The translations under genes were made by a program, and so were the position numbers. Positions 1 through 64,000 of a DNA stretch of 64,000 nt are shown piece after piece. The stretch spans positions 5,456-69,455 of the forward strand of contig CAYUHE010000005.1 in the NCBI GenBank assembly GCA_964444415.1, read 5' to 3'. The DNA is from an uncultured Gammaproteobacteria bacterium (GTDB taxonomy: Bacteria > Cyanobacteriota > Vampirovibrionia > Gastranaerophilales > CAJFVJ01). The notes below the pieces were generated by a model. The model was not told where the DNA came from. It saw nothing but the letters and a program-made list of their open reading frames with translations, and did no database searches. Each line of letters begins with the position of its first letter. The first letter of the stretch is position 1.

Positions 1-1679
1 CAAGATTTACATTGGACAGTATGCCGGGTAAACAATTGAGTATTGACTCGGATTTGAATGCAGGAATGATTTCTGAAGATGAAGCCAAGGCAAGACGTAA
101 AAAAGTTGAAAGAGAAGCTGATTTTTACGGTACTATGGATGGTGCTTCGAAGTTCGTAAAAGGCGATGCATCCGCAAGTATTGTAATTACGGTAGTTAAC
201 ATCGTAGGTGGTTTGATTGTCGGTGTTTGGCAACAGTCTATGGATTTTATGACGGCATTATCAACTTTCACAATTTTGACAGTTGGTGAAGGTCTGGTTT
301 CTCAATTACCAGCCTTGTTTATCTCTACCGCAACAGGTTTGATAGTCAGCCGTGCCGGCGGACAAGACAGCTCTTTGAGTGCCGATATGGGCAAAGAAAT
401 GTTTTCTGACCCAAGAATATTATATGTTGTTGCAGGTCTTTTATTCTTTATAGGTATTGTCCCAGGGTTTCCTCCTATTCCGTTTATTTCTTTTGCAGGA
501 ATCATCGGGTATTATGCGATGAATAAACAAAAAGAAAAGAAAGAAAACAAAGTAAAAGATGCCATGCAAAAAATAAGCGATGAAAAAGAAGCCTCCAAGC
601 CTCAAAATGCGAAGAAAAAAGGTTCAAGAGAAGATGTAATGGAGCTTTTAAGTGTTGAAGCTATGGAAATAGAAATAGGATATAGGCTTGTCTCCTTGCT
701 TGATGCCGAACGAAACGGAGATTTGCTTGACAGAATTTCTCAAATCAGGCGCCAAACCGCTTTGGATTTGGGTATAGTTTTGCCGTCCATAAGAGTCCGC
801 GACAATCTGCAATTGGCACCTAATATGTATCAAATAAAACTTCGAGGCGTATCGATAGAAACAGGCGAAGTTTACCCTGAAAAACTTCTTGCTATGAATG
901 CCTCTAATGCAGCCGAAGAACTTGGAATTCGTGGTATAAACGCCATTGAACCTGCTTTTGGCTTACCAGCATTGTGGATTAGCGAATCAGACAGAGAATT
1001 AGCAGAATTAAACGGATTTACAGTTGTTACACCTTCTGCTGTCATATCCACTCATTTAACAGAAGTTATTAAGAAAAGTGCTTCGGAAATATTGACCAGA
1101 GCAGATGTAAAATCACTCATAGAAAATCTCAAAAAAGACAATGAAGAACTTATCGATCAATTGATGAAAGATATTTCTTATTCGGAAATCCAAACAGTTA
1201 TGCAAAATCTTTTAAAAGAACGTATATCAGTAAGGGATTTGCAGGCAATTTTAGAATCAGTCAGTACGCACAGCAGAATTAATAAAAACCCTGATTATGT
1301 TACAGAACAATGCCGTATGGCTTTATCAAGAAGTATTTGCAAGCAAAACATGACAGATTCAGGAGATCTTTTGGCTGTAACGCTTTCTCCTGATGTCGAA
1401 AATACAATAGCGGCAGGATTGAGTTCTGACGGACAAAACTTAAGTCTGGATCCTAATTTCACAAGAATGATGATAGACAATCTGAACAAGGAAATCGAAA
1501 ATGTATTGACACAAACCGGCAACCAGCCTGTAATATTGTGTTCATCGCCAATTCGTATGGCATTTAGAAAACTCATTGAAAGAACCTATCCACAAATCAG
1601 TGTTATATCTTATAATGAAATTCCGCCTAACATAAATGCCAGATCTGTTGGCGTTGTTAGAGCTCATTCGATGGCATAA
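1..1679 (+). CDS. flhA: Flagellar export apparatus protein FlhA, C-terminal ~555 aa (5' end outside window)
   Basis: Frame open to the window edge. FHIPEP-type strings FVKGDA and TILTVGEGLVSQLPALFISTATGLIVSR, then a KKEKKENK linker and the cytoplasmic domain (VLPSIRVRDN, EPAFGLPALWI). Confidence 0.93.
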   Translation, partial: RFTLDSMPGKQLSIDSDLNAGMISEDEAKARRKKVEREADFYGTMDGASKFVKGDASASIVITVVNIVGGLIVGVWQQSMDFMTALSTFTILTVGEGLVSQLPALFISTATGLIVSRAGGQDSSLSADMGKEMFSDPRILYVVAGLLFFIGIVPGFPPIPFISFAGIIGYYAMNKQKEKKENKVKDAMQKISDEKEASKPQNAKKKGSREDVMELLSVEAMEIEIGYRLVSLLDAERNGDLLDRISQIRRQTALDLGIVLPSIRVRDNLQLAPNMYQIKLRGVSIETGEVYPEKLLAMNASNAAEELGIRGINAIEPAFGLPALWISESDRELAELNGFTVVTPSAVISTHLTEVIKKSASEILTRADVKSLIENLKKDNEELIDQLMKDISYSEIQTVMQNLLKERISVRDLQAILESVSTHSRINKNPDYVTEQCRMALSRSICKQNMTDSGDLLAVTLSPDVENTIAAGLSSDGQNLSLDPNFTRMMIDNLNKEIENVLTQTGNQPVILCSSPIRMAFRKLIERTYPQISVISYNEIPPNINARSVGVVRAHSMA

Positions 1680-1697
1680 ATACAGAAAGTTGTTGTT

Positions 1698-2285
1698 ATG
1701 AATAAACCTTACATAAAATTAATTCCCGATAAAAACATAAAAGAGATTACTTTACCGTCTTTAGTTTCATCTGAAGATGATATTTTGAATATGTTTTTAA
1801 CTGATACAGCCTTTAAGACAGGTGAATCTTTTGATGTGATTATCGAAGAAGGTCCTCAGCTCAAATTCATGCGAGCATCTTTAGAAGCCTTAAGTGGTAA
1901 TGAAGGCAAATTTAGAGTTAGCAACATCAGATGTGCAATAAAACGTGAATATGAAAGAATAGCTTTGATTTTCGATGTTGAAGGATTTGATTTTTCTGCT
2001 CAAACTGTCAACATAAGTTCAGGGGGAATGCTTCTTAGGACTGATAAACAAGTCGAAGAAAATAAAATTTATGATTTAGAAATAGATTATGTTTCAAAAA
2101 AACTTCCAGTAAAATATCAAGTTTTACGAGTAAATTCAGACAGGAATAGTTTTTTGGTATCAGGAAAATTTATTGATTTAGATAAAGACATTAAAGCTTT
2201 TATAATTCAGCAAAATTTAAAAAATAAAATATTCGGTTTGAGATCATCACCATCAAAAGCAAAATCAGGAGGAGAAAATGAATAG
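1698..2285 (+). CDS. PilZ-domain (c-di-GMP receptor) protein
   Basis: Canonical PilZ motif pair: RxxxR (REYER) followed by D/NxSxxG (NISSGG). Lies 18 nt after the flhA stop on the same strand. Confidence 0.75.
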   Translation: MNKPYIKLIPDKNIKEITLPSLVSSEDDILNMFLTDTAFKTGESFDVIIEEGPQLKFMRASLEALSGNEGKFRVSNIRCAIKREYERIALIFDVEGFDFSAQTVNISSGGMLLRTDKQVEENKIYDLEIDYVSKKLPVKYQVLRVNSDRNSFLVSGKFIDLDKDIKAFIIQQNLKNKIFGLRSSPSKAKSGGENE

Positions 2286-2598
2286 ACTTTTTGCCACACA
2301 ATTTGCAAGTTTGGGCTTTATTATCGTTCTTGGAAAACTTTTTTATTCTTTGTGGCCCACAGGCGAAATTAACCCCATTTATGTTTTAGAAATGTCCCTT
2401 TTTGCTGCTGTTGTTTTTGGAATTATCGGATATTTTCTCGGAAAAGTATTTGATTTATCCAAAAAATCTGAATTTGAAGAAGATGTATTTGGTAACAAAA
2501 AAGATGCTGAACTTTTGATTGATGATGTTTTAATTTATGATATCGGCATAAAAAACAGAAAAGAAGAAGAGAAGAAAGAAGAACCTACTAATGAATAA
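2278..2598 (+). CDS. Small membrane protein (two hydrophobic segments, acidic/Lys-rich tail), function unknown
   Basis: AGGAGG SD 6 nt upstream of the ATG. 8-nt overlap with the PilZ gene. Hydrophobic stretches FASLGFIIVLGKLFYSLW and LFAAVVFGIIGYFLG. Confidence 0.55.
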   Translation: MNRLFATQFASLGFIIVLGKLFYSLWPTGEINPIYVLEMSLFAAVVFGIIGYFLGKVFDLSKKSEFEEDVFGNKKDAELLIDDVLIYDIGIKNRKEEEKKEEPTNE

Positions 2599-3262
2599 TA
2601 GAATTGTCGAAGTCTACACAGGAGCTTACGCCAGCGGGAAATCAGAGGTTGCTATTAACAGAGCTTTAATGTTATCAAAAGAACAGCCAATTACAATAGT
2701 AGATATGGATACAGTTGAACCGGCTTATACATTGAGGCCGCTAATCAAAGAACTTCAGGATTTAGGTTTAAATGTTATTGCACAAGAAGATTATTTCGGT
2801 CTTGGGGAGGCAGGTAGTGCCATCAAACCCGAGCAGCAAAGTTGTCTTCTTATTCAAGATAAAAATACTGTGATAGATGTCGGTTATGGCGTTGGCGGAC
2901 TTGATATTTTGGAAGTAATTAACGATATAGATAAAGAACCTAATTTGCAAATCAATTTGGTTTTGAATACATCAAAGTTTGAAACTTCAAGCGTTGAAGC
3001 TATTTTAGAATACACAAACTGGTATTCTGCTGAAAAAGAAGGCTGGAAAAGGATTACAGGAATTATAAGTAATGCCCATTTTGGCGATGAAAGTACTATG
3101 GAAGATGTTTTAGCCGGTTATGAAATCATAAAAGAAGCCGCTAAAGCAATGAATTTGCCAGTTGTAGCAATAGGTATAGATGAAAAACTTTCACCGCCAG
3201 ATGAAATAGACGGAGTTCCTGTTTGGAAGCTTAAACGCTACATGCCGAAACATCTTTGGTAA
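2591..3262 (+). CDS. Atypical P-loop NTPase with MinD/ParA-like layout
   Basis: Walker A-like GAYASGKSE near the N-terminus, followed about 25 aa later by hhhhDxD (ITIVDMD). 8-nt overlap with the upstream ORF. Lacks the KGG deviant Walker A of MinD/FlhG. Confidence 0.45.
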   Translation: MNNRIVEVYTGAYASGKSEVAINRALMLSKEQPITIVDMDTVEPAYTLRPLIKELQDLGLNVIAQEDYFGLGEAGSAIKPEQQSCLLIQDKNTVIDVGYGVGGLDILEVINDIDKEPNLQINLVLNTSKFETSSVEAILEYTNWYSAEKEGWKRITGIISNAHFGDESTMEDVLAGYEIIKEAAKAMNLPVVAIGIDEKLSPPDEIDGVPVWKLKRYMPKHLW

Positions 3263-3272
3263 ATATTATAGA

Positions 3273-4019
3273 CTATTTTGTTGCTTTGAATTTTAAACTT
3301 GCAACAGGCATATTGTGATATTGCTTTTTACTCAAATCTTTATCTTCGGAAATAATTTCCACAGAAAAACCCGCCTGTATTAAAATATTAATATAATCAT
3401 CTTTCAGCAAAGCTCCTGCTACACAACTACAAAGTAAATCTTCGCTGTTTTTTTGTTCATCTGAAATAGATTCTAATAAAACCATATCAGAAATAAAAAC
3501 TTTGCCTGATGATTTTAAAACTCTGTAAGATTCTTGAAAAGCTTTTAATTTGTCTGGCACTAAATTTATCACGCAATTGCTGATAATTATATCTACAGAA
3601 TTATCTTCCACAGGTAAATTTTCAATTTCTCCAAGCCTAAATTCTACATTTGTATAACTATATTTTTCAGCATTGTTTCTAGCTTTGACTATCATTTCTT
3701 CGGTCATATCAACGCCGATTACTTTGCCTTGCACTCCAACTTTTTGAGCCGCTAAAAAACAGTCAAGGCCAGCACCTGAGCCCAAATCAAGAACAGTATG
3801 TCCTTCTTGTATTTCTCCAAAAGCTACAGGGTTTCCGCATCCCAATCCCAAATTGGCTTCAGGCATATTTTCAATATCTTGTTCACTATATCCTATTGAT
3901 TTTGCGATTTTATCAGCATCATTAACAAATGAAGCAAGAGTGCTACATCCGCAACTTTTCTCTTTTGCAACTTGCGAATAGTTTTTTTTGACAATGTCTT
4001 TTATTTTTTTATTTTTCAA
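3273..4019 (-). CDS. arsM: SAM-dependent methyltransferase, arsenite methyltransferase (ArsM)-like
   Basis: SAM motif I VLDLGSGAGLDCF plus ArsM-style Cys positions (GLGCGNP, ISNCVINL, LCSCVAGA). TTG start preceded by AGGGGA at 7 nt, overlapping the alr stop. Confidence 0.6.
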   Translation of the reverse strand: MKNKKIKDIVKKNYSQVAKEKSCGCSTLASFVNDADKIAKSIGYSEQDIENMPEANLGLGCGNPVAFGEIQEGHTVLDLGSGAGLDCFLAAQKVGVQGKVIGVDMTEEMIVKARNNAEKYSYTNVEFRLGEIENLPVEDNSVDIIISNCVINLVPDKLKAFQESYRVLKSSGKVFISDMVLLESISDEQKNSEDLLCSCVAGALLKDDYINILIQAGFSVEIISEDKDLSKKQYHNMPVASLKFKATK

Positions 4020-4035
4020 AATTTAATCCCCTAAC

Positions 4036-5172
4036 TTATCTTGTATAAATTCTTGGCAGGCGGACTTTCAGGTTACAAGAAATTTCGTAATTAATTGTGC
4101 CTAATATATTTGCCCACTCATCAATCGAGATAAATTCATCTCCATCTTGACCCAAAAGAGTAACAATATCGCCTTTTTTGATATTTTTGACATCTGTAAC
4201 ATCAAAAACAATTTGATCCATTGTGATATTGCCAATTTGTTTAACTTTTTGCCCATTAATTATGCCATATATTTGATTTGATAAAGAACGTGAAACGCCA
4301 TCAGCGTAACCTATTGGGATTGTGGCTATTTTTCTATCCTCATTTGCGACATAAGAATACCCATAACTTACGCCTTCATCTTTTTCGATTTCTGAAATAT
4401 GAACAATCCTTGCCTTGAGACCCATAACTTGTTTGAGTTTTGGGGCATCAACCCCATCAGTCAAATCAGGGGCCATACCGCTAATTCCTATACCCACTCT
4501 CACCATATCAAATTGCAATTCCGGATAAGCAAAAACCGCAGCTGTATTTGCCGCATGAAAAATTATATCTTTATTCTTGAATTCATTATATATTTCCAGC
4601 CATTTATCAATTTGTTTTTGAGTCAATTCTTTATTCTCAGCACATGCAAGGTGCGTAAAAATGCCTTTTACATTAAGAGATTTTTCACTTAATGCATCTT
4701 TGATGAATTTTTTTGATTCTTTAAAACTCACGCCAATCCTGTTCATTCCCGTATTTATTTTGATATGGACTTTGGGCGAAATATTTGATTTCTCATACAA
4801 ATATCTGCAAACCCTGAGGTGTTCTTTAGTGAAAATTGATATCGAAATGTCATTTTGTACCGCTGATTCGATAGCCCACTCAGGGGTGTCTCCAAGAACC
4901 AATATAGGAGCTGTTATTCCGCCATGTCTAAGTTGCAATCCTTCATCAACTGATGCAACTCCAAGCATATGAACACCTGAGGCCAAAAGTGTCGAAGCAC
5001 TCATTACAGAGCCATGTCCATAACTGTCAGCTTTCACTACAGCAAGAATTTTGACATTAGATTTAAGAAGTTTTTTTATTTCTTTTATATTTTGTTCAAT
5101 ATGGCTCAAATTAACTTCTACCCAAGCATCTCGGCGTATTTGATTAACCATTGGACGTCTTTGTAATTGCAT
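4036..5172 (-). CDS. alr: Alanine racemase
   Basis: PLP-lysine motif VVKADSYGHG, C-terminal YEISCNL...RLPRIY, length 378 aa. AGGAGAG SD 5 nt upstream of the ATG. Confidence 0.9.
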   Translation of the reverse strand: MQLQRRPMVNQIRRDAWVEVNLSHIEQNIKEIKKLLKSNVKILAVVKADSYGHGSVMSASTLLASGVHMLGVASVDEGLQLRHGGITAPILVLGDTPEWAIESAVQNDISISIFTKEHLRVCRYLYEKSNISPKVHIKINTGMNRIGVSFKESKKFIKDALSEKSLNVKGIFTHLACAENKELTQKQIDKWLEIYNEFKNKDIIFHAANTAAVFAYPELQFDMVRVGIGISGMAPDLTDGVDAPKLKQVMGLKARIVHISEIEKDEGVSYGYSYVANEDRKIATIPIGYADGVSRSLSNQIYGIINGQKVKQIGNITMDQIVFDVTDVKNIKKGDIVTLLGQDGDEFISIDEWANILGTINYEISCNLKVRLPRIYTR

Positions 5173-5315
5173 TTTTTCTCTCCTATAAATAGATTATAGT
5201 ATAAAGTCGGTTAATTTTTGTAAATAAATTTTTAAAATCTATAAAGAATAATGAGAGATAGTCGATATAAAATTAGTAATCAAAATAATGCAGTTCAAAA
5301 AGGAGGAACACTATA

Positions 5316-5480
5316 GTGCAAAACAGTAACATTCTTAGCCATTGGGCAGATGATGTAGAGATGGACGAATTCTACGAGGAATTACAAGAGGACATCGAAA
5401 GTGTAAGTGGAGCATATCAAGCAGTAGCAAGACTATGCAAAAAAGGAGGGGCAAAAAGGCGAAAGCAATGTTTTGATTAA
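5316..5480 (+). CDS. Possible 54-aa small protein (acidic N-half, basic Cys-containing C-end), GTG start
   Basis: AGGAGG at 5301-5306, 9 nt before the GTG. My translation is VQNSNILSHWADDVEMDEFYEELQEDIESVSGAYQAVARLCKKGGAKRRKQCFD. Followed by a hairpin terminator. Below the ORF-track size cutoff. Confidence 0.3.
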   Translation: MQNSNILSHWADDVEMDEFYEELQEDIESVSGAYQAVARLCKKGGAKRRKQCFD

Positions 5481-5506
5481 TTAAAATATTTAACGTTGAA
5501 TACAAT

Positions 5507-5535
5507 CAAAAAAAGAGGGCGAAAGCCCTCTTTCA
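5507..5535. terminator. Bidirectional rho-independent terminator (AAGAGGGC-GAAA-GCCCTCTT)
   Basis: 8-bp GC-rich stem with a GAAA loop, A-run upstream and T-rich sequence downstream. Sits between the convergent small ORF (+) and the DUF2400 gene (-). Confidence 0.6.
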
Positions 5536-5537
5536 AT

Positions 5538-6281
5538 TTATAATCCTATTCCTTCGCCAAAAAGGGCAAAATCATATTTCGTAGGGTCTTTTGAATCAAA
5601 TTCTTTTAATTTTTGGGTAATTTCATAGGCACTTTGCCAGTCATTGGCATTTCTTTTTAGCATTCCTAATTTTCTTGAAACTTTTGCTACATGAACATCC
5701 AAAGGAATAATCAATTTACTTGGGCAAACATTTTGCCAAATTCCAATATCAACAGGGGATTTTCTGACCATCCATTTAAGAAACAAATTCAATCTTTTGC
5801 ATGCACTTTTTTTGGTCGGGCAAGGCAAAAGATAATTTCCACAAGTCAAAATCTCGCCTACAAAGCCAATCAAACCTTCTTTTACTGTTTCGTCTGTATA
5901 GTTATGATGCTTCAGAAAAACTTCTTCGAGAGAATCAAAGTTTTTGATTACTTTTGAAACTCCTTCAAAAAAATCTGCAATATTTTGCCCGTCTATATAT
6001 CTGTATTTGAAACTTGAAAAAATTTTACTATCAGAAGCTTTATAGTTTTGGCAAAAATTATACGGTTCATTTTCTATGATTTGATGAATTTTTTCTACTG
6101 CTTCTATGATTTTTTCTCTTTTTCCAAATGCCAAAGATGAGGCGATAAGTCCTGATATTTCGACATCTTGTTTCTTTTCAAAGCGATGCGGAAACTGTAT
6201 CGGGTCATTTTTGATAAAATCAGCAGTTTCAAATTCAATAACAAGTTTGTCTAAATGTTTTTTGAGCTCTTTTTCGTTCAT
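5538..6281 (-). CDS. TIGR02757/DUF2400-family protein
   Basis: N-terminal pattern ...TADFIKNDPIQFPHRF... and a length of ~247 aa, recalled from that family. 4-nt overlap with tadA upstream. Confidence 0.55.
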   Translation of the reverse strand: MNEKELKKHLDKLVIEFETADFIKNDPIQFPHRFEKKQDVEISGLIASSLAFGKREKIIEAVEKIHQIIENEPYNFCQNYKASDSKIFSSFKYRYIDGQNIADFFEGVSKVIKNFDSLEEVFLKHHNYTDETVKEGLIGFVGEILTCGNYLLPCPTKKSACKRLNLFLKWMVRKSPVDIGIWQNVCPSKLIIPLDVHVAKVSRKLGMLKRNANDWQSAYEITQKLKEFDSKDPTKYDFALFGEGIGL

Positions 6282-6721
6282 CTTTTACCTTTAAAAAATT
6301 CCAGCAATAATTTTTGGCATTCTTCTTCCATTATACCGCCTTTGATTAAAATTTTTGAGTTGATAATTTTTTGCATATCCATTTTTGAGCCGAATGCACC
6401 GTAATTTGTGTCGTAAGCCCCAAAATAAACTTCTTTTATTTTGGATTGCAAAATCAAAGCCGCACACATCGGACAAGGCTCTAGCGTAACATATAATTTC
6501 GCCTCATTCAGCCGCCAAGTCTCCATTTTTTGGGCGGCTTCATCAATAACAATCATCTCTGCATGAGCGCTTGGTTTATTAAATTCTTCTCTTTTATTTG
6601 ACGATTTGGCAATTACAATATCATCAATAACCAAAACAGCTCCAACAGGTACATCTTGCCCTGAAAGATTGGCTTCATCTATTGCAATTTTCATAAAATT
6701 TTGGTGATTATTAATCATCAT
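6278..6721 (-). CDS. tadA: tRNA-specific adenosine deaminase
   Basis: CDA zinc motifs HAEMIVIDEA and PCPMCAALI, 147 aa. Confidence 0.85.
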   Translation of the reverse strand: MMINNHQNFMKIAIDEANLSGQDVPVGAVLVIDDIVIAKSSNKREEFNKPSAHAEMIVIDEAAQKMETWRLNEAKLYVTLEPCPMCAALILQSKIKEVYFGAYDTNYGAFGSKMDMQKIINSKILIKGGIMEEECQKLLLEFFKGKR

Positions 6722-8379
6722 TTAGCCAAAGGTAAGGTAAAAGTAACTCTGAAATTATTATCTGATGAAACTTCGATTTTGCCGTTCATTGTCTCTACCA
6801 AACCTTTTACTATAAAGAGCCCAAGACCAGTGCCTCTTGTAGTTCTTGTGGTAGAATCATCAATCCTAGTGAATTTATCAAACAAAGTATTTAATTTTTT
6901 CTTTTCGATTGTCGGACAGTTATTTTCGACAAAAATCTCAACATCATTAGACAATTGTTTCGCCCCGATTTTGATATTCGAATCAGAATATTTCATGGCA
7001 TTTTCGATTAAATTAATAATTATTTGCTCAACCCTATCAGGATCAGCATAAACGGGGGTAATATCATCAGGAACATCAATCTCAAATTGACGTTCATCAG
7101 GATTGTAACCGATAGAAGAAAGCACATTATCAATGGCTTCTTTCAAATGAACTTCTTGCGGAAAAACTTTAATAGAAGCTGATTCTATATCAGGAACAAC
7201 CAACAAATCATCTACCATTCGGCTCAATCTGTCTGTTTGCCTTTTGATTATTTTGAGCGATTCTTGCTGCATTTCTTTATCAATTACAACATCCTGCCTC
7301 AAAAGCCTTGAGGTATAACCTTTTATGCTCATTAAAGGAGTCCTGAACTCATGGCTTACGGTATCAATCAAATTTGATTTGAAGCTGTCTAATTGTTTAA
7401 GTTTTTGGTTATTGCGTTTAAGTTCTTTATAAGAAGTTTTGATTTTTTCGACCATTTTGTTAAATTCTTTAGACAAAAATATAATTTCATTAGGCGTAGT
7501 GAAATTGACAATCGGCCTGACTTTTCGGTTATAATTTCCTTCTGCAACAGCGTTTATAGCCTTGAAAAGCTGCCTAATATTTGTGTACAAATACATAAGA
7601 TAAATCAAACACAAAAAGATTATAATCCCAGCCGTAACAGCCAAAATCGAAATTATTTTACCCCTTGCGACATTAATACTATATTTTGAAAGTACTTTGG
7701 GCGTTGTTACGATGATTTTCCAATTCGTATTTTTCATTTTTATAACGATATTAGGCTCATTTTTTTTAAAATAAAATAGCTCTGCCACATCAGGATTGAG
7801 TTTTTCAGGAAGTTTTTTGATTAACTTATCAACTGCTTCTTTGCTATAATCACGAGGGATAATAACTTTGTTATCTTGATCAAGAATGTATATTTTTCGT
7901 TTTATACCTGAAAAATCCTTCTCTGTATTTTTTTCAAGCTGTGAAGCATCAATTTTTAGTTCAACAAATTTTTTGTAATCTGTTTTATAAATAAGACTTA
8001 CTGTATTTTCTTTTTGATTATAAATTGTGGCAAAAACTTTGCTGTTATGCTTTATAGGGCTTGAATTCAAAAGGCGTATAGACAAAATTTCAGGGTAAGT
8101 TTTCATTATTTCGGCTGAATAAGCGCCAATATTTTTGTATTTAGCCATATCTGCAATGTTTTTTGCAATTTGTTTTTTGCTTTCTACTTCATTTTCAAAA
8201 TACAATTTTACACTATTTGCACTCAAAAAAGCTGAGCTGACAAGCTCTTTTCTGACTGCTTGCTGGTTTACGTTTGTAATTATTGCGGTGCTAATTCCAA
8301 GAGGCACCAAAACTGCAATAAATATAACAAAAATCATCTGTTCGGCAATTTTGAGACGTCTTTTTTTTATAGTTTTCAT
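6718..8379 (-). CDS. Sensor histidine kinase (TM, extracytoplasmic domain, TM, HAMP, HisKA, HATPase)
   Basis: H-box SHEFRTPL, G-box GTGLGLFIVKG, two hydrophobic segments flanking a ~220-aa sensor region. 4-nt overlap with the response regulator gene. Confidence 0.87.
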   Translation of the reverse strand: MKTIKKRRLKIAEQMIFVIFIAVLVPLGISTAIITNVNQQAVRKELVSSAFLSANSVKLYFENEVESKKQIAKNIADMAKYKNIGAYSAEIMKTYPEILSIRLLNSSPIKHNSKVFATIYNQKENTVSLIYKTDYKKFVELKIDASQLEKNTEKDFSGIKRKIYILDQDNKVIIPRDYSKEAVDKLIKKLPEKLNPDVAELFYFKKNEPNIVIKMKNTNWKIIVTTPKVLSKYSINVARGKIISILAVTAGIIIFLCLIYLMYLYTNIRQLFKAINAVAEGNYNRKVRPIVNFTTPNEIIFLSKEFNKMVEKIKTSYKELKRNNQKLKQLDSFKSNLIDTVSHEFRTPLMSIKGYTSRLLRQDVVIDKEMQQESLKIIKRQTDRLSRMVDDLLVVPDIESASIKVFPQEVHLKEAIDNVLSSIGYNPDERQFEIDVPDDITPVYADPDRVEQIIINLIENAMKYSDSNIKIGAKQLSNDVEIFVENNCPTIEKKKLNTLFDKFTRIDDSTTRTTRGTGLGLFIVKGLVETMNGKIEVSSDNNFRVTFTLPLAK

Positions 8380-9071
8380 ATCTCACCAAACGGATTAAGT
8401 TTATAACCGACATTTGTGATTGTGTGCAAATACTTCGGAGACTTAGGATTTGGCTCTATTTTATGTCTTAATCCACCTACATGCACTCTCAGCATTCTCA
8501 CATCTTCATCAGCATCATAGCCCCAAACTTCATTTAAAAGCGTGCTGAGCGTTACAGCTTGATTGATATGCTGCATAAGACAATAAAGTATCTCAAATTC
8601 TGTCGGAGTGAGTTTTTTCACCTCGCCATTTATTGTAGCTTCAAGCGAATCTGGCGAAATTTTAATATCTCCTGCGTCCAAAACATCCCCTGACAAGGAG
8701 TCAGTTTTGGTATTTCTTCTTAACAAAGCCCTTACTCTCACAAGGAGTTCTTGAATATCGAAAGGTTTTACTAAGTAGTCATCCGCACCATTTTCAAAAC
8801 CCACAACCTTATCTTCGATTGCCCCTTTTGCAGTCAAAAGCAAAATGGGAATTTCTTTATTTACTTTTCTGATATTTTGACAAACTTCAAAGCCATCCAT
8901 TTTTGGCATCATTACATCGAGCAAAATCAAATCATAAGCACTTTTAAGTGCCATAGCCAAACCTTCTTGCCCATCACTTGCTGTGTCAACTAGATATCCG
9001 CTAAGTTGAAGATCAACTTTTAGCAATTCTTGTATTTCTTTGTCATCATCAACTATTAAAAGTCTGCTCAT
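8376..9071 (-). CDS. OmpR-family response regulator
   Basis: Receiver domain (LLIVDDD, LILLDVMMPKMDG, LLLTAK) plus a winged-helix C-terminus (LRVHVGGLRHKIE, GYKL). Start re-called to ATG 9071 (MSRLLIVDD). The ORF-track start at 9128 is a TTG extension. Confidence 0.9.
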   Translation of the reverse strand: MSRLLIVDDDKEIQELLKVDLQLSGYLVDTASDGQEGLAMALKSAYDLILLDVMMPKMDGFEVCQNIRKVNKEIPILLLTAKGAIEDKVVGFENGADDYLVKPFDIQELLVRVRALLRRNTKTDSLSGDVLDAGDIKISPDSLEATINGEVKKLTPTEFEILYCLMQHINQAVTLSTLLNEVWGYDADEDVRMLRVHVGGLRHKIEPNPKSPKYLHTITNVGYKLNPFGEI

Positions 9072-9154
9072 ATTGCTTTCCCTCGTATCTATGAGATTTA
9101 TTTTCTCATATTTGAAGCCAAGGCACAAGCGTAAAAATCTGATTTTCTAAACTT

Positions 9155-9215
9155 GAGACTGATGCACAAGTCCTATTATTAGATTTTTTGTCAAAATGGC
9201 TTGTGCATCAGTCTC
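9155..9215. repeat. Perfect 16-bp inverted repeat GAGACTGATGCACAAG / CTTGTGCATCAGTCTC with a 29-nt loop
   Basis: Read directly: arms at 9155-9170 and 9200-9215, in the divergent intergenic region between the response regulator and kdsA. Confidence 0.7.
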
Positions 9216-9281
9216 TGACGTCTAGTGTCGCAAATGCCCGCCAATTCACATTGCCGTGCTTTGCTCACTTTTGTAAGGTCG

Positions 9282-9326
9282 CCCCCTGGCAAGTTTTAAA
9301 ATTGAAAATTTTGACTTGTCAGGGGG
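9282..9326. repeat. 13-bp inverted repeat CCCCCTGGCAAGT / ACTTGTCAGGGGG (one G-T pair), followed 19 nt later by a T8 run
   Basis: Arms at 9282-9294 and 9314-9326. T8 at 9346-9353. Conspicuously GC-rich for this window. Confidence 0.65.
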
Positions 9327-9383
9327 CTCACTTGTGCAGTCGCCGTTTTTTTTGTACGATAATTTTAACAAAAGGAGCTAAGT

Positions 9384-10205
9384 ATGGAATTGAAAAAAGT
9401 CAAACTAAACAATTTTGAATTCGGCGGGGACAAAATGGTCATTATTGCAGGACCTTGTGCCATTGAAAGCCGTGATATTGTTTTTCGAACAGCAGAAGAA
9501 CTAAAAAAAATCACAGCCGAACTCGATATTCCTTTTGTATTCAAAGCCTCTTATGACAAGGCAAATCGTACTTCGATAGACTCTTTTAGAGGCCCTGGGC
9601 TTGAAAGAGGTCTTGAGATTTTGCAAGAAGTAAAAAAAGAATTTGATTTACCGATTTTGACAGATGTTCACACTCCAAATGATGTGAGTGCCGTCGGAGA
9701 AGTTGCAGATATTATTCAAATACCGGCTTTTTTATCTCGCCAAACTGATATTTTGGTCGAAGCTGCAATGACAAATCGCATAGTCAATATCAAAAAGGGC
9801 CAATTTTTGTCTCCTGAACAAGTGCTTCTTTCAGCTCAAAAAGTTGAAAAATCGGGAAACAACAAAATCTTAATAACCGAACGAGGAAGCTCTTTTGGCT
9901 ACGGAAATCTTGTGGTTGATATGAGATCAATATATTTGCTCCAGCAAGAAGGCTACCCTGTGGTTTTTGATGCCACGCACAGCGTTCAGCTTCCAGGTGG
10001 CGGCGGAACTTGTTCTTCGGGAGACAAGAGATTTGTCGAACCATTATCAAATGCTGCTGTGGCAGCAGGTGCAAGTGCTTTATTCTTCGAAATCCATCCT
10101 GACCCAGATAAGGCACTTTGCGATGGACCAAATATGATTAAACTTTCTGATGCAAAAAAAATATTCGCCAAAAATAAAAATATTTTTAAAGCTTTAAAAA
10201 AATAA
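9384..10205 (+). CDS. kdsA: 2-dehydro-3-deoxyphosphooctonate (KDO-8-P) aldolase
   Basis: Full-length KdsA-like sequence (IAGPCAIES, FKASYDKANRTS, DATHSVQLPGG). AAGGAG SD upstream. Confidence 0.93.
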   Translation: MELKKVKLNNFEFGGDKMVIIAGPCAIESRDIVFRTAEELKKITAELDIPFVFKASYDKANRTSIDSFRGPGLERGLEILQEVKKEFDLPILTDVHTPNDVSAVGEVADIIQIPAFLSRQTDILVEAAMTNRIVNIKKGQFLSPEQVLLSAQKVEKSGNNKILITERGSSFGYGNLVVDMRSIYLLQQEGYPVVFDATHSVQLPGGGGTCSSGDKRFVEPLSNAAVAAGASALFFEIHPDPDKALCDGPNMIKLSDAKKIFAKNKNIFKALKK

Positions 10206-12194
10206 TCAATAAAGCCTTTTATAGCACCAATAAGAACGGAAAACTTTTTTGACGTAGTTTTGAGTTTCAGAATATGGAATATCTTCAACAAACTCATCTA
10301 AATCACTCGAGCGGTAATTATTTGTCCATTTTTTGACAGCACCCGGGCCTGCATTGTAAGAAGCTACCGCATACATCATATTGCCGCTATTATCATAGAG
10401 ATTTCTTAAGTAGGCACTGCCTAATTTTATATTAGTTTTGGGTCTTAACAAATCACTTCTTTTTGAATAGCTCAAACCTTTTAAACCTGCTATATGTGAT
10501 GCTGTCGAGGGCAATAGTTGCATAAGACCAAGCGCATCAGCAGGGCTTTTAATGACGGGGTTAAAATGGCTTTCTTCTTTAATTATAGAAATAATGATAG
10601 CAGCATCAAGCCTATTCTTTTTGGATGCAAGATTTATTTCTTCGACATAATACAAAGGGAATGCAAGTTTGCATATTTCATTAGTAATATCAGGATTGGG
10701 GTATTGTTCATCTATAATATTTCTGGCTTTCAGGCAAGATATTGAAGCCTCTTCTTTTTTGAATGCCACCCAGCTCTCTAGAATTTCATCAGTAATATCA
10801 TAAGCTGATACCAATTCAAAATCACCTATTTCGACAAGCTCTAAAAATTCTCGACCGTATTTTGCATACATTTTGTAAGCAGGATAGGGGTTATTTATAT
10901 TAAAAATTGAGTCTTTGAGTCTATTTGAATTTTTGACCGACCACATAGGATCTCTTTGATTTTTAAGTCCCTTTATACGACCATTTGCGCGAAAAGCATA
11001 ATAACTTGTATTGTAGTTTTCTAAAACTTCCTCGTAGCAATTTATGGCTTGTTGATTTTTGCCTTGTTTTTCAAGTATTTTGCCCGTCCAAAACAAAACT
11101 TTAGCCGAGGCATTGGTATTGTTAAATTTGCGTTTGTGCATTTTTGCAATTTTGAGTGCTTGCTTATATTTTTTGTGTTTATAATTGTCCCACATCATTT
11201 CCCACATTGCATCAGAGGCAAAATCACCATGCGGATATTCTTTAATAATTTGTCGATAAATGAGTAAAGATTTATCATCAGACGAAACTTTTGCCAAATT
11301 ATAAAGAGCATAATCATGAGCTTTTGTATTTTGACTCAAAGTTGAAAGCTCTCCCCAAGTTTCGACTTTGGTTTTTGGACTTATATTTGAATACAATTTT
11401 ATAATTTCAAGCAAATCATCTTTTGAAGTATATTTTGCATAAGTGGTCAAGCCCGTTTTGATTGTTTCCATCGCTTTATCTTTTTGACCTGTTCTGAGAT
11501 AGCATTTTGCCAAATAACACCATGCCTTTTGCTTTGAGATAACCTGCAATTGCTCAATTGCACTCCCGTATCTTTCTGCCGAATAATAAGTTATACCCAT
11601 ATTCAGTCTGTCATTGTTGCTCAAACTCGCATTGTAATCTTTCAGCTCCTTTATGCATTCAACTCCAAAACGACCTGATGGAGAAATCTCGATGTATTTT
11701 TTCCACAAATCAATTGAATACGGCAAATTTTTCTTTTTATTAATTGTGCCGACATAATAATATGCAGCAATTTTATATTCTGAATCAGGGTATTTTTCTG
11801 CAATTTTTCGAAAAGTTTTTTCTGCCAATCTAGTCTCGCCAGCTCTCATATAAGCTTGTCCAAGCCTATAATGTGCAGCAGGCAAAAGCTTCGATTTAGG
11901 AAATTTTGTTATAAGTGTCTCAAGTTTTTTGATTGCTGTTTTTTCATCTTCTATATTTGCTGCGCAATCAGCCTGATGATACAAAACCCCATCGTATGCG
12001 AAATAAAAAGGCGATACTTTTTTAAAAGCATAATAAGCTTCTTTGTATTCTCCTCTTTTTTCAAGCTCTAAAGCATTTTTATAGAAATTTCTGTCCAAAC
12101 TTGGTGCATTCAGAAAATTGCTATGCCCCAAAAACAGGTAAACTCCAAGGCCAATAAATATAAACCAAAATAATGTTGAATTTTTTATTCTCAT
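10206..12194 (-). CDS. Soluble lytic murein transglycosylase (Slt70-like, TPR/superhelical N-domain)
   Basis: C-terminal SLT motifs EESHFNP, GLMQL, AYNAGPG. N-terminal signal-like hydrophobic segment. Confidence 0.82.
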   Translation of the reverse strand: MRIKNSTLFWFIFIGLGVYLFLGHSNFLNAPSLDRNFYKNALELEKRGEYKEAYYAFKKVSPFYFAYDGVLYHQADCAANIEDEKTAIKKLETLITKFPKSKLLPAAHYRLGQAYMRAGETRLAEKTFRKIAEKYPDSEYKIAAYYYVGTINKKKNLPYSIDLWKKYIEISPSGRFGVECIKELKDYNASLSNNDRLNMGITYYSAERYGSAIEQLQVISKQKAWCYLAKCYLRTGQKDKAMETIKTGLTTYAKYTSKDDLLEIIKLYSNISPKTKVETWGELSTLSQNTKAHDYALYNLAKVSSDDKSLLIYRQIIKEYPHGDFASDAMWEMMWDNYKHKKYKQALKIAKMHKRKFNNTNASAKVLFWTGKILEKQGKNQQAINCYEEVLENYNTSYYAFRANGRIKGLKNQRDPMWSVKNSNRLKDSIFNINNPYPAYKMYAKYGREFLELVEIGDFELVSAYDITDEILESWVAFKKEEASISCLKARNIIDEQYPNPDITNEICKLAFPLYYVEEINLASKKNRLDAAIIISIIKEESHFNPVIKSPADALGLMQLLPSTASHIAGLKGLSYSKRSDLLRPKTNIKLGSAYLRNLYDNSGNMMYAVASYNAGPGAVKKWTNNYRSSDLDEFVEDIPYSETQNYVKKVFRSYWCYKRLY

Positions 12195-12195
12195 C

Positions 12196-13749
12196 TTACT
12201 CTTCTATAATCAACTTATCTGAACATTTCGGACTAACTCTTTTTTCGGCTTGGATATAATCAATAACAGCATTTGTGACAGAATAATCCATTCTTGATGA
12301 ATTAAGAAAACGCTTAAATTGCAAATATCCGTCTCCGCCTGAAAATAAATAATCCGTTGTAAGAACTTTGTAAGTGGCATTTTCATCCAGCTCTTTGTCG
12401 TTTATTTTAACATTTTTTATACGATTTCCCTCTTTTGTAACTTTTTCTAAATCTGCTGACAAAATTTGAGGCTCTCCCTTAAAGTCAATTGTGTATGAAA
12501 TGCCTTTTGTCTGTAAAAATGCTTCATTTTTAGACGGGAAACGTCTGGCAGAATTTTCTAGTATTGACTTGATATCACTACCTTTTAGCTCTAGTAAAAC
12601 TATTTTATTTGAAAAAGGCAGCATTTCTATAATCTCCATTTTCGAAATTTTTCCTTTTGGAAGGATTTTATTGCCTCTTATAGATCCTGAATTTATCATC
12701 GAAATATCAGCTGTCGGGCTTGTTTTTGCAATTGCCTGAAGAACCAAAGCACCTGAATTTGTAAGACTTTTGTTCAAAGATTCTTTTCTCAAATCCAAAT
12801 CAACATTTATTGTTCCTGTTTTTTGAGTTTTTATCAAATTTACATCAGAATTAAGTTTTGCGACCTTTTTTTCTGTTTGAGGGTCAGACGGCACATTTTC
12901 ATCCAGAGGAATCAACTTATAAGAATATTTATTTATACCGTCCTCATCAAAATCTATATCCAAACGCCCCAATTTCACGCCAAATTCGCCTGCTTGGACA
13001 ACCAAAGTCTTTCTGCCTTGTTTATTAACGCAAAAAGCTTTTTCCATAAATGTATGCGAATGACCGCCGACTATAACATCAATTCCATAAGTATTTTTTG
13101 CGGTCTCAATGTCTTTTTCCGCTCCGCTATGCGAAAGAAGAACAAGAAAATCGACATCATTGCGAATATAATCTACAAGAAATTGTAATGTTTTTTCATA
13201 ATCTCTCAATTCGATTTCATCTGAATATGCACTGATATGCTTGAACTCAGGGGTCGTCATACCTATTATACCTACTCTGTAGCCCTCGTAATCTTTTGTT
13301 ATCTGGGATTTTATTTTGCCATTAAGATAAAAATTGTGTTTAAACTCAAGATTTGCTCCCAAAAATGGCGTTTTGGTCAGTTTTGTAAGATTTTCGAAAG
13401 TTTCAACACCTTTATCAAGCTCATGATTTCCCACGCAGATAGCGTCATATCCTGCAATATCAAGAAAATTCATCTCGGGCATCCCGTCAAAAAGCTGATA
13501 ATAAACACTTCCTTGATAAATATCACCTGAATCCAATACAAGTGTGTTTTTTGTTTTTGATTTTATATCTTTTATCAGACCTACACGTCTTGCCCATCCG
13601 CCTAATGGTTTTTGACCTTGCTGATATTCAATGGGGTCAATTCTCCCATGGATATCGTTTGAATGCAAAATCGTAAGTTCATAGCCAAAAGCTATGTTCA
13701 GCGATAATAAAAATATGGTTAATATTGTTATTATTCTTTGCTTAAGCAT
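12196..13749 (-). CDS. 5'-nucleotidase / metallophosphoesterase family protein (secreted)
   Basis: Motifs HSNDIHGR, GDIYQG, GNHELD, GGHSH, plus a C-terminal 5'-nucleotidase domain. Start re-called to ATG 13749 (MLKQRI...), preceded by GGAGGAG. Confidence 0.82.
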   Translation of the reverse strand: MLKQRIITILTIFLLSLNIAFGYELTILHSNDIHGRIDPIEYQQGQKPLGGWARRVGLIKDIKSKTKNTLVLDSGDIYQGSVYYQLFDGMPEMNFLDIAGYDAICVGNHELDKGVETFENLTKLTKTPFLGANLEFKHNFYLNGKIKSQITKDYEGYRVGIIGMTTPEFKHISAYSDEIELRDYEKTLQFLVDYIRNDVDFLVLLSHSGAEKDIETAKNTYGIDVIVGGHSHTFMEKAFCVNKQGRKTLVVQAGEFGVKLGRLDIDFDEDGINKYSYKLIPLDENVPSDPQTEKKVAKLNSDVNLIKTQKTGTINVDLDLRKESLNKSLTNSGALVLQAIAKTSPTADISMINSGSIRGNKILPKGKISKMEIIEMLPFSNKIVLLELKGSDIKSILENSARRFPSKNEAFLQTKGISYTIDFKGEPQILSADLEKVTKEGNRIKNVKINDKELDENATYKVLTTDYLFSGGDGYLQFKRFLNSSRMDYSVTNAVIDYIQAEKRVSPKCSDKLIIEE

Positions 13750-13941
13750 CCCAAATCTCCTCCTAAAATTATAGCACAACAAAAGAATTCGGACTTAATT
13801 TTAAGAATAAAATAACATAAACCACATGGCCTATCCCCTTGATTTAATTTACTCCCTATGGTCGATGATTGTTTATTTAAAATAACGAATAATGTGATAA
13901 CTAGACTAATGGCAAATTTTTTTCAAGAAGGAGGTTTTTGA

Positions 13942-14085
13942 ATGGTTGTACTATCGTTGCAAAAATATATGCCCAAAAAAAACAATCCCCGAATAGGAAA
14001 TTTTTCAGAAGCAAATTATTCGAAATACTACAAAAATATAATCAAAGATTATATTTATTATTCTCAAAAGCGGTTAATAGTGTGA
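13942..14085 (+). CDS. Possible 47-aa small protein (Lys/Tyr/Asn-rich)
   Basis: GAAGGAGG at 13927-13934, 7 nt before the ATG. My translation is MVVLSLQKYMPKKNNPRIGNFSEANYSKYYKNIIKDYIYYSQKRLIV. A 9-bp hairpin lies at 14123-14145 downstream. Confidence 0.2.
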   Translation: MVVLSLQKYMPKKNNPRIGNFSEANYSKYYKNIIKDYIYYSQKRLIV

Positions 14086-14156
14086 GTTATTATAGATAGG
14101 GGCGAGTGGAAGGTGATTTTCACACTTGATGAAAAGCATCAAGTGGATTTAATAAA

Positions 14157-14180
14157 AAGGTCGGTATAAAAACCGGCCTT
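14157..14180 (-). terminator. Rho-independent terminator for the PyrK-like gene
   Basis: The minus strand reads AAGGCCGGT-TTTTAT-ACCGACCTT followed by TTTTATT. 9-bp stem with one G-U pair. Confidence 0.5.
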
Positions 14181-14194
14181 ATCCTTTTATAAAA

Positions 14195-15037
14195 TTATTT
14201 ATCTTCTGCTTGTTTAATCAAATTACAATTTTCGTCACGATCTTTCTCGTGCCCTTTGTAGATTTTGAGCCTTTGCATAACTTCATCGAAATCTACTTTA
14301 TGTGCATCAAAATCAGGGCCGTCAACGCAAGCGAATTTAACTTCACCGCCGACTGTAACTCTGCAAGCACCGCACATTCCTGTCCCGTCAACCATAATCG
14401 GGTTCATACTTGCAACAGTATAAATTCCGGGAGAGCGTGTAAGTTCTGCAACAGCTCTCATCATTGGCATAGGACCGACTGCAACAACGTGGTCTATTTT
14501 TTCTTGAGACATAAGTCTTTCCACAACGCCTGTTACAAAACCTTTTTCGCCAAGTGAACCATCATCGGTTGTGATGAACAATTCTTCACAAGCATTTTTC
14601 ATTTTTTCTTGCCAGAAAATCAAATCTTTATTTCTTGCACCCATAACCATATAAACTTTGTTTCCTGCATCTTTGAATGCTTTTGCAATCAAATAACATG
14701 GTGCAGCGCCGTATCCGCCGGCAACACAGATTACTGTACCGAATTTGTGTGCATGAGTCGGCATACCCAGAGGCCCTACAAGATCAAAAATCTCATCACC
14801 AACTTCAAGCTTGGCAAGCTGTTTTGTTGTATAACCAACTGCCATAAACACAATGGTCAACTCATTTTTCTCTTTATTCAAATCAGCAATAGTCAAAGGC
14901 ACTCTTTCGCCTTCATCATTCACTCTCAAAATTACAAACTGTCCTGCCTCTGCATTCCTTACTACATAAGGGGCATCAACAACGATTTCGTATTGCCCTT
15001 CGCAAAGTTTTGTTTTAGATAAAATTTTATAACCCAC
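14195..15037 (-). CDS. PyrK/NfnA-type FAD/NAD(P)-binding oxidoreductase subunit with a C-terminal [2Fe-2S] motif
   Basis: FNR-like fold strings (GQFVILRV, RVPLTIA, GGYGAAP) and a Cys cluster GMCGACRV...FACVDGP. GTG 15037 preceded by GGGAG is preferred over the TTG extension at 15091. Confidence 0.75.
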   Translation of the reverse strand: MGYKILSKTKLCEGQYEIVVDAPYVVRNAEAGQFVILRVNDEGERVPLTIADLNKEKNELTIVFMAVGYTTKQLAKLEVGDEIFDLVGPLGMPTHAHKFGTVICVAGGYGAAPCYLIAKAFKDAGNKVYMVMGARNKDLIFWQEKMKNACEELFITTDDGSLGEKGFVTGVVERLMSQEKIDHVVAVGPMPMMRAVAELTRSPGIYTVASMNPIMVDGTGMCGACRVTVGGEVKFACVDGPDFDAHKVDFDEVMQRLKIYKGHEKDRDENCNLIKQAEDK

Positions 15038-15105
15038 TTCTACCGGCTCCCTTTTTCTAACTATATTAATAGTATATCTAATGAAAGCCAAAGGACAAGA
15101 TTTGT

Positions 15106-15133
15106 TTGAAATGTTAAGATTTTGTAGTATAAT
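15106..15133 (+). promoter_or_regulatory. Candidate sigma-70 promoter TTGAAA-16 nt-TATAAT for the HD-GYP gene
   Basis: Hexamers read at 15106-15111 and 15128-15133, 31 nt upstream of ATG 15165. Confidence 0.35.
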
Positions 15134-15164
15134 AAATTAATCTAGGGAAAAAGTCGAGAGTGGA

Positions 15165-17717
15165 ATGTTTACAAAGTTTCTGAAAAAATTTGAATTACCG
15201 AACGCCAATGCTACCAAGGCTTATACCTTGTTTGATAAAGCTTTGTTGGAAGTTAAAAAAAGAAATTTTGAAAATGCTTTAAGCCTATTTGAAAAAGCCA
15301 AAGAAATTTTCATCGAAATCGGAAATGATGAAAAAATAGCGCTATGCGTTGCAGAAATTGCTATGGTTTATTTCAACATTTCCAGAGATAATCTTGCAAA
15401 ATCCACGCGTTTGCTTGAAGAAGCCAGCGCATATTTTGAAATCGGGACTAAAAAAAATGATATTTTAGCCCACATAATTCTTTATTTCGGTATTCTTGAA
15501 TATTCTCAAAAAAATTATACACGTGCTTTGAAATTATATAAAAATGCCCAAGAATTAACAAATAAAAATACCATGGTAAATGCCTGCATCTTAGATAATA
15601 TAGCGGTTTACAACTTAAGAGCAAAGAATTTCCCACTCGCCCAAAAATATCTTGAAGACTCTTTGCGTACAAAAATAAAATTCAAAAACAATGCCGAAAT
15701 AGCAGAAACAGCGACTCTTTTAGGTAGATATTTTGTCAGCGTTGAAGATTCGGCTAATGCAATTAAATTTTTAAAGGTTTCAAAAGAACTTTTAAAAAAA
15801 GATGATAATTATAACAGTCTTGCAAGGGTTTTAGATGAAATTACCAAAGCTTATTTGCTCGAAAAAGACACAAAAAAGGCTGAATATTATTACAATAAAG
15901 CTTTAGAAGTTGCCCCAAAATGCTTGAATACGAAAATATATGCATTTTTATATTGTACTTATGCCGAAATTTTAACCCTCAAAAATCGTCCTGAAGAAGC
16001 TTTGGAACTAATAAAAAACAATGTTGAGCCTATCTTTACAACTGCCAGAGAAAAAGCAATTTTAAAAAAAATAATGTCAAAAGTTTATATCAAACTCGGG
16101 CATTTTGAATTGGCATTAGAAAAAAACCATGAAGCATTGAATCTTTTTCACAGCATCGAAAATCATATTGACGCAATAAAATGTCATATTGATTTGGCTT
16201 ATATTTATGCCCACAAAGATTACCTTCAGATGGCTACATCCAGTCTTCTTGAGGCTTTAGAGCTTTCAAAATCATACGATTTGCAAGTATTTTCACAAAA
16301 AATCGAAGATATAATTTTCGAACTTGATAAAGAAGAATGGGTAAATATTCTAAACGACAAAGTCAGCAAGAAAAAAAGTCTTACCGATAACAAATCTTTA
16401 ATTGAAACACTTAGCTTGCTTGAAAATATCACACAGGAAGAAGATCCTTATAAAGACCCTTTGATTTCACTTTTGAAAATCGGTCGTTCGATTTCAGCAG
16501 AAACCGATTTGGATAAACTAATCAAAATCATGGAGCGTGAAACCAAAGCTGCTCTTGATGCGCAAACCTGTACTGTTTTCACTTATCATCATCAGACAAA
16601 TGAATTAAGTGCAAAAATTCTTGTCGGCGCAGAACTTCAAGAAGTAAGATTTTCTGCCCAAGAAGGTCTGGCGGGCTATGTTGCCAGAACAGGTGAAGGC
16701 GTAAACATCAAAGATGCTTATAACGATGATAGATTTAACCGTGATATAGATGCTTATCGCCCTGAAAAAACCAAAACTATTTTGTGCATTCCATTCAAAA
16801 ACCTCAATCAACAAGTGGTTGGTGTTATACAAGTTATTAACAAGAAAAATAATCGCATTTTCTTAGATAAAGATGAAGATTTACTTATGGCAATCGGCTC
16901 AAGTGCAGGCATAGCAATTGAAAATGCGATGCTATTCGCTAATCAGAAAATGATGTTTGAGGAGCAAAAAAATTCTTTCAAAAGTTTTGTTGATGCCTTA
17001 TCAAAATCCATCGACGCAAGAGACAGCATAACAGCAGGTCATTCAGGCAGAGTGAAAGATTTGTCCGCCGCTATCTGCATCGAAATGCGGATTTCTGATG
17101 AAGATGTAGAAGTTATAAAATACGCAGCAAATCTGCATGATATCGGCAAAATCGGCATCAGAGACAGCGTTCTTTTAAAATGCGGCAAACTTACAGATGA
17201 AGAATACAAACATATTCAAGAGCACGCAAAAATTACAGCCGATATCTTGAATAAAATTTCATTCCAAGAAAAATTAAAAGACGTTCCGTTTATCGCATCT
17301 TCTCATCACGAAAAATATGACGGTTCAGGTTATTTCAGAAATCTAAAAGGCTGCGACATTCCTTTTGGAGGAAGAGTTTTAGCGATAGCAGATGTTTTTG
17401 ATGCAATAACATCCAAACGTCATTATCGTGACAAAATGCCTATTGAAAGAGCTTTAGGGGTTTTACTAGAAGGTAAGGGAACGCATTTTGACCCTTGTAT
17501 TATTGACAAATTCTTTGAAATCCCTCTGCATAAAGTGCTTAATGTGATTATTTCAAACCATGAAAAAAGTTTGACCTCTTCTCAAATAGATTATTTTGAC
17601 AAATATACAGTTGATAATCTCTTTAAGTCCGCCATCAAACCAGAAGAAGAGAGAACTGTAATCGAAAGACTTTTAGTAACAAACTTCAATAAACTTTATT
17701 TAGGATTGGAAGAATAA
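15165..17717 (+). CDS. TPR - GAF - HD-GYP domain protein (putative c-di-GMP phosphodiesterase)
   Basis: An N-terminal ~400 aa of TPR-like helical repeats, then a GAF-like region (CTVFTY...GLAGYVARTGEGVNIKDAY...ILCIPF), then HD-GYP signatures HDIGKIGI and HHEKYDGSGY. Confidence 0.85.
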   Translation: MFTKFLKKFELPNANATKAYTLFDKALLEVKKRNFENALSLFEKAKEIFIEIGNDEKIALCVAEIAMVYFNISRDNLAKSTRLLEEASAYFEIGTKKNDILAHIILYFGILEYSQKNYTRALKLYKNAQELTNKNTMVNACILDNIAVYNLRAKNFPLAQKYLEDSLRTKIKFKNNAEIAETATLLGRYFVSVEDSANAIKFLKVSKELLKKDDNYNSLARVLDEITKAYLLEKDTKKAEYYYNKALEVAPKCLNTKIYAFLYCTYAEILTLKNRPEEALELIKNNVEPIFTTAREKAILKKIMSKVYIKLGHFELALEKNHEALNLFHSIENHIDAIKCHIDLAYIYAHKDYLQMATSSLLEALELSKSYDLQVFSQKIEDIIFELDKEEWVNILNDKVSKKKSLTDNKSLIETLSLLENITQEEDPYKDPLISLLKIGRSISAETDLDKLIKIMERETKAALDAQTCTVFTYHHQTNELSAKILVGAELQEVRFSAQEGLAGYVARTGEGVNIKDAYNDDRFNRDIDAYRPEKTKTILCIPFKNLNQQVVGVIQVINKKNNRIFLDKDEDLLMAIGSSAGIAIENAMLFANQKMMFEEQKNSFKSFVDALSKSIDARDSITAGHSGRVKDLSAAICIEMRISDEDVEVIKYAANLHDIGKIGIRDSVLLKCGKLTDEEYKHIQEHAKITADILNKISFQEKLKDVPFIASSHHEKYDGSGYFRNLKGCDIPFGGRVLAIADVFDAITSKRHYRDKMPIERALGVLLEGKGTHFDPCIIDKFFEIPLHKVLNVIISNHEKSLTSSQIDYFDKYTVDNLFKSAIKPEEERTVIERLLVTNFNKLYLGLEE

Positions 17718-18440
17718 TTATTCGTCTATATTTGATAAATAGGCTCTATAATCTCTTACCGTATCAGTATTTCTTCGATTTTTTAAAAGGATTTTATATT
17801 CTTCAGGGGTTAGATTTTTTTCATACATATCAAGCTCGTGAGGTTTTAGACTTGGTATAATTGATATATTGTAAGTTTGCCCTGTTTTTATATCCATCAA
17901 AAGACCTGTTGCACCTTCTTTATGGGAAAATAAATCTTGTTCTATTAAATTTTTTGCGGGGATTTTTAATTTTTGCATAAATTCCAAAGTCGCTCCTAGC
18001 ATAGAATCTTCTGTCCTGTAAAAACTCCCCCTCAAATGTCTTACAAAAAGATTCTCGGGATTTACATCAAAAAGAGCCTTTTGGATATTCCTGACTGAAA
18101 ACACATTCAAAAGTCTTTCAACAGAGTCCACATGCGCCAATAAACCTGTTTGGGTCACAGGGTCATGCATTGTCAGCTTTGTGCAACACCCTACACCATC
18201 TGTGCCTAAAAATCTTGTCGCCTCATTTAAATATTTTCGAACACAGAAAAAACTTTGCGGTACATGTTTTGCAAATGCAGGCACACCTTTTTTAAAATAT
18301 TTTACATCAATAGAATCAATATCTGCCTTCTCTAAAGTTTTAACAAAATTATAACCTTTGAAATTACAAACTTTTCTTTGCTTTTGAAAAGCATAAGGAT
18401 TTTTGCAACTGTTATTTGATACACTCGAAACGACTTTCAT
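17718..18440 (-). CDS. Hypothetical protein with a CheD-like (deamidase-fold) core
   Basis: The segment TDGVGCCTKLTMHDPVTQTGLLAHVD parallels the CheD signature as I recall it (TLGLGSCVAVCMRDPVAKVGAMAHVMLP), including the catalytic Cys and His positions. There is also a ~85-aa N-terminal extension. Confidence 0.4.
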   Translation of the reverse strand: MKVVSSVSNNSCKNPYAFQKQRKVCNFKGYNFVKTLEKADIDSIDVKYFKKGVPAFAKHVPQSFFCVRKYLNEATRFLGTDGVGCCTKLTMHDPVTQTGLLAHVDSVERLLNVFSVRNIQKALFDVNPENLFVRHLRGSFYRTEDSMLGATLEFMQKLKIPAKNLIEQDLFSHKEGATGLLMDIKTGQTYNISIIPSLKPHELDMYEKNLTPEEYKILLKNRRNTDTVRDYRAYLSNIDE

Positions 18441-18610
18441 CTATTCCCTTTCAACGGATATATATTTGTTTTAAGTAAAAAGGAATAAAAAATTGCGTCA
18501 TTGTTTTGTAACTAAATGTAAATATTCGAGATGATTATAGCAATTTTATATATAAAGTGGTTTTTATATATATACATGATATAACCTTCCCTTCCTAGAA
18601 AAAATTTCTT

Positions 18611-18634
18611 AACTCCTTATGGGAGTTTTTTTTT
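18611..18634. terminator. Hairpin terminator downstream of kdsB (AACTCC-TTATG-GGAGTT plus T-run)
   Basis: 6-bp stem. T9 run on the plus strand and T-rich sequence on the minus strand after AAGAAA. Confidence 0.45.
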
Positions 18635-18637
18635 GCT

Positions 18638-19369
18638 CTATTTTAGGATAGAAACGATTTGTTTGAATTTTTCGACATCCTCAGGAGTGTCTATGCCTAT
18701 TGGGTTATAATCAACAATTTGAACTTTTATTTTCATCCCATTTTGCAAAGCACGCAATTGCTCAAGGCTTTCAGAAAGCTCCAAAAACGACTGCAGCAAA
18801 CTTGTCATTCTGTCCAAAGCTTCTTTTCTATAAGCATACAAACCTATATGGGCATAGGTTTTAGACTCATTTTTGTTCCTGTGATAAGGGATAGGCGAAC
18901 GAGAAAAATACAACGCGTTTTGATTATTATCAAAAACAACTTTCACAACATTCGGGTTAGTGATTTCTTCTTCATCGTTAATTTGCCTTACAAGTGTTGA
19001 TATATCAGCTGTTTCATCAGATAGCAATGCATTGATTGCTTCATCAATACTCTCAGGGCAAATCAAAGGCTCATCACCTTGGACGTTTACTGCCATAGTT
19101 ATTTCAGGGTAAGCAGACATCACCTCGAAAATCCTGTCGCTGCCACTTTTATGCTCAGTCGATGTCATCATAACTTCACCGCCAAAAACTTTGACTGCAT
19201 CAAAAATCCTGACATCATCAGTTGCAACAATAACTTTATCCGCAAGCTTTGATTCTTTGGATTTTTCGTAAACCCATTGAATTATAGGCTTACCGTTCAC
19301 TTCTATAAGCGGCTTGCCCGGCAATCTTGTCGAAGCATATCTGGCAGGAATTATTATTGCGATTGACAT
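18638..19369 (-). CDS. kdsB: 3-deoxy-manno-octulosonate cytidylyltransferase (CMP-KDO synthetase)
   Basis: N-terminal IIPARYASTRLPGKPL, QGDEPL, 243 aa. AAGGAG SD. Confidence 0.92.
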   Translation of the reverse strand: MSIAIIIPARYASTRLPGKPLIEVNGKPIIQWVYEKSKESKLADKVIVATDDVRIFDAVKVFGGEVMMTSTEHKSGSDRIFEVMSAYPEITMAVNVQGDEPLICPESIDEAINALLSDETADISTLVRQINDEEEITNPNVVKVVFDNNQNALYFSRSPIPYHRNKNESKTYAHIGLYAYRKEALDRMTSLLQSFLELSESLEQLRALQNGMKIKVQIVDYNPIGIDTPEDVEKFKQIVSILK

Positions 19370-19378
19370 ATTTTCTCC

Positions 19379-20290
19379 TTATTTTGCCCTCGGATGGGCT
19401 TTCATGTATGCAGTTTTCAGTCTTTGGGTCGAAACATGCGTATAAATTTGAGTATTGCTGATGCTTGCGTGCCCCAGAAGTTCTTGAACTACTCTCAAAT
19501 CTGCACCGTGCTCGAGCAATCTTGTTGCGAAGCTGTGTCTTAAAACGTGTGCTGAAAGCTGTTTTTGAAGTTTTAACTTCTTTGCTACATTGCTAAGTAT
19601 ATCATTGACGCTTTGTTGTTGAAAGCGAAAACCTTCTGCATTTAAAAATATAAATTTATTTTCTTTTTCTTTTAGAAATTTTGGCCTGATTTCAGAGAGG
19701 TAATTCGTCAAATAATCCTTTGCCTTGTTGTTTATTAGGACAATCCTTTCTTTTCCGCCTTTTCCGAAAACTGTTATTTCATTTTGCTCAAGATTCAAAT
19801 TGTCAAAAACCAAATTGCAAAGCTCTGAAACACGCATCCCGCTAGCATAAAGAGTCTCTATAATCGTACGATTTCTATACCCTGAAGATGTTTGCGTTTC
19901 TATACAATCGAGGATTTGCTCCATTTCTTTATCCGTAAAAAACTTAGGCAGAGGGCGACTTTTTTTAGGTCCTTTAATATTATCGGCAGGATTTGCCTCG
20001 ACTAGTCTTTCCCTGTATAGGTATCTGTAAAAAGTCCTAATTGAAGCTATTTTTCGGGCAAGTGTAGTTTTTGAATAATTTTTATTTTGAATTGCAGATA
20101 AATATTCTCTTATATCTTTATGATTAATTTTTTCGGCTGCTTTTGTTCCAAGCCACATCAAAAAATCACTTACATCCTTGCAGTAAGCTTTGACTGTGTG
20201 CAGCGATAAATTTCGTTCAACTTCCAAGTATAGCTTGAAATCTTCGGCTAATTCCAGAGAATTCTCATTTAAGTGGTTCATAATATTCAT
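19379..20290 (-). CDS. Tyrosine recombinase, XerC/XerD family
   Basis: Catalytic-domain strings ASGMRVSELC, HVLRHSFATRLLEHGADLRVVQELLGHASISNTQIYTHV. Start re-called to ATG 20290 because the track start is a TTG extension running through a TATAAT box. Confidence 0.87.
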   Translation of the reverse strand: MNIMNHLNENSLELAEDFKLYLEVERNLSLHTVKAYCKDVSDFLMWLGTKAAEKINHKDIREYLSAIQNKNYSKTTLARKIASIRTFYRYLYRERLVEANPADNIKGPKKSRPLPKFFTDKEMEQILDCIETQTSSGYRNRTIIETLYASGMRVSELCNLVFDNLNLEQNEITVFGKGGKERIVLINNKAKDYLTNYLSEIRPKFLKEKENKFIFLNAEGFRFQQQSVNDILSNVAKKLKLQKQLSAHVLRHSFATRLLEHGADLRVVQELLGHASISNTQIYTHVSTQRLKTAYMKAHPRAK

Positions 20291-20393
20291 TTTCTGTTTA
20301 CTTTTATATTTTAAAATTATACAATTTAACAAGAATTCAGGTAGGTTTTTAATATATTTTAAAATAAGTTCTGACGGAAGTTGAGAGGTATCG

Positions 20394-22193
20394 ATGAAAA
20401 GAAGTGTTTTAACAGGTTTTTTAGTAAGTTCTTTGGCACTTTGTTTATTCCATAATGTTTGTTACGCAAAAACCACATATTATTCAAAAGTATTAAAATC
20501 TGACAAAAATACTGTTTCATCAAAAAATATATCAAAACATGATTCCAATATGGCAAAAAGTGGCGTTTTAATTGGCGATGCATATTGCGTACAATACAAA
20601 CTCGATTCAGCCAAAAAACAATTCGAAAGAGCTCTGAAATTAGACCCGAATAATTCAGATGCCCATAATGGACTGGGAATGGTTTATTATCTAAAAACAT
20701 CATCTTCTGATATGGCTATTATTAAAAAGAAAGATGAATTGCTGACTTCTGCTATTAAAGAATTTGAGCTTGCAATCAAATTCAAAGCGAAAAATGCTGA
20801 AGCCTACAATAATTTGGGAAGAGTTTATCAAGAAAAAGGCAATCTTGATAAAGCCCAAGAAAATTACAAAAAAGCGTTAGAAATTAATCCAAAATACTCC
20901 GATGCAATGTGCAATATGGGTTCTGTGGATTTTTTAAGAAACAAAATTCCTGATGCAATAGATAAATACAAAAAAGCTCTCACCTTAGATTCAAAAAGCC
21001 AAAAGGCTTATGTTTGCTTGGCTGAAGCTTATGCATCACAATCGAATTTTTCAGATGCTTTAACCGAAATTAATACATCTTTGTCATTATTTTCAAATAG
21101 TGCAGTTTCGCAAAATATTTTGGGCAAAATTTATGACTTACAGGGCAATAAAGTTGCTGCTATAAATTCTTATCGAAAAGCTATAAATATAAAACCTGAA
21201 AATATTGAACCTTATTTGGCGATAGCGGATATTTATCAAGAACGCGGTGATAATGATTTGGCAATTTCTGAGCTCAAAAATGCTTTGAGCATAAACCCTG
21301 ATTACAAAGAAGGCTATTTGAAACTTGCTGATATGCTGCTTATTGAAAATAAACCGGAACTTGCGATTGCTTATTATCAAAAAGTTGTTGATGACCAGAT
21401 TTTTTCTGCGTATGCACTAAAAGGCTTATCCAGAGCTTATTTCAATAATGCAAAAAATATTTCCGATTTGGCTTATATAACAACAAATGCTGAATATCTT
21501 GATGCCCAAAATGCTTTACTAAAAGCGATTGACGCAAATCCTAAAGATTTGCAATTATATTTGGCTCTTTTGCGAGTGTCTAAGCTTGCAGAATCTGATA
21601 ATGCAAGTCAAATTTATTTGACTCAAATAGTAAAAAAATCGGATTTTTCTCCTATTGCATCAGTTATAAAAGGTGAAGCTTATTTACTTTGCAACAAATA
21701 TAACGAAGCTGATTTAGAATTTGCAAATGCCGTTAACAAAGCGACTGAAGTGCAAGATTGTCTATATATTGGCGAGATTTTTATATTGAACAGACAATAT
21801 GATATGGCAACAAATGCTTTTTACAAGGCTCTTAATTTGGATGCCGAAAATAAAAAAGCCAGAGCAGGACTAAATATTATTGCGAGAAATAAAAAAATAG
21901 CAGACCATCATTATGATTTAGCAAAAGCTTACTATAAAGAAGGTCAAAAAAATCTGACAATTCAGGAGCTAAAAAAAGCAGTCAATTTCAATCCTAAAGA
22001 CAAAAAATCATACCTTATGATGGCAAAAACATACGAAAAGCTGCATGACTATTCAAATTCTTTGACTAATTATCAAGCTTTTTTGGGAATGAGCGATGCC
22101 AAAGATAAAAATTATAAAAAATACGACAGGAAAGTAAACTGCCTTAGCAAAAAGGTGAAAAATCAAAAAACTAAACCTGTTCAAAATTTGTAA
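20394..22193 (+). CDS. Secreted TPR-repeat protein
   Basis: N-terminal signal peptide (LVSSLALCLFHNVCYA), then many TPR units (AYNNLGRVYQEKGNLDKAQENYKKALEINPKY and similar). GAGAGG SD. Confidence 0.8.
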   Translation: MKRSVLTGFLVSSLALCLFHNVCYAKTTYYSKVLKSDKNTVSSKNISKHDSNMAKSGVLIGDAYCVQYKLDSAKKQFERALKLDPNNSDAHNGLGMVYYLKTSSSDMAIIKKKDELLTSAIKEFELAIKFKAKNAEAYNNLGRVYQEKGNLDKAQENYKKALEINPKYSDAMCNMGSVDFLRNKIPDAIDKYKKALTLDSKSQKAYVCLAEAYASQSNFSDALTEINTSLSLFSNSAVSQNILGKIYDLQGNKVAAINSYRKAINIKPENIEPYLAIADIYQERGDNDLAISELKNALSINPDYKEGYLKLADMLLIENKPELAIAYYQKVVDDQIFSAYALKGLSRAYFNNAKNISDLAYITTNAEYLDAQNALLKAIDANPKDLQLYLALLRVSKLAESDNASQIYLTQIVKKSDFSPIASVIKGEAYLLCNKYNEADLEFANAVNKATEVQDCLYIGEIFILNRQYDMATNAFYKALNLDAENKKARAGLNIIARNKKIADHHYDLAKAYYKEGQKNLTIQELKKAVNFNPKDKKSYLMMAKTYEKLHDYSNSLTNYQAFLGMSDAKDKNYKKYDRKVNCLSKKVKNQKTKPVQNL

Positions 22194-22236
22194 ACTTATG
22201 TAACAAAACTAATAAAAACTGAAATCCTATCTAACA

Positions 22237-22257
22237 TATATACTTTATATATATAAG
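22237..22257 (+). promoter_or_regulatory. 21-nt motif TATATACTTTATATATATAAG, identical copy at 53671-53691 (minus)
   Basis: Ends 30 nt upstream of ATG 22288. Contains a -10-like TATAAG. Confidence 0.35.
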
Positions 22258-22287
22258 GTTAAAGTTAGAAAAAGGTATTTTTAAGTT

Positions 22288-24537
22288 ATGACACTTACAT
22301 TGACTAATCTTCCATATGGTTATAAAGGTAATAATATTCTAAACCTTGGAAATAACAGTATTGAATACTGGCTCAAAAACTCTTATGGAGTTGAGGGCTT
22401 TACTACTAACGGCGAAAATATTTTGACTTTATTCGCCCAATTGACTTCTAATGCAGGATTTAATCCTTATGATGCCTTTGATTCTTATGATCAGGGTCTT
22501 GAAAATAACCCTATGGGGAATTATCTTAATGCAGGTACAAAAAATGCTTCTGTTCCTTATTATAAGCAAAAAGATAATGAGTATTATACCTATACAAATA
22601 GAACTACATATGCAACTGAAAATTCCACAAACCCCAACTATACTGTTCAAGAAGGGACTTATTATTTTGCCAATGCTGCTGCAAAAACTCTTTATGACCA
22701 AATAAAAACAGGTTGTACTACTGGAGAGGGAACTCTTGTATATTATCAAAACCCCCTTGGTACAACTACGTGGATTAAAATTACTGCAAATTACAGTTCT
22801 TATGGAGGCGTAGATGAATTAGTTGGAGATGGCCCTATTGATCCAAAAGGCACAGTAACACTTGATCAAAAAGTAACTGCTTTTGTGGGAACTGCTGATT
22901 TTACGAGTGCTACCAAAATAAATGGTGCTTATGACCAAGAAAAACTTGTAGCATTATACAAGAAACTTTCAGGAGAACTGCAAGGACTCAAAGAATACAC
23001 TCTTACAAATACTGAAATTAATGATGTTATTAAAGAAATTAACACTTTAAACGGCGCAGGCGTAATAGGCAATCTTGAAACTAAAATAACTGAGGGACAA
23101 AATGACCTGATATCTGTTTTTATGAATCAAGCGGATAGAGATTTTGCTTTTACATCCATTTTCGAACCAACTGACATGGCAGCGGCGGCTGCAATGAATG
23201 AGGCGACTCTTAGAAGTAAATTGTTCGGAACAAACTATACAAATAATCCTTTTTATCAATATTATGTAGGATTAAGAACAAATGATAAATTGACATTTGT
23301 CGATTCTATAAATCAGGCAATCCCCGAATTTAATACAGCAAAAAATCCAATAATAGATATAGACCCTTCTTTTAAAGTTTCTGATTATTCGGGAATACAA
23401 GCACAAGATGATAAATTAGGGCCTGCCGATGTTCTTGATAAACTGTATATCACTCAAGAGCTTAAAGCTTATTACAAACAATATGAAGAAGCTAAAAACA
23501 GATCCAAAAGTTTGGAATTATCACTAACACTTGCTCTTCAAAATTCTGCTGAATTCGATTTCAGAAAACTATTAGCAGAAAAGGTTTTGGCTCTATTAGA
23601 TACAGAACACAAATTGGAAGTCAGCAATGAATCCAGTATTGCTAATATTATAAAAAGAGGCAGCTCAACAGGACCTAGCGCATTAAAAGACGGTGTTTCA
23701 TCACATGCACCTTTTGACGGTTTCTATGGCAACATAAATACAAAAGCTACTCCTGTTACAGGTAATGGCTGTTTAGTTGACCCTTATGAAATTGTTATCA
23801 ACGGAACCACATACGTTTTTGGTAAAGATGACAATTCTAATGGAAATATCGATGACGTTTCAGAGATACTCGGTATTACGGACACTATGGAAAATCCTTT
23901 CCAAAGCTTACTCCAATTAGATATAAATAAAGACGGTCAAATCTCAAAAGAAGAACTTATCAGTAACGGCGTTGTTCTGAAAGCTGTTGATGATTCAGGA
24001 AAATTTACAAATAACAATTTTGATCTTTCTATGATAAATAATATTGATTTGAAAAAACTTAAGCCTCTCAAAGACGGTAATTCTGTAGGAACTTTTGAAA
24101 TGACTTTCTTGAATGGAAAAACTATAAAAGGTTCTCAAACTTTTGAAGATCAAGCTTATTTTAACCACTTGTTTGGAAAGCTTGTTGACTTAAGACCTTA
24201 TACAGGAACAACTGCAACAAATGTGAAAGCCGGCTCTACAGCCAAAACAACTACCGCAACAGCTTCAAAAACTGCAACTGCAGCTGCAGCCAACACACAA
24301 ACGACCAGCGACCTTACTCGTTCTATACTTTTGAAACAAATAAACAGTATGTATAGCGCTTTAATTATCGACGATACTTCAAATATCGAAACTATTTTGG
24401 ATAATATTTGCTGGAAACAAAGTACAATACTTACCCCTGCTCAAAAAATCAGAATAATAGACGGCATCGACCCATTAATGCCTGTTTATCAAATTGAGTC
24501 AGAAATCAAAAATTCATTAAAAAATCTGAATAACTAA
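22288..24537 (+). CDS. Large Asn/Thr/Tyr-rich protein with a twin Ca-loop module (paralog 1, 749 aa), function unknown
   Basis: Long uninterrupted ORF. DxNxDGxI loops (DDNSNGNIDD, DINKDGQISKEEL). Paralogous to the next ORF. No signal peptide or TM segment. Confidence 0.8.
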   Translation: MTLTLTNLPYGYKGNNILNLGNNSIEYWLKNSYGVEGFTTNGENILTLFAQLTSNAGFNPYDAFDSYDQGLENNPMGNYLNAGTKNASVPYYKQKDNEYYTYTNRTTYATENSTNPNYTVQEGTYYFANAAAKTLYDQIKTGCTTGEGTLVYYQNPLGTTTWIKITANYSSYGGVDELVGDGPIDPKGTVTLDQKVTAFVGTADFTSATKINGAYDQEKLVALYKKLSGELQGLKEYTLTNTEINDVIKEINTLNGAGVIGNLETKITEGQNDLISVFMNQADRDFAFTSIFEPTDMAAAAAMNEATLRSKLFGTNYTNNPFYQYYVGLRTNDKLTFVDSINQAIPEFNTAKNPIIDIDPSFKVSDYSGIQAQDDKLGPADVLDKLYITQELKAYYKQYEEAKNRSKSLELSLTLALQNSAEFDFRKLLAEKVLALLDTEHKLEVSNESSIANIIKRGSSTGPSALKDGVSSHAPFDGFYGNINTKATPVTGNGCLVDPYEIVINGTTYVFGKDDNSNGNIDDVSEILGITDTMENPFQSLLQLDINKDGQISKEELISNGVVLKAVDDSGKFTNNNFDLSMINNIDLKKLKPLKDGNSVGTFEMTFLNGKTIKGSQTFEDQAYFNHLFGKLVDLRPYTGTTATNVKAGSTAKTTTATASKTATAAAANTQTTSDLTRSILLKQINSMYSALIIDDTSNIETILDNICWKQSTILTPAQKIRIIDGIDPLMPVYQIESEIKNSLKNLNN

Positions 24538-24585
24538 AAGTCATTTTTAGAATGTTAACTTTTGTAAATAAACGCCTTTAAAAGC

Positions 24586-24613
24586 TAAAGATATTAACTT
24601 TACCTGCCGATAA
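24586..24613 (+). promoter_or_regulatory. Sigma-28 (FliA)-type promoter TAAA-N16-GCCGATAA
   Basis: Exact GCCGATAA octamer at 24606-24613 and TAAA(G) at 24586-24590, 44 nt upstream of ATG 24657. I found no other exact plus-strand GCCGATAA, reading by eye. One minus-strand copy at ~19979-19986 inside xerC has no matching -35. Confidence 0.5.
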
Positions 24614-24656
24614 ACATAACAAGTTAAGTGTTTATGTTAAATGTGTAGGTAAAGTA

Positions 24657-27600
24657 ATGTCCAACTATTATTATTTGTATAACTACGGTGGTAACGATCA
24701 CAAATTCTTGTACAACGGTGGTACTCCTGCTACTAGTAGTAACTCTTTATTTAACAATAACTTTATGGGAGCTATGTTCAATTACAATAAGATTGACTTA
24801 AGCTCTATGAGCTTCTTAACTGAAAATGTTTTAGGTGATACTAACCAAGGTGTTACTGTCACACAAGATTTTACAAGCTTTTATAATACTTACAAGACAA
24901 TTGTCGGCTCTGATATTATGAGTTATGCAAACAAATACTCAAATACGAATAATATGGCTCTAGGCGATATGATGAACTCCCAGGTTGGAAGTACTCCTGT
25001 CGCAGATGCGCTAACTAGTCTTTCACCAATTGCAGATTCTTTTCATTACAAACTGACTAAAGATGGTAATCCTTACAGATATACAGAAAGAGGCACAAGT
25101 AATTGTTTTGTAGGCGGGTGGAATGTTTTACCAACCAACGATGGCTTCACTCAACAAGAACTTAGCTACCAAACTTATTATGACTACAAAATGGCTCAAT
25201 TTAATAATAAAGACGCAGCTACTATTACAAATAAATTTACTAATGTAACATCATATGCTGATCTTCAAGCATTAGGTCTTCGCTATTCTGATATTAGTGG
25301 CACTGCTGGTGTAAATGGTAATGCTGATAATATCAAAGCCGTTTATACAAACCTTGTCAAGCAATTTACCAAGGAATTAAAAGCTATCAAACCAAGTACA
25401 ATTTCTGAAAATGACAGAATTACTATGGAAAAAAGTTTAGCAGCAAAACAAGCTGCTCTAAAATCTATTGATGATGATTTATTTGGCTATATAGAAGATG
25501 GAGCAGCTATTTATGATGGTTCTGTTACTACTTATAAAGCTAATTATACTTTTAATGGGAGTTCTCCTACTACTGCTGCCCAAGCTACTACTACTCTTCA
25601 ATATAATTCAGCTAGAGATGCTGAAACTTATGCAACTTGTCCTTATACTACTGTAGTAAATGACCTCTATTTTGCATCGGCTGCAGATGCAACTAAATAT
25701 ACTAATATAACTACTAATAATTATGCAGGAACTGTTGAATTATATGAAAAAACCGGAACCAACCCTGACGAGTTTACAAAATATACAGTAAATGCAGATG
25801 ATATAGTCAAAACTAATAATGTTATGTCCTATAGTATAGTTAATGGTACAACACAATCAAGCCTCCCAGGTGGTTATCCTATAACTTTTGAAAATAAACA
25901 TTTTGTATCGGAGCTTGATTTCATAAAATATCAAAGATTAGTGAATAATAGTTTGAATGATGGAACTACTATTACTTTTTGGGAAGAAATTTCAGCCGGA
26001 TCATATCAACAAAAAACAATAAATCAAACCAACAGAACAATAAATCTGACAAATTTATATAATTCTATCGGAAATATAAATACTGATGAAGCTACTAATG
26101 GCGGCACTATGAATTTTCAAGCAGAATTAGAAATAAGAATAGCTGCCTTTCTAGCTGCACAAAGTCCTGCTTTCCCTAAAGACAATCAATTTGTAAAAAG
26201 CCTTGCCAGTGCAATAATAACAGACCTAGTACCACCTGCTCCAGCAGCATCTTTAATAACATATACTCCTCAAACAACAACACCTGTTGTAGGTACTGGA
26301 AAAGATATTACAATAAGAGAAAAAGACCAAAACGTAACTAATGGTGTTGCTTCATTCACACTAACAACAGATGCTATAGCTAATATAAAAGGAATTATGA
26401 ATTGGGAAGAATCTCGTGATAGTCATCACAATATCTGGTGCCAGGGTGGTATAAGTTGTTGTACAGCTATGAATCATCCTGATCATCTATGGGAACAATT
26501 TGCAACTGCTATACACCTTGATGGATCTGGAAATTGCAACATAGATCTTCAAGGAAAACCTCTTACAACTGTTTTAAAACAGCTTATAATAGACTTTACA
26601 ATGGATCCTTGCGGTAGTGCAGATAAAGCACATGTATATAATCATATATTTGAAGATATGGATGGTTCAGGAGCTTGGAACTCATTTACTAATAATTATA
26701 AAGTTACAGGCGGAATGGAAGTTGATATTCGCCACTTAAAGAACCTTCAGGATGATGATTCTTTAGTTGCTCAATTAGCCAAAAGTGTCGAAGGTATGAT
26801 TTTGACTACTAATGACCCTCTGGCAGATAAAACAAAAGCATCAAAATATATTGCTGAAGTAACCGCAAGCATAATGGAACAATACTGGATTGAAAACTTC
26901 AACAAAAGCAATGCCGAAAATATAACTGATTATTTCATAAGAGAATTCAGAGCGTATTTCAATCCAAGAGGGATTAATGGAAATGTAGCCGCTTCATACA
27001 AAGATCTTACCTCAGGCAAATTCGTAGAATTTCAAATGGATTTCAGCGAAGATCCTAAAGTTATAAACTTCGTAGATAAAATAAGTGAACACCAAGCTTT
27101 TGTTCAAATTTATTCAAAAATGGAAGACCGCTCTAGAGCCGAAATGGAATTATTTGAAGCTTCTGCGGCTTTGGATGTAGTACAAAATATTAATACTCAA
27201 GAATACATCTTCAGACTAAATATGCTTGCAGCTCTTGAAACAGATTACGGCAAAAGTCTTGCATTAGGTGGTAATCTTGCTAATTTGACTGATTCACAAA
27301 AAGCTCTTCTTAAAGAAGTTTTCTCTCCTGTCACAAGAAACCTTGTAGAGCTTGGACCTGGCGCAAGTAAAAATCCTTGGTGGGAAGAGTATTTCCCTTG
27401 GTTCAAAGGCTTCTACGGTACTTTGCCTGAAGGAGCAACACCTGATGATATGTTTGATGAAAACGGTCATATCAAAGCTTCTATGCTCAGTCAAAATGGT
27501 GCTCTAATTGACCCTTATATTGTAAATATAAACGGCGTTGATTATGTTATGGGCGTTGATGAAAATAAAGACGGCAAAATCAATGGCGCAAAAGAAGTTC

Positions 27601-28475
27601 TTGGTATCAATGATACTCTTGATACAAGCTTTAAAAGCTTAAAAGCCTTAGACTTGAATGCTGATGGCATTGTTTCTAAAGCAGAATTGCAAGAAAAAGG
27701 AATTATCTTTGAAGCAATAAATGCTACAGACAGATTGAACGGTGCCAAAATCAATACAGATTTCATCAAATCAATTGACTTGGCCTCTATGCAAAACGCT
27801 GATGGACAAAATGGAGTTTATGGTACTTTTGAAGTTCAATTAGCTAACGGCAAAAAATCAGGCGGTATTCAAACTTTTGAAACTCAAGATTATTTCAACA
27901 ACTTATTCGGTAAATATGTCGATATGTCTTTCTTGTCTACAACAAAAGATGAAACACCGGCACCTGTGAAACCACCTGTAGTAGTTCCTGAAGCTAAACC
28001 AGTGGCAACTGAAAAATCTGTAGCTGCAGCAAACACTACAGATGTGGTAAAAACTGCAGACAAATTTGATATTAATGCTATACAAGCAAAAAAATTCAAC
28101 TTCTTCTCCTATTTAGATAATGTTGATAAAACTGAAGAAACAGCACCGACTTTAGCACCAGCTTTAAAACCAATTGTAGCTCCAGCTGTAGCTCAAGATA
28201 TTAAACCTGAACCAGCAGTTAAACCTGTGGCACAAACAGTTATTAAACCTATTATTTTAGATGCTGCTAAAGAACCTGTTATTATAATTAATAATAAAGA
28301 AATGACGCCTGATGCTCTTGTTGATGATATTTGCTGGAAAATGGGCATAGACAAATTAACTGTTAAACAAAGATATGATGTTTTAGGAAGTATTGATGTC
28401 AGTAAATCTTCAGATGTTATAATCAGAAAACTTGAAGAAAAATTATCATCAATTAAAACTCAATTCTCAGCTTAA
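24657..28475 (+). CDS. Very large Asn/Thr/Tyr-rich protein with a twin Ca-loop module (paralog 2, 1272 aa), function unknown
   Basis: Long ORF. DENKDGKINGAKE and DLNADGIVSKAEL loops. A Pro/Ala/Val/Lys linker. Tail DDICWKMGIDKLTVKQRYDVLGSID, homologous to the tail of paralog 1. Confidence 0.85.
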   Translation: MSNYYYLYNYGGNDHKFLYNGGTPATSSNSLFNNNFMGAMFNYNKIDLSSMSFLTENVLGDTNQGVTVTQDFTSFYNTYKTIVGSDIMSYANKYSNTNNMALGDMMNSQVGSTPVADALTSLSPIADSFHYKLTKDGNPYRYTERGTSNCFVGGWNVLPTNDGFTQQELSYQTYYDYKMAQFNNKDAATITNKFTNVTSYADLQALGLRYSDISGTAGVNGNADNIKAVYTNLVKQFTKELKAIKPSTISENDRITMEKSLAAKQAALKSIDDDLFGYIEDGAAIYDGSVTTYKANYTFNGSSPTTAAQATTTLQYNSARDAETYATCPYTTVVNDLYFASAADATKYTNITTNNYAGTVELYEKTGTNPDEFTKYTVNADDIVKTNNVMSYSIVNGTTQSSLPGGYPITFENKHFVSELDFIKYQRLVNNSLNDGTTITFWEEISAGSYQQKTINQTNRTINLTNLYNSIGNINTDEATNGGTMNFQAELEIRIAAFLAAQSPAFPKDNQFVKSLASAIITDLVPPAPAASLITYTPQTTTPVVGTGKDITIREKDQNVTNGVASFTLTTDAIANIKGIMNWEESRDSHHNIWCQGGISCCTAMNHPDHLWEQFATAIHLDGSGNCNIDLQGKPLTTVLKQLIIDFTMDPCGSADKAHVYNHIFEDMDGSGAWNSFTNNYKVTGGMEVDIRHLKNLQDDDSLVAQLAKSVEGMILTTNDPLADKTKASKYIAEVTASIMEQYWIENFNKSNAENITDYFIREFRAYFNPRGINGNVAASYKDLTSGKFVEFQMDFSEDPKVINFVDKISEHQAFVQIYSKMEDRSRAEMELFEASAALDVVQNINTQEYIFRLNMLAALETDYGKSLALGGNLANLTDSQKALLKEVFSPVTRNLVELGPGASKNPWWEEYFPWFKGFYGTLPEGATPDDMFDENGHIKASMLSQNGALIDPYIVNINGVDYVMGVDENKDGKINGAKEVLGINDTLDTSFKSLKALDLNADGIVSKAELQEKGIIFEAINATDRLNGAKINTDFIKSIDLASMQNADGQNGVYGTFEVQLANGKKSGGIQTFETQDYFNNLFGKYVDMSFLSTTKDETPAPVKPPVVVPEAKPVATEKSVAAANTTDVVKTADKFDINAIQAKKFNFFSYLDNVDKTEETAPTLAPALKPIVAPAVAQDIKPEPAVKPVAQTVIKPIILDAAKEPVIIINNKEMTPDALVDDICWKMGIDKLTVKQRYDVLGSIDVSKSSDVIIRKLEEKLSSIKTQFSA

Positions 28476-28596
28476 TATTCACTGATGTGGAACTAAAGGC
28501 TAAGCATGAGCTTTGACTTTAGAGAAACTGAACGATAGCGACGTAAAAATCTTCGATTTTACAGGAGCTTAATATTTACGGGTGTGGAATAAATAT

Positions 28597-28631
28597 TAAA
28601 AAAGAGCCTGCTTTTCAGCAAGCTCTTTTTT
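28597..28631. terminator. Bidirectional terminator (AGAGCCTGC-TTTTCA-GCAAGCTCT) between paralog 2 and rpsR
   Basis: 9-bp stem with one mismatch, flanked by an A-run and a T-run. Confidence 0.6.
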
Positions 28632-28646
28632 AATATTTATATACGA

Positions 28647-28883
28647 TTAACCTTCAAAAACGTAATTAATGAAAGCTGCTTCACGAGCTTTTTTGATGGC
28701 ACGTGCAAGCTGTCTTTGGTGTAATGCACAAGTACCTGTAATTCTTCTTGGAAGAATTTTTCCACGCTCTGTAAGATATCTTTTAAGTCTTAAAGCATCT
28801 TTATAATCAATAGCTTCAACTTTATCTGCACAGAAATTGCAACTTTTACGTTTTTTCTTATCGACATTTGATCTTCTAATCAT
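28647..28883 (-). CDS. rpsR: 30S ribosomal protein S18
   Basis: [15 protein letters not shown]...[35 protein letters not shown]. Confidence 0.95.
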
Positions 28884-28895
28884 TGGTAATCCTTT

Positions 28896-29294
28896 CTAGA
28901 ATGGGATTTCATCTTCGCCTATTAAGTCATCTGAAAAATCTTCGTCTGAAAGCTGAAGAATATCTTCATCCTTTGATTCTGATTTTGCTCCGCTAGAGGC
29001 TCCTAACACTTCGAAATTTTGAGCTTCTAATTCGACAACTTTTTTGTCCTCGCCATCTGCATTTTTAATGGTGTTGGTTTGTAAACGACCTTCTACTATA
29101 ACCACAACACCTTGAGACAGTTTTTGTTCAGCGATTTCGGCGTTTTTGCCCAATGTAACGACCCTGATGATTGATTCATCTTCATTAGGCGAAATATCTA
29201 TAGCGAAACTTGTCACGGCAACATTGTTAGACGAAAATCTTTTTTCAGGTTTTCTTACTACTTTTCCTTGCAATACTGCTTTTGCTAGCGACAT
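28896..29294 (-). CDS. ssb: Single-stranded DNA-binding protein
   Basis: OB-fold N-domain, acidic tail ending DEIPF. Position between rpsF and rpsR. Confidence 0.9.
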   Translation of the reverse strand: MSLAKAVLQGKVVRKPEKRFSSNNVAVTSFAIDISPNEDESIIRVVTLGKNAEIAEQKLSQGVVVIVEGRLQTNTIKNADGEDKKVVELEAQNFEVLGASSGAKSESKDEDILQLSDEDFSDDLIGEDEIPF

Positions 29295-29305
29295 GGTTTC
29301 TCCTT

Positions 29306-29605
29306 TTAAGCTTGTTTTATTTTTGAAGTTTCAAGTACCATAAATCTGATAATATTCTCGTTCAAAGTTAAATTTCTTTTCAAATCAACTATTTTTTCTT
29401 CTGGGAAAGAAACTTTCAAAGTTAAATAAAATCCGTCTTTGAAGTTATTGATTTCATAAGCAAGTTTTTTACGTCCCATTTTGTCAACGCATTCAACTTT
29501 GCCGCTAAATTCTTTGATTGTAACCTCTAAAGCATCTATTACTTTATCAGCTTCGTCCATATCTAAATTTGGCTTGATAATAAATAGTATTTCGTAATTT
29601 CTCAA
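29306..29605 (-). CDS. rpsF: 30S ribosomal protein S6
   Basis: MRNYEILFIIKPNL...GRKKLAYEI, 99 aa. Confidence 0.93.
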   Translation of the reverse strand: MRNYEILFIIKPNLDMDEADKVIDALEVTIKEFSGKVECVDKMGRKKLAYEINNFKDGFYLTLKVSFPEEKIVDLKRNLTLNENIIRFMVLETSKIKQA

Positions 29606-29667
29606 TTTCAGTTCTCCTATTAAGTTTTTTTTATTTATTTGTAGATATTATCATAAACAAAAAATTT

Positions 29668-30516
29668 TTATAACAATATTTTGCCAGAAAAAACAAATTC
29701 TGCCGCACCGCTCATAAATACATTTTGCCCCAAATCGTCCAAGCTGCCTTCCCATTTGATTTTCAGCTGCCCTCCTGGTAGATTGGCAACAACTTCATTA
29801 TTCGTTAAATTATTTAAAATTGCGGCCACAACAGAGGCGCAAGCACCCGTACCACATGCTTGTGTAATACCACAGCCTCTTTCCCAAACATCGATTTTAA
29901 TTTCATTTTTTGACAAAATCTCTACAAATTCGACATTGGTTTTTTTAGGAAATTTTGAGTCATATTCAATGCTTTTACCATATTCAAGGGCAAGCTCTTT
30001 TGTATTTTTGCCAGAGAATATCACACAGTGTGGATTTCCCATACTTATCGCATTGAAAACAAATTCTTTGCCTTTGGCTAGTATTTTTTCATTCAAAACA
30101 GGTGTTTTATCAGAAATTACAGGGACACCAGCAGGTTCAAAAATAGGATTCCCCATATTTACTGTAACTGTTCCATCTTGATTTATTTGGGGGATTATTA
30201 CTCCTGCAAGGGTTTTTACACTAAATTTATTTTTTGTTATGATGCCTTTTTCAAAAACATATTTTGCGAAACATCTCATCCCATTGCCGCACATCTCGGC
30301 GATTGTCCCATCAGAGTTATGAAAATCCCAAGCAAGGTCTGTATCTGTGCCTTTTGAAATTATTATAAGTCCGTCAGCTCCGATGCCAAACCTTCTGTCA
30401 CAAATCTTTTTGGCTAATTCAAGGCGAGAAATTTCGACTTTTGAAAGTTCACTTTCCTCAACAATGACAAAATCATTGCCAAGTCCTTGCATCTTCGTAA
30501 AATTAATAATTCCCAT
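29668..30516 (-). CDS. dapF: Diaminopimelate epimerase
   Basis: FTKMQGLGNDFV, catalytic Cys motifs CGNGMRCF and ACGTGACA. Start re-called to ATG 30516, which abuts the stop of the upstream gene. Confidence 0.9.
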   Translation of the reverse strand: MGIINFTKMQGLGNDFVIVEESELSKVEISRLELAKKICDRRFGIGADGLIIISKGTDTDLAWDFHNSDGTIAEMCGNGMRCFAKYVFEKGIITKNKFSVKTLAGVIIPQINQDGTVTVNMGNPIFEPAGVPVISDKTPVLNEKILAKGKEFVFNAISMGNPHCVIFSGKNTKELALEYGKSIEYDSKFPKKTNVEFVEILSKNEIKIDVWERGCGITQACGTGACASVVAAILNNLTNNEVVANLPGGQLKIKWEGSLDDLGQNVFMSGAAEFVFSGKILL

Positions 30517-30517
30517 T

Positions 30518-31282
30518 CTAAATGCCTTCTTTTTCCAATGCTTTTTTATAGAATTGAGCAAATAAATTTCTTACCAAAAGCTTTACGATAAAAGCCAAGA
30601 AAGGCACAAGAATAACACCTACAATAGTAATTGTACTCAATGTGTAAGGAATTAGAGCCAAAAGATAAATCCCAAAAGTTGTCAAAAGCAAAATCATATA
30701 CTGACCAAAATTTTTGGTTATCACATTATAAGCGTGCTTCAGATTAAACGCATCTGAAATTTCTAAATTTCTGGCAAACATAGTTTCAATTAAAGGCAAA
30801 ACCGCCCCTGCAACAACTATGAACGCTGTAGGAATTAAAAGCAAAAATGACCAAATATGACTGGAAGAATACGGTATCATACAAATTGCTGTCAAAACCA
30901 CGCTGATTGCGATGACCATAATATAATAAATAATGCTTATTCCAAGCCATTTTACGCCATTTACAAATAAACCTTTAAAGTTAACCCAGCAAGGAAGAAC
31001 TTCTTGAACATTATTAAGTGCATTATTCACAAATTTTATGTTGTACCCCATAAGCAGACAAGTCAATCCAAAATGAATTATAACTCCAACAATTCCTAAA
31101 CTGAAAAGCAAAATAGCTACAGCAACATTTACAAGAATTTGAGGCAAGTATAAAAGTGCATAAACATTCACAAAAAGTGTTGCTAATAAAGATAAAACGC
31201 CCCCAATAATGAGTTTTTTTGCCCAATGAGGTTGTTTAAAAATTGAATCGAACGCTTTATCTACGCTGATATGGCATTTCAT
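30518..31282 (-). CDS. Polytopic membrane protein (DUF4013-like)
   Basis: N-terminal ...FKQPHWAKKLIIGGVLSL... followed by about 6 hydrophobic segments. Family assignment is from memory only. Confidence 0.45.
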   Translation of the reverse strand: MKCHISVDKAFDSIFKQPHWAKKLIIGGVLSLLATLFVNVYALLYLPQILVNVAVAILLFSLGIVGVIIHFGLTCLLMGYNIKFVNNALNNVQEVLPCWVNFKGLFVNGVKWLGISIIYYIMVIAISVVLTAICMIPYSSSHIWSFLLLIPTAFIVVAGAVLPLIETMFARNLEISDAFNLKHAYNVITKNFGQYMILLLTTFGIYLLALIPYTLSTITIVGVILVPFLAFIVKLLVRNLFAQFYKKALEKEGI

Positions 31283-31303
31283 AGTTTACTCCTTAATAAA
31301 TCT

Positions 31304-31378
31304 GTCATTGCGAGGAGTGGTTGAGATTGCTTCACTTTATTCGCAATGACTTTTATTAAAAACACGACGAAGCAATCT
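31304..31378. repeat. Two interleaved perfect 10-bp inverted repeats (order A-B-A'-B')
   Basis: A GTCATTGCGA at 31304-31313, B AGATTGCTTC at 31324-31333, A' TCGCAATGAC at 31341-31350, B' GAAGCAATCT at 31369-31378. Confidence 0.7.
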
Positions 31379-31383
31379 TTTAA

Positions 31384-31842
31384 TTAGAGGTTTTTTAGTA
31401 AATTAACCATCTCGATAGCAGTTTCAGCAGCTTCAGAACCTTTGTTCCCAGCTTTTGTCCCTGCTCTTTCGATTGCTTGCTCAATTGTATCTGTTGTCAA
31501 AACACCAAACACTACAGGTTTTCCAGCTTCCAATCCTACTTGCGCGACACCTTTTGAAACTTCTGATGCAACAAAATCAAAATGAGGTGTATTCCCTCTG
31601 ATTACTGCGCCCAAAGTTATTACAGCATCGTATTTTGCTATAACTTTTTTGGCTGCCAAAGGGATTTCGAACGCCCCAGGAACCCAAGCCACGTCAATAT
31701 TACCTTCTGCAACACCATGCCTTTTCAAGCTGTCTATACAACCTGAAAGCAATTTTCCACCGATAAATTCGTTGAAACGAGATATTACTATACAAAATTT
31801 TTCATTTTCAGCAACTAATTTGCCTTCTAGTATTTTTACCAT
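31384..31842 (-). CDS. ribH: 6,7-dimethyl-8-ribityllumazine synthase
   Basis: Typical RibH sequence ([32 protein letters not shown]). ATG 31842 (MVKILEGK) is preceded by AAGGAG. Confidence 0.93.
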
Positions 31843-31894
31843 ATTGTTCTCCTTCTTGATGCTTGCCAATCACTTCAGTTTCGGATTGCATCCG

Positions 31895-33109
31895 CTAATA
31901 AAGATGACACATCTTATCTTTCTTTGTTTGCATATAATTTTTGTTAAATTCTTGGATTTCAGGTTTTAATGATACCCTTTCTTGAACTTCAAGACCATAG
32001 CCCTCCAGACCAATAATTTTGGTAGGGTTATTGGTAATAAGATTGATTTTATTAAATCCCAAATCCAACAAAATCTGGGCACCAACTCCATAATCTCTCA
32101 AATCGGGTTCAAATCCAAGTGAAATATTTGCTTCAACAGTATCCTGTCCTTGATCCTGCAAGACATAAGCTTTAAGCTTATTCAAAAGCCCAATTCCTCT
32201 GCCCTCGTGCTCTCTAAGATAAACCAAAGCACCATAGCCTTTGTCATTAATTATTTGAAGTGCTGATTCCAGTTGATTTCCGCAGTCACATTTTAGACTA
32301 TGAAAAATATCTCCCGTAAGGCATTCTGAATGCATTCTTACGTAAGGAATTTTGCCTGTTTCATTTTGTGATTGCCCCATACCTTTTACAATAGCAACAT
32401 GTTCTGTATTATCAAGGGTATTGAGGTATCCATAAATCTCAAATTCGCCGAATTTTGTCGGCAATTTTGCCTGAACAATTCTTTGTACAAAGCGTTCTTT
32501 TTGAATTCGATAAGCAATTAGCTGTGAAACTGTAACGAATTTCAAATCATGTTTTTTGGCGAACTCAAAAAGGTCATCACGCCTTGCCATTGAACCATCT
32601 TCATTCATAACTTCACAAATTACGCCTGATGGTGTCAATCCTGAAAGCCTTGCCAAGTCAACACTAGCTTCTGTGTGTCCAACTCTTTTGAGAACTCCGC
32701 CGTCTTTTGCGATAAGAGGAAATATATGCCCCGGTCTTCTAAAATCGAATGCTTGAGTTCTTGGGTCTGTTGAAATTTTTATTGTTGTTGCTCTATCAGA
32801 AGCACTAATACCTGTTGTTACGCCAAACTTTGGGTCAGCGTCTATGCTTACTGTGAAAGCTGTGCCTTTTGGGTCGGTATTGGCTTCTACCATTGGGTTA
32901 AGGTTCAATTCTGACGCACGTTTTTGCGTCATTGAAAGACAAATAAGTCCTCTGCATTCTTTGGTCATAAAATTGACCATATCAGGAGTTATAAGCTCAG
33001 ATGCACAAATCACATCGCCTTCGTTTTCACGATTTTCATCGTCAGCAACGATTATCATTTTGCCCAATTTTATATCTTCTATAGCTTCTTCTATTGTATT
33101 AAATTTCAA
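31895..33109 (-). CDS. ribBA: Bifunctional 3,4-dihydroxy-2-butanone-4-phosphate synthase / GTP cyclohydrolase II
   Basis: DHBPS motif DDENRENEGD and GCH-II motifs HSECLTGD...CDCG, EGRGIGL. Confidence 0.95.
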   Translation of the reverse strand: MKFNTIEEAIEDIKLGKMIIVADDENRENEGDVICASELITPDMVNFMTKECRGLICLSMTQKRASELNLNPMVEANTDPKGTAFTVSIDADPKFGVTTGISASDRATTIKISTDPRTQAFDFRRPGHIFPLIAKDGGVLKRVGHTEASVDLARLSGLTPSGVICEVMNEDGSMARRDDLFEFAKKHDLKFVTVSQLIAYRIQKERFVQRIVQAKLPTKFGEFEIYGYLNTLDNTEHVAIVKGMGQSQNETGKIPYVRMHSECLTGDIFHSLKCDCGNQLESALQIINDKGYGALVYLREHEGRGIGLLNKLKAYVLQDQGQDTVEANISLGFEPDLRDYGVGAQILLDLGFNKINLITNNPTKIIGLEGYGLEVQERVSLKPEIQEFNKNYMQTKKDKMCHLY

Positions 33110-33741
33110 AATCCATTCTCCAAAAGAAAACTTTCTGTGATAACTGCATTATCCGCTGAAGAAGTGAATTTTTCAATATATTTTGCAATCATATCGGCTT
33201 CTAAATTTACATAATCACCGCTTTTAAGGTCCTTGAGATTTGTGTTTTCAAACGTATGAGGGATTATCGAGAGACTAAAAATATTTCCTTCAATTTTTGC
33301 AATTGTTAAGCTGATTCCGTTTATACAAATTGAGCCTTTTTTGATTATATATTTTGCGACTTCTTTTGGTGCTTCAAAGTCCATAATATATGCCATTCCA
33401 TCGAAGTTTTTACGTACAAATTTGCCCATCCCGTCGATATGCCCTGAAACAATATGTCCGCCAAATCTCCCATTAGCAAGCATAGCTCTTTCAAGATTCA
33501 CACTATCGCCAGCTTTTAGCTTGGAGATATTGGTCAAATTCAAAGTTTCTTTTGCTACATCAAAGCATACAGTTTTGTTTTCGATTGAAGTAACTGTCAG
33601 ACAAGTCCCATTCACAGCAACGCTGTCACCAATTTTGAGGTCGTCAAGAATTTTTGTACACAAAAGAAAAAGCCTTGCTCCACTAGCGTGGGTTGCAAGG
33701 ACTTGTATTTTGCTAATTTCTTCGACAAGTCCTGTGAACAT
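33106..33741 (-). CDS. ribE: Riboflavin synthase alpha chain
   Basis: MFTGLVEE start, duplicated lumazine-binding halves (VNGTCLTV / INGISLTI). 4-nt overlap with ribBA. Confidence 0.92.
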   Translation of the reverse strand: MFTGLVEEISKIQVLATHASGARLFLLCTKILDDLKIGDSVAVNGTCLTVTSIENKTVCFDVAKETLNLTNISKLKAGDSVNLERAMLANGRFGGHIVSGHIDGMGKFVRKNFDGMAYIMDFEAPKEVAKYIIKKGSICINGISLTIAKIEGNIFSLSIIPHTFENTNLKDLKSGDYVNLEADMIAKYIEKFTSSADNAVITESFLLENGF

Positions 33742-33861
33742 ATCTCGAAAATATCACAAAATATTTTTTAAATAAAGAGAGATGAGAGAGAATAAGAATG
33801 TTGTTTGTTTGAATCTTGAAATTACACGAAGTTTCTCAAGTTCTTTGTGTAAGGTTATTTT

Positions 33862-34284
33862 TTACTGACCTACTGCCATTAGTGGTTCTTCTTTTAATGG
33901 CATTTGAATAACTTCAGCACCATTTCCTAAAGTTGCTTCTTCTTTAGCAGGATCTGGAATAATTCCAACAGCCTTTTTAAAGTTGTGCTTTATAACATTT
34001 TGAAGATTAGGATCATATGCACTTGCAATACCATTATCGCGAGCTGTTTCATATTTAGCTTTAGCTTGTACAATTTTCTCAGCTACTTCTTTTGATAATC
34101 CTGCTGCTACAAGATCAGCTATTTTTGCTTCTGACGAAATCTCTACATTGCTTGTTGGCTTTGTGTTACTTGAAGTCTTCATTTCTAATGGTTTTGCTGT
34201 TAATCCGCCAAATGCAACCTTGTCAAACCCAATAGGTTTTAGAGGTGTTATTTGTGGATTATTGACTATTAATTGTACATTCAT
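33862..34284 (-). CDS. Hypothetical 140-aa protein
   Basis: ORF with GAGGAG SD (cagaggagaatgtaagaATG). No recognisable motifs. Confidence 0.55.
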   Translation of the reverse strand: MNVQLIVNNPQITPLKPIGFDKVAFGGLTAKPLEMKTSSNTKPTSNVEISSEAKIADLVAAGLSKEVAEKIVQAKAKYETARDNGIASAYDPNLQNVIKHNFKKAVGIIPDPAKEEATLGNGAEVIQMPLKEEPLMAVGQ

Positions 34285-34652
34285 TCTTACATTCTCCTCT
34301 GAAATTTTATTCTCTTATTACCCAAATTTAGTTATGGCAAATATGCCAAAGTTCCCCATAATTTAATAAAAAATAATCTGTCTCTCTTTTTTCAATAATT
34401 CATAAATTTGTTACAAAACTTATGTTTGCTTTTTTCAGCGATTAGCCTGTAGTAACTACAAACCAATTTTGGTTTAAATGTTTTTGTCTTCTCTTATCTC
34501 CTCTTAATCTGAAATTTACCCTAATTTGCGAAACAATTCCCAGTTTTAATTTTTTTCTTTAATCCGTATCCCGTATCTCATACTTTAATAAAAACAATCA
34601 ATCGTAAAAAATTGCCTTTTTCGTTATAACTTATCTTTTTTTTCATCCAAAA

Positions 34653-34682
34653 ATATTTACGGAGTATATACTCTGTAAATAT
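34653..34682 (-). terminator. Terminator for the HAD phosphatase gene (15-bp palindromic stem)
   Basis: The minus strand reads ATATTTACAGAGTAT/ATACTCCGTAAATAT followed by TTTTTGG. Confidence 0.5.
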
Positions 34683-34766
34683 TCAAGCGTGTATGAGCAA
34701 GACGTAAAATCAGTATTTATGCCTATTTTGACCATTTTAATTAATTGTTAAAAAATGTTAACTAAC

Positions 34767-35258
34767 CTAATAAGGTCCTGCATTTTTGACAAAAGAACGC
34801 TCAAGACTTCTCAAAAATTTGATTACCTGATGTTCATGATGTTTTCTGAGTGGGTCGACCAAAATCGTTACCATATGCAGTCTTTGCCCCACCCAAATAT
34901 CTGTAAGAGGCCTATCACCGACCATAGCAGCTTCTTTTGGCAAAATTCCAAGTTCTTTCAAAGCTTGTTTTACAAATTTACGACGAGGCTTGCCTGCCTT
35001 GAAATAAATTGGGATATCAACGACTTCTCTGACTTTTTTCTCATAAGAAGGAATAGGGTTATTGCTTACTATAGCAACTTTAAATTCTTGCATAAGAATA
35101 TCAAGCCAAGCTTTGATATCTTCTCTAAAAACACCTGTATTAGGTGCCATAAGAGTATTATCGAGATCAAAAACAAAGCCTTTTACGCCTCTTTTTTTCA
35201 TTTCTTCCAAATCTATATTCAAAACATTCTCAAGTACAAAATCGGCTTTTAAAAACAT
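34767..35258 (-). CDS. YqeG-family HAD-IIIA phosphatase
   Basis: HAD motifs FVFDLDNTL, VSNN, GDRPLTDI. 163 aa. Confidence 0.8.
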   Translation of the reverse strand: MFLKADFVLENVLNIDLEEMKKRGVKGFVFDLDNTLMAPNTGVFREDIKAWLDILMQEFKVAIVSNNPIPSYEKKVREVVDIPIYFKAGKPRRKFVKQALKELGILPKEAAMVGDRPLTDIWVGQRLHMVTILVDPLRKHHEHQVIKFLRSLERSFVKNAGPY

Positions 35259-35259
35259 T

Positions 35260-36492
35260 TTATTCTCCTACACTTCTTATTATTGCCATATCACAGTCAT
35301 TTTCCAGCCAGTCAATTTGGTTAAATTTCAGATACAATTCCTGATTAGTGTTGGCAACATCCAAATCGTTACCATACAAGTCTTTTATCTCTAAAACCTC
35401 TGCCTCACTTTGATTTTTCGGATTAAAAATTTCTACTTTTTCACCTTTTTCGAGCTTATATTTCATTTTGCACAAGTAGCCATTTTCATCCTTATTTTTT
35501 ATTATCGCATAAAATCTTGCTCCTTGGGAAGAAGTTGATGACTCATAGCGGTACTCATCTTCAGGAACTTTACCGAGAGCAAAACCTGTAGTAAAGCCAC
35601 GATTTCCGACTTTTTTGAGTTCTGAGAGCAATACATCTGCATCGTAAGATTGTTCATTTTTCATAGCATCAAGTGCTATGCGATAAGTTTTGGCAACATT
35701 TGCCGCATAATACATGCTTTTTGTACGCCCTTCGATTTTGATTGAACAAATGCCTGCTTTTGCAATCTCAGGCAAATATTTAATCAGAGCCAAATCTTTT
35801 GGGCTCAAAATATAAGTACCATGTTCGTTTTCGCCTATTTCATAAGGCTCAGACAGACGAGTTTCTTCTACCAAATAATATTTCCACCTACAAGGCTGTG
35901 CGCAAAATCCCTGATTGGATTTGCGTTCATTATGCGTCATAGAATCGCTCAAAAGGCACCTGCCGGAATAAGAAACACATTGTGCGCCCTGAACAAGCAT
36001 TTCTAGCTCCATATCAGGGACTTTGTTATGAATTTCTTCTATTTCTTTCAATGCCAATTCTCTTGCCAAAATAACTCGGGTTGCACCCATATCTTGCCAG
36101 AATTTTACAGCTTCATAATTAAGAGTATTTGCTTGTGTGCTAACGTGCAAAGGCATGTCTGGAAGACATTTTTTAATAAGATTATAAACGCCCAAATCAC
36201 CAAAAATAATCGCATCGGGGTTTGCATCTTTTATGATTTCCAAATCAGATTCAAGTTTTGAAATATTATGATTATGAGCAAAAATATTGAGCGTACAATA
36301 AACATTTTTACCCTTAGAATGTGCTATTTCGATTGCTTGTTTAAGATTTTCTTGAGTTATGACATCCCCGGAGCGCATTGTCCTGAGGCTATAATCCGTA
36401 AGCCCCAAATATATGGCATCAGCCCCATATTCGATTGCATATTCGAGTTTTTCTATATTGCCCGCAGGCATCAAAAGTTCTAAGCTAGTCAT
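35260..36492 (-). CDS. Peptidase U32 family protein
   Basis: N-terminal ELLMPAGNIEKLEYAIEYGADAIYLG, then conserved CSIKIEGR and the Cys-rich CAQPCRWKY. Confidence 0.87.
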   Translation of the reverse strand: MTSLELLMPAGNIEKLEYAIEYGADAIYLGLTDYSLRTMRSGDVITQENLKQAIEIAHSKGKNVYCTLNIFAHNHNISKLESDLEIIKDANPDAIIFGDLGVYNLIKKCLPDMPLHVSTQANTLNYEAVKFWQDMGATRVILARELALKEIEEIHNKVPDMELEMLVQGAQCVSYSGRCLLSDSMTHNERKSNQGFCAQPCRWKYYLVEETRLSEPYEIGENEHGTYILSPKDLALIKYLPEIAKAGICSIKIEGRTKSMYYAANVAKTYRIALDAMKNEQSYDADVLLSELKKVGNRGFTTGFALGKVPEDEYRYESSTSSQGARFYAIIKNKDENGYLCKMKYKLEKGEKVEIFNPKNQSEAEVLEIKDLYGNDLDVANTNQELYLKFNQIDWLENDCDMAIIRSVGE

Positions 36493-36536
36493 TTTGCAAT
36501 CATCTCATTGTGTAGTTATTTCAATATAACAAAAAA

Positions 36537-37739
36537 TTAAATTACATTACAAGTTTTTTGAGATGCTGCTTTTTGAATAAGTTGGTTTAAAACCTCTTCG
36601 CCTTTAATAAGTTGAGGGTCTCTCTTTTGAGTGATATCTTCTTCAGTCATTTTGACTTCAACATCAGGTGCTATACCTTTTTGGTGGATATCAGTACCAT
36701 TTGGAGTAAGATATTTTTGCGTGGTGATATTTACGCCTGAACCATCAGAAAGTTTGTTAATTTCTTGAACTACACCTTTTCCGAATGTTTTTGTTCCAAC
36801 CAAAGTAGCTCTTCCGTTGTCTTTTAGTGCACCGCTTAAAATTTCGCTTGCACTTGCAGAACCGCCATTAATAAGTACAACAAGAGGTTTATCGGTAATA
36901 TTGTTTGAAGTTGCTCTCTGGGTTTCTTTATAGCCGTCTCTATCTACTGTGCTGACTATCTTTCCGCCATCTAAGAACATATCTGAAATTATTATTGCAT
37001 TTGTCAAAAGTCCGCCTGGATTTGAACGTAAATCAAGTATATAGCCATCTTTTGTATTGAATTTTGCTAAAGTTTCTGCCACTTCTTTTGCGGCATTTTT
37101 ATTTATGAAAGTGCTAAGACGTATGTAGCCCATATTATTTGGGACTTTCATATCATTCAAAGGTGTTGTGCTGACTGATTTTAAAATGATATTTTGTCTT
37201 TGAATATCGTATTCTTTTTGAAGTTCACCTCTTTTAACAACAAGTTTAACAAAAGTGCCTTCTTGCCCTCTGATTTTATCAGCAGCTTCTTTTACAGACA
37301 TCCCTTTTGTGCTGTGTCCGTCAATTAGCAAAATAAGATCATTGGATTGCAATCCTGCTTTGGCGGCAGGAGTATCTTCAATCGGAGCGATTACAGTCAA
37401 TTTATCATCTTTTATCCCGATTTGGACCCCAATTCCTTTGAGAGAGCCTTTTATAGAATCATTTTCTTCTTTAAATTCTTCTACATCCAAATATCTTGTA
37501 TATGGGTCGTTAAGACTTGCAAGCATTGTCTCTATGGCAACTTTTGCATCAGCATCTGTGTTGATTTTATTTTCGTATTTATGACGCCATTTTTGCCAAT
37601 CTTGAGTGTTTGTATTTCGATCAACATATTTGGCATCTACAAGTGTCCAAACATCATCATAAAGCTTTGTAGGACTATAAGCAAATGCATTTGTAATCAA
37701 TAAACAAAACAAAGTAACCGTTAATAAAATTTTCTTCAT
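36537..37739 (-). CDS. Carboxy-terminal processing protease (S41 family, PDZ-containing)
   Basis: PDZ segment GIGVQIG...PAAKAGL..D.I..IDG and the S41 core DLRSNPGGLL, GGSASASEI, GTKTFGKG. Signal peptide after ATG 37739. Confidence 0.87.
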   Translation of the reverse strand: MKKILLTVTLFCLLITNAFAYSPTKLYDDVWTLVDAKYVDRNTNTQDWQKWRHKYENKINTDADAKVAIETMLASLNDPYTRYLDVEEFKEENDSIKGSLKGIGVQIGIKDDKLTVIAPIEDTPAAKAGLQSNDLILLIDGHSTKGMSVKEAADKIRGQEGTFVKLVVKRGELQKEYDIQRQNIILKSVSTTPLNDMKVPNNMGYIRLSTFINKNAAKEVAETLAKFNTKDGYILDLRSNPGGLLTNAIIISDMFLDGGKIVSTVDRDGYKETQRATSNNITDKPLVVLINGGSASASEILSGALKDNGRATLVGTKTFGKGVVQEINKLSDGSGVNITTQKYLTPNGTDIHQKGIAPDVEVKMTEEDITQKRDPQLIKGEEVLNQLIQKAASQKTCNVI

Positions 37740-37796
37740 GCTCAAGTTCAACCCCATATTTCTAATAATAAATTATATCATGTTATTTTTGGAGGC

Positions 37797-38843
37797 CTAT
37801 TTTATCCACCCTCCGCCAATCAAAAAAGTATTTGCCTCATCATATATTACAGCAGCCTGTCCTTTTGTTACAGCACTTTGTGGTGTATTAAAAACTATTC
37901 TGATTTTATCTTTGTCTGGAATAATCAATGCTTCTTTGGCTGTAGTATTATATCGGATTTTCACTGAGGCTGTAAATTCCCTACCGATATAGTCCTTCTG
38001 TTGAAAATGCGGATTTTGAATTTCAAGTTCATTCGTGTAGAGATTTTCTTCAAATCCCACATAAACAATATTTTCACAAGGGTCCAAATCAACCACGTAC
38101 AAAGGTCTTTCAGCCGCTAAACCAATGCCTTTTCTTTGGCCAATTGTAAATTGATAAAATCCATTATGCGTGCCTAAAACTTTTTTTGTATTTATATCAA
38201 CAAATTCTCCTTGAGTTTCACCAAATTCTCGCAGTAAGAATTTTTTTGTCGTGTCAGGATAAAGCAAAAAACAAATATCTTGGCTGTCTTTGGTATTTTT
38301 TGAGGGAATATCGTATTTTTGTGCAATTTCTCTAACTTCAGGTTTTTCAAAATCCCCCATTGGGAAAATTGTTCTTGAGAGCTGTTCTTGAGACAATTCA
38401 AACAAAAAATAAAGCTGATCTTTTTTGGGGTCTTTTGCTTTTTTAAGTACAAAACTTTCACCCCTTTTTTCAATTTTGGCATAATGCCCTGTTGCATAAT
38501 AATCTGCGCCAAGTTCATTTATGGCATAGTCAAAAAGCTTGCCCCATTTGACTTTTTTGTTGCAAACTATGCAAGGATTTGGCGTTTTTGCATTTTTGTA
38601 GCTGTCTTTGAAATAATCTACAATTTCTTCTTGAAAATAATCCGAAACATCAAGCGTATAATGCTCCATGCCGAATTTGTCACAAACAGCTTTTGCTCTT
38701 TGTGAAACATCCTGCCCTTTTCTCATTATGCCTGTTAAACCAATTACTCTGTAGCCTTGCTCTTTAAGAAGCACGGCCGTTGTGGAACTATCAACGCCGC
38801 CGCTCATTGCGACAGCTACTGTTTTAGTCTTCTGCGATGACAT
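37797..38843 (-). CDS. mnmA: tRNA-specific 2-thiouridylase
   Basis: PP-loop VAMSGGVDSS, NPCIVCNK, KDQLYFL. Confidence 0.93.
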   Translation of the reverse strand: MSSQKTKTVAVAMSGGVDSSTTAVLLKEQGYRVIGLTGIMRKGQDVSQRAKAVCDKFGMEHYTLDVSDYFQEEIVDYFKDSYKNAKTPNPCIVCNKKVKWGKLFDYAINELGADYYATGHYAKIEKRGESFVLKKAKDPKKDQLYFLFELSQEQLSRTIFPMGDFEKPEVREIAQKYDIPSKNTKDSQDICFLLYPDTTKKFLLREFGETQGEFVDINTKKVLGTHNGFYQFTIGQRKGIGLAAERPLYVVDLDPCENIVYVGFEENLYTNELEIQNPHFQQKDYIGREFTASVKIRYNTTAKEALIIPDKDKIRIVFNTPQSAVTKGQAAVIYDEANTFLIGGGWIK

Positions 38844-39744
38844 CTTTAAAATATTGCACTCCCTGATCTGTTAAAGTATACTCCATTGTCGTTGCTATTC
38901 CTGTATAATCAGGAACTATCTTGATAAATCTCTTTTCCAAAGCTTCTTTCAAGGTATCATGCTCGATAATTTCTTCCAAAAGGGCTTTTGAAAGTGTATT
39001 AATTTGCTTCAGGGTAAATCTTTCGAAATTTTCTCTTTCGACCAAATGATAAGCACAAGCAATCAGGCAGTCGAATTTGTTACGAATATTTGAAAGGCTC
39101 AAAAGTTGTGCAAATCTATCCGTACTGTTATTTTCTTGTGCAATTTTTTGATTATAAATAGTCGTAAAATCCTGAGGCGGCTCAACCACAACAGGTGTAG
39201 GCTCTTCCACTGTTTCTGGCGCAGGTTTTTGAAAAGGTGTAGCAGGCATAACAGGTTTTACCTTTTGGACAGGAGTTGGCTGGGGCTTTATAGATTCTGG
39301 AGTTGGGGATTCAGTTTCAGGTTCGGGCTTTAGCATTTCATTCATGCTTGGGAGCGGTTTATGAATAGCTCTTTGCAAAATTTCTTTTGTTTCATCAGAA
39401 ATTTTGTAATGCTGAGGTTTTTCTTCAACTGTAGGAAAATTTTCTTTTTGGACTTTCGCAGGTTTTTCAGGTTCTAAAGTCTCTGTTATTTCAGCCTTTA
39501 CAGAAGATTTAACAACTTCAGGGGCTGGTTTTTTTTCATCAAGAACTATACTCCCGAGTTCGACTTTTTCTGGCAAAACTTCTTTTTCGGCAGGTTCTAT
39601 AGGGTTTTCTGTTATTGTTTCTTCCAAAAGTTTTGCAGCCGAAGTAATCCAAATCCCAAGCTCTTTTTCTATAATTTTTTTGTCTTCAGATTTAAATTCC
39701 AGCCAAAAATCTTCTTTTGTTATTGTCAAAGTATAAGTGTGCAA
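38824..39744 (-). CDS. Hypothetical protein with a Pro/Glu/Lys-rich central linker (306 aa, TTG start)
   Basis: Long ORF overlapping the mnmA start by 20 nt. N-terminal ~40-aa module, PEP-rich middle, ~110-aa C-terminal globular region. Confidence 0.55.
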   Translation of the reverse strand: MHTYTLTITKEDFWLEFKSEDKKIIEKELGIWITSAAKLLEETITENPIEPAEKEVLPEKVELGSIVLDEKKPAPEVVKSSVKAEITETLEPEKPAKVQKENFPTVEEKPQHYKISDETKEILQRAIHKPLPSMNEMLKPEPETESPTPESIKPQPTPVQKVKPVMPATPFQKPAPETVEEPTPVVVEPPQDFTTIYNQKIAQENNSTDRFAQLLSLSNIRNKFDCLIACAYHLVERENFERFTLKQINTLSKALLEEIIEHDTLKEALEKRFIKIVPDYTGIATTMEYTLTDQGVQYFKDVIAED

Positions 39745-39754
39745 AATTTAACCC

Positions 39755-39880
39755 TTATTTTTTGAGCAGCATTTCACGCCATTTGTCGAGTTGTTCTTCA
39801 ACGAATCTTGTATCAGTAGACTTTAACTCAATTTCTACGTCGCCTTTTTTAATTTTAAAAGAGTATTCTTTTTCTTCCAT
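39755..39880 (-). CDS. Possible 41-aa protein resembling the N-terminal module of the downstream 306-aa protein
   Basis: My translation is MEEKEYSFKIKKGDVEIELKSTDTRFVEEQLDKWREMLLKK. GGAG 9 nt upstream. The stop lies 10 nt before the TTG start of the next gene. Confidence 0.35.
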   Translation of the reverse strand: MEEKEYSFKIKKGDVEIELKSTDTRFVEEQLDKWREMLLKK

Positions 39881-39944
39881 TTGCCTATGCTCCATGCTTT
39901 CATCTATAATTAATTATAATATGAAATTTTCCAAAAGGTCTAAT

Positions 39945-41237
39945 ATGAATTTACGAGATATAAGAAAAAAACATAGAGTAATCGATTTATTTGTTGATTT
40001 GGCAGAAATCCCTTCTCCTTCTTTTAAAGAACAAGAGTTGGCCGAGACGATTTCTGAAATACTTTCAATCCATGGAATTGACTCTAAATTTGATTCTTAT
40101 GGTAATATAATCGCCAAAATCCCAGCAAGTTCTGATTGCAAAAACACAGAACCCATTTTGCTTTCAGCCCATATGGATGTAGTTGGCGGTTCAGATTCGG
40201 TTAATCTGGTCTTGAGAGATAAATTCATCGAAACCGACAAAAAACGCACTCTTGGGGCTGACAATAAAGCAGGAATAGCAGCAATAATTGATGTTGCAAT
40301 TGAAATGTCGAATTTGTATTCAAACCTTCATCATTGCCCTATCGAAATAACTTTTACAAGGGATGAAGAACACTCTATGACAGGGATTAAAGAACTTGAC
40401 ACCAAAAAACTTTCTTCCAAATATGCTCTCATTCTTGATGGGGACAAACTTGGAGTAATCGACAATTGCGGTGCAGGTTATACAAATATTTTCATCAAAG
40501 TCCATTCAGGCAAAGGCGGACACTCCGGGATTGACATAGCTGACACAACAAGAGTAAATGCCTTAAAAGTACTGTCAGAACTTGATTGCAGCATTCCTCA
40601 AGGTGTATACAAAAAAGACGAAACAGGCGTTATCACATCAATCAATGCAGCTTCTTTTATAGGCGGAAGTACAGGCATGTATCTTGGCGAAAAAATTAAA
40701 GATGTTTTCAAATCCAAAGAAATCCCAAAAGAACTTGCTACAGAGGTCATTATGGAAACTACTTCAAGAAATTCAATGACCAATATAATCTCTCAAGAAG
40801 CTTATTGCGTTTATTCCTTGAGAAGTTCTGATCCTGATGCTGAAAAAGAGCTTGTGGACAAAATCAAAAAAAACATTGACACTCTTGTTGCGAAATATGA
40901 ACGCCGTATAAAAATCGATATAATCGTGCAGAAACACTTAAAACCTTTTGTTAAATCAAATGATTCAACATTGACACAAGTCGTAAAAAAATCTGCCCAA
41001 AATTTGGGCATAGACGCTAAAGTCTCTAGTTTCCACGCTGGAGCGGAAACCCATGTGCTATCTAATGAAAAAATAAACTCAAAAGGCGTAAAGTTCTTGC
41101 CACTTTTGGTTGGACTTGCTAACATTTATAATATGCATTCACCTGAAGAGAGTTTGGATTGGCAGTCACTTGTATTAGGTAGAGATTGGCTTAGGGATAT
41201 AATTTTGGAATTTACAAAAAACAATGAAAACAAATAG
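39945..41237 (+). CDS. M20-family metallopeptidase (PepT/tripeptidase-like)
   Basis: LLSAHMDVV, LGADNKAGIAAI, TRDEEHSMTG. Start re-called to ATG 39945 (alternative 39921). The 5' part of the track ORF is antisense to other genes. Confidence 0.8.
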   Translation: MNLRDIRKKHRVIDLFVDLAEIPSPSFKEQELAETISEILSIHGIDSKFDSYGNIIAKIPASSDCKNTEPILLSAHMDVVGGSDSVNLVLRDKFIETDKKRTLGADNKAGIAAIIDVAIEMSNLYSNLHHCPIEITFTRDEEHSMTGIKELDTKKLSSKYALILDGDKLGVIDNCGAGYTNIFIKVHSGKGGHSGIDIADTTRVNALKVLSELDCSIPQGVYKKDETGVITSINAASFIGGSTGMYLGEKIKDVFKSKEIPKELATEVIMETTSRNSMTNIISQEAYCVYSLRSSDPDAEKELVDKIKKNIDTLVAKYERRIKIDIIVQKHLKPFVKSNDSTLTQVVKKSAQNLGIDAKVSSFHAGAETHVLSNEKINSKGVKFLPLLVGLANIYNMHSPEESLDWQSLVLGRDWLRDIILEFTKNNENK

Positions 41238-44200
41238 CGGGAAATATTTTTTAGCAAAAATTATTCCTCTTTTTATAAAAAAAGAGAGTGAAATATCAAC
41301 GGATTTTTTGGTCAAACAAACCTCCTACGAGACTTGCAAAGCCACTTTACTTTTAGAAAGAGATGACAAGGAATATGAAGTAAAAGTCACCTTCAGGCCA
41401 ATGTCTTCGGGTGATATCCAAAAATTCATCGAAATAATTCAAAGACAACCATTGCTTAGAAATTTTTTAGGTCTTAGAAACCTTAATGCCTCTGTATTGC
41501 AATCTTTAGAGACTTTTGGTGTTAATTTGGTCCCTCAAACTCCTCAAGAATTTTCAATGAAATCAAATCTAAAGATAGATAAAAGCCTGTTTTATGCTGT
41601 GGTTAGTGCAATAGCAGAGGATTTAGACAAAGAACCAACTTTGCTGTTTGATTTGAAGGCAATCAATCAAGAAGACATCATAAATGCTTGCAATGTCCAA
41701 GATGTAAAAGCAAAAATAGAATGTATCAATGGGCAAGAAAAAATCCCTGCAATAGTTTTAGACAAATCAAATTTGGATGACATGTTCGAATTATTGCCTG
41801 AGAATCCCGATTTTTTCCCTCGCAAAAATTTTAAAATAGAACTTTTGTCAATTTACGAAAAAATCGATGAAGAGTTCGAAGGGCTTGCTTTCAACGAAAA
41901 TATAGCACCTATTCGAAACACAAATTATTATTTTTATAAAAATGAAAAAGGTACATTAAAAGCTTTCGTATCGCCCTCAAATAATTTTTCTTTCTTTTTA
42001 AAATCAAAAGGTTCTTTGTATCGGTACAAAACAGAAGTCAGAAAAATTCCTGTTTTTGTTGACGGAAATCTGGAATGGAAGCAAGAAGCAGGGCTTGAAG
42101 TTGCAGTTGATATTATTTTTGATTATTTCCTCAATCTGTCAAAATTGGGTGAAGATGAAATGTTCACCCCTTCTGCCAAATTTTTGAATTACACTTCGCT
42201 TCTGGCAAAAGAAATGGTAAAAAACCTCTATTTCAGACCTTATGTACTTGAGAATGGTGACATTTTTGAAATCAAATACGGATTTTTGAACTTAAATGAA
42301 CATACGCAAGAACTTATTGATGCTCAAAGACTTTTGATGCCTGAGAATTTCAGTTTCGAAGGCTCAAATCTTTACGGAAAAGAATTTGCGACAGAGTTTT
42401 TGGATTATTTTGTAAATTATATCGTCTACAAATTTATATTTATCAAAGGCGCCGCATTCAAAATCAATCCCATTTTGAATTATCTAATTAAAAATCAACC
42501 GTTCAGAATGCTAAAAAACGAGGCAAATGTTGGAAAAAGCCTGAAAATATGGTTCGATTCTATAGCCACAAGGCGATATCGTTATAGACCTTTAATTAGG
42601 ATTGAAGAACTCTCCCAGAGTGAGTTTTCAGTAAGTGTTGATATTGTAGATTGCAAGCATCCTGAAGTCCCGATAATGGATTTTTCAGAATTATTTATTG
42701 AAACAGATGACAAAAAAGAAATCATCAAAAAAGAAATTTCGGATCAGATTTACTTGGCAGGGAACTATTTTGAACCACTAAACAGATATGCTTTTTCAGA
42801 GGGTAAAATGCCTATAATCCTTTCTATGGGTGAGCTTTTGATTGTCATTTCTCAACTTAGTGCTATTTTGGCAAAAATAGATATCAATATTCTTATTCCG
42901 CAAACTCTCAAAAATATAGTTATACCAAAAGCTGTTCTAAGAGCCCATTCTAAAGGCGAATTCAACTTTCAGGAACTCTTTGAAAACAAATCCATAGGCA
43001 CATTTACCTTGGATGATATGATGGATTTTTCTTACGAAATCGCCCTTGGAGATGAAAGTATTTCTAAAGAAGAATTTTTGGAGCTTACAAAAACTGCCCA
43101 AAAACTTATAATGTACAAAGACAAATACATACTTCTAAACCCTGACGATGTCAAAGATTTAGTCAAAAAGCTGAATTCTGTAGACAAAATAGAAATGACC
43201 AACGTCAAACTCCTTCATGGGGCTTTAACAAAGCAGCTTAACGGGTTTGAATTTGATTATGACGAGGCTTTCGAAAAAGCAATCAAAAACATCATTAATA
43301 TTGAAGATATTGAAATCCCTGAAAGCCTTACAGGTACTCTAAGACCTTATCAGGTTAGCGGTTACAAATGGCTTTATTCCAATTGCAGAAAAGGTTTCGG
43401 GTCTTGTATTGCAGATGACATGGGATTAGGAAAAACAATTCAAGTTTTGAGTTTAGTTCTTAAACTTAAAGAAGAAGGTAGGCTGGAAAAGCCTGTTTTG
43501 TGCGTTGTACCAACGACTTTAGCTGGAAATTGGGTCAAAGAATGTCAAAAATTCGCACCTTCTATCAAAACTTGTATCTATCATGGCCTAGATAGAGAGC
43601 TTGATTTCAGTGCTGATATGATTATCACCACTTATGCAATTTTAAGAATGGAAATCAAAGAACTTTTAGACCATGAATGGTCCATAGTGGTAATTGACGA
43701 GGCTCAAAACATTAAAAATCCAACAACAGCACAGACTTCGGCAGTAAAAGCTCTAAAAACGCCTCATTGTATAGCTATGACAGGTACGCCTATCGAAAAC
43801 AGATTGAGCGAACTTTGGAGCATATTTGACTTTGCAAATAAAGGTTATTTAGGCAGTTTAGGTGATTTCCAAAAAATATATTCAAACCAAATCGAAAAAG
43901 AAAAAGATATTGAAGCTGCTCAAAGACTCAAGCGAGCAACATCACCTTTTATTTTACGCCGCCTAAAAACCGACAAATCCATCATTGATGATCTTCCAGA
44001 GAAAATGGTTCTTGATGATTATTGTTATTTGTCAAAAGAACAGGCTGCTTTATACGAAAAAACTCTTGAAAATACCATGAAATCAGTTCAGTCTTCAAGT
44101 GGTATAACAAGGCGCGGCAATATTTTGAAACTGATTACTTCTTTGAAACAAATATGCAATCACCCTGCACATTATACGAAATCTAAAAATTTCAAAATTG

Positions 44201-44730
44201 AAGAATCCGGCAAAATGGGGCACACCATGGAACTTTTACGTAATATTTTTATGAATGACGAAAAAGCTTTGATTTTCTCTCAATATAAAGAAATGGGCGC
44301 AATCCTTTGCAAGGTTATAAATGAAGAATTCAATATTGACCCGATATTTTTCCATGGCTCTTTACCTCGAAACAAAAGGGAAGAATTTATTGAAGACTTC
44401 CAAACAAACGAAGATAAAAAACTTATGATATTGTCTTTAAAAGCCGGAGGAACAGGTCTTAACCTTACTGCTGCGTCAAATGTAATTCATTATGACCTCT
44501 GGTGGAATCCTGCTGTCGAAAATCAGGCTACAGACAGAACTTACCGTATCGGACAGGACAAAAATATCATGGTGCACAGACTTATTACGATGGGAACTTT
44601 CGAAGAAAAAATCGATGATATGCTAAAAGCCAAAATGGAACTTGTTAATATGTCACTGTTCTCGGGCGAACAAAATATTACAGAACTGTCAGACAAAGAA
44701 ATTCTTGAAATTTTCTCTTTAACAGTCTAA
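41224..44730 (+). CDS. SNF2-family helicase with a long N-terminal bacterial SNF2-associated region
   Basis: DDMGLGKT, DEAQNIKN, TGTPIENRL, QATDRTYRIGQ. 14-nt overlap with the peptidase gene. Confidence 0.9.
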   Translation: MKTNSGKYFLAKIIPLFIKKESEISTDFLVKQTSYETCKATLLLERDDKEYEVKVTFRPMSSGDIQKFIEIIQRQPLLRNFLGLRNLNASVLQSLETFGVNLVPQTPQEFSMKSNLKIDKSLFYAVVSAIAEDLDKEPTLLFDLKAINQEDIINACNVQDVKAKIECINGQEKIPAIVLDKSNLDDMFELLPENPDFFPRKNFKIELLSIYEKIDEEFEGLAFNENIAPIRNTNYYFYKNEKGTLKAFVSPSNNFSFFLKSKGSLYRYKTEVRKIPVFVDGNLEWKQEAGLEVAVDIIFDYFLNLSKLGEDEMFTPSAKFLNYTSLLAKEMVKNLYFRPYVLENGDIFEIKYGFLNLNEHTQELIDAQRLLMPENFSFEGSNLYGKEFATEFLDYFVNYIVYKFIFIKGAAFKINPILNYLIKNQPFRMLKNEANVGKSLKIWFDSIATRRYRYRPLIRIEELSQSEFSVSVDIVDCKHPEVPIMDFSELFIETDDKKEIIKKEISDQIYLAGNYFEPLNRYAFSEGKMPIILSMGELLIVISQLSAILAKIDINILIPQTLKNIVIPKAVLRAHSKGEFNFQELFENKSIGTFTLDDMMDFSYEIALGDESISKEEFLELTKTAQKLIMYKDKYILLNPDDVKDLVKKLNSVDKIEMTNVKLLHGALTKQLNGFEFDYDEAFEKAIKNIINIEDIEIPESLTGTLRPYQVSGYKWLYSNCRKGFGSCIADDMGLGKTIQVLSLVLKLKEEGRLEKPVLCVVPTTLAGNWVKECQKFAPSIKTCIYHGLDRELDFSADMIITTYAILRMEIKELLDHEWSIVVIDEAQNIKNPTTAQTSAVKALKTPHCIAMTGTPIENRLSELWSIFDFANKGYLGSLGDFQKIYSNQIEKEKDIEAAQRLKRATSPFILRRLKTDKSIIDDLPEKMVLDDYCYLSKEQAALYEKTLENTMKSVQSSSGITRRGNILKLITSLKQICNHPAHYTKSKNFKIEESGKMGHTMELLRNIFMNDEKALIFSQYKEMGAILCKVINEEFNIDPIFFHGSLPRNKREEFIEDFQTNEDKKLMILSLKAGGTGLNLTAASNVIHYDLWWNPAVENQATDRTYRIGQDKNIMVHRLITMGTFEEKIDDMLKAKMELVNMSLFSGEQNITELSDKEILEIFSLTV

Positions 44731-44821
44731 AAATATCCTGTTAAGAATTATAAAGAAACTATCAAATCAAAATCTTCATGCTTTTTAGAGCTACAGGTAC
44801 TAGCTTTATAAGTGTGAATAG

Positions 44822-47551
44822 ATGATAATTCAAAAAATTGAAAATAATAACAACATCAGCGAGTGGAGACAAAAATCGGCATTTAGTATGCCTAAACTGA
44901 TACTTCCAAATAAATCTGTCGATACAAAAGACTTTTTGTATCATTATCCGATTGCAAACAAACCACAAGTTGCTTTTGGAAGAACTATCGAAAAAGCTGC
45001 CAGTTTTGAAGACAGCATAGGAAAATATTTCAAACCCCTTCCTAAAGGATTGAAATATGATGAACGTCAAATTGAAGCTGCAAAAGTGGTCTATGACGGG
45101 AATGATCCAATGGTTGTATTCCCAACAGGGACAGGTAAAACTGCTATTACGGAATATACAATATCCAAAAACATGGCTGAAGGTAAAGATACTATCTGTA
45201 CCTTCCCTATAAAAGCTCTATCAAACGAAAAATTTAATGCTTTTTGCGATTATTACGGGAAAGAAAATGTAGCACTTTTAACAGGTGATATAAAAATAAA
45301 CACTGATGCACCTATCAAAATAATGACCGCAGAAATATACCGAAATATGCTTATGGGAGAAAATAAAAACGCTCTAAAAAACTTGGGGTCAGTTGTTCAT
45401 GACGAAATACACACAATGAATGACCTTGAAAGGGGTGAAGTTTACGAAACATCCATAATGAAAACTCCTGCAAAAGTACAACAAGTATTCCTGTCTGGCA
45501 CAGTAGAAAATGGTCAAGAATTGACTGATTGGCTAAATAATATCCAAGCTCAAAAAAATGCAGAAGAAGGAATAGTAAATTCTACCAAAAAAGCTGTTCT
45601 TGTTTATATGTCGCCTAAAGAACGCTATGTACCTTTAAAACACTTGATTTATGATGAAAAAAAAGACAAATTTATTCCTCTAATGACAGAAAAATATAAT
45701 ATAAGCCAGATTGAAGAATCTTATAAAGAAGGTTCTTTAAATCAAAGACAAAGAGATGTCTTAGAAGATATAGCTGAATTAGGTAAAAAAGACAGAACTG
45801 TACAAAACGGAATAGAAATACTTTCAGAATTAGTCAGCAATCCTTCAGGGAGTCTAGAAACCCTAGAAAAAGATTTAAAAGAAATGCTCGGCATTGAAGA
45901 AATGAAATCAAAAAGAATGGCTGCATTCTTATCTGATCCTAAAGAGCAAAATTTTAATTTTAAAGAATTAGAGCATTTTCAAACAAAAAACAACACAGCA
46001 AGAAAAGTCCTTAAAGAATTTGGCGAGCTTGCTGATATCGAACTAATAAACGACAATGCAATTCCTCTAAATGAAAATGAAACTTTTGTAAGCAACTTGG
46101 TTAGATTGCTTAATAAAAAAGAGTATACACCTGCTATTATATTCAGATTTTCCAAAACAGACTGTAATGAATTCCAAAATGAAACAAAAAGTATTGCACT
46201 AATAAGCAGAGAACAACGTAAAGAAGTCTCTAAAACCATCAAAAAACTCATAGATGACGGCTACTTCCTTGGAACAAATTTCTATGAAAAACCATTGCTG
46301 GCAGGCTCAGCAACTCACCACGCTGGCAGAATGCCGGGATACAAAAAACTTGTAGAAACAATTGCCCAATTTAAATTTCCAATAATAACATTCGCCACAG
46401 GCACCTTAGATAAGGGTATCAATCAACCAACAAGAACCGTCGTAATGACTCAATATGACAGATTGATAGGATACGAGCCAAGTGGAAACCCCATCTACCA
46501 AGCTATTCCAATAAATGATAACCATCAATCAAATGGAAGAGCTGGTAGGCGCGGAGAAGATGAGATAGGGTATGTAATACATAAACCTAATGAAAGGTAT
46601 TCTCCGCTAAAAATATTCAAAATAGTAACTTCATCTCCGGATAAAATACAAAGCAGGCTAGCACCTACACACAGCTTTGTGAGTAATTTTTTAGAAGCTG
46701 AATCCTCTGATAAAGGACTTGAAAAAATTGTAGATAGATCTTTCCTAAAACAGCAAGTATTAGAATTGACTCCTCCACAAGCCGAAAAAAGATTAAATAA
46801 TATGAATAACCGATTCAAGCAATTTGCAAATATGCTGCAATCGCCTGAGCTAGAATGTTTTACAAAAACAGATGATAAAATAATTGCAACGCCAAAAGGC
46901 TCAATTGTTGCAAAAGCAAGAGGAATTGACGGATTACTTTTTGCAGAAACGATTCTTAAAGCTCCGTTAGAAGACTTACAACCTTCACAACTTGCGGCTG
47001 TAGCTTGTTATTTATCATCCGGTGATGAAAAAAACAAGGCATTCCAAATTGAAGGCTGCAAAGTCCCTGCAATGATAGAGCCATTTATGCTCCAAAATAA
47101 AGCCACTAAAATAAAACTCCAAACTGTAAAAACAGCTGCTGAAGTAATTCCAATCATTGAAAATATAGCGGAAATAAAATCTAATATAAAAAAGGTCGAA
47201 ACCAAATATCAAATAATTAATAAAACAATAATTCCTAATATTCAAGCTATGCCGTTTATGCAAAAATGGGCAGAAGCACCTATTGAGAACTCTTTAGAAA
47301 GCTGGAAAGGCCTGATAAAAGAATTTTCAAACGACAAAATTGATGAAGGAGATTTATTCAAATCAGTCAACAGCACCGCTGACATCCTAAAACAAATGCA
47401 AGAAGCCTCTGAACTAGTAGCTGGGAAAACTGAAGACATTCAATTGCAAACTAAAATGAAAACACTTGCAGAAAATGCAGCCAAAGCTTTTGAAATGCTC
47501 AAAAAAAACCCGATAGCCGAACTTCATATTGTAAAATCTTTGAGAATATAA
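44822..47551 (+). CDS. Ski2-like DExH-box helicase with a ~400-aa uncharacterised C-terminal region
   Basis: Motif I FPTGTGKT, motif II VHDEIH, SGT, HHAGRMPGY, motif VI NGRAGRRGED. Confidence 0.85.
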   Translation: MIIQKIENNNNISEWRQKSAFSMPKLILPNKSVDTKDFLYHYPIANKPQVAFGRTIEKAASFEDSIGKYFKPLPKGLKYDERQIEAAKVVYDGNDPMVVFPTGTGKTAITEYTISKNMAEGKDTICTFPIKALSNEKFNAFCDYYGKENVALLTGDIKINTDAPIKIMTAEIYRNMLMGENKNALKNLGSVVHDEIHTMNDLERGEVYETSIMKTPAKVQQVFLSGTVENGQELTDWLNNIQAQKNAEEGIVNSTKKAVLVYMSPKERYVPLKHLIYDEKKDKFIPLMTEKYNISQIEESYKEGSLNQRQRDVLEDIAELGKKDRTVQNGIEILSELVSNPSGSLETLEKDLKEMLGIEEMKSKRMAAFLSDPKEQNFNFKELEHFQTKNNTARKVLKEFGELADIELINDNAIPLNENETFVSNLVRLLNKKEYTPAIIFRFSKTDCNEFQNETKSIALISREQRKEVSKTIKKLIDDGYFLGTNFYEKPLLAGSATHHAGRMPGYKKLVETIAQFKFPIITFATGTLDKGINQPTRTVVMTQYDRLIGYEPSGNPIYQAIPINDNHQSNGRAGRRGEDEIGYVIHKPNERYSPLKIFKIVTSSPDKIQSRLAPTHSFVSNFLEAESSDKGLEKIVDRSFLKQQVLELTPPQAEKRLNNMNNRFKQFANMLQSPELECFTKTDDKIIATPKGSIVAKARGIDGLLFAETILKAPLEDLQPSQLAAVACYLSSGDEKNKAFQIEGCKVPAMIEPFMLQNKATKIKLQTVKTAAEVIPIIENIAEIKSNIKKVETKYQIINKTIIPNIQAMPFMQKWAEAPIENSLESWKGLIKEFSNDKIDEGDLFKSVNSTADILKQMQEASELVAGKTEDIQLQTKMKTLAENAAKAFEMLKKNPIAELHIVKSLRI

Positions 47552-47601
47552 AAAACAGATATTTTAATGTTAAAATCTTTTTGTGAAAGCAAAAGGTATT
47601 T

Positions 47602-48558
47602 ATGCGAAAAATATTATTTATCATCGATAGAATTGAACTCAAATATTTTGAATTCAATGAGTTAGTGACCAATTTTTGGCTCATAAAAGAATTTTTGAAG
47701 CGCAATCACGAGGTTTTTATCGCAACAATAGACAATTTGGCTATAAAAAATTCTAATGCAACTGCTTTTGCTTACAAGGCTTTTATCAATGATGAAGATA
47801 TAAAATATCGAAACCAAAATCAAGAAATGCTGCTTAACGACTTTGATATGGTACTTTTCAGGCCCGACCCGCCTGTTGATATGGACTATATAAATGCAAC
47901 TTATGTTTTTGATTTTGTTGATGAAACCAAAACCACTCTCATAAATAACCCCAAATCCATAAGAAATTTTAACGAAAAACTGCATATTACGTATTTCCCC
48001 GACTTTGTGCCTGAAAATATTGTTACGGCTGATATTTCGATGATAAAAAACTTTGTCGAAACTCATTTAAAAGCAGTCGTAAAACCACTCAATATGTGTT
48101 TTGGAAGCGGTGTATTTTGTCTTGATAAAAATGACATCAACCTTAATAGCCTCATAAAAACTTCCACAAATAACGGCTCAAATCTTGTTATGGTTCAAAA
48201 ATACCTTGAAAGTGCCATATTTGGGGATAAAAGAGTGTTGCTCCTAGGTGGCGAAGTAATTGAACAATGTGTGATAAAAGCACCTCTCAAAAATGATTTC
48301 AAATTCTCAGAACACAGCGATGAATATCTCAAAAAAGCTTCTTTGAGCAATAACGAAAAAGAATTATGCAAAGTCGTAGCCCAAAAACTAAACTCTATGG
48401 CCTTGCCTATGGCTGGTCTTGACCTTATAGATGAAAAAATAATCGAAATCAACATCACAAGCCCTTGTTTTTTCATCAAAGAAATAAATAACTTGTTCGA
48501 AGTCAAGCTCGAGCAAAAACTTTTAGATTATTTTGAATCAAAATTCCCGAAAAGATAG
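47602..48558 (+). CDS. gshB: Glutathione synthetase (prokaryotic ATP-grasp type)
   Basis: Collinear similarity to E. coli GshB as recalled (LFRPDPPVDMDYINATYV, NNPKSIRNFNEKL, KPLNMCFGSGVF, GDKRVLLLGGE). Confidence 0.8.
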   Translation: MRKILFIIDRIELKYFEFNELVTNFWLIKEFLKRNHEVFIATIDNLAIKNSNATAFAYKAFINDEDIKYRNQNQEMLLNDFDMVLFRPDPPVDMDYINATYVFDFVDETKTTLINNPKSIRNFNEKLHITYFPDFVPENIVTADISMIKNFVETHLKAVVKPLNMCFGSGVFCLDKNDINLNSLIKTSTNNGSNLVMVQKYLESAIFGDKRVLLLGGEVIEQCVIKAPLKNDFKFSEHSDEYLKKASLSNNEKELCKVVAQKLNSMALPMAGLDLIDEKIIEINITSPCFFIKEINNLFEVKLEQKLLDYFESKFPKR

Positions 48559-48564
48559 GTCAAA

Positions 48565-49284
48565 ATGCTAAACAAAGAAAGATATAACAGAAATATTTTA
48601 ATAGAAAAAATAGGCGAAGAAGGACAACAAAAACTGCTTTCTTCAAAAGTCCTTGTCGCAGGAGCAGGCGGTCTTGGTTCAACAGTTTTAGCCAACCTAG
48701 CAAGCCTCGGCATAGGCACAATAGGTATTGTGGATAATGATGTTTTAGAATTATCAAACCTGAATAGGCAATACATTCACAAACTAGACAACCTTGGCAA
48801 ACCAAAAGTCGACTCTGCCGAAGAATGGATTCAAGAATTCAATCCTGATATCAAAGTCCATACCTACCAAATCAGGCTTGATGAAGATAACTTTCAAGAA
48901 ATAGTTGCAGGGTATGACCTGATTGTGGACTGTTTTGACAGCTACAAATCGAAATTTTTGCTCAACGAAATCGCAATAAAAACAAACAAAACGCTAATCC
49001 ATGGCGGAGTGACAGAGTTTTTCGGACAGGTCACAACAATAATCCCACCTAAAACCTCTTGTCTGGCTTGTATTTTACCCGACTATGATGTTAATGCATA
49101 TATCACAAAAGGTGTAATAAGCCCTGCGGTGAGTACTATAGCTTCAATACAATCATTTGAAGTAGTAAAACTACTCCTAAAATTAGGTGAAACACTCGAA
49201 AATCAACTTTTAATTTTTGATGGATTAACAATGAAATTCAAAAAACTAAAAACCAGCAAAAATCCAAACTGCAAAGAATGTTAG
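48565..49284 (+). CDS. ThiF/MoeB/HesA-family E1-like adenylyltransferase
   Basis: RYNRNILI..IGEEGQQKL, nucleotide loop VAGAGGLGS, LSNLNRQ, and Zn Cys pairs CLAC and CKEC. Confidence 0.85.
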   Translation: MLNKERYNRNILIEKIGEEGQQKLLSSKVLVAGAGGLGSTVLANLASLGIGTIGIVDNDVLELSNLNRQYIHKLDNLGKPKVDSAEEWIQEFNPDIKVHTYQIRLDEDNFQEIVAGYDLIVDCFDSYKSKFLLNEIAIKTNKTLIHGGVTEFFGQVTTIIPPKTSCLACILPDYDVNAYITKGVISPAVSTIASIQSFEVVKLLLKLGETLENQLLIFDGLTMKFKKLKTSKNPNCKEC

Positions 49285-49320
49285 GGAACAGATGTTTTTG
49301 ACGTTTTGACATTAACCGAC

Positions 49321-49668
49321 CTAAGCTCTTCCATAATTATCTTCAAGACGAACAATGTCATTCTCATCAAGGATTTCGCCTCTTTGAATCTCAAGAACTT
49401 TCAAAACTTCATCAGAAGAATTTTGAAGTGAATGAACTTCGTTCAAAGCAATATCAATGCTTTGCCCGACATTTAAGTTAATTTGCTCATCCCCCTTGGT
49501 AACAAAGGCTTCACCTTGTAAAACTACCCAATGTTCTTCTCTATGATGATGATATTGCAAGCTCAATTTTTCTTTAGGATTGACCACGATGCACTTGACC
49601 AAAAAGCCTGTCTCTTCTTGAATTACAGTATAATGCCCCCAAGGTCTTTTCATTTCTTGATTTAACAT
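49321..49668 (-). CDS. Cupin-domain protein (mannose-6-phosphate isomerase type II C-terminal-like)
   Basis: RPWGHY..., LSLQYHHHREEHWVVLQGEA. ATG 49668 preceded by AAGGAAG. The track start is a TTG extension. Confidence 0.75.
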   Translation of the reverse strand: MLNQEMKRPWGHYTVIQEETGFLVKCIVVNPKEKLSLQYHHHREEHWVVLQGEAFVTKGDEQINLNVGQSIDIALNEVHSLQNSSDEVLKVLEIQRGEILDENDIVRLEDNYGRA

Positions 49669-49741
49669 CGCTACTTCCTTATATTTGTTCTTCTTAAACA
49701 AAGTATAACCTATTAAAGTGTTTTATAATATAATTTTAATA

Positions 49742-50923
49742 ATGAACAATGATTTTGATGAGCAGAAAAATAAACAAGCCGTAAAATGCCTCACAATAGG
49801 ACATTTTATGATTGATTCATATGGAGGCTTTTTAGCCCCAATTTTGCCTTTTATCGCATCAAAAATAGGCATAAGCCTAGCTCTAGCAGGTAGCGTAATA
49901 AGCATTTCGCACCTTCTTTCATCAATGACACAGCCATTTTTCGGATTTCTTGCCGACAAAATCAAAAAAAGATTTTTTATTTTTTGGGGAATGCTCTTAG
50001 CATGTACATTTCTGTCAATGACAGGAATTGCCCAAAGTTACTGGCAGCTTGTACTTTTTCTGGTTTTAGGAAGCCTCGGGAGCGGGTTTTATCATCCTCA
50101 AGCGACAGGTTTTATAAATTATTTCAGCTCCAAAGACATTAGCAAAAACATGGCTCTTTTCATTGCTATGGGTACGATAGGCTTCTCTATGGGGCCATTG
50201 ATTTCATCTTCTATAACACAAGTTTTTTCACTTGAAGCCCTGCCTTTCATGTCAATTTTTGGGATTATTATGGCAATTTGTGTTTTCAAATTTGTCCCTC
50301 GAGTTTCGATTATCCCCATCAAAAAACCACTTCCGAAAATCAATTTTATGGCGGCAACAAGACTGATTTTGACCAATAAAACCCTTTTGATTTTGATAAC
50401 AATATCTATGCTAAAATCCCTTATAGCTCAATCATACTGTATCTTTATGCCGTTTTTATGGAAAGATATGGGCTACAGCGTTGCTAATATAGGTATGGCA
50501 TTGTTTTTGTTCTCTTTTTGCGGGGGGATTGCAACGTATCTCAGCTCCAAAATTGAACGACTAATCGGGCACAAAAAAGTTTTTTATATATCGATGCTGA
50601 GTGTTATGCCTTTGACATTTTTGTTCGCTTCAACTTACAAAAATCTGCCTTTAGCATCGCTCATTATCTTTGTAACCGTAGGGTTTATGGCAATGCTTTC
50701 AACTGCAGTTAATATGACCCTTGCCCAAAACACAATGAAAGAGCATAAAAGCATGGTCTCTGGCTACATTGGCGGCTTCAGTTGGGGTACAATAGGCGTT
50801 TTATTTGCACCGCTAAGCTTTTTGGCAGAACGAATCGGAATTATACACCTTTTGATTTTAGTCAGTATAATTCCTTTTATTTGCTCATATTTTATAAGAT
50901 TTCTTCCCGACAAAACCGATTAG
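49742..50923 (+). CDS. MFS transporter
   Basis: About 12 hydrophobic segments, with an MFS loop motif GFLADKIKKR. ATG 49742 is preferred over GTG 49718. Confidence 0.8.
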   Translation: MNNDFDEQKNKQAVKCLTIGHFMIDSYGGFLAPILPFIASKIGISLALAGSVISISHLLSSMTQPFFGFLADKIKKRFFIFWGMLLACTFLSMTGIAQSYWQLVLFLVLGSLGSGFYHPQATGFINYFSSKDISKNMALFIAMGTIGFSMGPLISSSITQVFSLEALPFMSIFGIIMAICVFKFVPRVSIIPIKKPLPKINFMAATRLILTNKTLLILITISMLKSLIAQSYCIFMPFLWKDMGYSVANIGMALFLFSFCGGIATYLSSKIERLIGHKKVFYISMLSVMPLTFLFASTYKNLPLASLIIFVTVGFMAMLSTAVNMTLAQNTMKEHKSMVSGYIGGFSWGTIGVLFAPLSFLAERIGIIHLLILVSIIPFICSYFIRFLPDKTD

Positions 50924-51771
50924 CTGAGCCTTAAAATCAATTCTCTGATTATCTTTGCCGCAGTAGCTGTAGAAACACCGCTCTGATCATAAAATGGCGC
51001 CAATTCAACCACATCGCAACCTACGATATTGAGATTTTGCATTGCTCTAAAATACTCAAGAAATTCATTAAAGAACAATCCGCCTGCCTCTTGAGTACCT
51101 GTTCCTGACATAATTGACGGGTCTAAAACATCCAAATCAATAGTCAAAAATACAGGGAAATCTTTGAATTTCATTATTTTTTCAATAAAATCTTCCACTC
51201 CAAAAGCGAGAGTATTATATTTTTTGATTAAATCAAATTCGTCTTTTGTTCCAGAGCGAAGCCCAACTTGCACAATATTATCCAAGCCGATAATATCTGA
51301 AATTCGCCTAATAACTGTCGCATGCGATAGTTTTTGCCCCAAATATTCTTCTCTCAAATCAGCATGGGCATCAAAATGTATAAGTTTGAGATTAGGATAT
51401 TTAGCATAATGAGCCTCAAATTCAGGTAAAGTAACCAAATGCTCTCCGCCAATGCCTATATAAATTTTGCCTGCATCAATAACTTCTTTTGTACAATTTT
51501 TGATAAGCTCTAAAGATTTGTCTCTATCGCCAAAAGGCAAATCAAGCTCACCTGCATCATAAAAAGTAATATCTTCAAGAGATTTGCCTTGATAAGCTGA
51601 ATATTCTTCCAAACCTTTTGATGCAATGCGAATTTGCTCAGGTCCAAATCTGCTACCAGGCTGAAAAGAACAGGTTCCATCGTATGGTATACCAACCAAA
51701 ACAACCTTTGAGGCTTCAAAATCATCTGAAGCTTCCAGCCAATTTTTTGGTAAAAAAGGAGATTTTAACAT
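50920..51771 (-). CDS. speB: Agmatinase
   Basis: Ureohydrolase Mn motifs HFDAHADL, IDLDVLDP, GGEH. Immediately follows speE. Confidence 0.9.
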   Translation of the reverse strand: MLKSPFLPKNWLEASDDFEASKVVLVGIPYDGTCSFQPGSRFGPEQIRIASKGLEEYSAYQGKSLEDITFYDAGELDLPFGDRDKSLELIKNCTKEVIDAGKIYIGIGGEHLVTLPEFEAHYAKYPNLKLIHFDAHADLREEYLGQKLSHATVIRRISDIIGLDNIVQVGLRSGTKDEFDLIKKYNTLAFGVEDFIEKIMKFKDFPVFLTIDLDVLDPSIMSGTGTQEAGGLFFNEFLEYFRAMQNLNIVGCDVVELAPFYDQSGVSTATAAKIIRELILRLS

Positions 51772-52620
51772 TTATTCACCTACAAGTTCTTTTACGAAAT
51801 TGGGCAAAGCAAAAACAGCCCTGTGAATGTATTTGTTGTATAGTTTTGCACCTTTTTCAATCTGATTTGCACGAGTTTCATCAATAAAATCAAGCGGTTT
51901 TACTGTATTTGAACAAAAAGTCCAACTCCAATAACCAGCGGGATAAGTAGGCATTGGGCCAACGTAAGTTTTGACTATCGGAAATGCTTGCTTCAAAAGA
52001 GGCTTCATCATTTTGATTTCTTTTTGATCCGCAAGCGGTGATTCACTTTGGCATACCATAATTCCGCCGTCTTTTAGTGCCGCATTTACATTATTATAAA
52101 ATTCTTCCGTAAACAACCCTTCACCAGGACCCATAGGGTCTGTAGAGTCAATCAAAATAATATCAAATTCTTTTTTGCATCCTGCAATATACTCAATACC
52201 GTCACGAACCTGAATATCTACACGAGCATCATCAAGGTCTTTAGAGAGCTGTGGAAGGTATTTCTTGCACACTTCAATAACAGTGCCGTCAATCTCGCAA
52301 AGCACGACTCTTTTGGCGCAAGAATGTCTTAGAACTTCTCTGACCGTACCGCCGTCTCCACCGCCAATTACCAAAATATTTTCAGGATTAGGATGAGATA
52401 GCATAGGAATATGTGTAATCATTTCGTGATAGAAAAATTCGTCTGTTTCTGTGGTCATAACAAGCCCGTCAAGAAGCAAAACCTTGCCGAAAAACTCTGT
52501 ATCAATTACATCTATTGCCTGAAATTCGGATTTTCCTGAATATAAAACATTTTTTACACGCATTGTAATCCCGAATTGATCATCATGTAATTCGGTGTAC
52601 TTCAAATCCATGCTACACAT
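51772..52620 (-). CDS. speE: Spermidine synthase
   Basis: LHDDQFG..., VLLLDG, IGGGDGG, IIDSTDP. Confidence 0.93.
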   Translation of the reverse strand: MCSMDLKYTELHDDQFGITMRVKNVLYSGKSEFQAIDVIDTEFFGKVLLLDGLVMTTETDEFFYHEMITHIPMLSHPNPENILVIGGGDGGTVREVLRHSCAKRVVLCEIDGTVIEVCKKYLPQLSKDLDDARVDIQVRDGIEYIAGCKKEFDIILIDSTDPMGPGEGLFTEEFYNNVNAALKDGGIMVCQSESPLADQKEIKMMKPLLKQAFPIVKTYVGPMPTYPAGYWSWTFCSNTVKPLDFIDETRANQIEKGAKLYNKYIHRAVFALPNFVKELVGE

Positions 52621-52643
52621 AGTCTTTCCTTTATATGAAATAT

Positions 52644-53084
52644 TTACGATTCTTGATATTGAATCTCAAATGCCTTTTGCACAACTTCAAGATTACTGAT
52701 TAAGCCTCTTTTTAGCTCAGTGAAATTACTATTGCCGGAACAAAATAGTTTTTTCAAAAATTCATAAGCCACTTTAGGGTCACAACTTTCGCCACAAGTG
52801 AATAAATCAACAGCTGCATAGCCCAATTCAGGCCAAGTATGTATAGCCAAGTGCGATTCAGAAATTATAACAACACCGCTAACTCCATGCGGGTTAAACA
52901 TATGGAAGCATTTCTCAACGACAGTAGCGCCACACTCAACAGCAGCTTCTGTCATATATTTTTCTACCAACTCAACATTGTTTAAAACATTTGGGTCGCA
53001 ATTGAAAAACTCTGCCAGAACATGTCTACCTAAATAACTGCCTAATTTTAACTCTTCCGGTTTAACTTGTGGTGATGTGATCAA
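52644..53084 (-). CDS. speD: S-adenosylmethionine decarboxylase proenzyme (small, Bacillus/Thermotoga type)
   Basis: Self-processing site [14 protein letters not shown] start preceded by AAGGAGAG. Confidence 0.9.
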
Positions 53085-53212
53085 TTCCTTTTCTCTCCTT
53101 ACAAATCATACTCAACTGAATATTTAATTGTTCAATATATTATACATTACAAAAAAAAATTCTACATAAAAAAAAATGATTTGTAAACGAAAAAAATTAA
53201 CAAAAATTAACC

Positions 53213-53242
53213 CTTTAAAAAACCGCCCAGTAGGCGGTTCTT
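53213..53242 (-). terminator. Rho-independent terminator of the 112-aa orphan gene
   Basis: The minus strand reads AACCGCC-TACTG-GGCGGTT followed by a T-run. Confidence 0.65.
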
Positions 53243-53281
53243 TAGTATAAATTTTTATGAAGTTTTTTAAGCGATTTTTTA

Positions 53282-53620
53282 TTAAGCTACCAAACCTTCA
53301 CTAATACTCGGTATTGAATTTTTTATTTTATTATTTAAAGCTTGTACATTACCATCTAAATTTGCTTGACTGTGATCCACAGGAGATGTATTACTGTTTG
53401 CATTAACAGCCATTATTCTAGATGATTCATTATTTGGACTAGTTACTCCCAAAAATGGTACACCACTCTGCAAAGAAGGTTGTTTAGTCCAAACACTACC
53501 TGCCAGTCGTTCTGGTTGGCGCATCATGTCTTGCCCAAATTTGTTTGTTGGCATAACATTTCTGGCAAAACCTTTATTAAACTGTATGCTGGAGGAAGAA
53601 CCTCCGACTGCAACGTTCAT
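53282..53620 (-). CDS. Hypothetical Ser/Asn-rich 112-aa protein
   Basis: ORF bracketed by the 21-nt motif upstream and its own terminator downstream. No recognisable domain. Confidence 0.55.
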   Translation of the reverse strand: MNVAVGGSSSSIQFNKGFARNVMPTNKFGQDMMRQPERLAGSVWTKQPSLQSGVPFLGVTSPNNESSRIMAVNANSNTSPVDHSQANLDGNVQALNNKIKNSIPSISEGLVA

Positions 53621-53670
53621 AAAAAAATCTCTCTCTATTTCTTCTCTGTAATATGGGGTAAATTATCTCT

Positions 53671-53691
53671 CTTATATATATAAAGTATATA
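53671..53691 (-). promoter_or_regulatory. Second identical copy of the 21-nt motif TATATACTTTATATATATAAG (read on the minus strand)
   Basis: Ends 50 nt upstream of ATG 53620. Confidence 0.35.
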
Positions 53692-53754
53692 CAAGTAAAA
53701 ATATTGCTATTTAAAGAGAAAAGTATTAAGAAATATTACGAAAAAAATAAATTC

Positions 53755-54735
53755 TTACACCAAAGCGACTTCTATTGAGGTCATTTCAAAAACATCTTTG
53801 TATTCATTATATTTAGCAACTTCAATTGAAGGCATTTCGAGAATATCTTGGAATTCATTACATCTTTCGAAGAATTGTTCATTTGTAATCATTTTAAGTC
53901 TGTCAACGCCAAACTCCTGTGCTGTAAACGATGCAAGGACTGTACCTGATATCATAGAGCGTTTCAAAGTTTGAAAATCGACTCTGGATTCTTGCGATAA
54001 ATACCCCAAAAGCCCACCAGCAAAAGTATCTCCTGCCCCTGTAGGATCTTTAACATCAGAGAGAGGGTATGCAGGCAAAATAAATATTTCACCATCTTTT
54101 GAGAACAGCATAGAGCCATGTTCACCTTTTTTGATTATCACATATTCAGGCCCCATCTCAAGAATTCTTTGAGCAGCTAAAACAAGATTTTCTTCCCCTG
54201 TAAGCATTTTTGCTTCTTTATCATTAACCAAAAGCATATTTATTCTTTTTATCACTTCATTTAGCATTTCGGGCATGGTTTTTATCCACAAATTCATTGT
54301 GTCACACATAACAAAACGCGGATTATCCAATTGAGAAAGCACATTAAGCTGTAAATCAGGGTGAATATTCGCCAAAAATACAAAATCGGCATTTTTTTGA
54401 TAATCATTCAATACAGGATTGAAATTCGCAAAAGAATTCAATTGCGTTTCAATAGTCTTAGCCTCACTCATATCACCGCTGTACTCGCCATGCCATCTAA
54501 AAGTTTTGCCTTGTCTTACCTCAAGTCCTTCCAAATTGATGTCTTTGGACTGAAGAAGCTCTGTATATAATTGCGGAAAGTCTTCTCCGATAACGCCTAC
54601 TATATTTACAGGCGTAAAAAGCCTTGCTGCAATTGATGAATAAGATATTGAACCCCCAAGAATTTGCTGTTTTTCCCCATGAGGCGTTTTTAGGTTATCA
54701 AGACCGATAGAACCTATAATTAGTACTTCTTTCAT
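53755..54735 (-). CDS. PfkB-family carbohydrate/nucleoside kinase with a C-terminal extension
   Basis: GAGDTFAGG anion-hole motif. N-terminal GSIGLD pattern. Confidence 0.8.
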   Translation of the reverse strand: MKEVLIIGSIGLDNLKTPHGEKQQILGGSISYSSIAARLFTPVNIVGVIGEDFPQLYTELLQSKDINLEGLEVRQGKTFRWHGEYSGDMSEAKTIETQLNSFANFNPVLNDYQKNADFVFLANIHPDLQLNVLSQLDNPRFVMCDTMNLWIKTMPEMLNEVIKRINMLLVNDKEAKMLTGEENLVLAAQRILEMGPEYVIIKKGEHGSMLFSKDGEIFILPAYPLSDVKDPTGAGDTFAGGLLGYLSQESRVDFQTLKRSMISGTVLASFTAQEFGVDRLKMITNEQFFERCNEFQDILEMPSIEVAKYNEYKDVFEMTSIEVALV

Positions 54736-54842
54736 TCCTTCTCCCGATGGTTGTATTACTAAAAAACTATACCAAAAAAAAGCTGCTGATTATCATTTGA
54801 GAAGATATTTTTTTACATTAATTAACTCTATTGTCCTGTTTC

Positions 54843-54879
54843 AAGTAAGTCTGCTATTTAACCAATACCAGACTTACTT
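54843..54879. repeat. 11-bp inverted repeat AAGTAAGTCTG / CAGACTTACTT (15-nt loop)
   Basis: Arms at 54843-54853 and 54869-54879, in the divergent intergenic region. Confidence 0.65.
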
Positions 54880-54901
54880 TCACACTTCTGAGGTCGGTTA
54901 T

Positions 54902-54938
54902 GAAAAAGTCTCGAATTTGTAAAATTCGGACTTTTTTC
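54902..54938. repeat. Long near-perfect hairpin/palindrome (about 16 bp with two single-nt bulges) ending in a T-run
   Basis: GAAAAAGTC(T)CGAATTT-GTA-AAATTCGGACTTTTT(T)C, read directly. Confidence 0.65.
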
Positions 54939-55022
54939 ATGTCCTCCTACAAAAAGCTTTATTTCACAAGAATATTTTAAAATGTTATAATCGTTATTAT
55001 AAAAGAGTTTTAGGATGAAAAA

Positions 55023-55412
55023 ATGGTAAAAACAATTCATTGGCCAGAAGAATTTGAACAAGAAATAATGTCTGAAGCCACAGGTTCAACACATTTGGCA
55101 ATAAGACCAGGGCGACTTTATTTCGATACCAAATACTTCAAAAAAGGCGATATCATTGACATAAGAATCGGCAATAAAGTTATACGAAAAGGCATGGTGC
55201 AAGATGAATTGAAATCTTCAAAAATCAAAGATTTGACCCAAGCTGATTATAATCTTTTAAAAAATTCTATTAAAAACAAAGAAGCTTTAAAAGATTTTTT
55301 GTCCAAAAGATATAGTGTATGTATAGATGACAACAGCGAAATTACTCTTGTAGCGTACAATAACATGAATTTGGTGTATTTAAAGGAGAATGAAGACCCT
55401 CACTTCTGTTAA
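55023..55412 (+). CDS. Hypothetical protein, possibly ASCH/PUA-like fold
   Basis: 129-aa ORF. The pattern ...GDIIDIRIGNKVI..G.V...K..KIKDLTQADY... is reminiscent of ASCH domains. Weak call from memory. Confidence 0.4.
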   Translation: MVKTIHWPEEFEQEIMSEATGSTHLAIRPGRLYFDTKYFKKGDIIDIRIGNKVIRKGMVQDELKSSKIKDLTQADYNLLKNSIKNKEALKDFLSKRYSVCIDDNSEITLVAYNNMNLVYLKENEDPHFC

Positions 55413-55550
55413 GATATATTAATGAACTAAAGACATATTTGTAAATTTAATAAATGGTTTTTATTTTTTAATAGTGAACAAACACCTTAATATCATTAAA
55501 TTTAAAAAACAAACACTAGATTAACCTAATAAAACCACAGGGGGAAGCTC

Positions 55551-55841
55551 ATGAACGAACAGAGGAAACTCAAACTAACAAGCAAAATCAAAGAAATAGG
55601 TCCAAAACTCAAATGGATGTTGTTCTCTGAATTACAAGATTTGAAAATTGGTGCTCAATATCTAGACTTCATTTGTCCTGATATTCAACAACAGCCTAAA
55701 AACGCAACAGAAAAATTGGAAGCTATTGTAAGAGAGTCTTTAATCAAAGAATTTTCACCAAGCATCCAAAACATGAAATCTTTTGATTTATTAGTAGATG
55801 CTGTATGTCACAACATTAAGAAAAAACAGTTAAAAGACTAG
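55551..55841 (+). CDS. Hypothetical 96-aa protein
   Basis: GGGGGAAG SD 4 nt upstream. Followed by a terminator. Confidence 0.55.
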   Translation: MNEQRKLKLTSKIKEIGPKLKWMLFSELQDLKIGAQYLDFICPDIQQQPKNATEKLEAIVRESLIKEFSPSIQNMKSFDLLVDAVCHNIKKKQLKD

Positions 55842-55862
55842 GAAATTAAAAAACAAAATCAA

Positions 55863-55908
55863 AATAAGAGATGTAGCGAATTACTTTTGCGGCATCTCTT
55901 ATTTTTAA
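55863..55908 (+). terminator. Terminator (AATAAGAGATG ... CATCTCTTATT plus T-run)
   Basis: 11-bp stem with a 19-nt loop, followed by TTTTT. Confidence 0.5.
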
Positions 55909-56032
55909 ATATCGTGTTTTCAAGTCTTGTTTTATTTTTTCTAATCACAAAAGGTATTGTATTTTCGGCGGTAGAAAACTAATAACCTATCGGATATTAT
56001 ACAGTTGTACTTTTTATAAGGAGGTTAGAATT

Positions 56033-56572
56033 ATGAAAAGTTTGATAAAACATAACCGATCAGAAAATTATATCCAAAATCTCCAAGAACAAATGGATAG
56101 AATAATGGAAGATACTTTTGGCAGCTTCAGTCTGTTCAACCTTCCAAAAGAAAATAAACTTTGGAGGCCACCTATTGAAATGTCAGAAAACGAAAGAGAA
56201 TACAAACTAAAACTTCAACTTCCGGGATTTGACAAAAAAGACATCAATGTTGAAGTCGGGACAGATTATATTAGCGTAAAAGCACAGAATTCTTTTGAAA
56301 AAGAACAAAAAAATAAAAATCTGCATAGAAGTGAATTTCGCTATGGGAATTTTATGAGAACAATGTCTTTTCCTAAACTTCTAGACCCTGATAAGGCTAA
56401 AGTCGAATATAAAGATGGTGTACTAAGCATTAATGCTTTAAAAATGGGACAAAAAGAACTGCCTAAAAAAACACCAAAAGCAGTAACAAAGAAAAAAGCT
56501 GCAGCAATCTCACAGAAAACTTCAAAAATTAAAATGAAAAAGAAAACGCCACCCAAAATGGCGAAAAAATAA
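56033..56572 (+). CDS. Hsp20/alpha-crystallin small heat-shock protein with a Lys-rich C-terminal tail
   Basis: ACD strings WRPPIEMSENEREYKLKLQLPGFDKKDINVEV...EFRYGNFMRTMSFP...A.YKDGVL.I. AAGGAGG SD. Confidence 0.88.
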   Translation: MKSLIKHNRSENYIQNLQEQMDRIMEDTFGSFSLFNLPKENKLWRPPIEMSENEREYKLKLQLPGFDKKDINVEVGTDYISVKAQNSFEKEQKNKNLHRSEFRYGNFMRTMSFPKLLDPDKAKVEYKDGVLSINALKMGQKELPKKTPKAVTKKKAAAISQKTSKIKMKKKTPPKMAKK

Positions 56573-56580
56573 AAGACTAA

Positions 56581-56607
56581 AGCTAGAGTTCACTCTAGCT
56601 TTTTTTA
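56581..56607 (+). terminator. Rho-independent terminator (AGCTAGAG-TTCA-CTCTAGCT plus T6)
   Basis: Perfect 8-bp stem immediately followed by TTTTTT. Confidence 0.75.
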
Positions 56608-56651
56608 TTAACAAATTTGTGCTAAACCTTTATTTTTTATATAATTCAGGT

Positions 56652-57455
56652 ATGAAAAATGATTTTTTAAAAGATACTGTTTCATACAAAATAATAAATT
56701 TCATGAAAGACCAGCTTTTGGAAAAAATCTCTATTCTGGTTTACATTGCACAGATTGCAATAAGTGTTTTTAAAGATATATTTAAAGGCAAAATCAATTT
56801 GAGGCATACTTTCAATCAGGCATCAAGATTTGGTGTTGATTCTTTACCTTTAGCAATCATTATTGTCGGCATATCGGGTATGATTATTGCATTACAGGTC
56901 ACGTCAGAAATGGTAAAACAAGGCGCTACAGATTATGTAGGCGCACTTATTGCCCTTGTAATTATAAGAGAAATTGCCCCTATTATGGGCGGATTTGCCA
57001 TTATATCGATGGTTGGTTCATCAATGGCTGCTGAAATAGCTACTATGAAAGTAACAGAGCAAGTTGATGCAATAAAAATCTGCCAAGTAGACCCAATAAA
57101 TTATCTTATTACACCTAGAGTGGTTGCGGGATTTTTTGTAATGCCTTCTGTTATAGTTATTGCAACATTTATCGGTATAGCAGCAGCTTTTTTACCCGTA
57201 AAAGCTATTGCTGATATAAGCTTAGCCTCTTATATGGACTCTGTTTGGCTTGGACTGAAAGAAAAAGATCTTTGGGTTGAAGTCCTCAAATCTGCCGTCT
57301 TTGGGATTACTATCGCGCTTGTATGCTCATCTTTCGGGTACAGAACAAAAGGCGGCGCTATTGATGTCGGCATTTCGACAACAAATGCTGTTGTATACGC
57401 TTTTATAATAGTTGTTATACTGGATTTTATGATTTCATATATGTTTTTCTACTAA
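56652..57455 (+). CDS. mlaE: ABC transporter permease, MlaE family
   Basis: MlaE-like core (ALQVTSEM..GA.DYVGALIAL..REIAP, MKVTEQVDA). Followed by MlaF and MlaD homologues. Confidence 0.85.
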   Translation: MKNDFLKDTVSYKIINFMKDQLLEKISILVYIAQIAISVFKDIFKGKINLRHTFNQASRFGVDSLPLAIIIVGISGMIIALQVTSEMVKQGATDYVGALIALVIIREIAPIMGGFAIISMVGSSMAAEIATMKVTEQVDAIKICQVDPINYLITPRVVAGFFVMPSVIVIATFIGIAAAFLPVKAIADISLASYMDSVWLGLKEKDLWVEVLKSAVFGITIALVCSSFGYRTKGGAIDVGISTTNAVVYAFIIVVILDFMISYMFFY

Positions 57456-57469
57456 GAATGGACTGAATA

Positions 57470-58195
57470 ATGATTAAATTTGAACACGTTACAAAAAAAT
57501 ACGATAATAAAACCGTCATAGAAAACCTCAGTTTCGAGGTGTCAGAAGGTGAAACTCTCGCAATAGTAGGGTTTAGCGGCACAGGCAAAAGTACGGCGCT
57601 CAAAATAATCAGCGGATTGATAGAACCTGATTCAGGCATGGTGCATTTAGCCAGCGAAAATATGTCGATGGTTTTTCAATATTCGGCATTATTTGATTCT
57701 TTAAACATCTACGAAAATGTCGCATTTGCTTTTCACGAGAGAGAAGACCTTAAACATAAGTACACTGAAACACAAATCAAACAAATTGTTTCTGAAAAAC
57801 TTCGGCTCGTGGGCTTGCAAAACATTGAAGAACTTTTACCCAGCGAGCTTTCAGGAGGCATGCAAAAAAGGGTAAGTTTTGCCAGAGCAATAGTTACAAA
57901 CCCCAAAATAATTTTGTATGATGAGCCGACAGCCGGCTTGGATCCTGTATCATCAACGGTTATTGAGGATTATATAATAAGACTTAAACAAGAACTCAAA
58001 GCCGCTTCTATAGTTGTTACGCACCAAATGTCAACAATAAAAAGAACAGCTGATCGAATAATTATGCTCTATGGCGGCAAAATCGTATGGCAAGGGACCC
58101 CTGAAGAGTTATTAAAAGCCGAAGACCCTTACGCTTACCAGTTTGTAAATGCAAAAAGAGAAGGCCCAATGAGAACAACCGCCGAAGCTCATTAA
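57470..58195 (+). CDS. mlaF: ABC transporter ATP-binding protein, MlaF family
   Basis: Walker A GFSGTGKST, signature LSGGMQKRVSFARA, Walker B ILYDEPTAGLDP. Confidence 0.87.
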   Translation: MIKFEHVTKKYDNKTVIENLSFEVSEGETLAIVGFSGTGKSTALKIISGLIEPDSGMVHLASENMSMVFQYSALFDSLNIYENVAFAFHEREDLKHKYTETQIKQIVSEKLRLVGLQNIEELLPSELSGGMQKRVSFARAIVTNPKIILYDEPTAGLDPVSSTVIEDYIIRLKQELKAASIVVTHQMSTIKRTADRIIMLYGGKIVWQGTPEELLKAEDPYAYQFVNAKREGPMRTTAEAH

Positions 58196-58252
58196 AATAA
58201 ACTATTGTCTTTTATCTGGAATTTGAATTAGAATTTGTTATAAGAGGTATAT

Positions 58253-59608
58253 ATGAAACTAACTTCAAGCTTAAAAGTAGGAATATTAACTCTGGTTGCT
58301 GTATTGATAATGATTGTCAGTATTGGCTGGCTTAAAGGCCGTTCTATATCAGAAGGCGAACGTCTCACTCTCAAATTTTATGATATTGCAGGACTAAGGC
58401 TTGGTGCCCCTGTACAAATGATGGGGTATCGAGTTGGACAAGTTGAAGAAATTCAACCTGTTTTTGATGGAAAAGAAAGTTTTATGAACGTAAAAATAGT
58501 AATAACTGACTCTCAGACCAAAATCCCCCAAGCTTCTTTAATCTCAATTCAACAATCAGGCGTCATCGGCGAAAAATTTGTCGAAATAACACCGCCGCAG
58601 GCAAAAATAGCTTATATCGCCAAATTTGACAATTCACCACCGTTAATAACCAAAGATAAAAAAGTTCAAATATTCATAGACGGAAAATATCAAGATATTG
58701 GAAAAGTTATTTCTGTAAAAGTAATTGATGCAAGAGCCTTATCAGAAAGCCATCAAAAAGAATTCAAAACACCTTTTGCTTATGAAATCACTTATATGAT
58801 TACCACAACAGGAATTATTGTGCCTACGGATATAAGCGGAGAAATTGGGAAGTCAAACGATTTGATTTTATTGCCTCTGGATAGTGAAATAATCAAATAT
58901 TATTCAGATACTACGAATTATACGGTCATAGAACCTTTAAGAATTTCAGAATTTATGGATGTTCAATTCCAGGCAGCAAAGGCATTTAGCGAAATAAACA
59001 ATAAAATAAATACACTTCTTTCAGAAGATGTTTTAGACGATACTCAAATAACTCTTGCCAACATAAAAAATGTCTCTATAGCAGCTGCCGATGCCGTTAC
59101 AAAAGCTGATGCCCTAATAAATGCCACCAGAGGTGATATAGAGCAAACAGTTTCCCTGTCATGCCAACTTACTAAAGAAATTACAACCTTAACAACAAAT
59201 TTGAACAGCATTGTAGGTGACACAGAATTCAAAACTTCTATAACCAAAACAGCTGATTCACTAGATACCACAAGCAAAACCTTGAACTCTCTTTTGACTG
59301 ATAAAGAAACTCAAGAAACTCTCAAATATCTAAGAGAAACTTCAAAAAATATGTCCGAACTTTCCGCTTCAGTTAATGAAATCGCAAAAGATGACAAATT
59401 CAAGGCCGAAGTAAAAATGACAGCAACAAATTTGAACCAATCCCTAAATGCCCTTGAAGGTGCTCTTGGAGCTGTTCAAAATATTTCGCCTGAAGATAAA
59501 CAAAATATTCAAGGTACATTAGCCGATACAGCAGAATTAACCAAGAACTTGAAAAAGTTCTCAGAGAAGCTAAATAAAAGATTCTTATTATTCAGATTGA
59601 TGTTCTAA
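58253..59608 (+). CDS. MCE/MlaD-domain protein with a long C-terminal coiled-coil-like extension
   Basis: N-terminal TM anchor, then an MCE core (GLRLGAPVQMMGYRVGQVEEI) and a ~230-aa Thr/Lys/Glu-rich helical tail. Confidence 0.75.
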   Translation: MKLTSSLKVGILTLVAVLIMIVSIGWLKGRSISEGERLTLKFYDIAGLRLGAPVQMMGYRVGQVEEIQPVFDGKESFMNVKIVITDSQTKIPQASLISIQQSGVIGEKFVEITPPQAKIAYIAKFDNSPPLITKDKKVQIFIDGKYQDIGKVISVKVIDARALSESHQKEFKTPFAYEITYMITTTGIIVPTDISGEIGKSNDLILLPLDSEIIKYYSDTTNYTVIEPLRISEFMDVQFQAAKAFSEINNKINTLLSEDVLDDTQITLANIKNVSIAAADAVTKADALINATRGDIEQTVSLSCQLTKEITTLTTNLNSIVGDTEFKTSITKTADSLDTTSKTLNSLLTDKETQETLKYLRETSKNMSELSASVNEIAKDDKFKAEVKMTATNLNQSLNALEGALGAVQNISPEDKQNIQGTLADTAELTKNLKKFSEKLNKRFLLFRLMF

Positions 59609-60699
59609 TGAAAAAATTTATACACAAAATACACTATTCGCAAGATTTGAAGATACATCATTTACTTTTCAAACTGCTCTTGTCTATCGGAAGTATTTTT
59701 TATGGAATAGCAATAAATTTGCGTAATTTTTTGTATTTTATAAGAATTTTGCCAAAAACCAAACTTGATAGAGTTGTAATTTCTATCGGAAACCTTACAA
59801 CAGGTGGCACAGGCAAAACACCTATCACTGCCGAGTTAGCACGAATGCTTGCAAAATCAGGCAAGAAAATAGCTATTCTATCAAGAGGTTATGGCGGTTC
59901 TTTAGATTCTAAAGAAGTAAATTTGATTTCAAACGGCGAAAAAGTCTTTTATACAGCTAAAGAAGCCGGTGATGAACCTTTTTGGATGGCAAATAACATC
60001 AAAAATGTTTTCGTAATTACCTGTAAAGACCGCATCAAAGCTGCAAAATGGGCTATAAAAGAGTTTGGTATAGATATTTTTATACTTGATGACGGTTATC
60101 AATACGTAAAATTGAAACGGGATTTGAATATTCTTCTCATTGACGGACACAAAAAATTCGGAAATAATATGCTTTTACCTGCAGGTCCTCTGAGAGAACC
60201 TATTTCTGAAATAAAACGTGCCGATAGAATAATTGTAGTAAATAAAATTCCTTATATCCAAAAAAGTCTCAAAGATTGCCGTGCTTACGCAAGACATTTG
60301 ATAAAAAAATATGACAAAGAAGTTTTCGGATGCAGTACTGTGGCAACAGGCGTCTATAATGTGGACCAAAACATACCTGTTTTTGACCCACAAAAAGTCT
60401 ATGCCTTCACAGGAATTGCTCAGCCGGATTTTTTCTTTGCCGCCATAGAATCACACAGACACAAATTAGTTAAAAAACTTGAATTTGATGACCACCATGC
60501 CTATACTGCTGAGGATTTGTCCCATATAATAACCGAAGCTAAAATATCAGGGGCAAATATCATTGTCACAACAGAAAAAGACATCGTAAAAATAAAACCT
60601 TTGATAGAAAATATGAAAACTGATATTCCTATTTATGTTTTAAAACTTTCAATCGAATTGGATATAGCAAATCTACTAAAAGGGGTAGTTGCTTATTAA
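59608..60699 (+). CDS. lpxK: Tetraacyldisaccharide 4'-kinase
   Basis: P-loop GNLTTGGTGKTP, ILSRGYGG, DDGYQ. The ATG overlaps the mlaD-like stop (TAATG). Confidence 0.9.
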   Translation: MKKFIHKIHYSQDLKIHHLLFKLLLSIGSIFYGIAINLRNFLYFIRILPKTKLDRVVISIGNLTTGGTGKTPITAELARMLAKSGKKIAILSRGYGGSLDSKEVNLISNGEKVFYTAKEAGDEPFWMANNIKNVFVITCKDRIKAAKWAIKEFGIDIFILDDGYQYVKLKRDLNILLIDGHKKFGNNMLLPAGPLREPISEIKRADRIIVVNKIPYIQKSLKDCRAYARHLIKKYDKEVFGCSTVATGVYNVDQNIPVFDPQKVYAFTGIAQPDFFFAAIESHRHKLVKKLEFDDHHAYTAEDLSHIITEAKISGANIIVTTEKDIVKIKPLIENMKTDIPIYVLKLSIELDIANLLKGVVAY

Positions 60700-60782
60700 A
60701 TTTGGTTTGTATTAATATTTAACCAATATAACTATTGTATTTTATTTACGTAAATAAAATAATTATAAAAAAGGAGGCTCAA

Positions 60783-61022
60783 ATGGTAACAGTATTCGGA
60801 ATCAAACTTTTAAACAGAATAAATACAGCTACTGATTTTCAATCTATTATTACAAAATATGGATGTTCTATCAAAACAAGAATAGGACTTCATGAAGTTG
60901 CAGACGGTGTTTGTTCGCCTAGTGGGGTTATTTTGCTTGAATTTATCGGACAAGATGCTGATGATTTTGAAAAAGAAGTTTCCGCTCTTGGAGATGTGAA
61001 AATTCAAAAAATGGTGTTTTAA
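60783..61022 (+). CDS. Small (79 aa) ACT-like protein, possibly TM1266-type regulator family
   Basis: AAGGAGG SD 6 nt upstream of ATG 60783. Beta-alpha-beta pattern VFGIKLL...GVILLEFIG...VKIQKMVF. Family call is from memory and weak. Confidence 0.35.
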   Translation: MVTVFGIKLLNRINTATDFQSIITKYGCSIKTRIGLHEVADGVCSPSGVILLEFIGQDADDFEKEVSALGDVKIQKMVF

Positions 61023-61045
61023 TTAATTAATAGTCTCAAACAAAA

Positions 61046-61082
61046 AAGCCGAAATAACCTTTTTTAGAGAATGTTTCGGCTT
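61046..61082. terminator. Possible bidirectional terminator (AAGCCGAAA ... TTTCGGCTT, large loop)
   Basis: 9-bp arms at 61046-61054 and 61074-61082, flanked by an A-run and a T-run, between convergent genes. Confidence 0.4.
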
Positions 61083-61105
61083 TTTATTATTTTCTTAAGA
61101 ATTTA

Positions 61106-61921
61106 TTACGTTCTTAATAGTCCCAGAACTGTTGAATGTGTTGAATTAGCTACTGATTGCATAGTAACTGCTGCAGATGATAAAATTTTGGCGTTTACCA
61201 AATTGCTCATTTCCTGCGCGATGTTTGTGTCGCGAATTGTAGAATATGAAGCTGTGATATTTTCTGCCGCAACTTGTTTGCGTTCAACAGCGGTATCAAG
61301 AGCTTTTGATATAGATCCAAGCTCCGATCTTCTGCTATTAACTTCTGTTTGGGCTTGATCAATTTTGTCAACCAGAGCCAAAGCATTAGTAGGATTGCTT
61401 ATATCAACGCTGTTAATTCCCAATGAAGCCTGAGAAGCGTTTTTAAAGCCCTTATTAACCGTTATTGGGGTTTGTTGATCAAGCATTAATTGTGTACCAT
61501 TTGCGGATCCATCTAATAGCTTTTTATCGCTAAAAGTTGAACTTTGCGAAATACGATTGTTTTCTGCACTAAGCTGATTGACTTCTTCTTGCATCATAGC
61601 TCTTTCAGAATCGCCATAAACGCCATTTGCAGACTGAATAGCCAAATCACGAATTCTTTGGTTATTCTGCGAAATCATACCTAAGTCAGAATCTGCCACT
61701 TTCGTCATGGCCTGTTCCATTCTGGAATTGTTGATGGAAGTTGTGTAGCTTCTTTCTTGCGATTTTAATTTTTCAGAAAGTGCCAAGTCTGCTGCTCCAT
61801 CTGAGGCAGAGTTGATTTGCAATCCAGTTGAAAGCTTTTGGACTGCAAGGAGAAGTTTTTTGTTCGCGGCCTCTTGGGTCTGCGAAATCGAATTGTAAAT
61901 GTTGTTAAGTTCAAAACTCAT
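61106..61921 (-). CDS. Flagellin-family protein (short flagellin or FlgL-like, 271 aa)
   Basis: N-terminal LSTGLQINSASDGAADLALSEKL and C-terminal DTNIAQEMSNLVNAKILSSAAVTMQSVANSTHSTVLGLLR match the conserved flagellin N and C helices. Confidence 0.8.
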   Translation of the reverse strand: MSFELNNIYNSISQTQEAANKKLLLAVQKLSTGLQINSASDGAADLALSEKLKSQERSYTTSINNSRMEQAMTKVADSDLGMISQNNQRIRDLAIQSANGVYGDSERAMMQEEVNQLSAENNRISQSSTFSDKKLLDGSANGTQLMLDQQTPITVNKGFKNASQASLGINSVDISNPTNALALVDKIDQAQTEVNSRRSELGSISKALDTAVERKQVAAENITASYSTIRDTNIAQEMSNLVNAKILSSAAVTMQSVANSTHSTVLGLLRT

Positions 61922-62134
61922 TGGATACTCCTTATCTTTGTGTTACATCCTTGTGGGAATATTATTCCCTACTGGTTTATACCCGATGAGATATTCGCTT
62001 TATCATAAGTTTTGTAAACTTTATTGTATTAACCCTGTATTTAAGCTTATTAAGGCTTACAAAATTTACAATCCTTAATATTATTAGCTGTTATTATGTT
62101 TTTATAGCGTATTTTTATATTTGCAGAGGGATTT

Positions 62135-62995
62135 ATGAGAGTTTTTAAAACAATTATAACTTTTATTTTTATACTGAGCCTTTTATTATTTAATGCATCT
62201 GACAGTTATGCTTTTTGCAATGTCTCAAAGAGTTTTGTCGAAATAAAAAAAGTTTTTGAACAACAAAAATGTTTTCTTAACGGAGCAAAAATAGACAACC
62301 TCAAAAATCTTTATTCGGAAGATTATATGAGCAACGATGGCTTTAACAAGGCTACCTTGTTCGATTTGTATAAAGAAACATTGAAAAATCATCCTGACAT
62401 AAAATACGAGATTGTAGTAACCAAAATCACAGTAGACGGTGATTATGCAACCGTAAAAACCATAAACAAATCAACTGCAACTACCGCCCAAAAGTCAGAA
62501 GTAACAAATGATACTGGGCTTTTAAGCGTAGATATGGAAACTATATTTTATCTACAAAAAAAGGGTGAAATATGGCAAATCGTTGCAGAGCAGACAATCT
62601 CAGAGAGAACATCTTTGCTTTATGGCGAATGTAAAAATGCAGAAATAAAATTATATGCCCCTGAGTTCATTACAGCTGACAAAGAATATACTGTAGGGTT
62701 AGAGCTGCCCGAAAAATACGCCCAATTCGCAATGGGGTCAATAAAAAAAGAATTAATCACATACCCATCTGAGGATCCGGGGGATATTTTCAAAAGCTTT
62801 GACTCATCAGGCAATATCGAAAGAATATTTCAGCCAAACTCCAAAGGGCAAAATGAAACAATAGCAGCCTCTGTAGCTATTGCATCACCTTGTTTGGGAC
62901 CAAATAATAATCTTGATGTAAAAATCTCAGGAATTGGGGTATTATTACAAAGAGTAAATGTATTCTTTGGACCTCAAAAACTGATTAAAAAATGA
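62135..62995 (+). CDS. Secreted hypothetical protein (N-terminal NTF2/SnoaL-like region suspected)
   Basis: Signal peptide IITFIFILSLLLFNASDSYA. Fold guess is from the pattern only. Confidence 0.45.
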   Translation: MRVFKTIITFIFILSLLLFNASDSYAFCNVSKSFVEIKKVFEQQKCFLNGAKIDNLKNLYSEDYMSNDGFNKATLFDLYKETLKNHPDIKYEIVVTKITVDGDYATVKTINKSTATTAQKSEVTNDTGLLSVDMETIFYLQKKGEIWQIVAEQTISERTSLLYGECKNAEIKLYAPEFITADKEYTVGLELPEKYAQFAMGSIKKELITYPSEDPGDIFKSFDSSGNIERIFQPNSKGQNETIAASVAIASPCLGPNNNLDVKISGIGVLLQRVNVFFGPQKLIKK

Positions 62996-63444
62996 AAAAC
63001 AAAAAACTTTTTATCACAGCTATAATAATTTTTATTTTGGACAGAATTACAAAATTTATAATTCTATCCAAACATATTCTTTATTACCCTATTGTCAAAG
63101 ATTACCTTAGCATAACATCCGTTGCCAACACAGGAGCGGCTTTCAGTATTCTTGAAAATCAACAATTATTTTTGGTAATCATATCATCATTAGCTATAAT
63201 TTTTTTCATATATTATTTTTCCAAAAAAAATACGGGGCTTTTACTGCAATTAGCTTGGGGATGCTTACTTGGCGGAGCATTAGGGAATTTATTTGATCGA
63301 ATTTCATACAAATGTGTGGTCGATTTTATAAACCTTGAATGCCTATCCTTCCCTATTTTCAACGTAGCTGACGTCGCAATAAGCTTTGGGGCTATATTCC
63401 TTTTTTATCATTATTTGTTTTTGGAAGGAAAGAAAAATGCCTGA
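62992..63444 (+). CDS. lspA: Lipoprotein signal peptidase (signal peptidase II)
   Basis: NTGAAFS, GGALGNLFDR, FNVADVAISFG. 4-nt overlap with the upstream gene. Confidence 0.9.
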   Translation: MKNKKLFITAIIIFILDRITKFIILSKHILYYPIVKDYLSITSVANTGAAFSILENQQLFLVIISSLAIIFFIYYFSKKNTGLLLQLAWGCLLGGALGNLFDRISYKCVVDFINLECLSFPIFNVADVAISFGAIFLFYHYLFLEGKKNA

Positions 63445-64000
63445 ATTGATTCAATTTATAACAGAAATTCAAGATATTGACGAAAGGCTTGATGTATATT
63501 TATCCAATGCTTTGGAAAATCTTTCAAGAAGCCGCATTCAAAAACTGATAAAAGAAGGTGCCATAAAAGTCAACGGCAATGAAATCAAAAGTTCCTACAG
63601 TCTCAAAGATTCTGATGAGATAGAGATAACCGTACCTGATGCCTCTGAGTTGAAGCTTGATGCTGAAGACATCCCTTTGGATATAAAATATGAGGATGCT
63701 GATATGCTTGTAGTAAACAAGCCCTCAGGTATGCTAACACACCCGACCTCTCTCGAAAGAAATAAAACATTAGTAAATGCTCTTTTGGCTTATTGTAAAG
63801 GCAGTTTGTCAGGAATAAACGGTATTATGCGCCCGGGGATTTTGCACAGGCTTGATAGAGATACATCAGGACTGCTAATGATAGCCAAAAATGACTTTGC
63901 ACACAATTTTTTGGCAGAACAAATCAAAGAAAAAACAGCTATAAGACAATATTTGGCATTTTGCCATGGAATTTTTAAAGATGATAAAGGTACAATAAAT
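63437..64000 (+). CDS. rluD: Pseudouridine synthase RluD (RluA family), N-terminal part; 3' end outside window
   Basis: My translation from ATG 63437 is MPELIQF...RLDVYLSN...SRSRIQKLIKEGAIKVNG (S4 domain), VVNKPSGMLTHP, HRLDRDTSGLLMIAKN. Not in the ORF track because the frame is open at the window end. Confidence 0.88.
   Translation, partial: MPELIQFITEIQDIDERLDVYLSNALENLSRSRIQKLIKEGAIKVNGNEIKSSYSLKDSDEIEITVPDASELKLDAEDIPLDIKYEDADMLVVNKPSGMLTHPTSLERNKTLVNALLAYCKGSLSGINGIMRPGILHRLDRDTSGLLMIAKNDFAHNFLAEQIKEKTAIRQYLAFCHGIFKDDKGTIN

Follow-up and report, generated by a model that had tools for sequence, protein, structure and literature searches.

Tandem paralogous proteins with a FrpC-type self-processing module in a flagellated melainabacterium: candidates for exported "clip-and-link" proteins

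Two adjacent genes in a 64,000-nucleotide stretch of DNA (the window) from an uncultured melainabacterium of fresh water (a relative of the cyanobacteria that does not photosynthesize) probably encode exported "clip-and-link" proteins of a flagellated cell, a reading to which we give a rough probability of 0.7. The original prediction, made from the DNA letters, could assign the two proteins (P1 and P2) to no characterized family. The module that they share has now been placed: judged from profile alignments and a modeled structure, it is a FrpC-type self-processing module (SPM). Because of this identification, the functional reading moves from a Ca-binding surface protein to a Ca-triggered protein that would cleave itself and cross-link.

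Two tandem paralogues

Both open reading frames were found where they had been predicted (Table 1). Their homology is longer than the 135 amino acids first described because a BLASTP alignment covers about 370 amino acids (P1 391-724 and P2 811-1173, 30% identity, E = 2e-38), and their N-terminal parts (P1 1-286 and P2 1-299) also match in a profile comparison (90% probability, E = 1.8e-6). On this sequence evidence the two proteins probably correspond along their entire length, apart from a large central insert in P2. In the P2 alignments A2 and A7, residues 1-290 and 720-1095 are conserved and residues 290-720 are variable, and this variable middle of the passenger contains Cys/Trp. Family and fold searches with the passenger regions returned no recognizable family or fold. 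The AlphaFold model of P1 has a low-confidence region at 1-115, helices at 190-455, the beta-rich module at 497-630, and four C-terminal helices.

The Asn/Thr/Tyr-rich composition noted at the outset is apparent against five housekeeping proteins of the window (N/T/Y content 9.5/10.7/5.3% in P1, 8.5/9.0/4.6% in P2, and 6.2/5.3/3.0% in the housekeeping set). Both proteins are acidic (pI 4.7-4.8) and have few cysteines. As predicted, hydropathy analysis found no signal peptide or membrane segment in either one; the highest Kyte-Doolittle mean over 19 residues is 0.90 in P1 and 1.45 in P2, compared with 1.82 at the N terminus of the upstream TPR protein. The lack of such signals and the long predicted helices at 190-455 would suit non-exported proteins that stay in the cytoplasm, such as Ca sensors with a cytoskeletal or regulatory role. 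That reading is highly improbable given that the FrpC SPM binds Ca2+ at about 150 µM, far above cytoplasmic levels (PMC7078468), that many module relatives have Sec or prepilin-type signals, and that hypervariable middles and an N/T/Y-rich acidic composition suit exposed proteins.

Table 1. Features of the P1-P2 locus and its surroundings in the window
Feature	Nucleotides	Amino acids	Strand	Description or basis
FlhA, flagellar type III export gate	12-1679	C-terminal 555	+	TIGR01398, E = 6.6e-187; cut by window edge
TPR-repeat protein	20394-22193	599	+	Many TPR family matches; hydrophobic signal-like N terminus, maximum hydropathy at residue 5
P1 non-coding leader	22189-22287		+	TGTAAAC-TTA-TGTAAC, N15, TGAAAT, then TATATACTTTATATATATAAGG, then ribosome-binding region; conserved
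P1	22288-24537	749	+	Passenger (1-498), SPM (499-634), Thr/Ala linker, helical tail
P1 predicted scissile bond	23779-23784	Asp498-Pro499	+	Conservation and FrpC alignment
P1 SPM	23779-24189	498-634	+	AlphaFold, Foldseek, profile matches to FrpC
P1 Ca loop 1	23827-23865	514-526	+	Within SPM
P1 Ca loop 2	23920-23955	545-556	+	Within SPM
P1 low-complexity linker	24190-24327	635-680	+	Sequence; pLDDT < 50 for 639-698
P1 helical tail, 'ICWK' motif	24328-24534	681-749	+	Invariant residues, predicted helices
TGTTAACTTTTGTAA motif	24553-24567		+	Common to start of P1 leader (22189-22203)
Sigma-28 (FliA/SigD)-type promoter-like site	24586-24613		+	TAAAGATA-N12-GCCGATAA; 44 nt upstream of P2 start codon
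P2	24657-28475	1272	+	Passenger (1-952), SPM (953-1089), Pro/Ala/Val/Lys linker, tail
P2 predicted scissile bond	27510-27515	Asp952-Pro953	+	Module start
P2 SPM	27510-27923	952-1089	+	42% identical to P1 module
P2 Ca loop 1	27558-27596	968-980	+	Within SPM
P2 Ca loop 2	27651-27686	999-1010	+	Within SPM
P2 helical tail	28251-28472	1199-1272	+	Sequence
Flagellin	61106-61921	271	-	Flagellin_N, E = 8e-22; Flagellin_C, E = 7.6e-13

The predicted low-complexity linkers are present in both proteins, as is the conserved tail. A 12-sequence alignment with a P2-type protein among its members shows no change at tail residues C708, W709, L715, T716, Q719, I723, and D728; by themselves, the P1 and P2 tails align weakly (E = 0.029). 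The P2 type and a third paralogue type (P3) also carry this tail. Its extreme C-terminal end, [LF][NQ][FLI]SA, is conserved in both of these types as well as in distant P1 proteins. AlphaFold predicts helices at 673-692, 700-710, 717-726, and 733-748 of P1. The tail, which cleavage would remove, is a candidate region for targeting or for binding a chaperone.

The shared module

The module spans exactly the interval predicted in each protein and opens with Asp-Pro-Tyr (D498 and D952). An AlphaFold model of the P1 module built from 47 sequences (pLDDT 90.9, pTM 0.86) has the FrpC SPM as its only PDB match in Foldseek (6sjx_A, E = 6.3e-5; 6sjw_A, E = 2.4e-4; probability 1.00, TM 0.62, 139 columns, ~22% identity), the next match standing at E = 0.057. 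A module profile run against PDB sequences finds FrpC at E = 3.2e-4, with DxNGNGxIDxxxELFG on DDNSNGNIDDVSEILG and LDSNGDNI on LDINKDGQI, and hhalign of the module and FrpC gives 83.6% probability (E = 8e-6) and a score of 38.6, where 30 shuffles reach at most 17.6. The precomputed Pfam label of P1 and its relatives in the database is likewise PF26745, 'SPM'. A global profile alignment puts P1 D498-P499 on FrpC D414-P415, the bond at which FrpC cleaves itself (PMC7078468).

Conservation was followed across 100 module-bearing proteins. Both predicted EF-hand-like Ca sites are present and conserved, in loop 1 at D514 (85/96), N516 (75), G519 (78), and E526 (59 Glu and 30 Asp), and in loop 2 at D545 (77/100), D549 (91), and E556 (95). 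The accompanying label "dockerin-like" is not supported, with no dockerin match for P1 or P2, and an EF-hand_5 match at P2 994-1013 is below threshold. Of 95 aligned family modules, 94 retain the Asp at the module start and 94 the Pro, and all 100 members have the Gly that corresponds to FrpC G477. The module is found across seven different protein architectures, and its relatives include about 30 small members with Sec signal peptides and 5 with Flp/TadE-like prepilin N termini.

Could the module be purely structural, an EF-hand pair on a beta-sandwich that binds Ca2+ but no longer cleaves itself, leaving P1 and P2 as intact surface or matrix proteins? Such a reading fits with canonical Pfam EF-hand models matching the second loop only, below threshold, and with the absence of the FrpC Trp pair (Trp451-Trp519) and of two of the four Ca sites of FrpC; the counterparts of FrpC D478 and D579 are uncertain, as alignment does not place them confidently. 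We nevertheless regard it as improbable. A purely structural role is hard to square with the module because the Asp-Pro, exactly at the domain boundary, is so conserved, being together with one Gly the best-conserved feature across the seven architectures. The loop missing relative to FrpC (T430-G450) is, moreover, one that FrpC loses without loss of activity (PMC7078468). A module that still processes itself is the reading we prefer.

Leader and promoter

The P1 leader is 94% identical among the window and two related loci (L001 and L002), versus 64-74% for the proteins. Its invariant blocks are common to the leaders of P3-type genes in other organisms, and a 13-mer within it, TATATACTTTATA, has 11 copies in 10 loci, those checked lying about 45 nt ahead of the start of a P1- or P3-type gene. 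No RNA structure and no covariation were found in the P1 leader. The pattern TGTWAWYTTWTGTAA matches the window only at the start of this leader and in the P1-P2 spacer (0.03 expected), and the spacer motif is kept in loci L001, L002, L003, and L013.

A sigma-28-type promoter had been claimed for P2, and the pattern is real. It is the sole match in the window (0.06 expected) and lies ahead of P2 in 7/7 loci (the window, L001, L002, L003, L006, L013, and L014), where its position is constant and the flanking bases vary. Recognition by sigma-28 is presumed from the consensus known in E. coli and B. subtilis.

Genomic neighborhood and export

The P1-P2 pair occupies a stable core-genome site in at least 6 relatives. 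The signal-peptide TPR gene reported upstream is borne out by its family matches and hydrophobic N terminus; it immediately precedes P1 in L001, L002, L004, L006, and L014 and is absent from that position in L013 and L016. It is a syntenic neighbor, and any FrpD-like role would be speculation.

The FlhA gene in the window means that the organism possesses a flagellar export apparatus. In the most distant relative (L013), P1, P2, and P3 types stand in tandem between three flagellin genes, the one locus with such adjacency. Together with the flagellin gene of the window and the P2 promoter, this upholds part of the flagellar link suggested earlier. The linkage is not universal: the P1-type gene of L016 sits among nusB, ftsY, and ffh. 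In the window itself, the flagellin gene is without the sigma-28 motif, and fliA was not seen. The link is circumstantial, if better supported than sequence alone first allowed.

The flagellar type III system is, tentatively, the export route we prefer. A rather unlikely alternative keeps the SPM mechanism and has a type I system recognize the C-terminal tail, so that the sigma-28 motif and flagellin neighborhood would reflect motility co-regulation. Every described SPM protein is a type I substrate with its SPM N-terminal to a C-terminal secretion region (PMC7078468), and the tail shared by the three types with its conserved extreme end, like the acidic, cysteine-poor character of P1 and P2, would suit that route. 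Against it, no type I secretion genes occur in the window or in any examined locus (ABC transporter, membrane-fusion, and TolC-type genes adjoin none of about ten), P1 and P2 contain no RTX repeats for Ca-dependent ratcheting, and other Sec-less family members also lack the tail.

Proposed mechanism

We infer that P1 and P2 would be exported, cleaved, and cross-linked to a target, by whichever route they leave the cell. Each consists of four parts: a passenger (498 amino acids in P1, 952 in P2), a minimal SPM of ~137 amino acids, a low-complexity linker, and a ~70-amino-acid helical tail. P2 would be expressed from its own sigma-28-type promoter and P1 under the different, highly conserved leader. 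By analogy with FrpC, the SPM would remain unfolded in the Ca2+-poor cytoplasm, which would make it suited to unfolded-chain export. Outside the cell, the loops would bind Ca2+ and the SPM would fold, straining the Asp-Pro bond at its N-terminal edge until it breaks at D498|P499 in P1 and D952|P953 in P2. The freed passenger C terminus would be a reactive Asp anhydride that may either hydrolyze or form an isopeptide bond to a nearby lysine, covalently fixing the passenger to a partner, and the SPM, linker, and tail would be discarded.

Comparison with known systems

Some non-flagellar proteins, such as Campylobacter FlaC and the Fed proteins and Yersinia YplA, are controlled by sigma-28 and leave the cell through the flagellar type III system. 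They resemble the P1-P2 pair in lacking a Sec signal, in having a sigma-28-type promoter, and in being encoded among or close to the flagellar genes of a flagellated organism; unlike P1 and P2, they have no self-processing module, and P2 is much larger than typical substrates. The von Willebrand D domains of mucins and FCGBP undergo autocatalytic Asp-Pro (GDPH) cleavage, with chemistry like that proposed here: a cut N-terminal to Pro after Asp that yields a reactive, cross-linking anhydride. Their fold is unrelated, however, and they are eukaryotic and triggered by low pH instead of Ca2+.

FrpC/FrpA of Neisseria meningitidis (PDB 6SJW and 6SJX) shares with P1 and P2 the module fold, a first EF-like loop of 13 residues with E-[IL]-[LF]-G after it, a second loop LDxNxDG, the Asp-Pro at the N-terminal edge of the module, and the order of passenger, SPM, and C-terminal region. 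In both cases the gene immediately upstream specifies an exported protein, here the TPR protein and in Neisseria FrpD, which binds FrpC 1-414 (PMC7078468). P1 and P2 differ in their phylum, tandem paralogy, conserved helical tail, sigma-28-type promoter, smaller module (~137 amino acids versus 177 in FrpC), and lack of both a known type I system nearby and the RTX repeats present in all described SPM proteins. ApxIVA of Actinobacillus pleuropneumoniae, the second protein with Ca-dependent Asp-Pro processing by an SPM demonstrated in vitro (PMC7078468), likewise has a large passenger N-terminal to its SPM, a likeness drawn from its published description. It comes from a proteobacterial pathogen, belongs to the RTX proteins, and is a type I substrate. 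Cleavage has been shown solely for FrpC, ApxIVA, and a small number of closely related RTX proteins (PMC7078468). Descriptions of the SPM had so far been confined to toxin-like proteins from pathogens such as Neisseria; here a small version of it occurs in a different and apparently flagellum-tied kind of protein.

A predicted self-processing module

The two large proteins encoded in tandem, P1 and P2, share a C-proximal module that, judged by structure prediction and profile comparison, is an FrpC-type self-processing module (SPM), named for the RTX protein FrpC of Neisseria meningitidis. The original prediction could place the pair in no nameable family, a view that is now superseded for the module. 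An exhaustive profile search finds this segment of ~140 residues without the rest of P1 or P2 in about 100 other proteins. Its AlphaFold model, built from a 47-sequence alignment, reached pLDDT 90.9 and pTM 0.86, and the Foldseek comparison that the original prediction had suggested returned significant PDB matches only to 6sjx and 6sjw, the FrpC SPM (probability 1.00, E = 6.3e-5, TM 0.62/0.52, 139 columns); the next match stands at E = 0.057. The SPM fold, composed of two beta-sheets and a helix-turn-helix, was reported in 2020 as novel, with nothing similar elsewhere in the PDB when it was solved (PMC7078468).

Sequence profiles lead to the same protein. Searched against PDB sequences, the module profile finds FrpC at E = 3.2e-4 over 89 profile positions with shared motifs recognisable. 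A direct hhalign comparison gives 83.6% probability and E = 8e-6, well above shuffles (scores at most 17.6). Of the FrpC sequence used for it, the profile match to the PDB confirms residues 45-143 of the PDB chain, and the remainder agrees with every residue number in PMC7078468. The database label PF26745 "SPM" on P1 and its relatives evidently denotes this module family; its precomputed matches are mostly marked 'weak', and that to the family protein P0016 is unmarked. The hmmscan-type scans also suggested at the outset did sense the EF-type loop, all below threshold and naming no family: P1 and P2 gave single sub-threshold matches to EF-hand models (EF-hand_5 at 20.4 bits vs a cutoff of 25.9). 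A supposed likeness to dockerins fell away, with no dockerin match for either protein.

An Asp-Pro pair marks the N-terminal edge of the module (D498-P499 in P1, D952-P953 in P2), exactly where the module coordinates of the original prediction begin. In a global alignment it falls on D414-P415 of FrpC. Asp and Pro are each kept in 94/95 aligned family members, and together with one Gly they make up all the invariant columns of the 47-sequence alignment. The two EF-like Ca loops proposed earlier also hold, their ligands being conserved among the 100 module-bearing proteins. FrpC has four Ca2+ sites, at 419-424 plus D456, 462-474, 499-511 and 521-532 (PMC7078468). The module keeps conserved counterparts of 462-474 and 499-511; it has a beta-turn (I-N-G) instead of 419-424, and its 521-532 site is degenerate (VDDSGKLT).

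In FrpC, a "narrow port" and a fifth Ca site surround the scissile bond and involve L475, G477, D478, G491 and D579-L582 (PMC7078468). L475 and G477 are matched by I527 and G529 of P1, and 100/100 sequences have Gly at the G477 position. D532 of P1 (92/96) sits two residues off the D478 position, and E620 (acidic in 78/91) is a possible D579 equivalent at a place where the alignment is unreliable. The T-shaped Trp451-Trp519 pair, which stabilises FrpC and is not a catalytic element (PMC7078468), was not found; the P1 and P2 modules contain no Trp. The departures from FrpC are real: the Trp pair is missing, only two of the four Ca sites are clearly retained, and the counterparts of D478 and D579 are uncertain. 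Also absent in the global alignment are ~32 extra residues of FrpC, among them a loop whose deletion leaves activity intact (PMC7078468). Since the Asp-Pro, the Gly and Ca ligands are kept and the missing residues include this dispensable loop, the P1/P2 module is probably a minimal, active SPM.

When Ca2+ binds, the SPM of FrpC folds and twists the Asp414-Pro415 bond at the module edge, and this bond breaks; Asp414 ends up as a cyclic anhydride able to form an isopeptide bond with a lysine, a reaction known as clip-and-link (PMC7078468). Because the FrpC SPM needs about 150 uM Ca2+ (PMC7078468), processing occurs only outside the cell. In P1 and P2 alike, a passenger appears to be followed by the SPM, then by a low-complexity linker and finally by a conserved helical tail. 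Once exported, they would be cleaved at Asp-Pro in response to Ca2+, which would release a passenger of 498 (P1) or 952 (P2) residues with a reactive C-terminus and leave SPM, linker and tail behind.

Paralogues in a conserved locus

The open reading frames of P1 and P2 proved exact in coordinates, length and strand. Both proteins are, as described, rich in Asn, Thr and Tyr when compared with the window's housekeeping proteins; both are acidic (pI 4.7-4.8), and neither has a hydrophobic segment fit for a signal peptide or membrane span, in line with the original description. BLASTP aligns them at E = 2e-38 across ~370 residues, and profiles of their N-terminal parts match at 90% probability (E = 1.8e-6). 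P1 and P2 are therefore probably collinear homologues, P2 with a large variable insert. A comparison of alignments A4 and A7 was set aside because A4 includes one P2-type sequence. In alignments of relatives, conservation is seen in the N- and C-terminal parts of both proteins, between which lies a variable middle rich in indels, a pattern that would fit exposed proteins.

No family or fold was recognised for the passengers by family scans or by model comparison with the PDB. Scans of P1 and P2 with Pfam, NCBIfam and PHROGs gave the sub-threshold EF-hand matches and a 14-bit XopAW match, all discounted since the EF loop alone accounts for them. A full-length profile found only EF-hand loops among PDB sequences. 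The full-length P1 model (pLDDT 60.9) gave only noise against the PDB, and its flagellin matches, with E of at least 0.5, are not evidence. A word-index protein search with P2 found two relatives only; the wider family required the exhaustive profile search.

Two side features concern the variable regions and the 3' end. Residues ~105-170 of P1 are an insertion absent in most P1 relatives that resembles P2 residues ~330-380 (hhalign E = 0.002), as in YYFANAAAKTLYDQI...GTLVYYQ of P1 vs LYFASAADATKYTNI...GTVELYEK of P2; it may be a small beta-rich unit mobile between variable regions. At the 3' end of P2, a 23-nt imperfect direct repeat seen by eye (GCTTAATATTyACnGrTGTGGAA, 20/23 identical) has its first copy overlapping the P2 stop codon, and a hairpin with a T-run, also seen by eye, follows.

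The upstream neighbour is indeed a TPR protein with a hydrophobic N-terminus. Relatives with a P1 of only 49-74% identity preserve the order xerC, TPR, P1, P2, rpsR-ssb-rpsF, and by such sequence comparison P1 and P2 are stable core genes. A phage or mobile-element origin was rejected on this stable core-genome synteny and the lack of PHROG matches. Window G+C is 31-37%, with lipopolysaccharide genes (kdsB, lpxK) and housekeeping genes. Named genomes with P1/P2 relatives comprise two MAGs only, "Cyanobacteria bacterium OH_PDB_112" and "Candidatus Gastranaerophilales bacterium". The P1/P2 sequence is matched in freshwater metagenomes, and one metatranscriptome from the same sample contains nothing from the P1/P2 region. 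Base composition, gene content and these matches suit a non-photosynthetic melainabacterium. Further upstream, a TPR-GAF-HD protein (HD_5, HD-GYP-like) is syntenic in three related loci (L002, L004, L006), and the 240-aa ORF next to it, without a family match, is missing in L004 and L006.

Features of the window and of related loci
Feature	Sequence	Positions	Strand	Remark
flhA (partial)	window	12-1679		starts inside the gene for the flagellar export gate
PilZ-domain protein	window	1698-2285		195 aa
TPR + lytic-transglycosylase protein	window	10206-12194	-	
TPR-GAF-HD protein	window	15165-17717	+	
ORF, no family match	window	17718-18440	-	240 aa
P1 leader	window	22189-22287		
P1	window	22288-24537	+	749 aa
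P1 insertion	window	~22600-22800		
Sigma-28-like site	window	24586-24613		before P2
P2	window	24657-28475	+	1272 aa
Direct repeat, two copies	window	28470-28492; 28567-28589		
Hairpin + T-run	window	~28598-28632		
ORF, no family match	window	53282-53620	-	112 aa
Second copy of TATATACTTTATATATATAAG	window	53671-53691	-	
Flagellin	window	61106-61921	-	271 aa
Flagellin upstream region	window	61922-62134		
P1/P3-type leader	L011	5848-5954		
ECF-type sigma factor + zf-HC2 anti-sigma factor	L012	6526-7366		
P1/P3-type leader	L012	~7370-7467		
P1-, P2- and P3-type genes with flagellins	L013	315-15567		
P1/P3-type leaders	L013	3190-3293; 9430-9527		
P1/P3-type leader	L014	~4430-4526		
P1/P3-type leader	L016	~2632-2719		
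Prepilin-type SPM protein	L007	7741-9018		
Prepilin-type SPM protein	L008	3905-5182		
Sec-type SPM protein	L009	8001-8663		example

Export and the flagellar connection

Export by a type I system through the conserved C-terminal tail that alignments show in P1 and P2 would accord with every SPM protein described so far, all of them RTX proteins exported in this way (PMC7078468). It is rated less likely here than a flagellar route, with no GGxGxD repeat or RTX family match in either protein and no type I secretion genes (ABC/MFP/TolC) in the window or in the related loci examined. A flagellar route is given a probability of about 0.4, the type I route a lower one, and some other route takes what is left.

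The original prediction had proposed cargo of the flagellar regulon or of the flagellar type III system, a possibility that several observations strengthen. Under a promoter criterion of TAAA-N15-GCCGATAA, a sigma-28-like site, TAAAGATA-N12-GCCGATAA, precedes P2 only; its spacer exceeds that of the E. coli consensus by one base. The site, already pointed out in the original prediction, is unique in the window (0.06 expected) and sits at the same place before P2 in 7/7 loci with a readable junction, among neighbouring bases that vary. FlhA and a flagellin are encoded in the window, which points to a flagellar export apparatus in this organism. L013, the most divergent related locus, carries P1, P2 and P3 types (P3 being a third paralogue type with the same tail) in tandem among three flagellin genes. 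Other observations weigh against a flagellar link: flagellin genes, the window's included, have no sigma-28 motif upstream, and the flagellin adjacency is seen in one locus only, another P1-type gene sitting among unrelated genes. No further convincing sigma-28 site occurs in the window with two mismatches allowed, and the 64 kb contain no fliA. According to the literature, a full set of flagellar genes is present in only part of the Gastranaerophilales.

The domain layout can also be compared with that of flagellar cargo. Late flagellar substrates combine an export signal with a chaperone-binding region. By analogy, the disordered conserved N-terminus and conserved C-terminal helices of P1 and P2 would resemble such a layout.

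Several other observations touch on flagellar genes. The region upstream of the window's flagellin contains TAAAGTTT and TGTAAATTTTGTAA and no sigma-28 consensus. In L013 the flanking flagellins have 952 aa, 270 aa and at least 1575 aa (the last with Glug repeats), so that unusually large flagellins adjoin SPM genes. Directly after flhA lies the gene for a PilZ-domain protein that could be a c-di-GMP-responsive flagellar regulator. The best named match of the TPR and lytic-transglycosylase protein is a flagellar-assembly lytic transglycosylase (BB0259 type, 174 bits, under the 234-bit cutoff).

Regulatory DNA upstream of P1 and P3 types

The ~100 nt before P1 are conserved far beyond the coding sequence and have invariant blocks in common with the leaders that precede P3-type genes of other organisms. 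These blocks follow the order TGTAAC-N15-TGAAAT, a variable spacer, TATATACTTTATATATATAAGG and a ribosome-binding site, and they differ from the sigma-28-like site of P2. The P1 leader has no Rfam match as an RNA element, and its consensus fold reaches -2 kcal/mol with no covariation. It may be an alternative-sigma promoter together with either an operator or a 5' leader.

A second copy of TATATACTTTATATATATAAG lies in the window about 50 nt before an ORF without a family match; for its 13-mer core, 0.00 chance occurrences are expected. This ORF may be a further member of the same regulon. In L012, the leader-bearing P3-type gene is directly preceded by genes for an ECF-type sigma factor and a zf-HC2 anti-sigma factor, a pair of candidate regulators of the leader.

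The wider family

At least seven protein architectures include the module, and Sec or prepilin-type signals occur in some of them. The P1, P2 and P3 types have a common tail. In about 30 small proteins a classical Sec signal peptide is present and the SPM forms the very C-terminus; five proteins start with a Flp/TadE-like prepilin N-terminus, and others are small Asn/Gln/Tyr-rich proteins or, at ~600 aa, coiled-coil proteins. That the module so often accompanies export signals supports a predicted extracytoplasmic role for it and suggests that the lineage uses clip-and-link chemistry broadly.

The Sec-type proteins (P0057, P0062, P0064-P0070, P0073-P0094 and others; 212-290 aa) have a short spacer between signal peptide and SPM, and their predicted cleavage would free only a reactive peptide of ~50-60 residues. 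The prepilin-type proteins (P0045, P0048, P0050, P0052 and P0056) begin with, for example, MITKRNSAQGLLEYIIIGGIVAVA and have a hydrophobic segment at the end, past the SPM, which suggests pilin-like proteins that are self-cleaving or cross-linking. One prepilin-type locus lies near flagellar rod genes.

An ambitious synthesis, unlikely as a whole, is that P1, P2 and P3 are exported by the flagellar type III system under sigma-28 and their passengers grafted covalently on the filament, each other or a target surface, with Melainabacteria using the clip-and-link module as a general extracellular building tool on Sec, prepilin-like and signal-less proteins. If true, SPMs would for the first time extend beyond RTX/type I proteins, and a flagellum would for the first time be linked to a decoration that is covalent and self-catalysed.

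Comparison with known systems

The data raise the question whether a self-processing protein is produced under the flagellar regulon or exported as flagellar type III cargo, and they give conserved core genes of uncultured Melainabacteria an initial functional lead. The SPM underlies the NeissLock protein-ligation technology, whose developers searched bacterial diversity for better modules; a natural module of ~137 aa without the dispensable loop is an obvious candidate for protein ligation. The P1/P2 module and the FrpC SPM have in common the predicted fold and the Asp-Pro edge, whereas P1 and P2 lack RTX repeats and the Trp pair and clearly keep two of the four Ca sites. The literature found on the SPM is confined to the RTX proteins exported by type I systems in which it is already known. 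New here is a predicted minimal SPM in non-RTX tandem paralogues of Melainabacteria with a flagellar-type promoter and context. A divergent, smaller SPM in non-RTX proteins of a different phylum gives a wider range to Ca-triggered self-cleavage and cross-linking.
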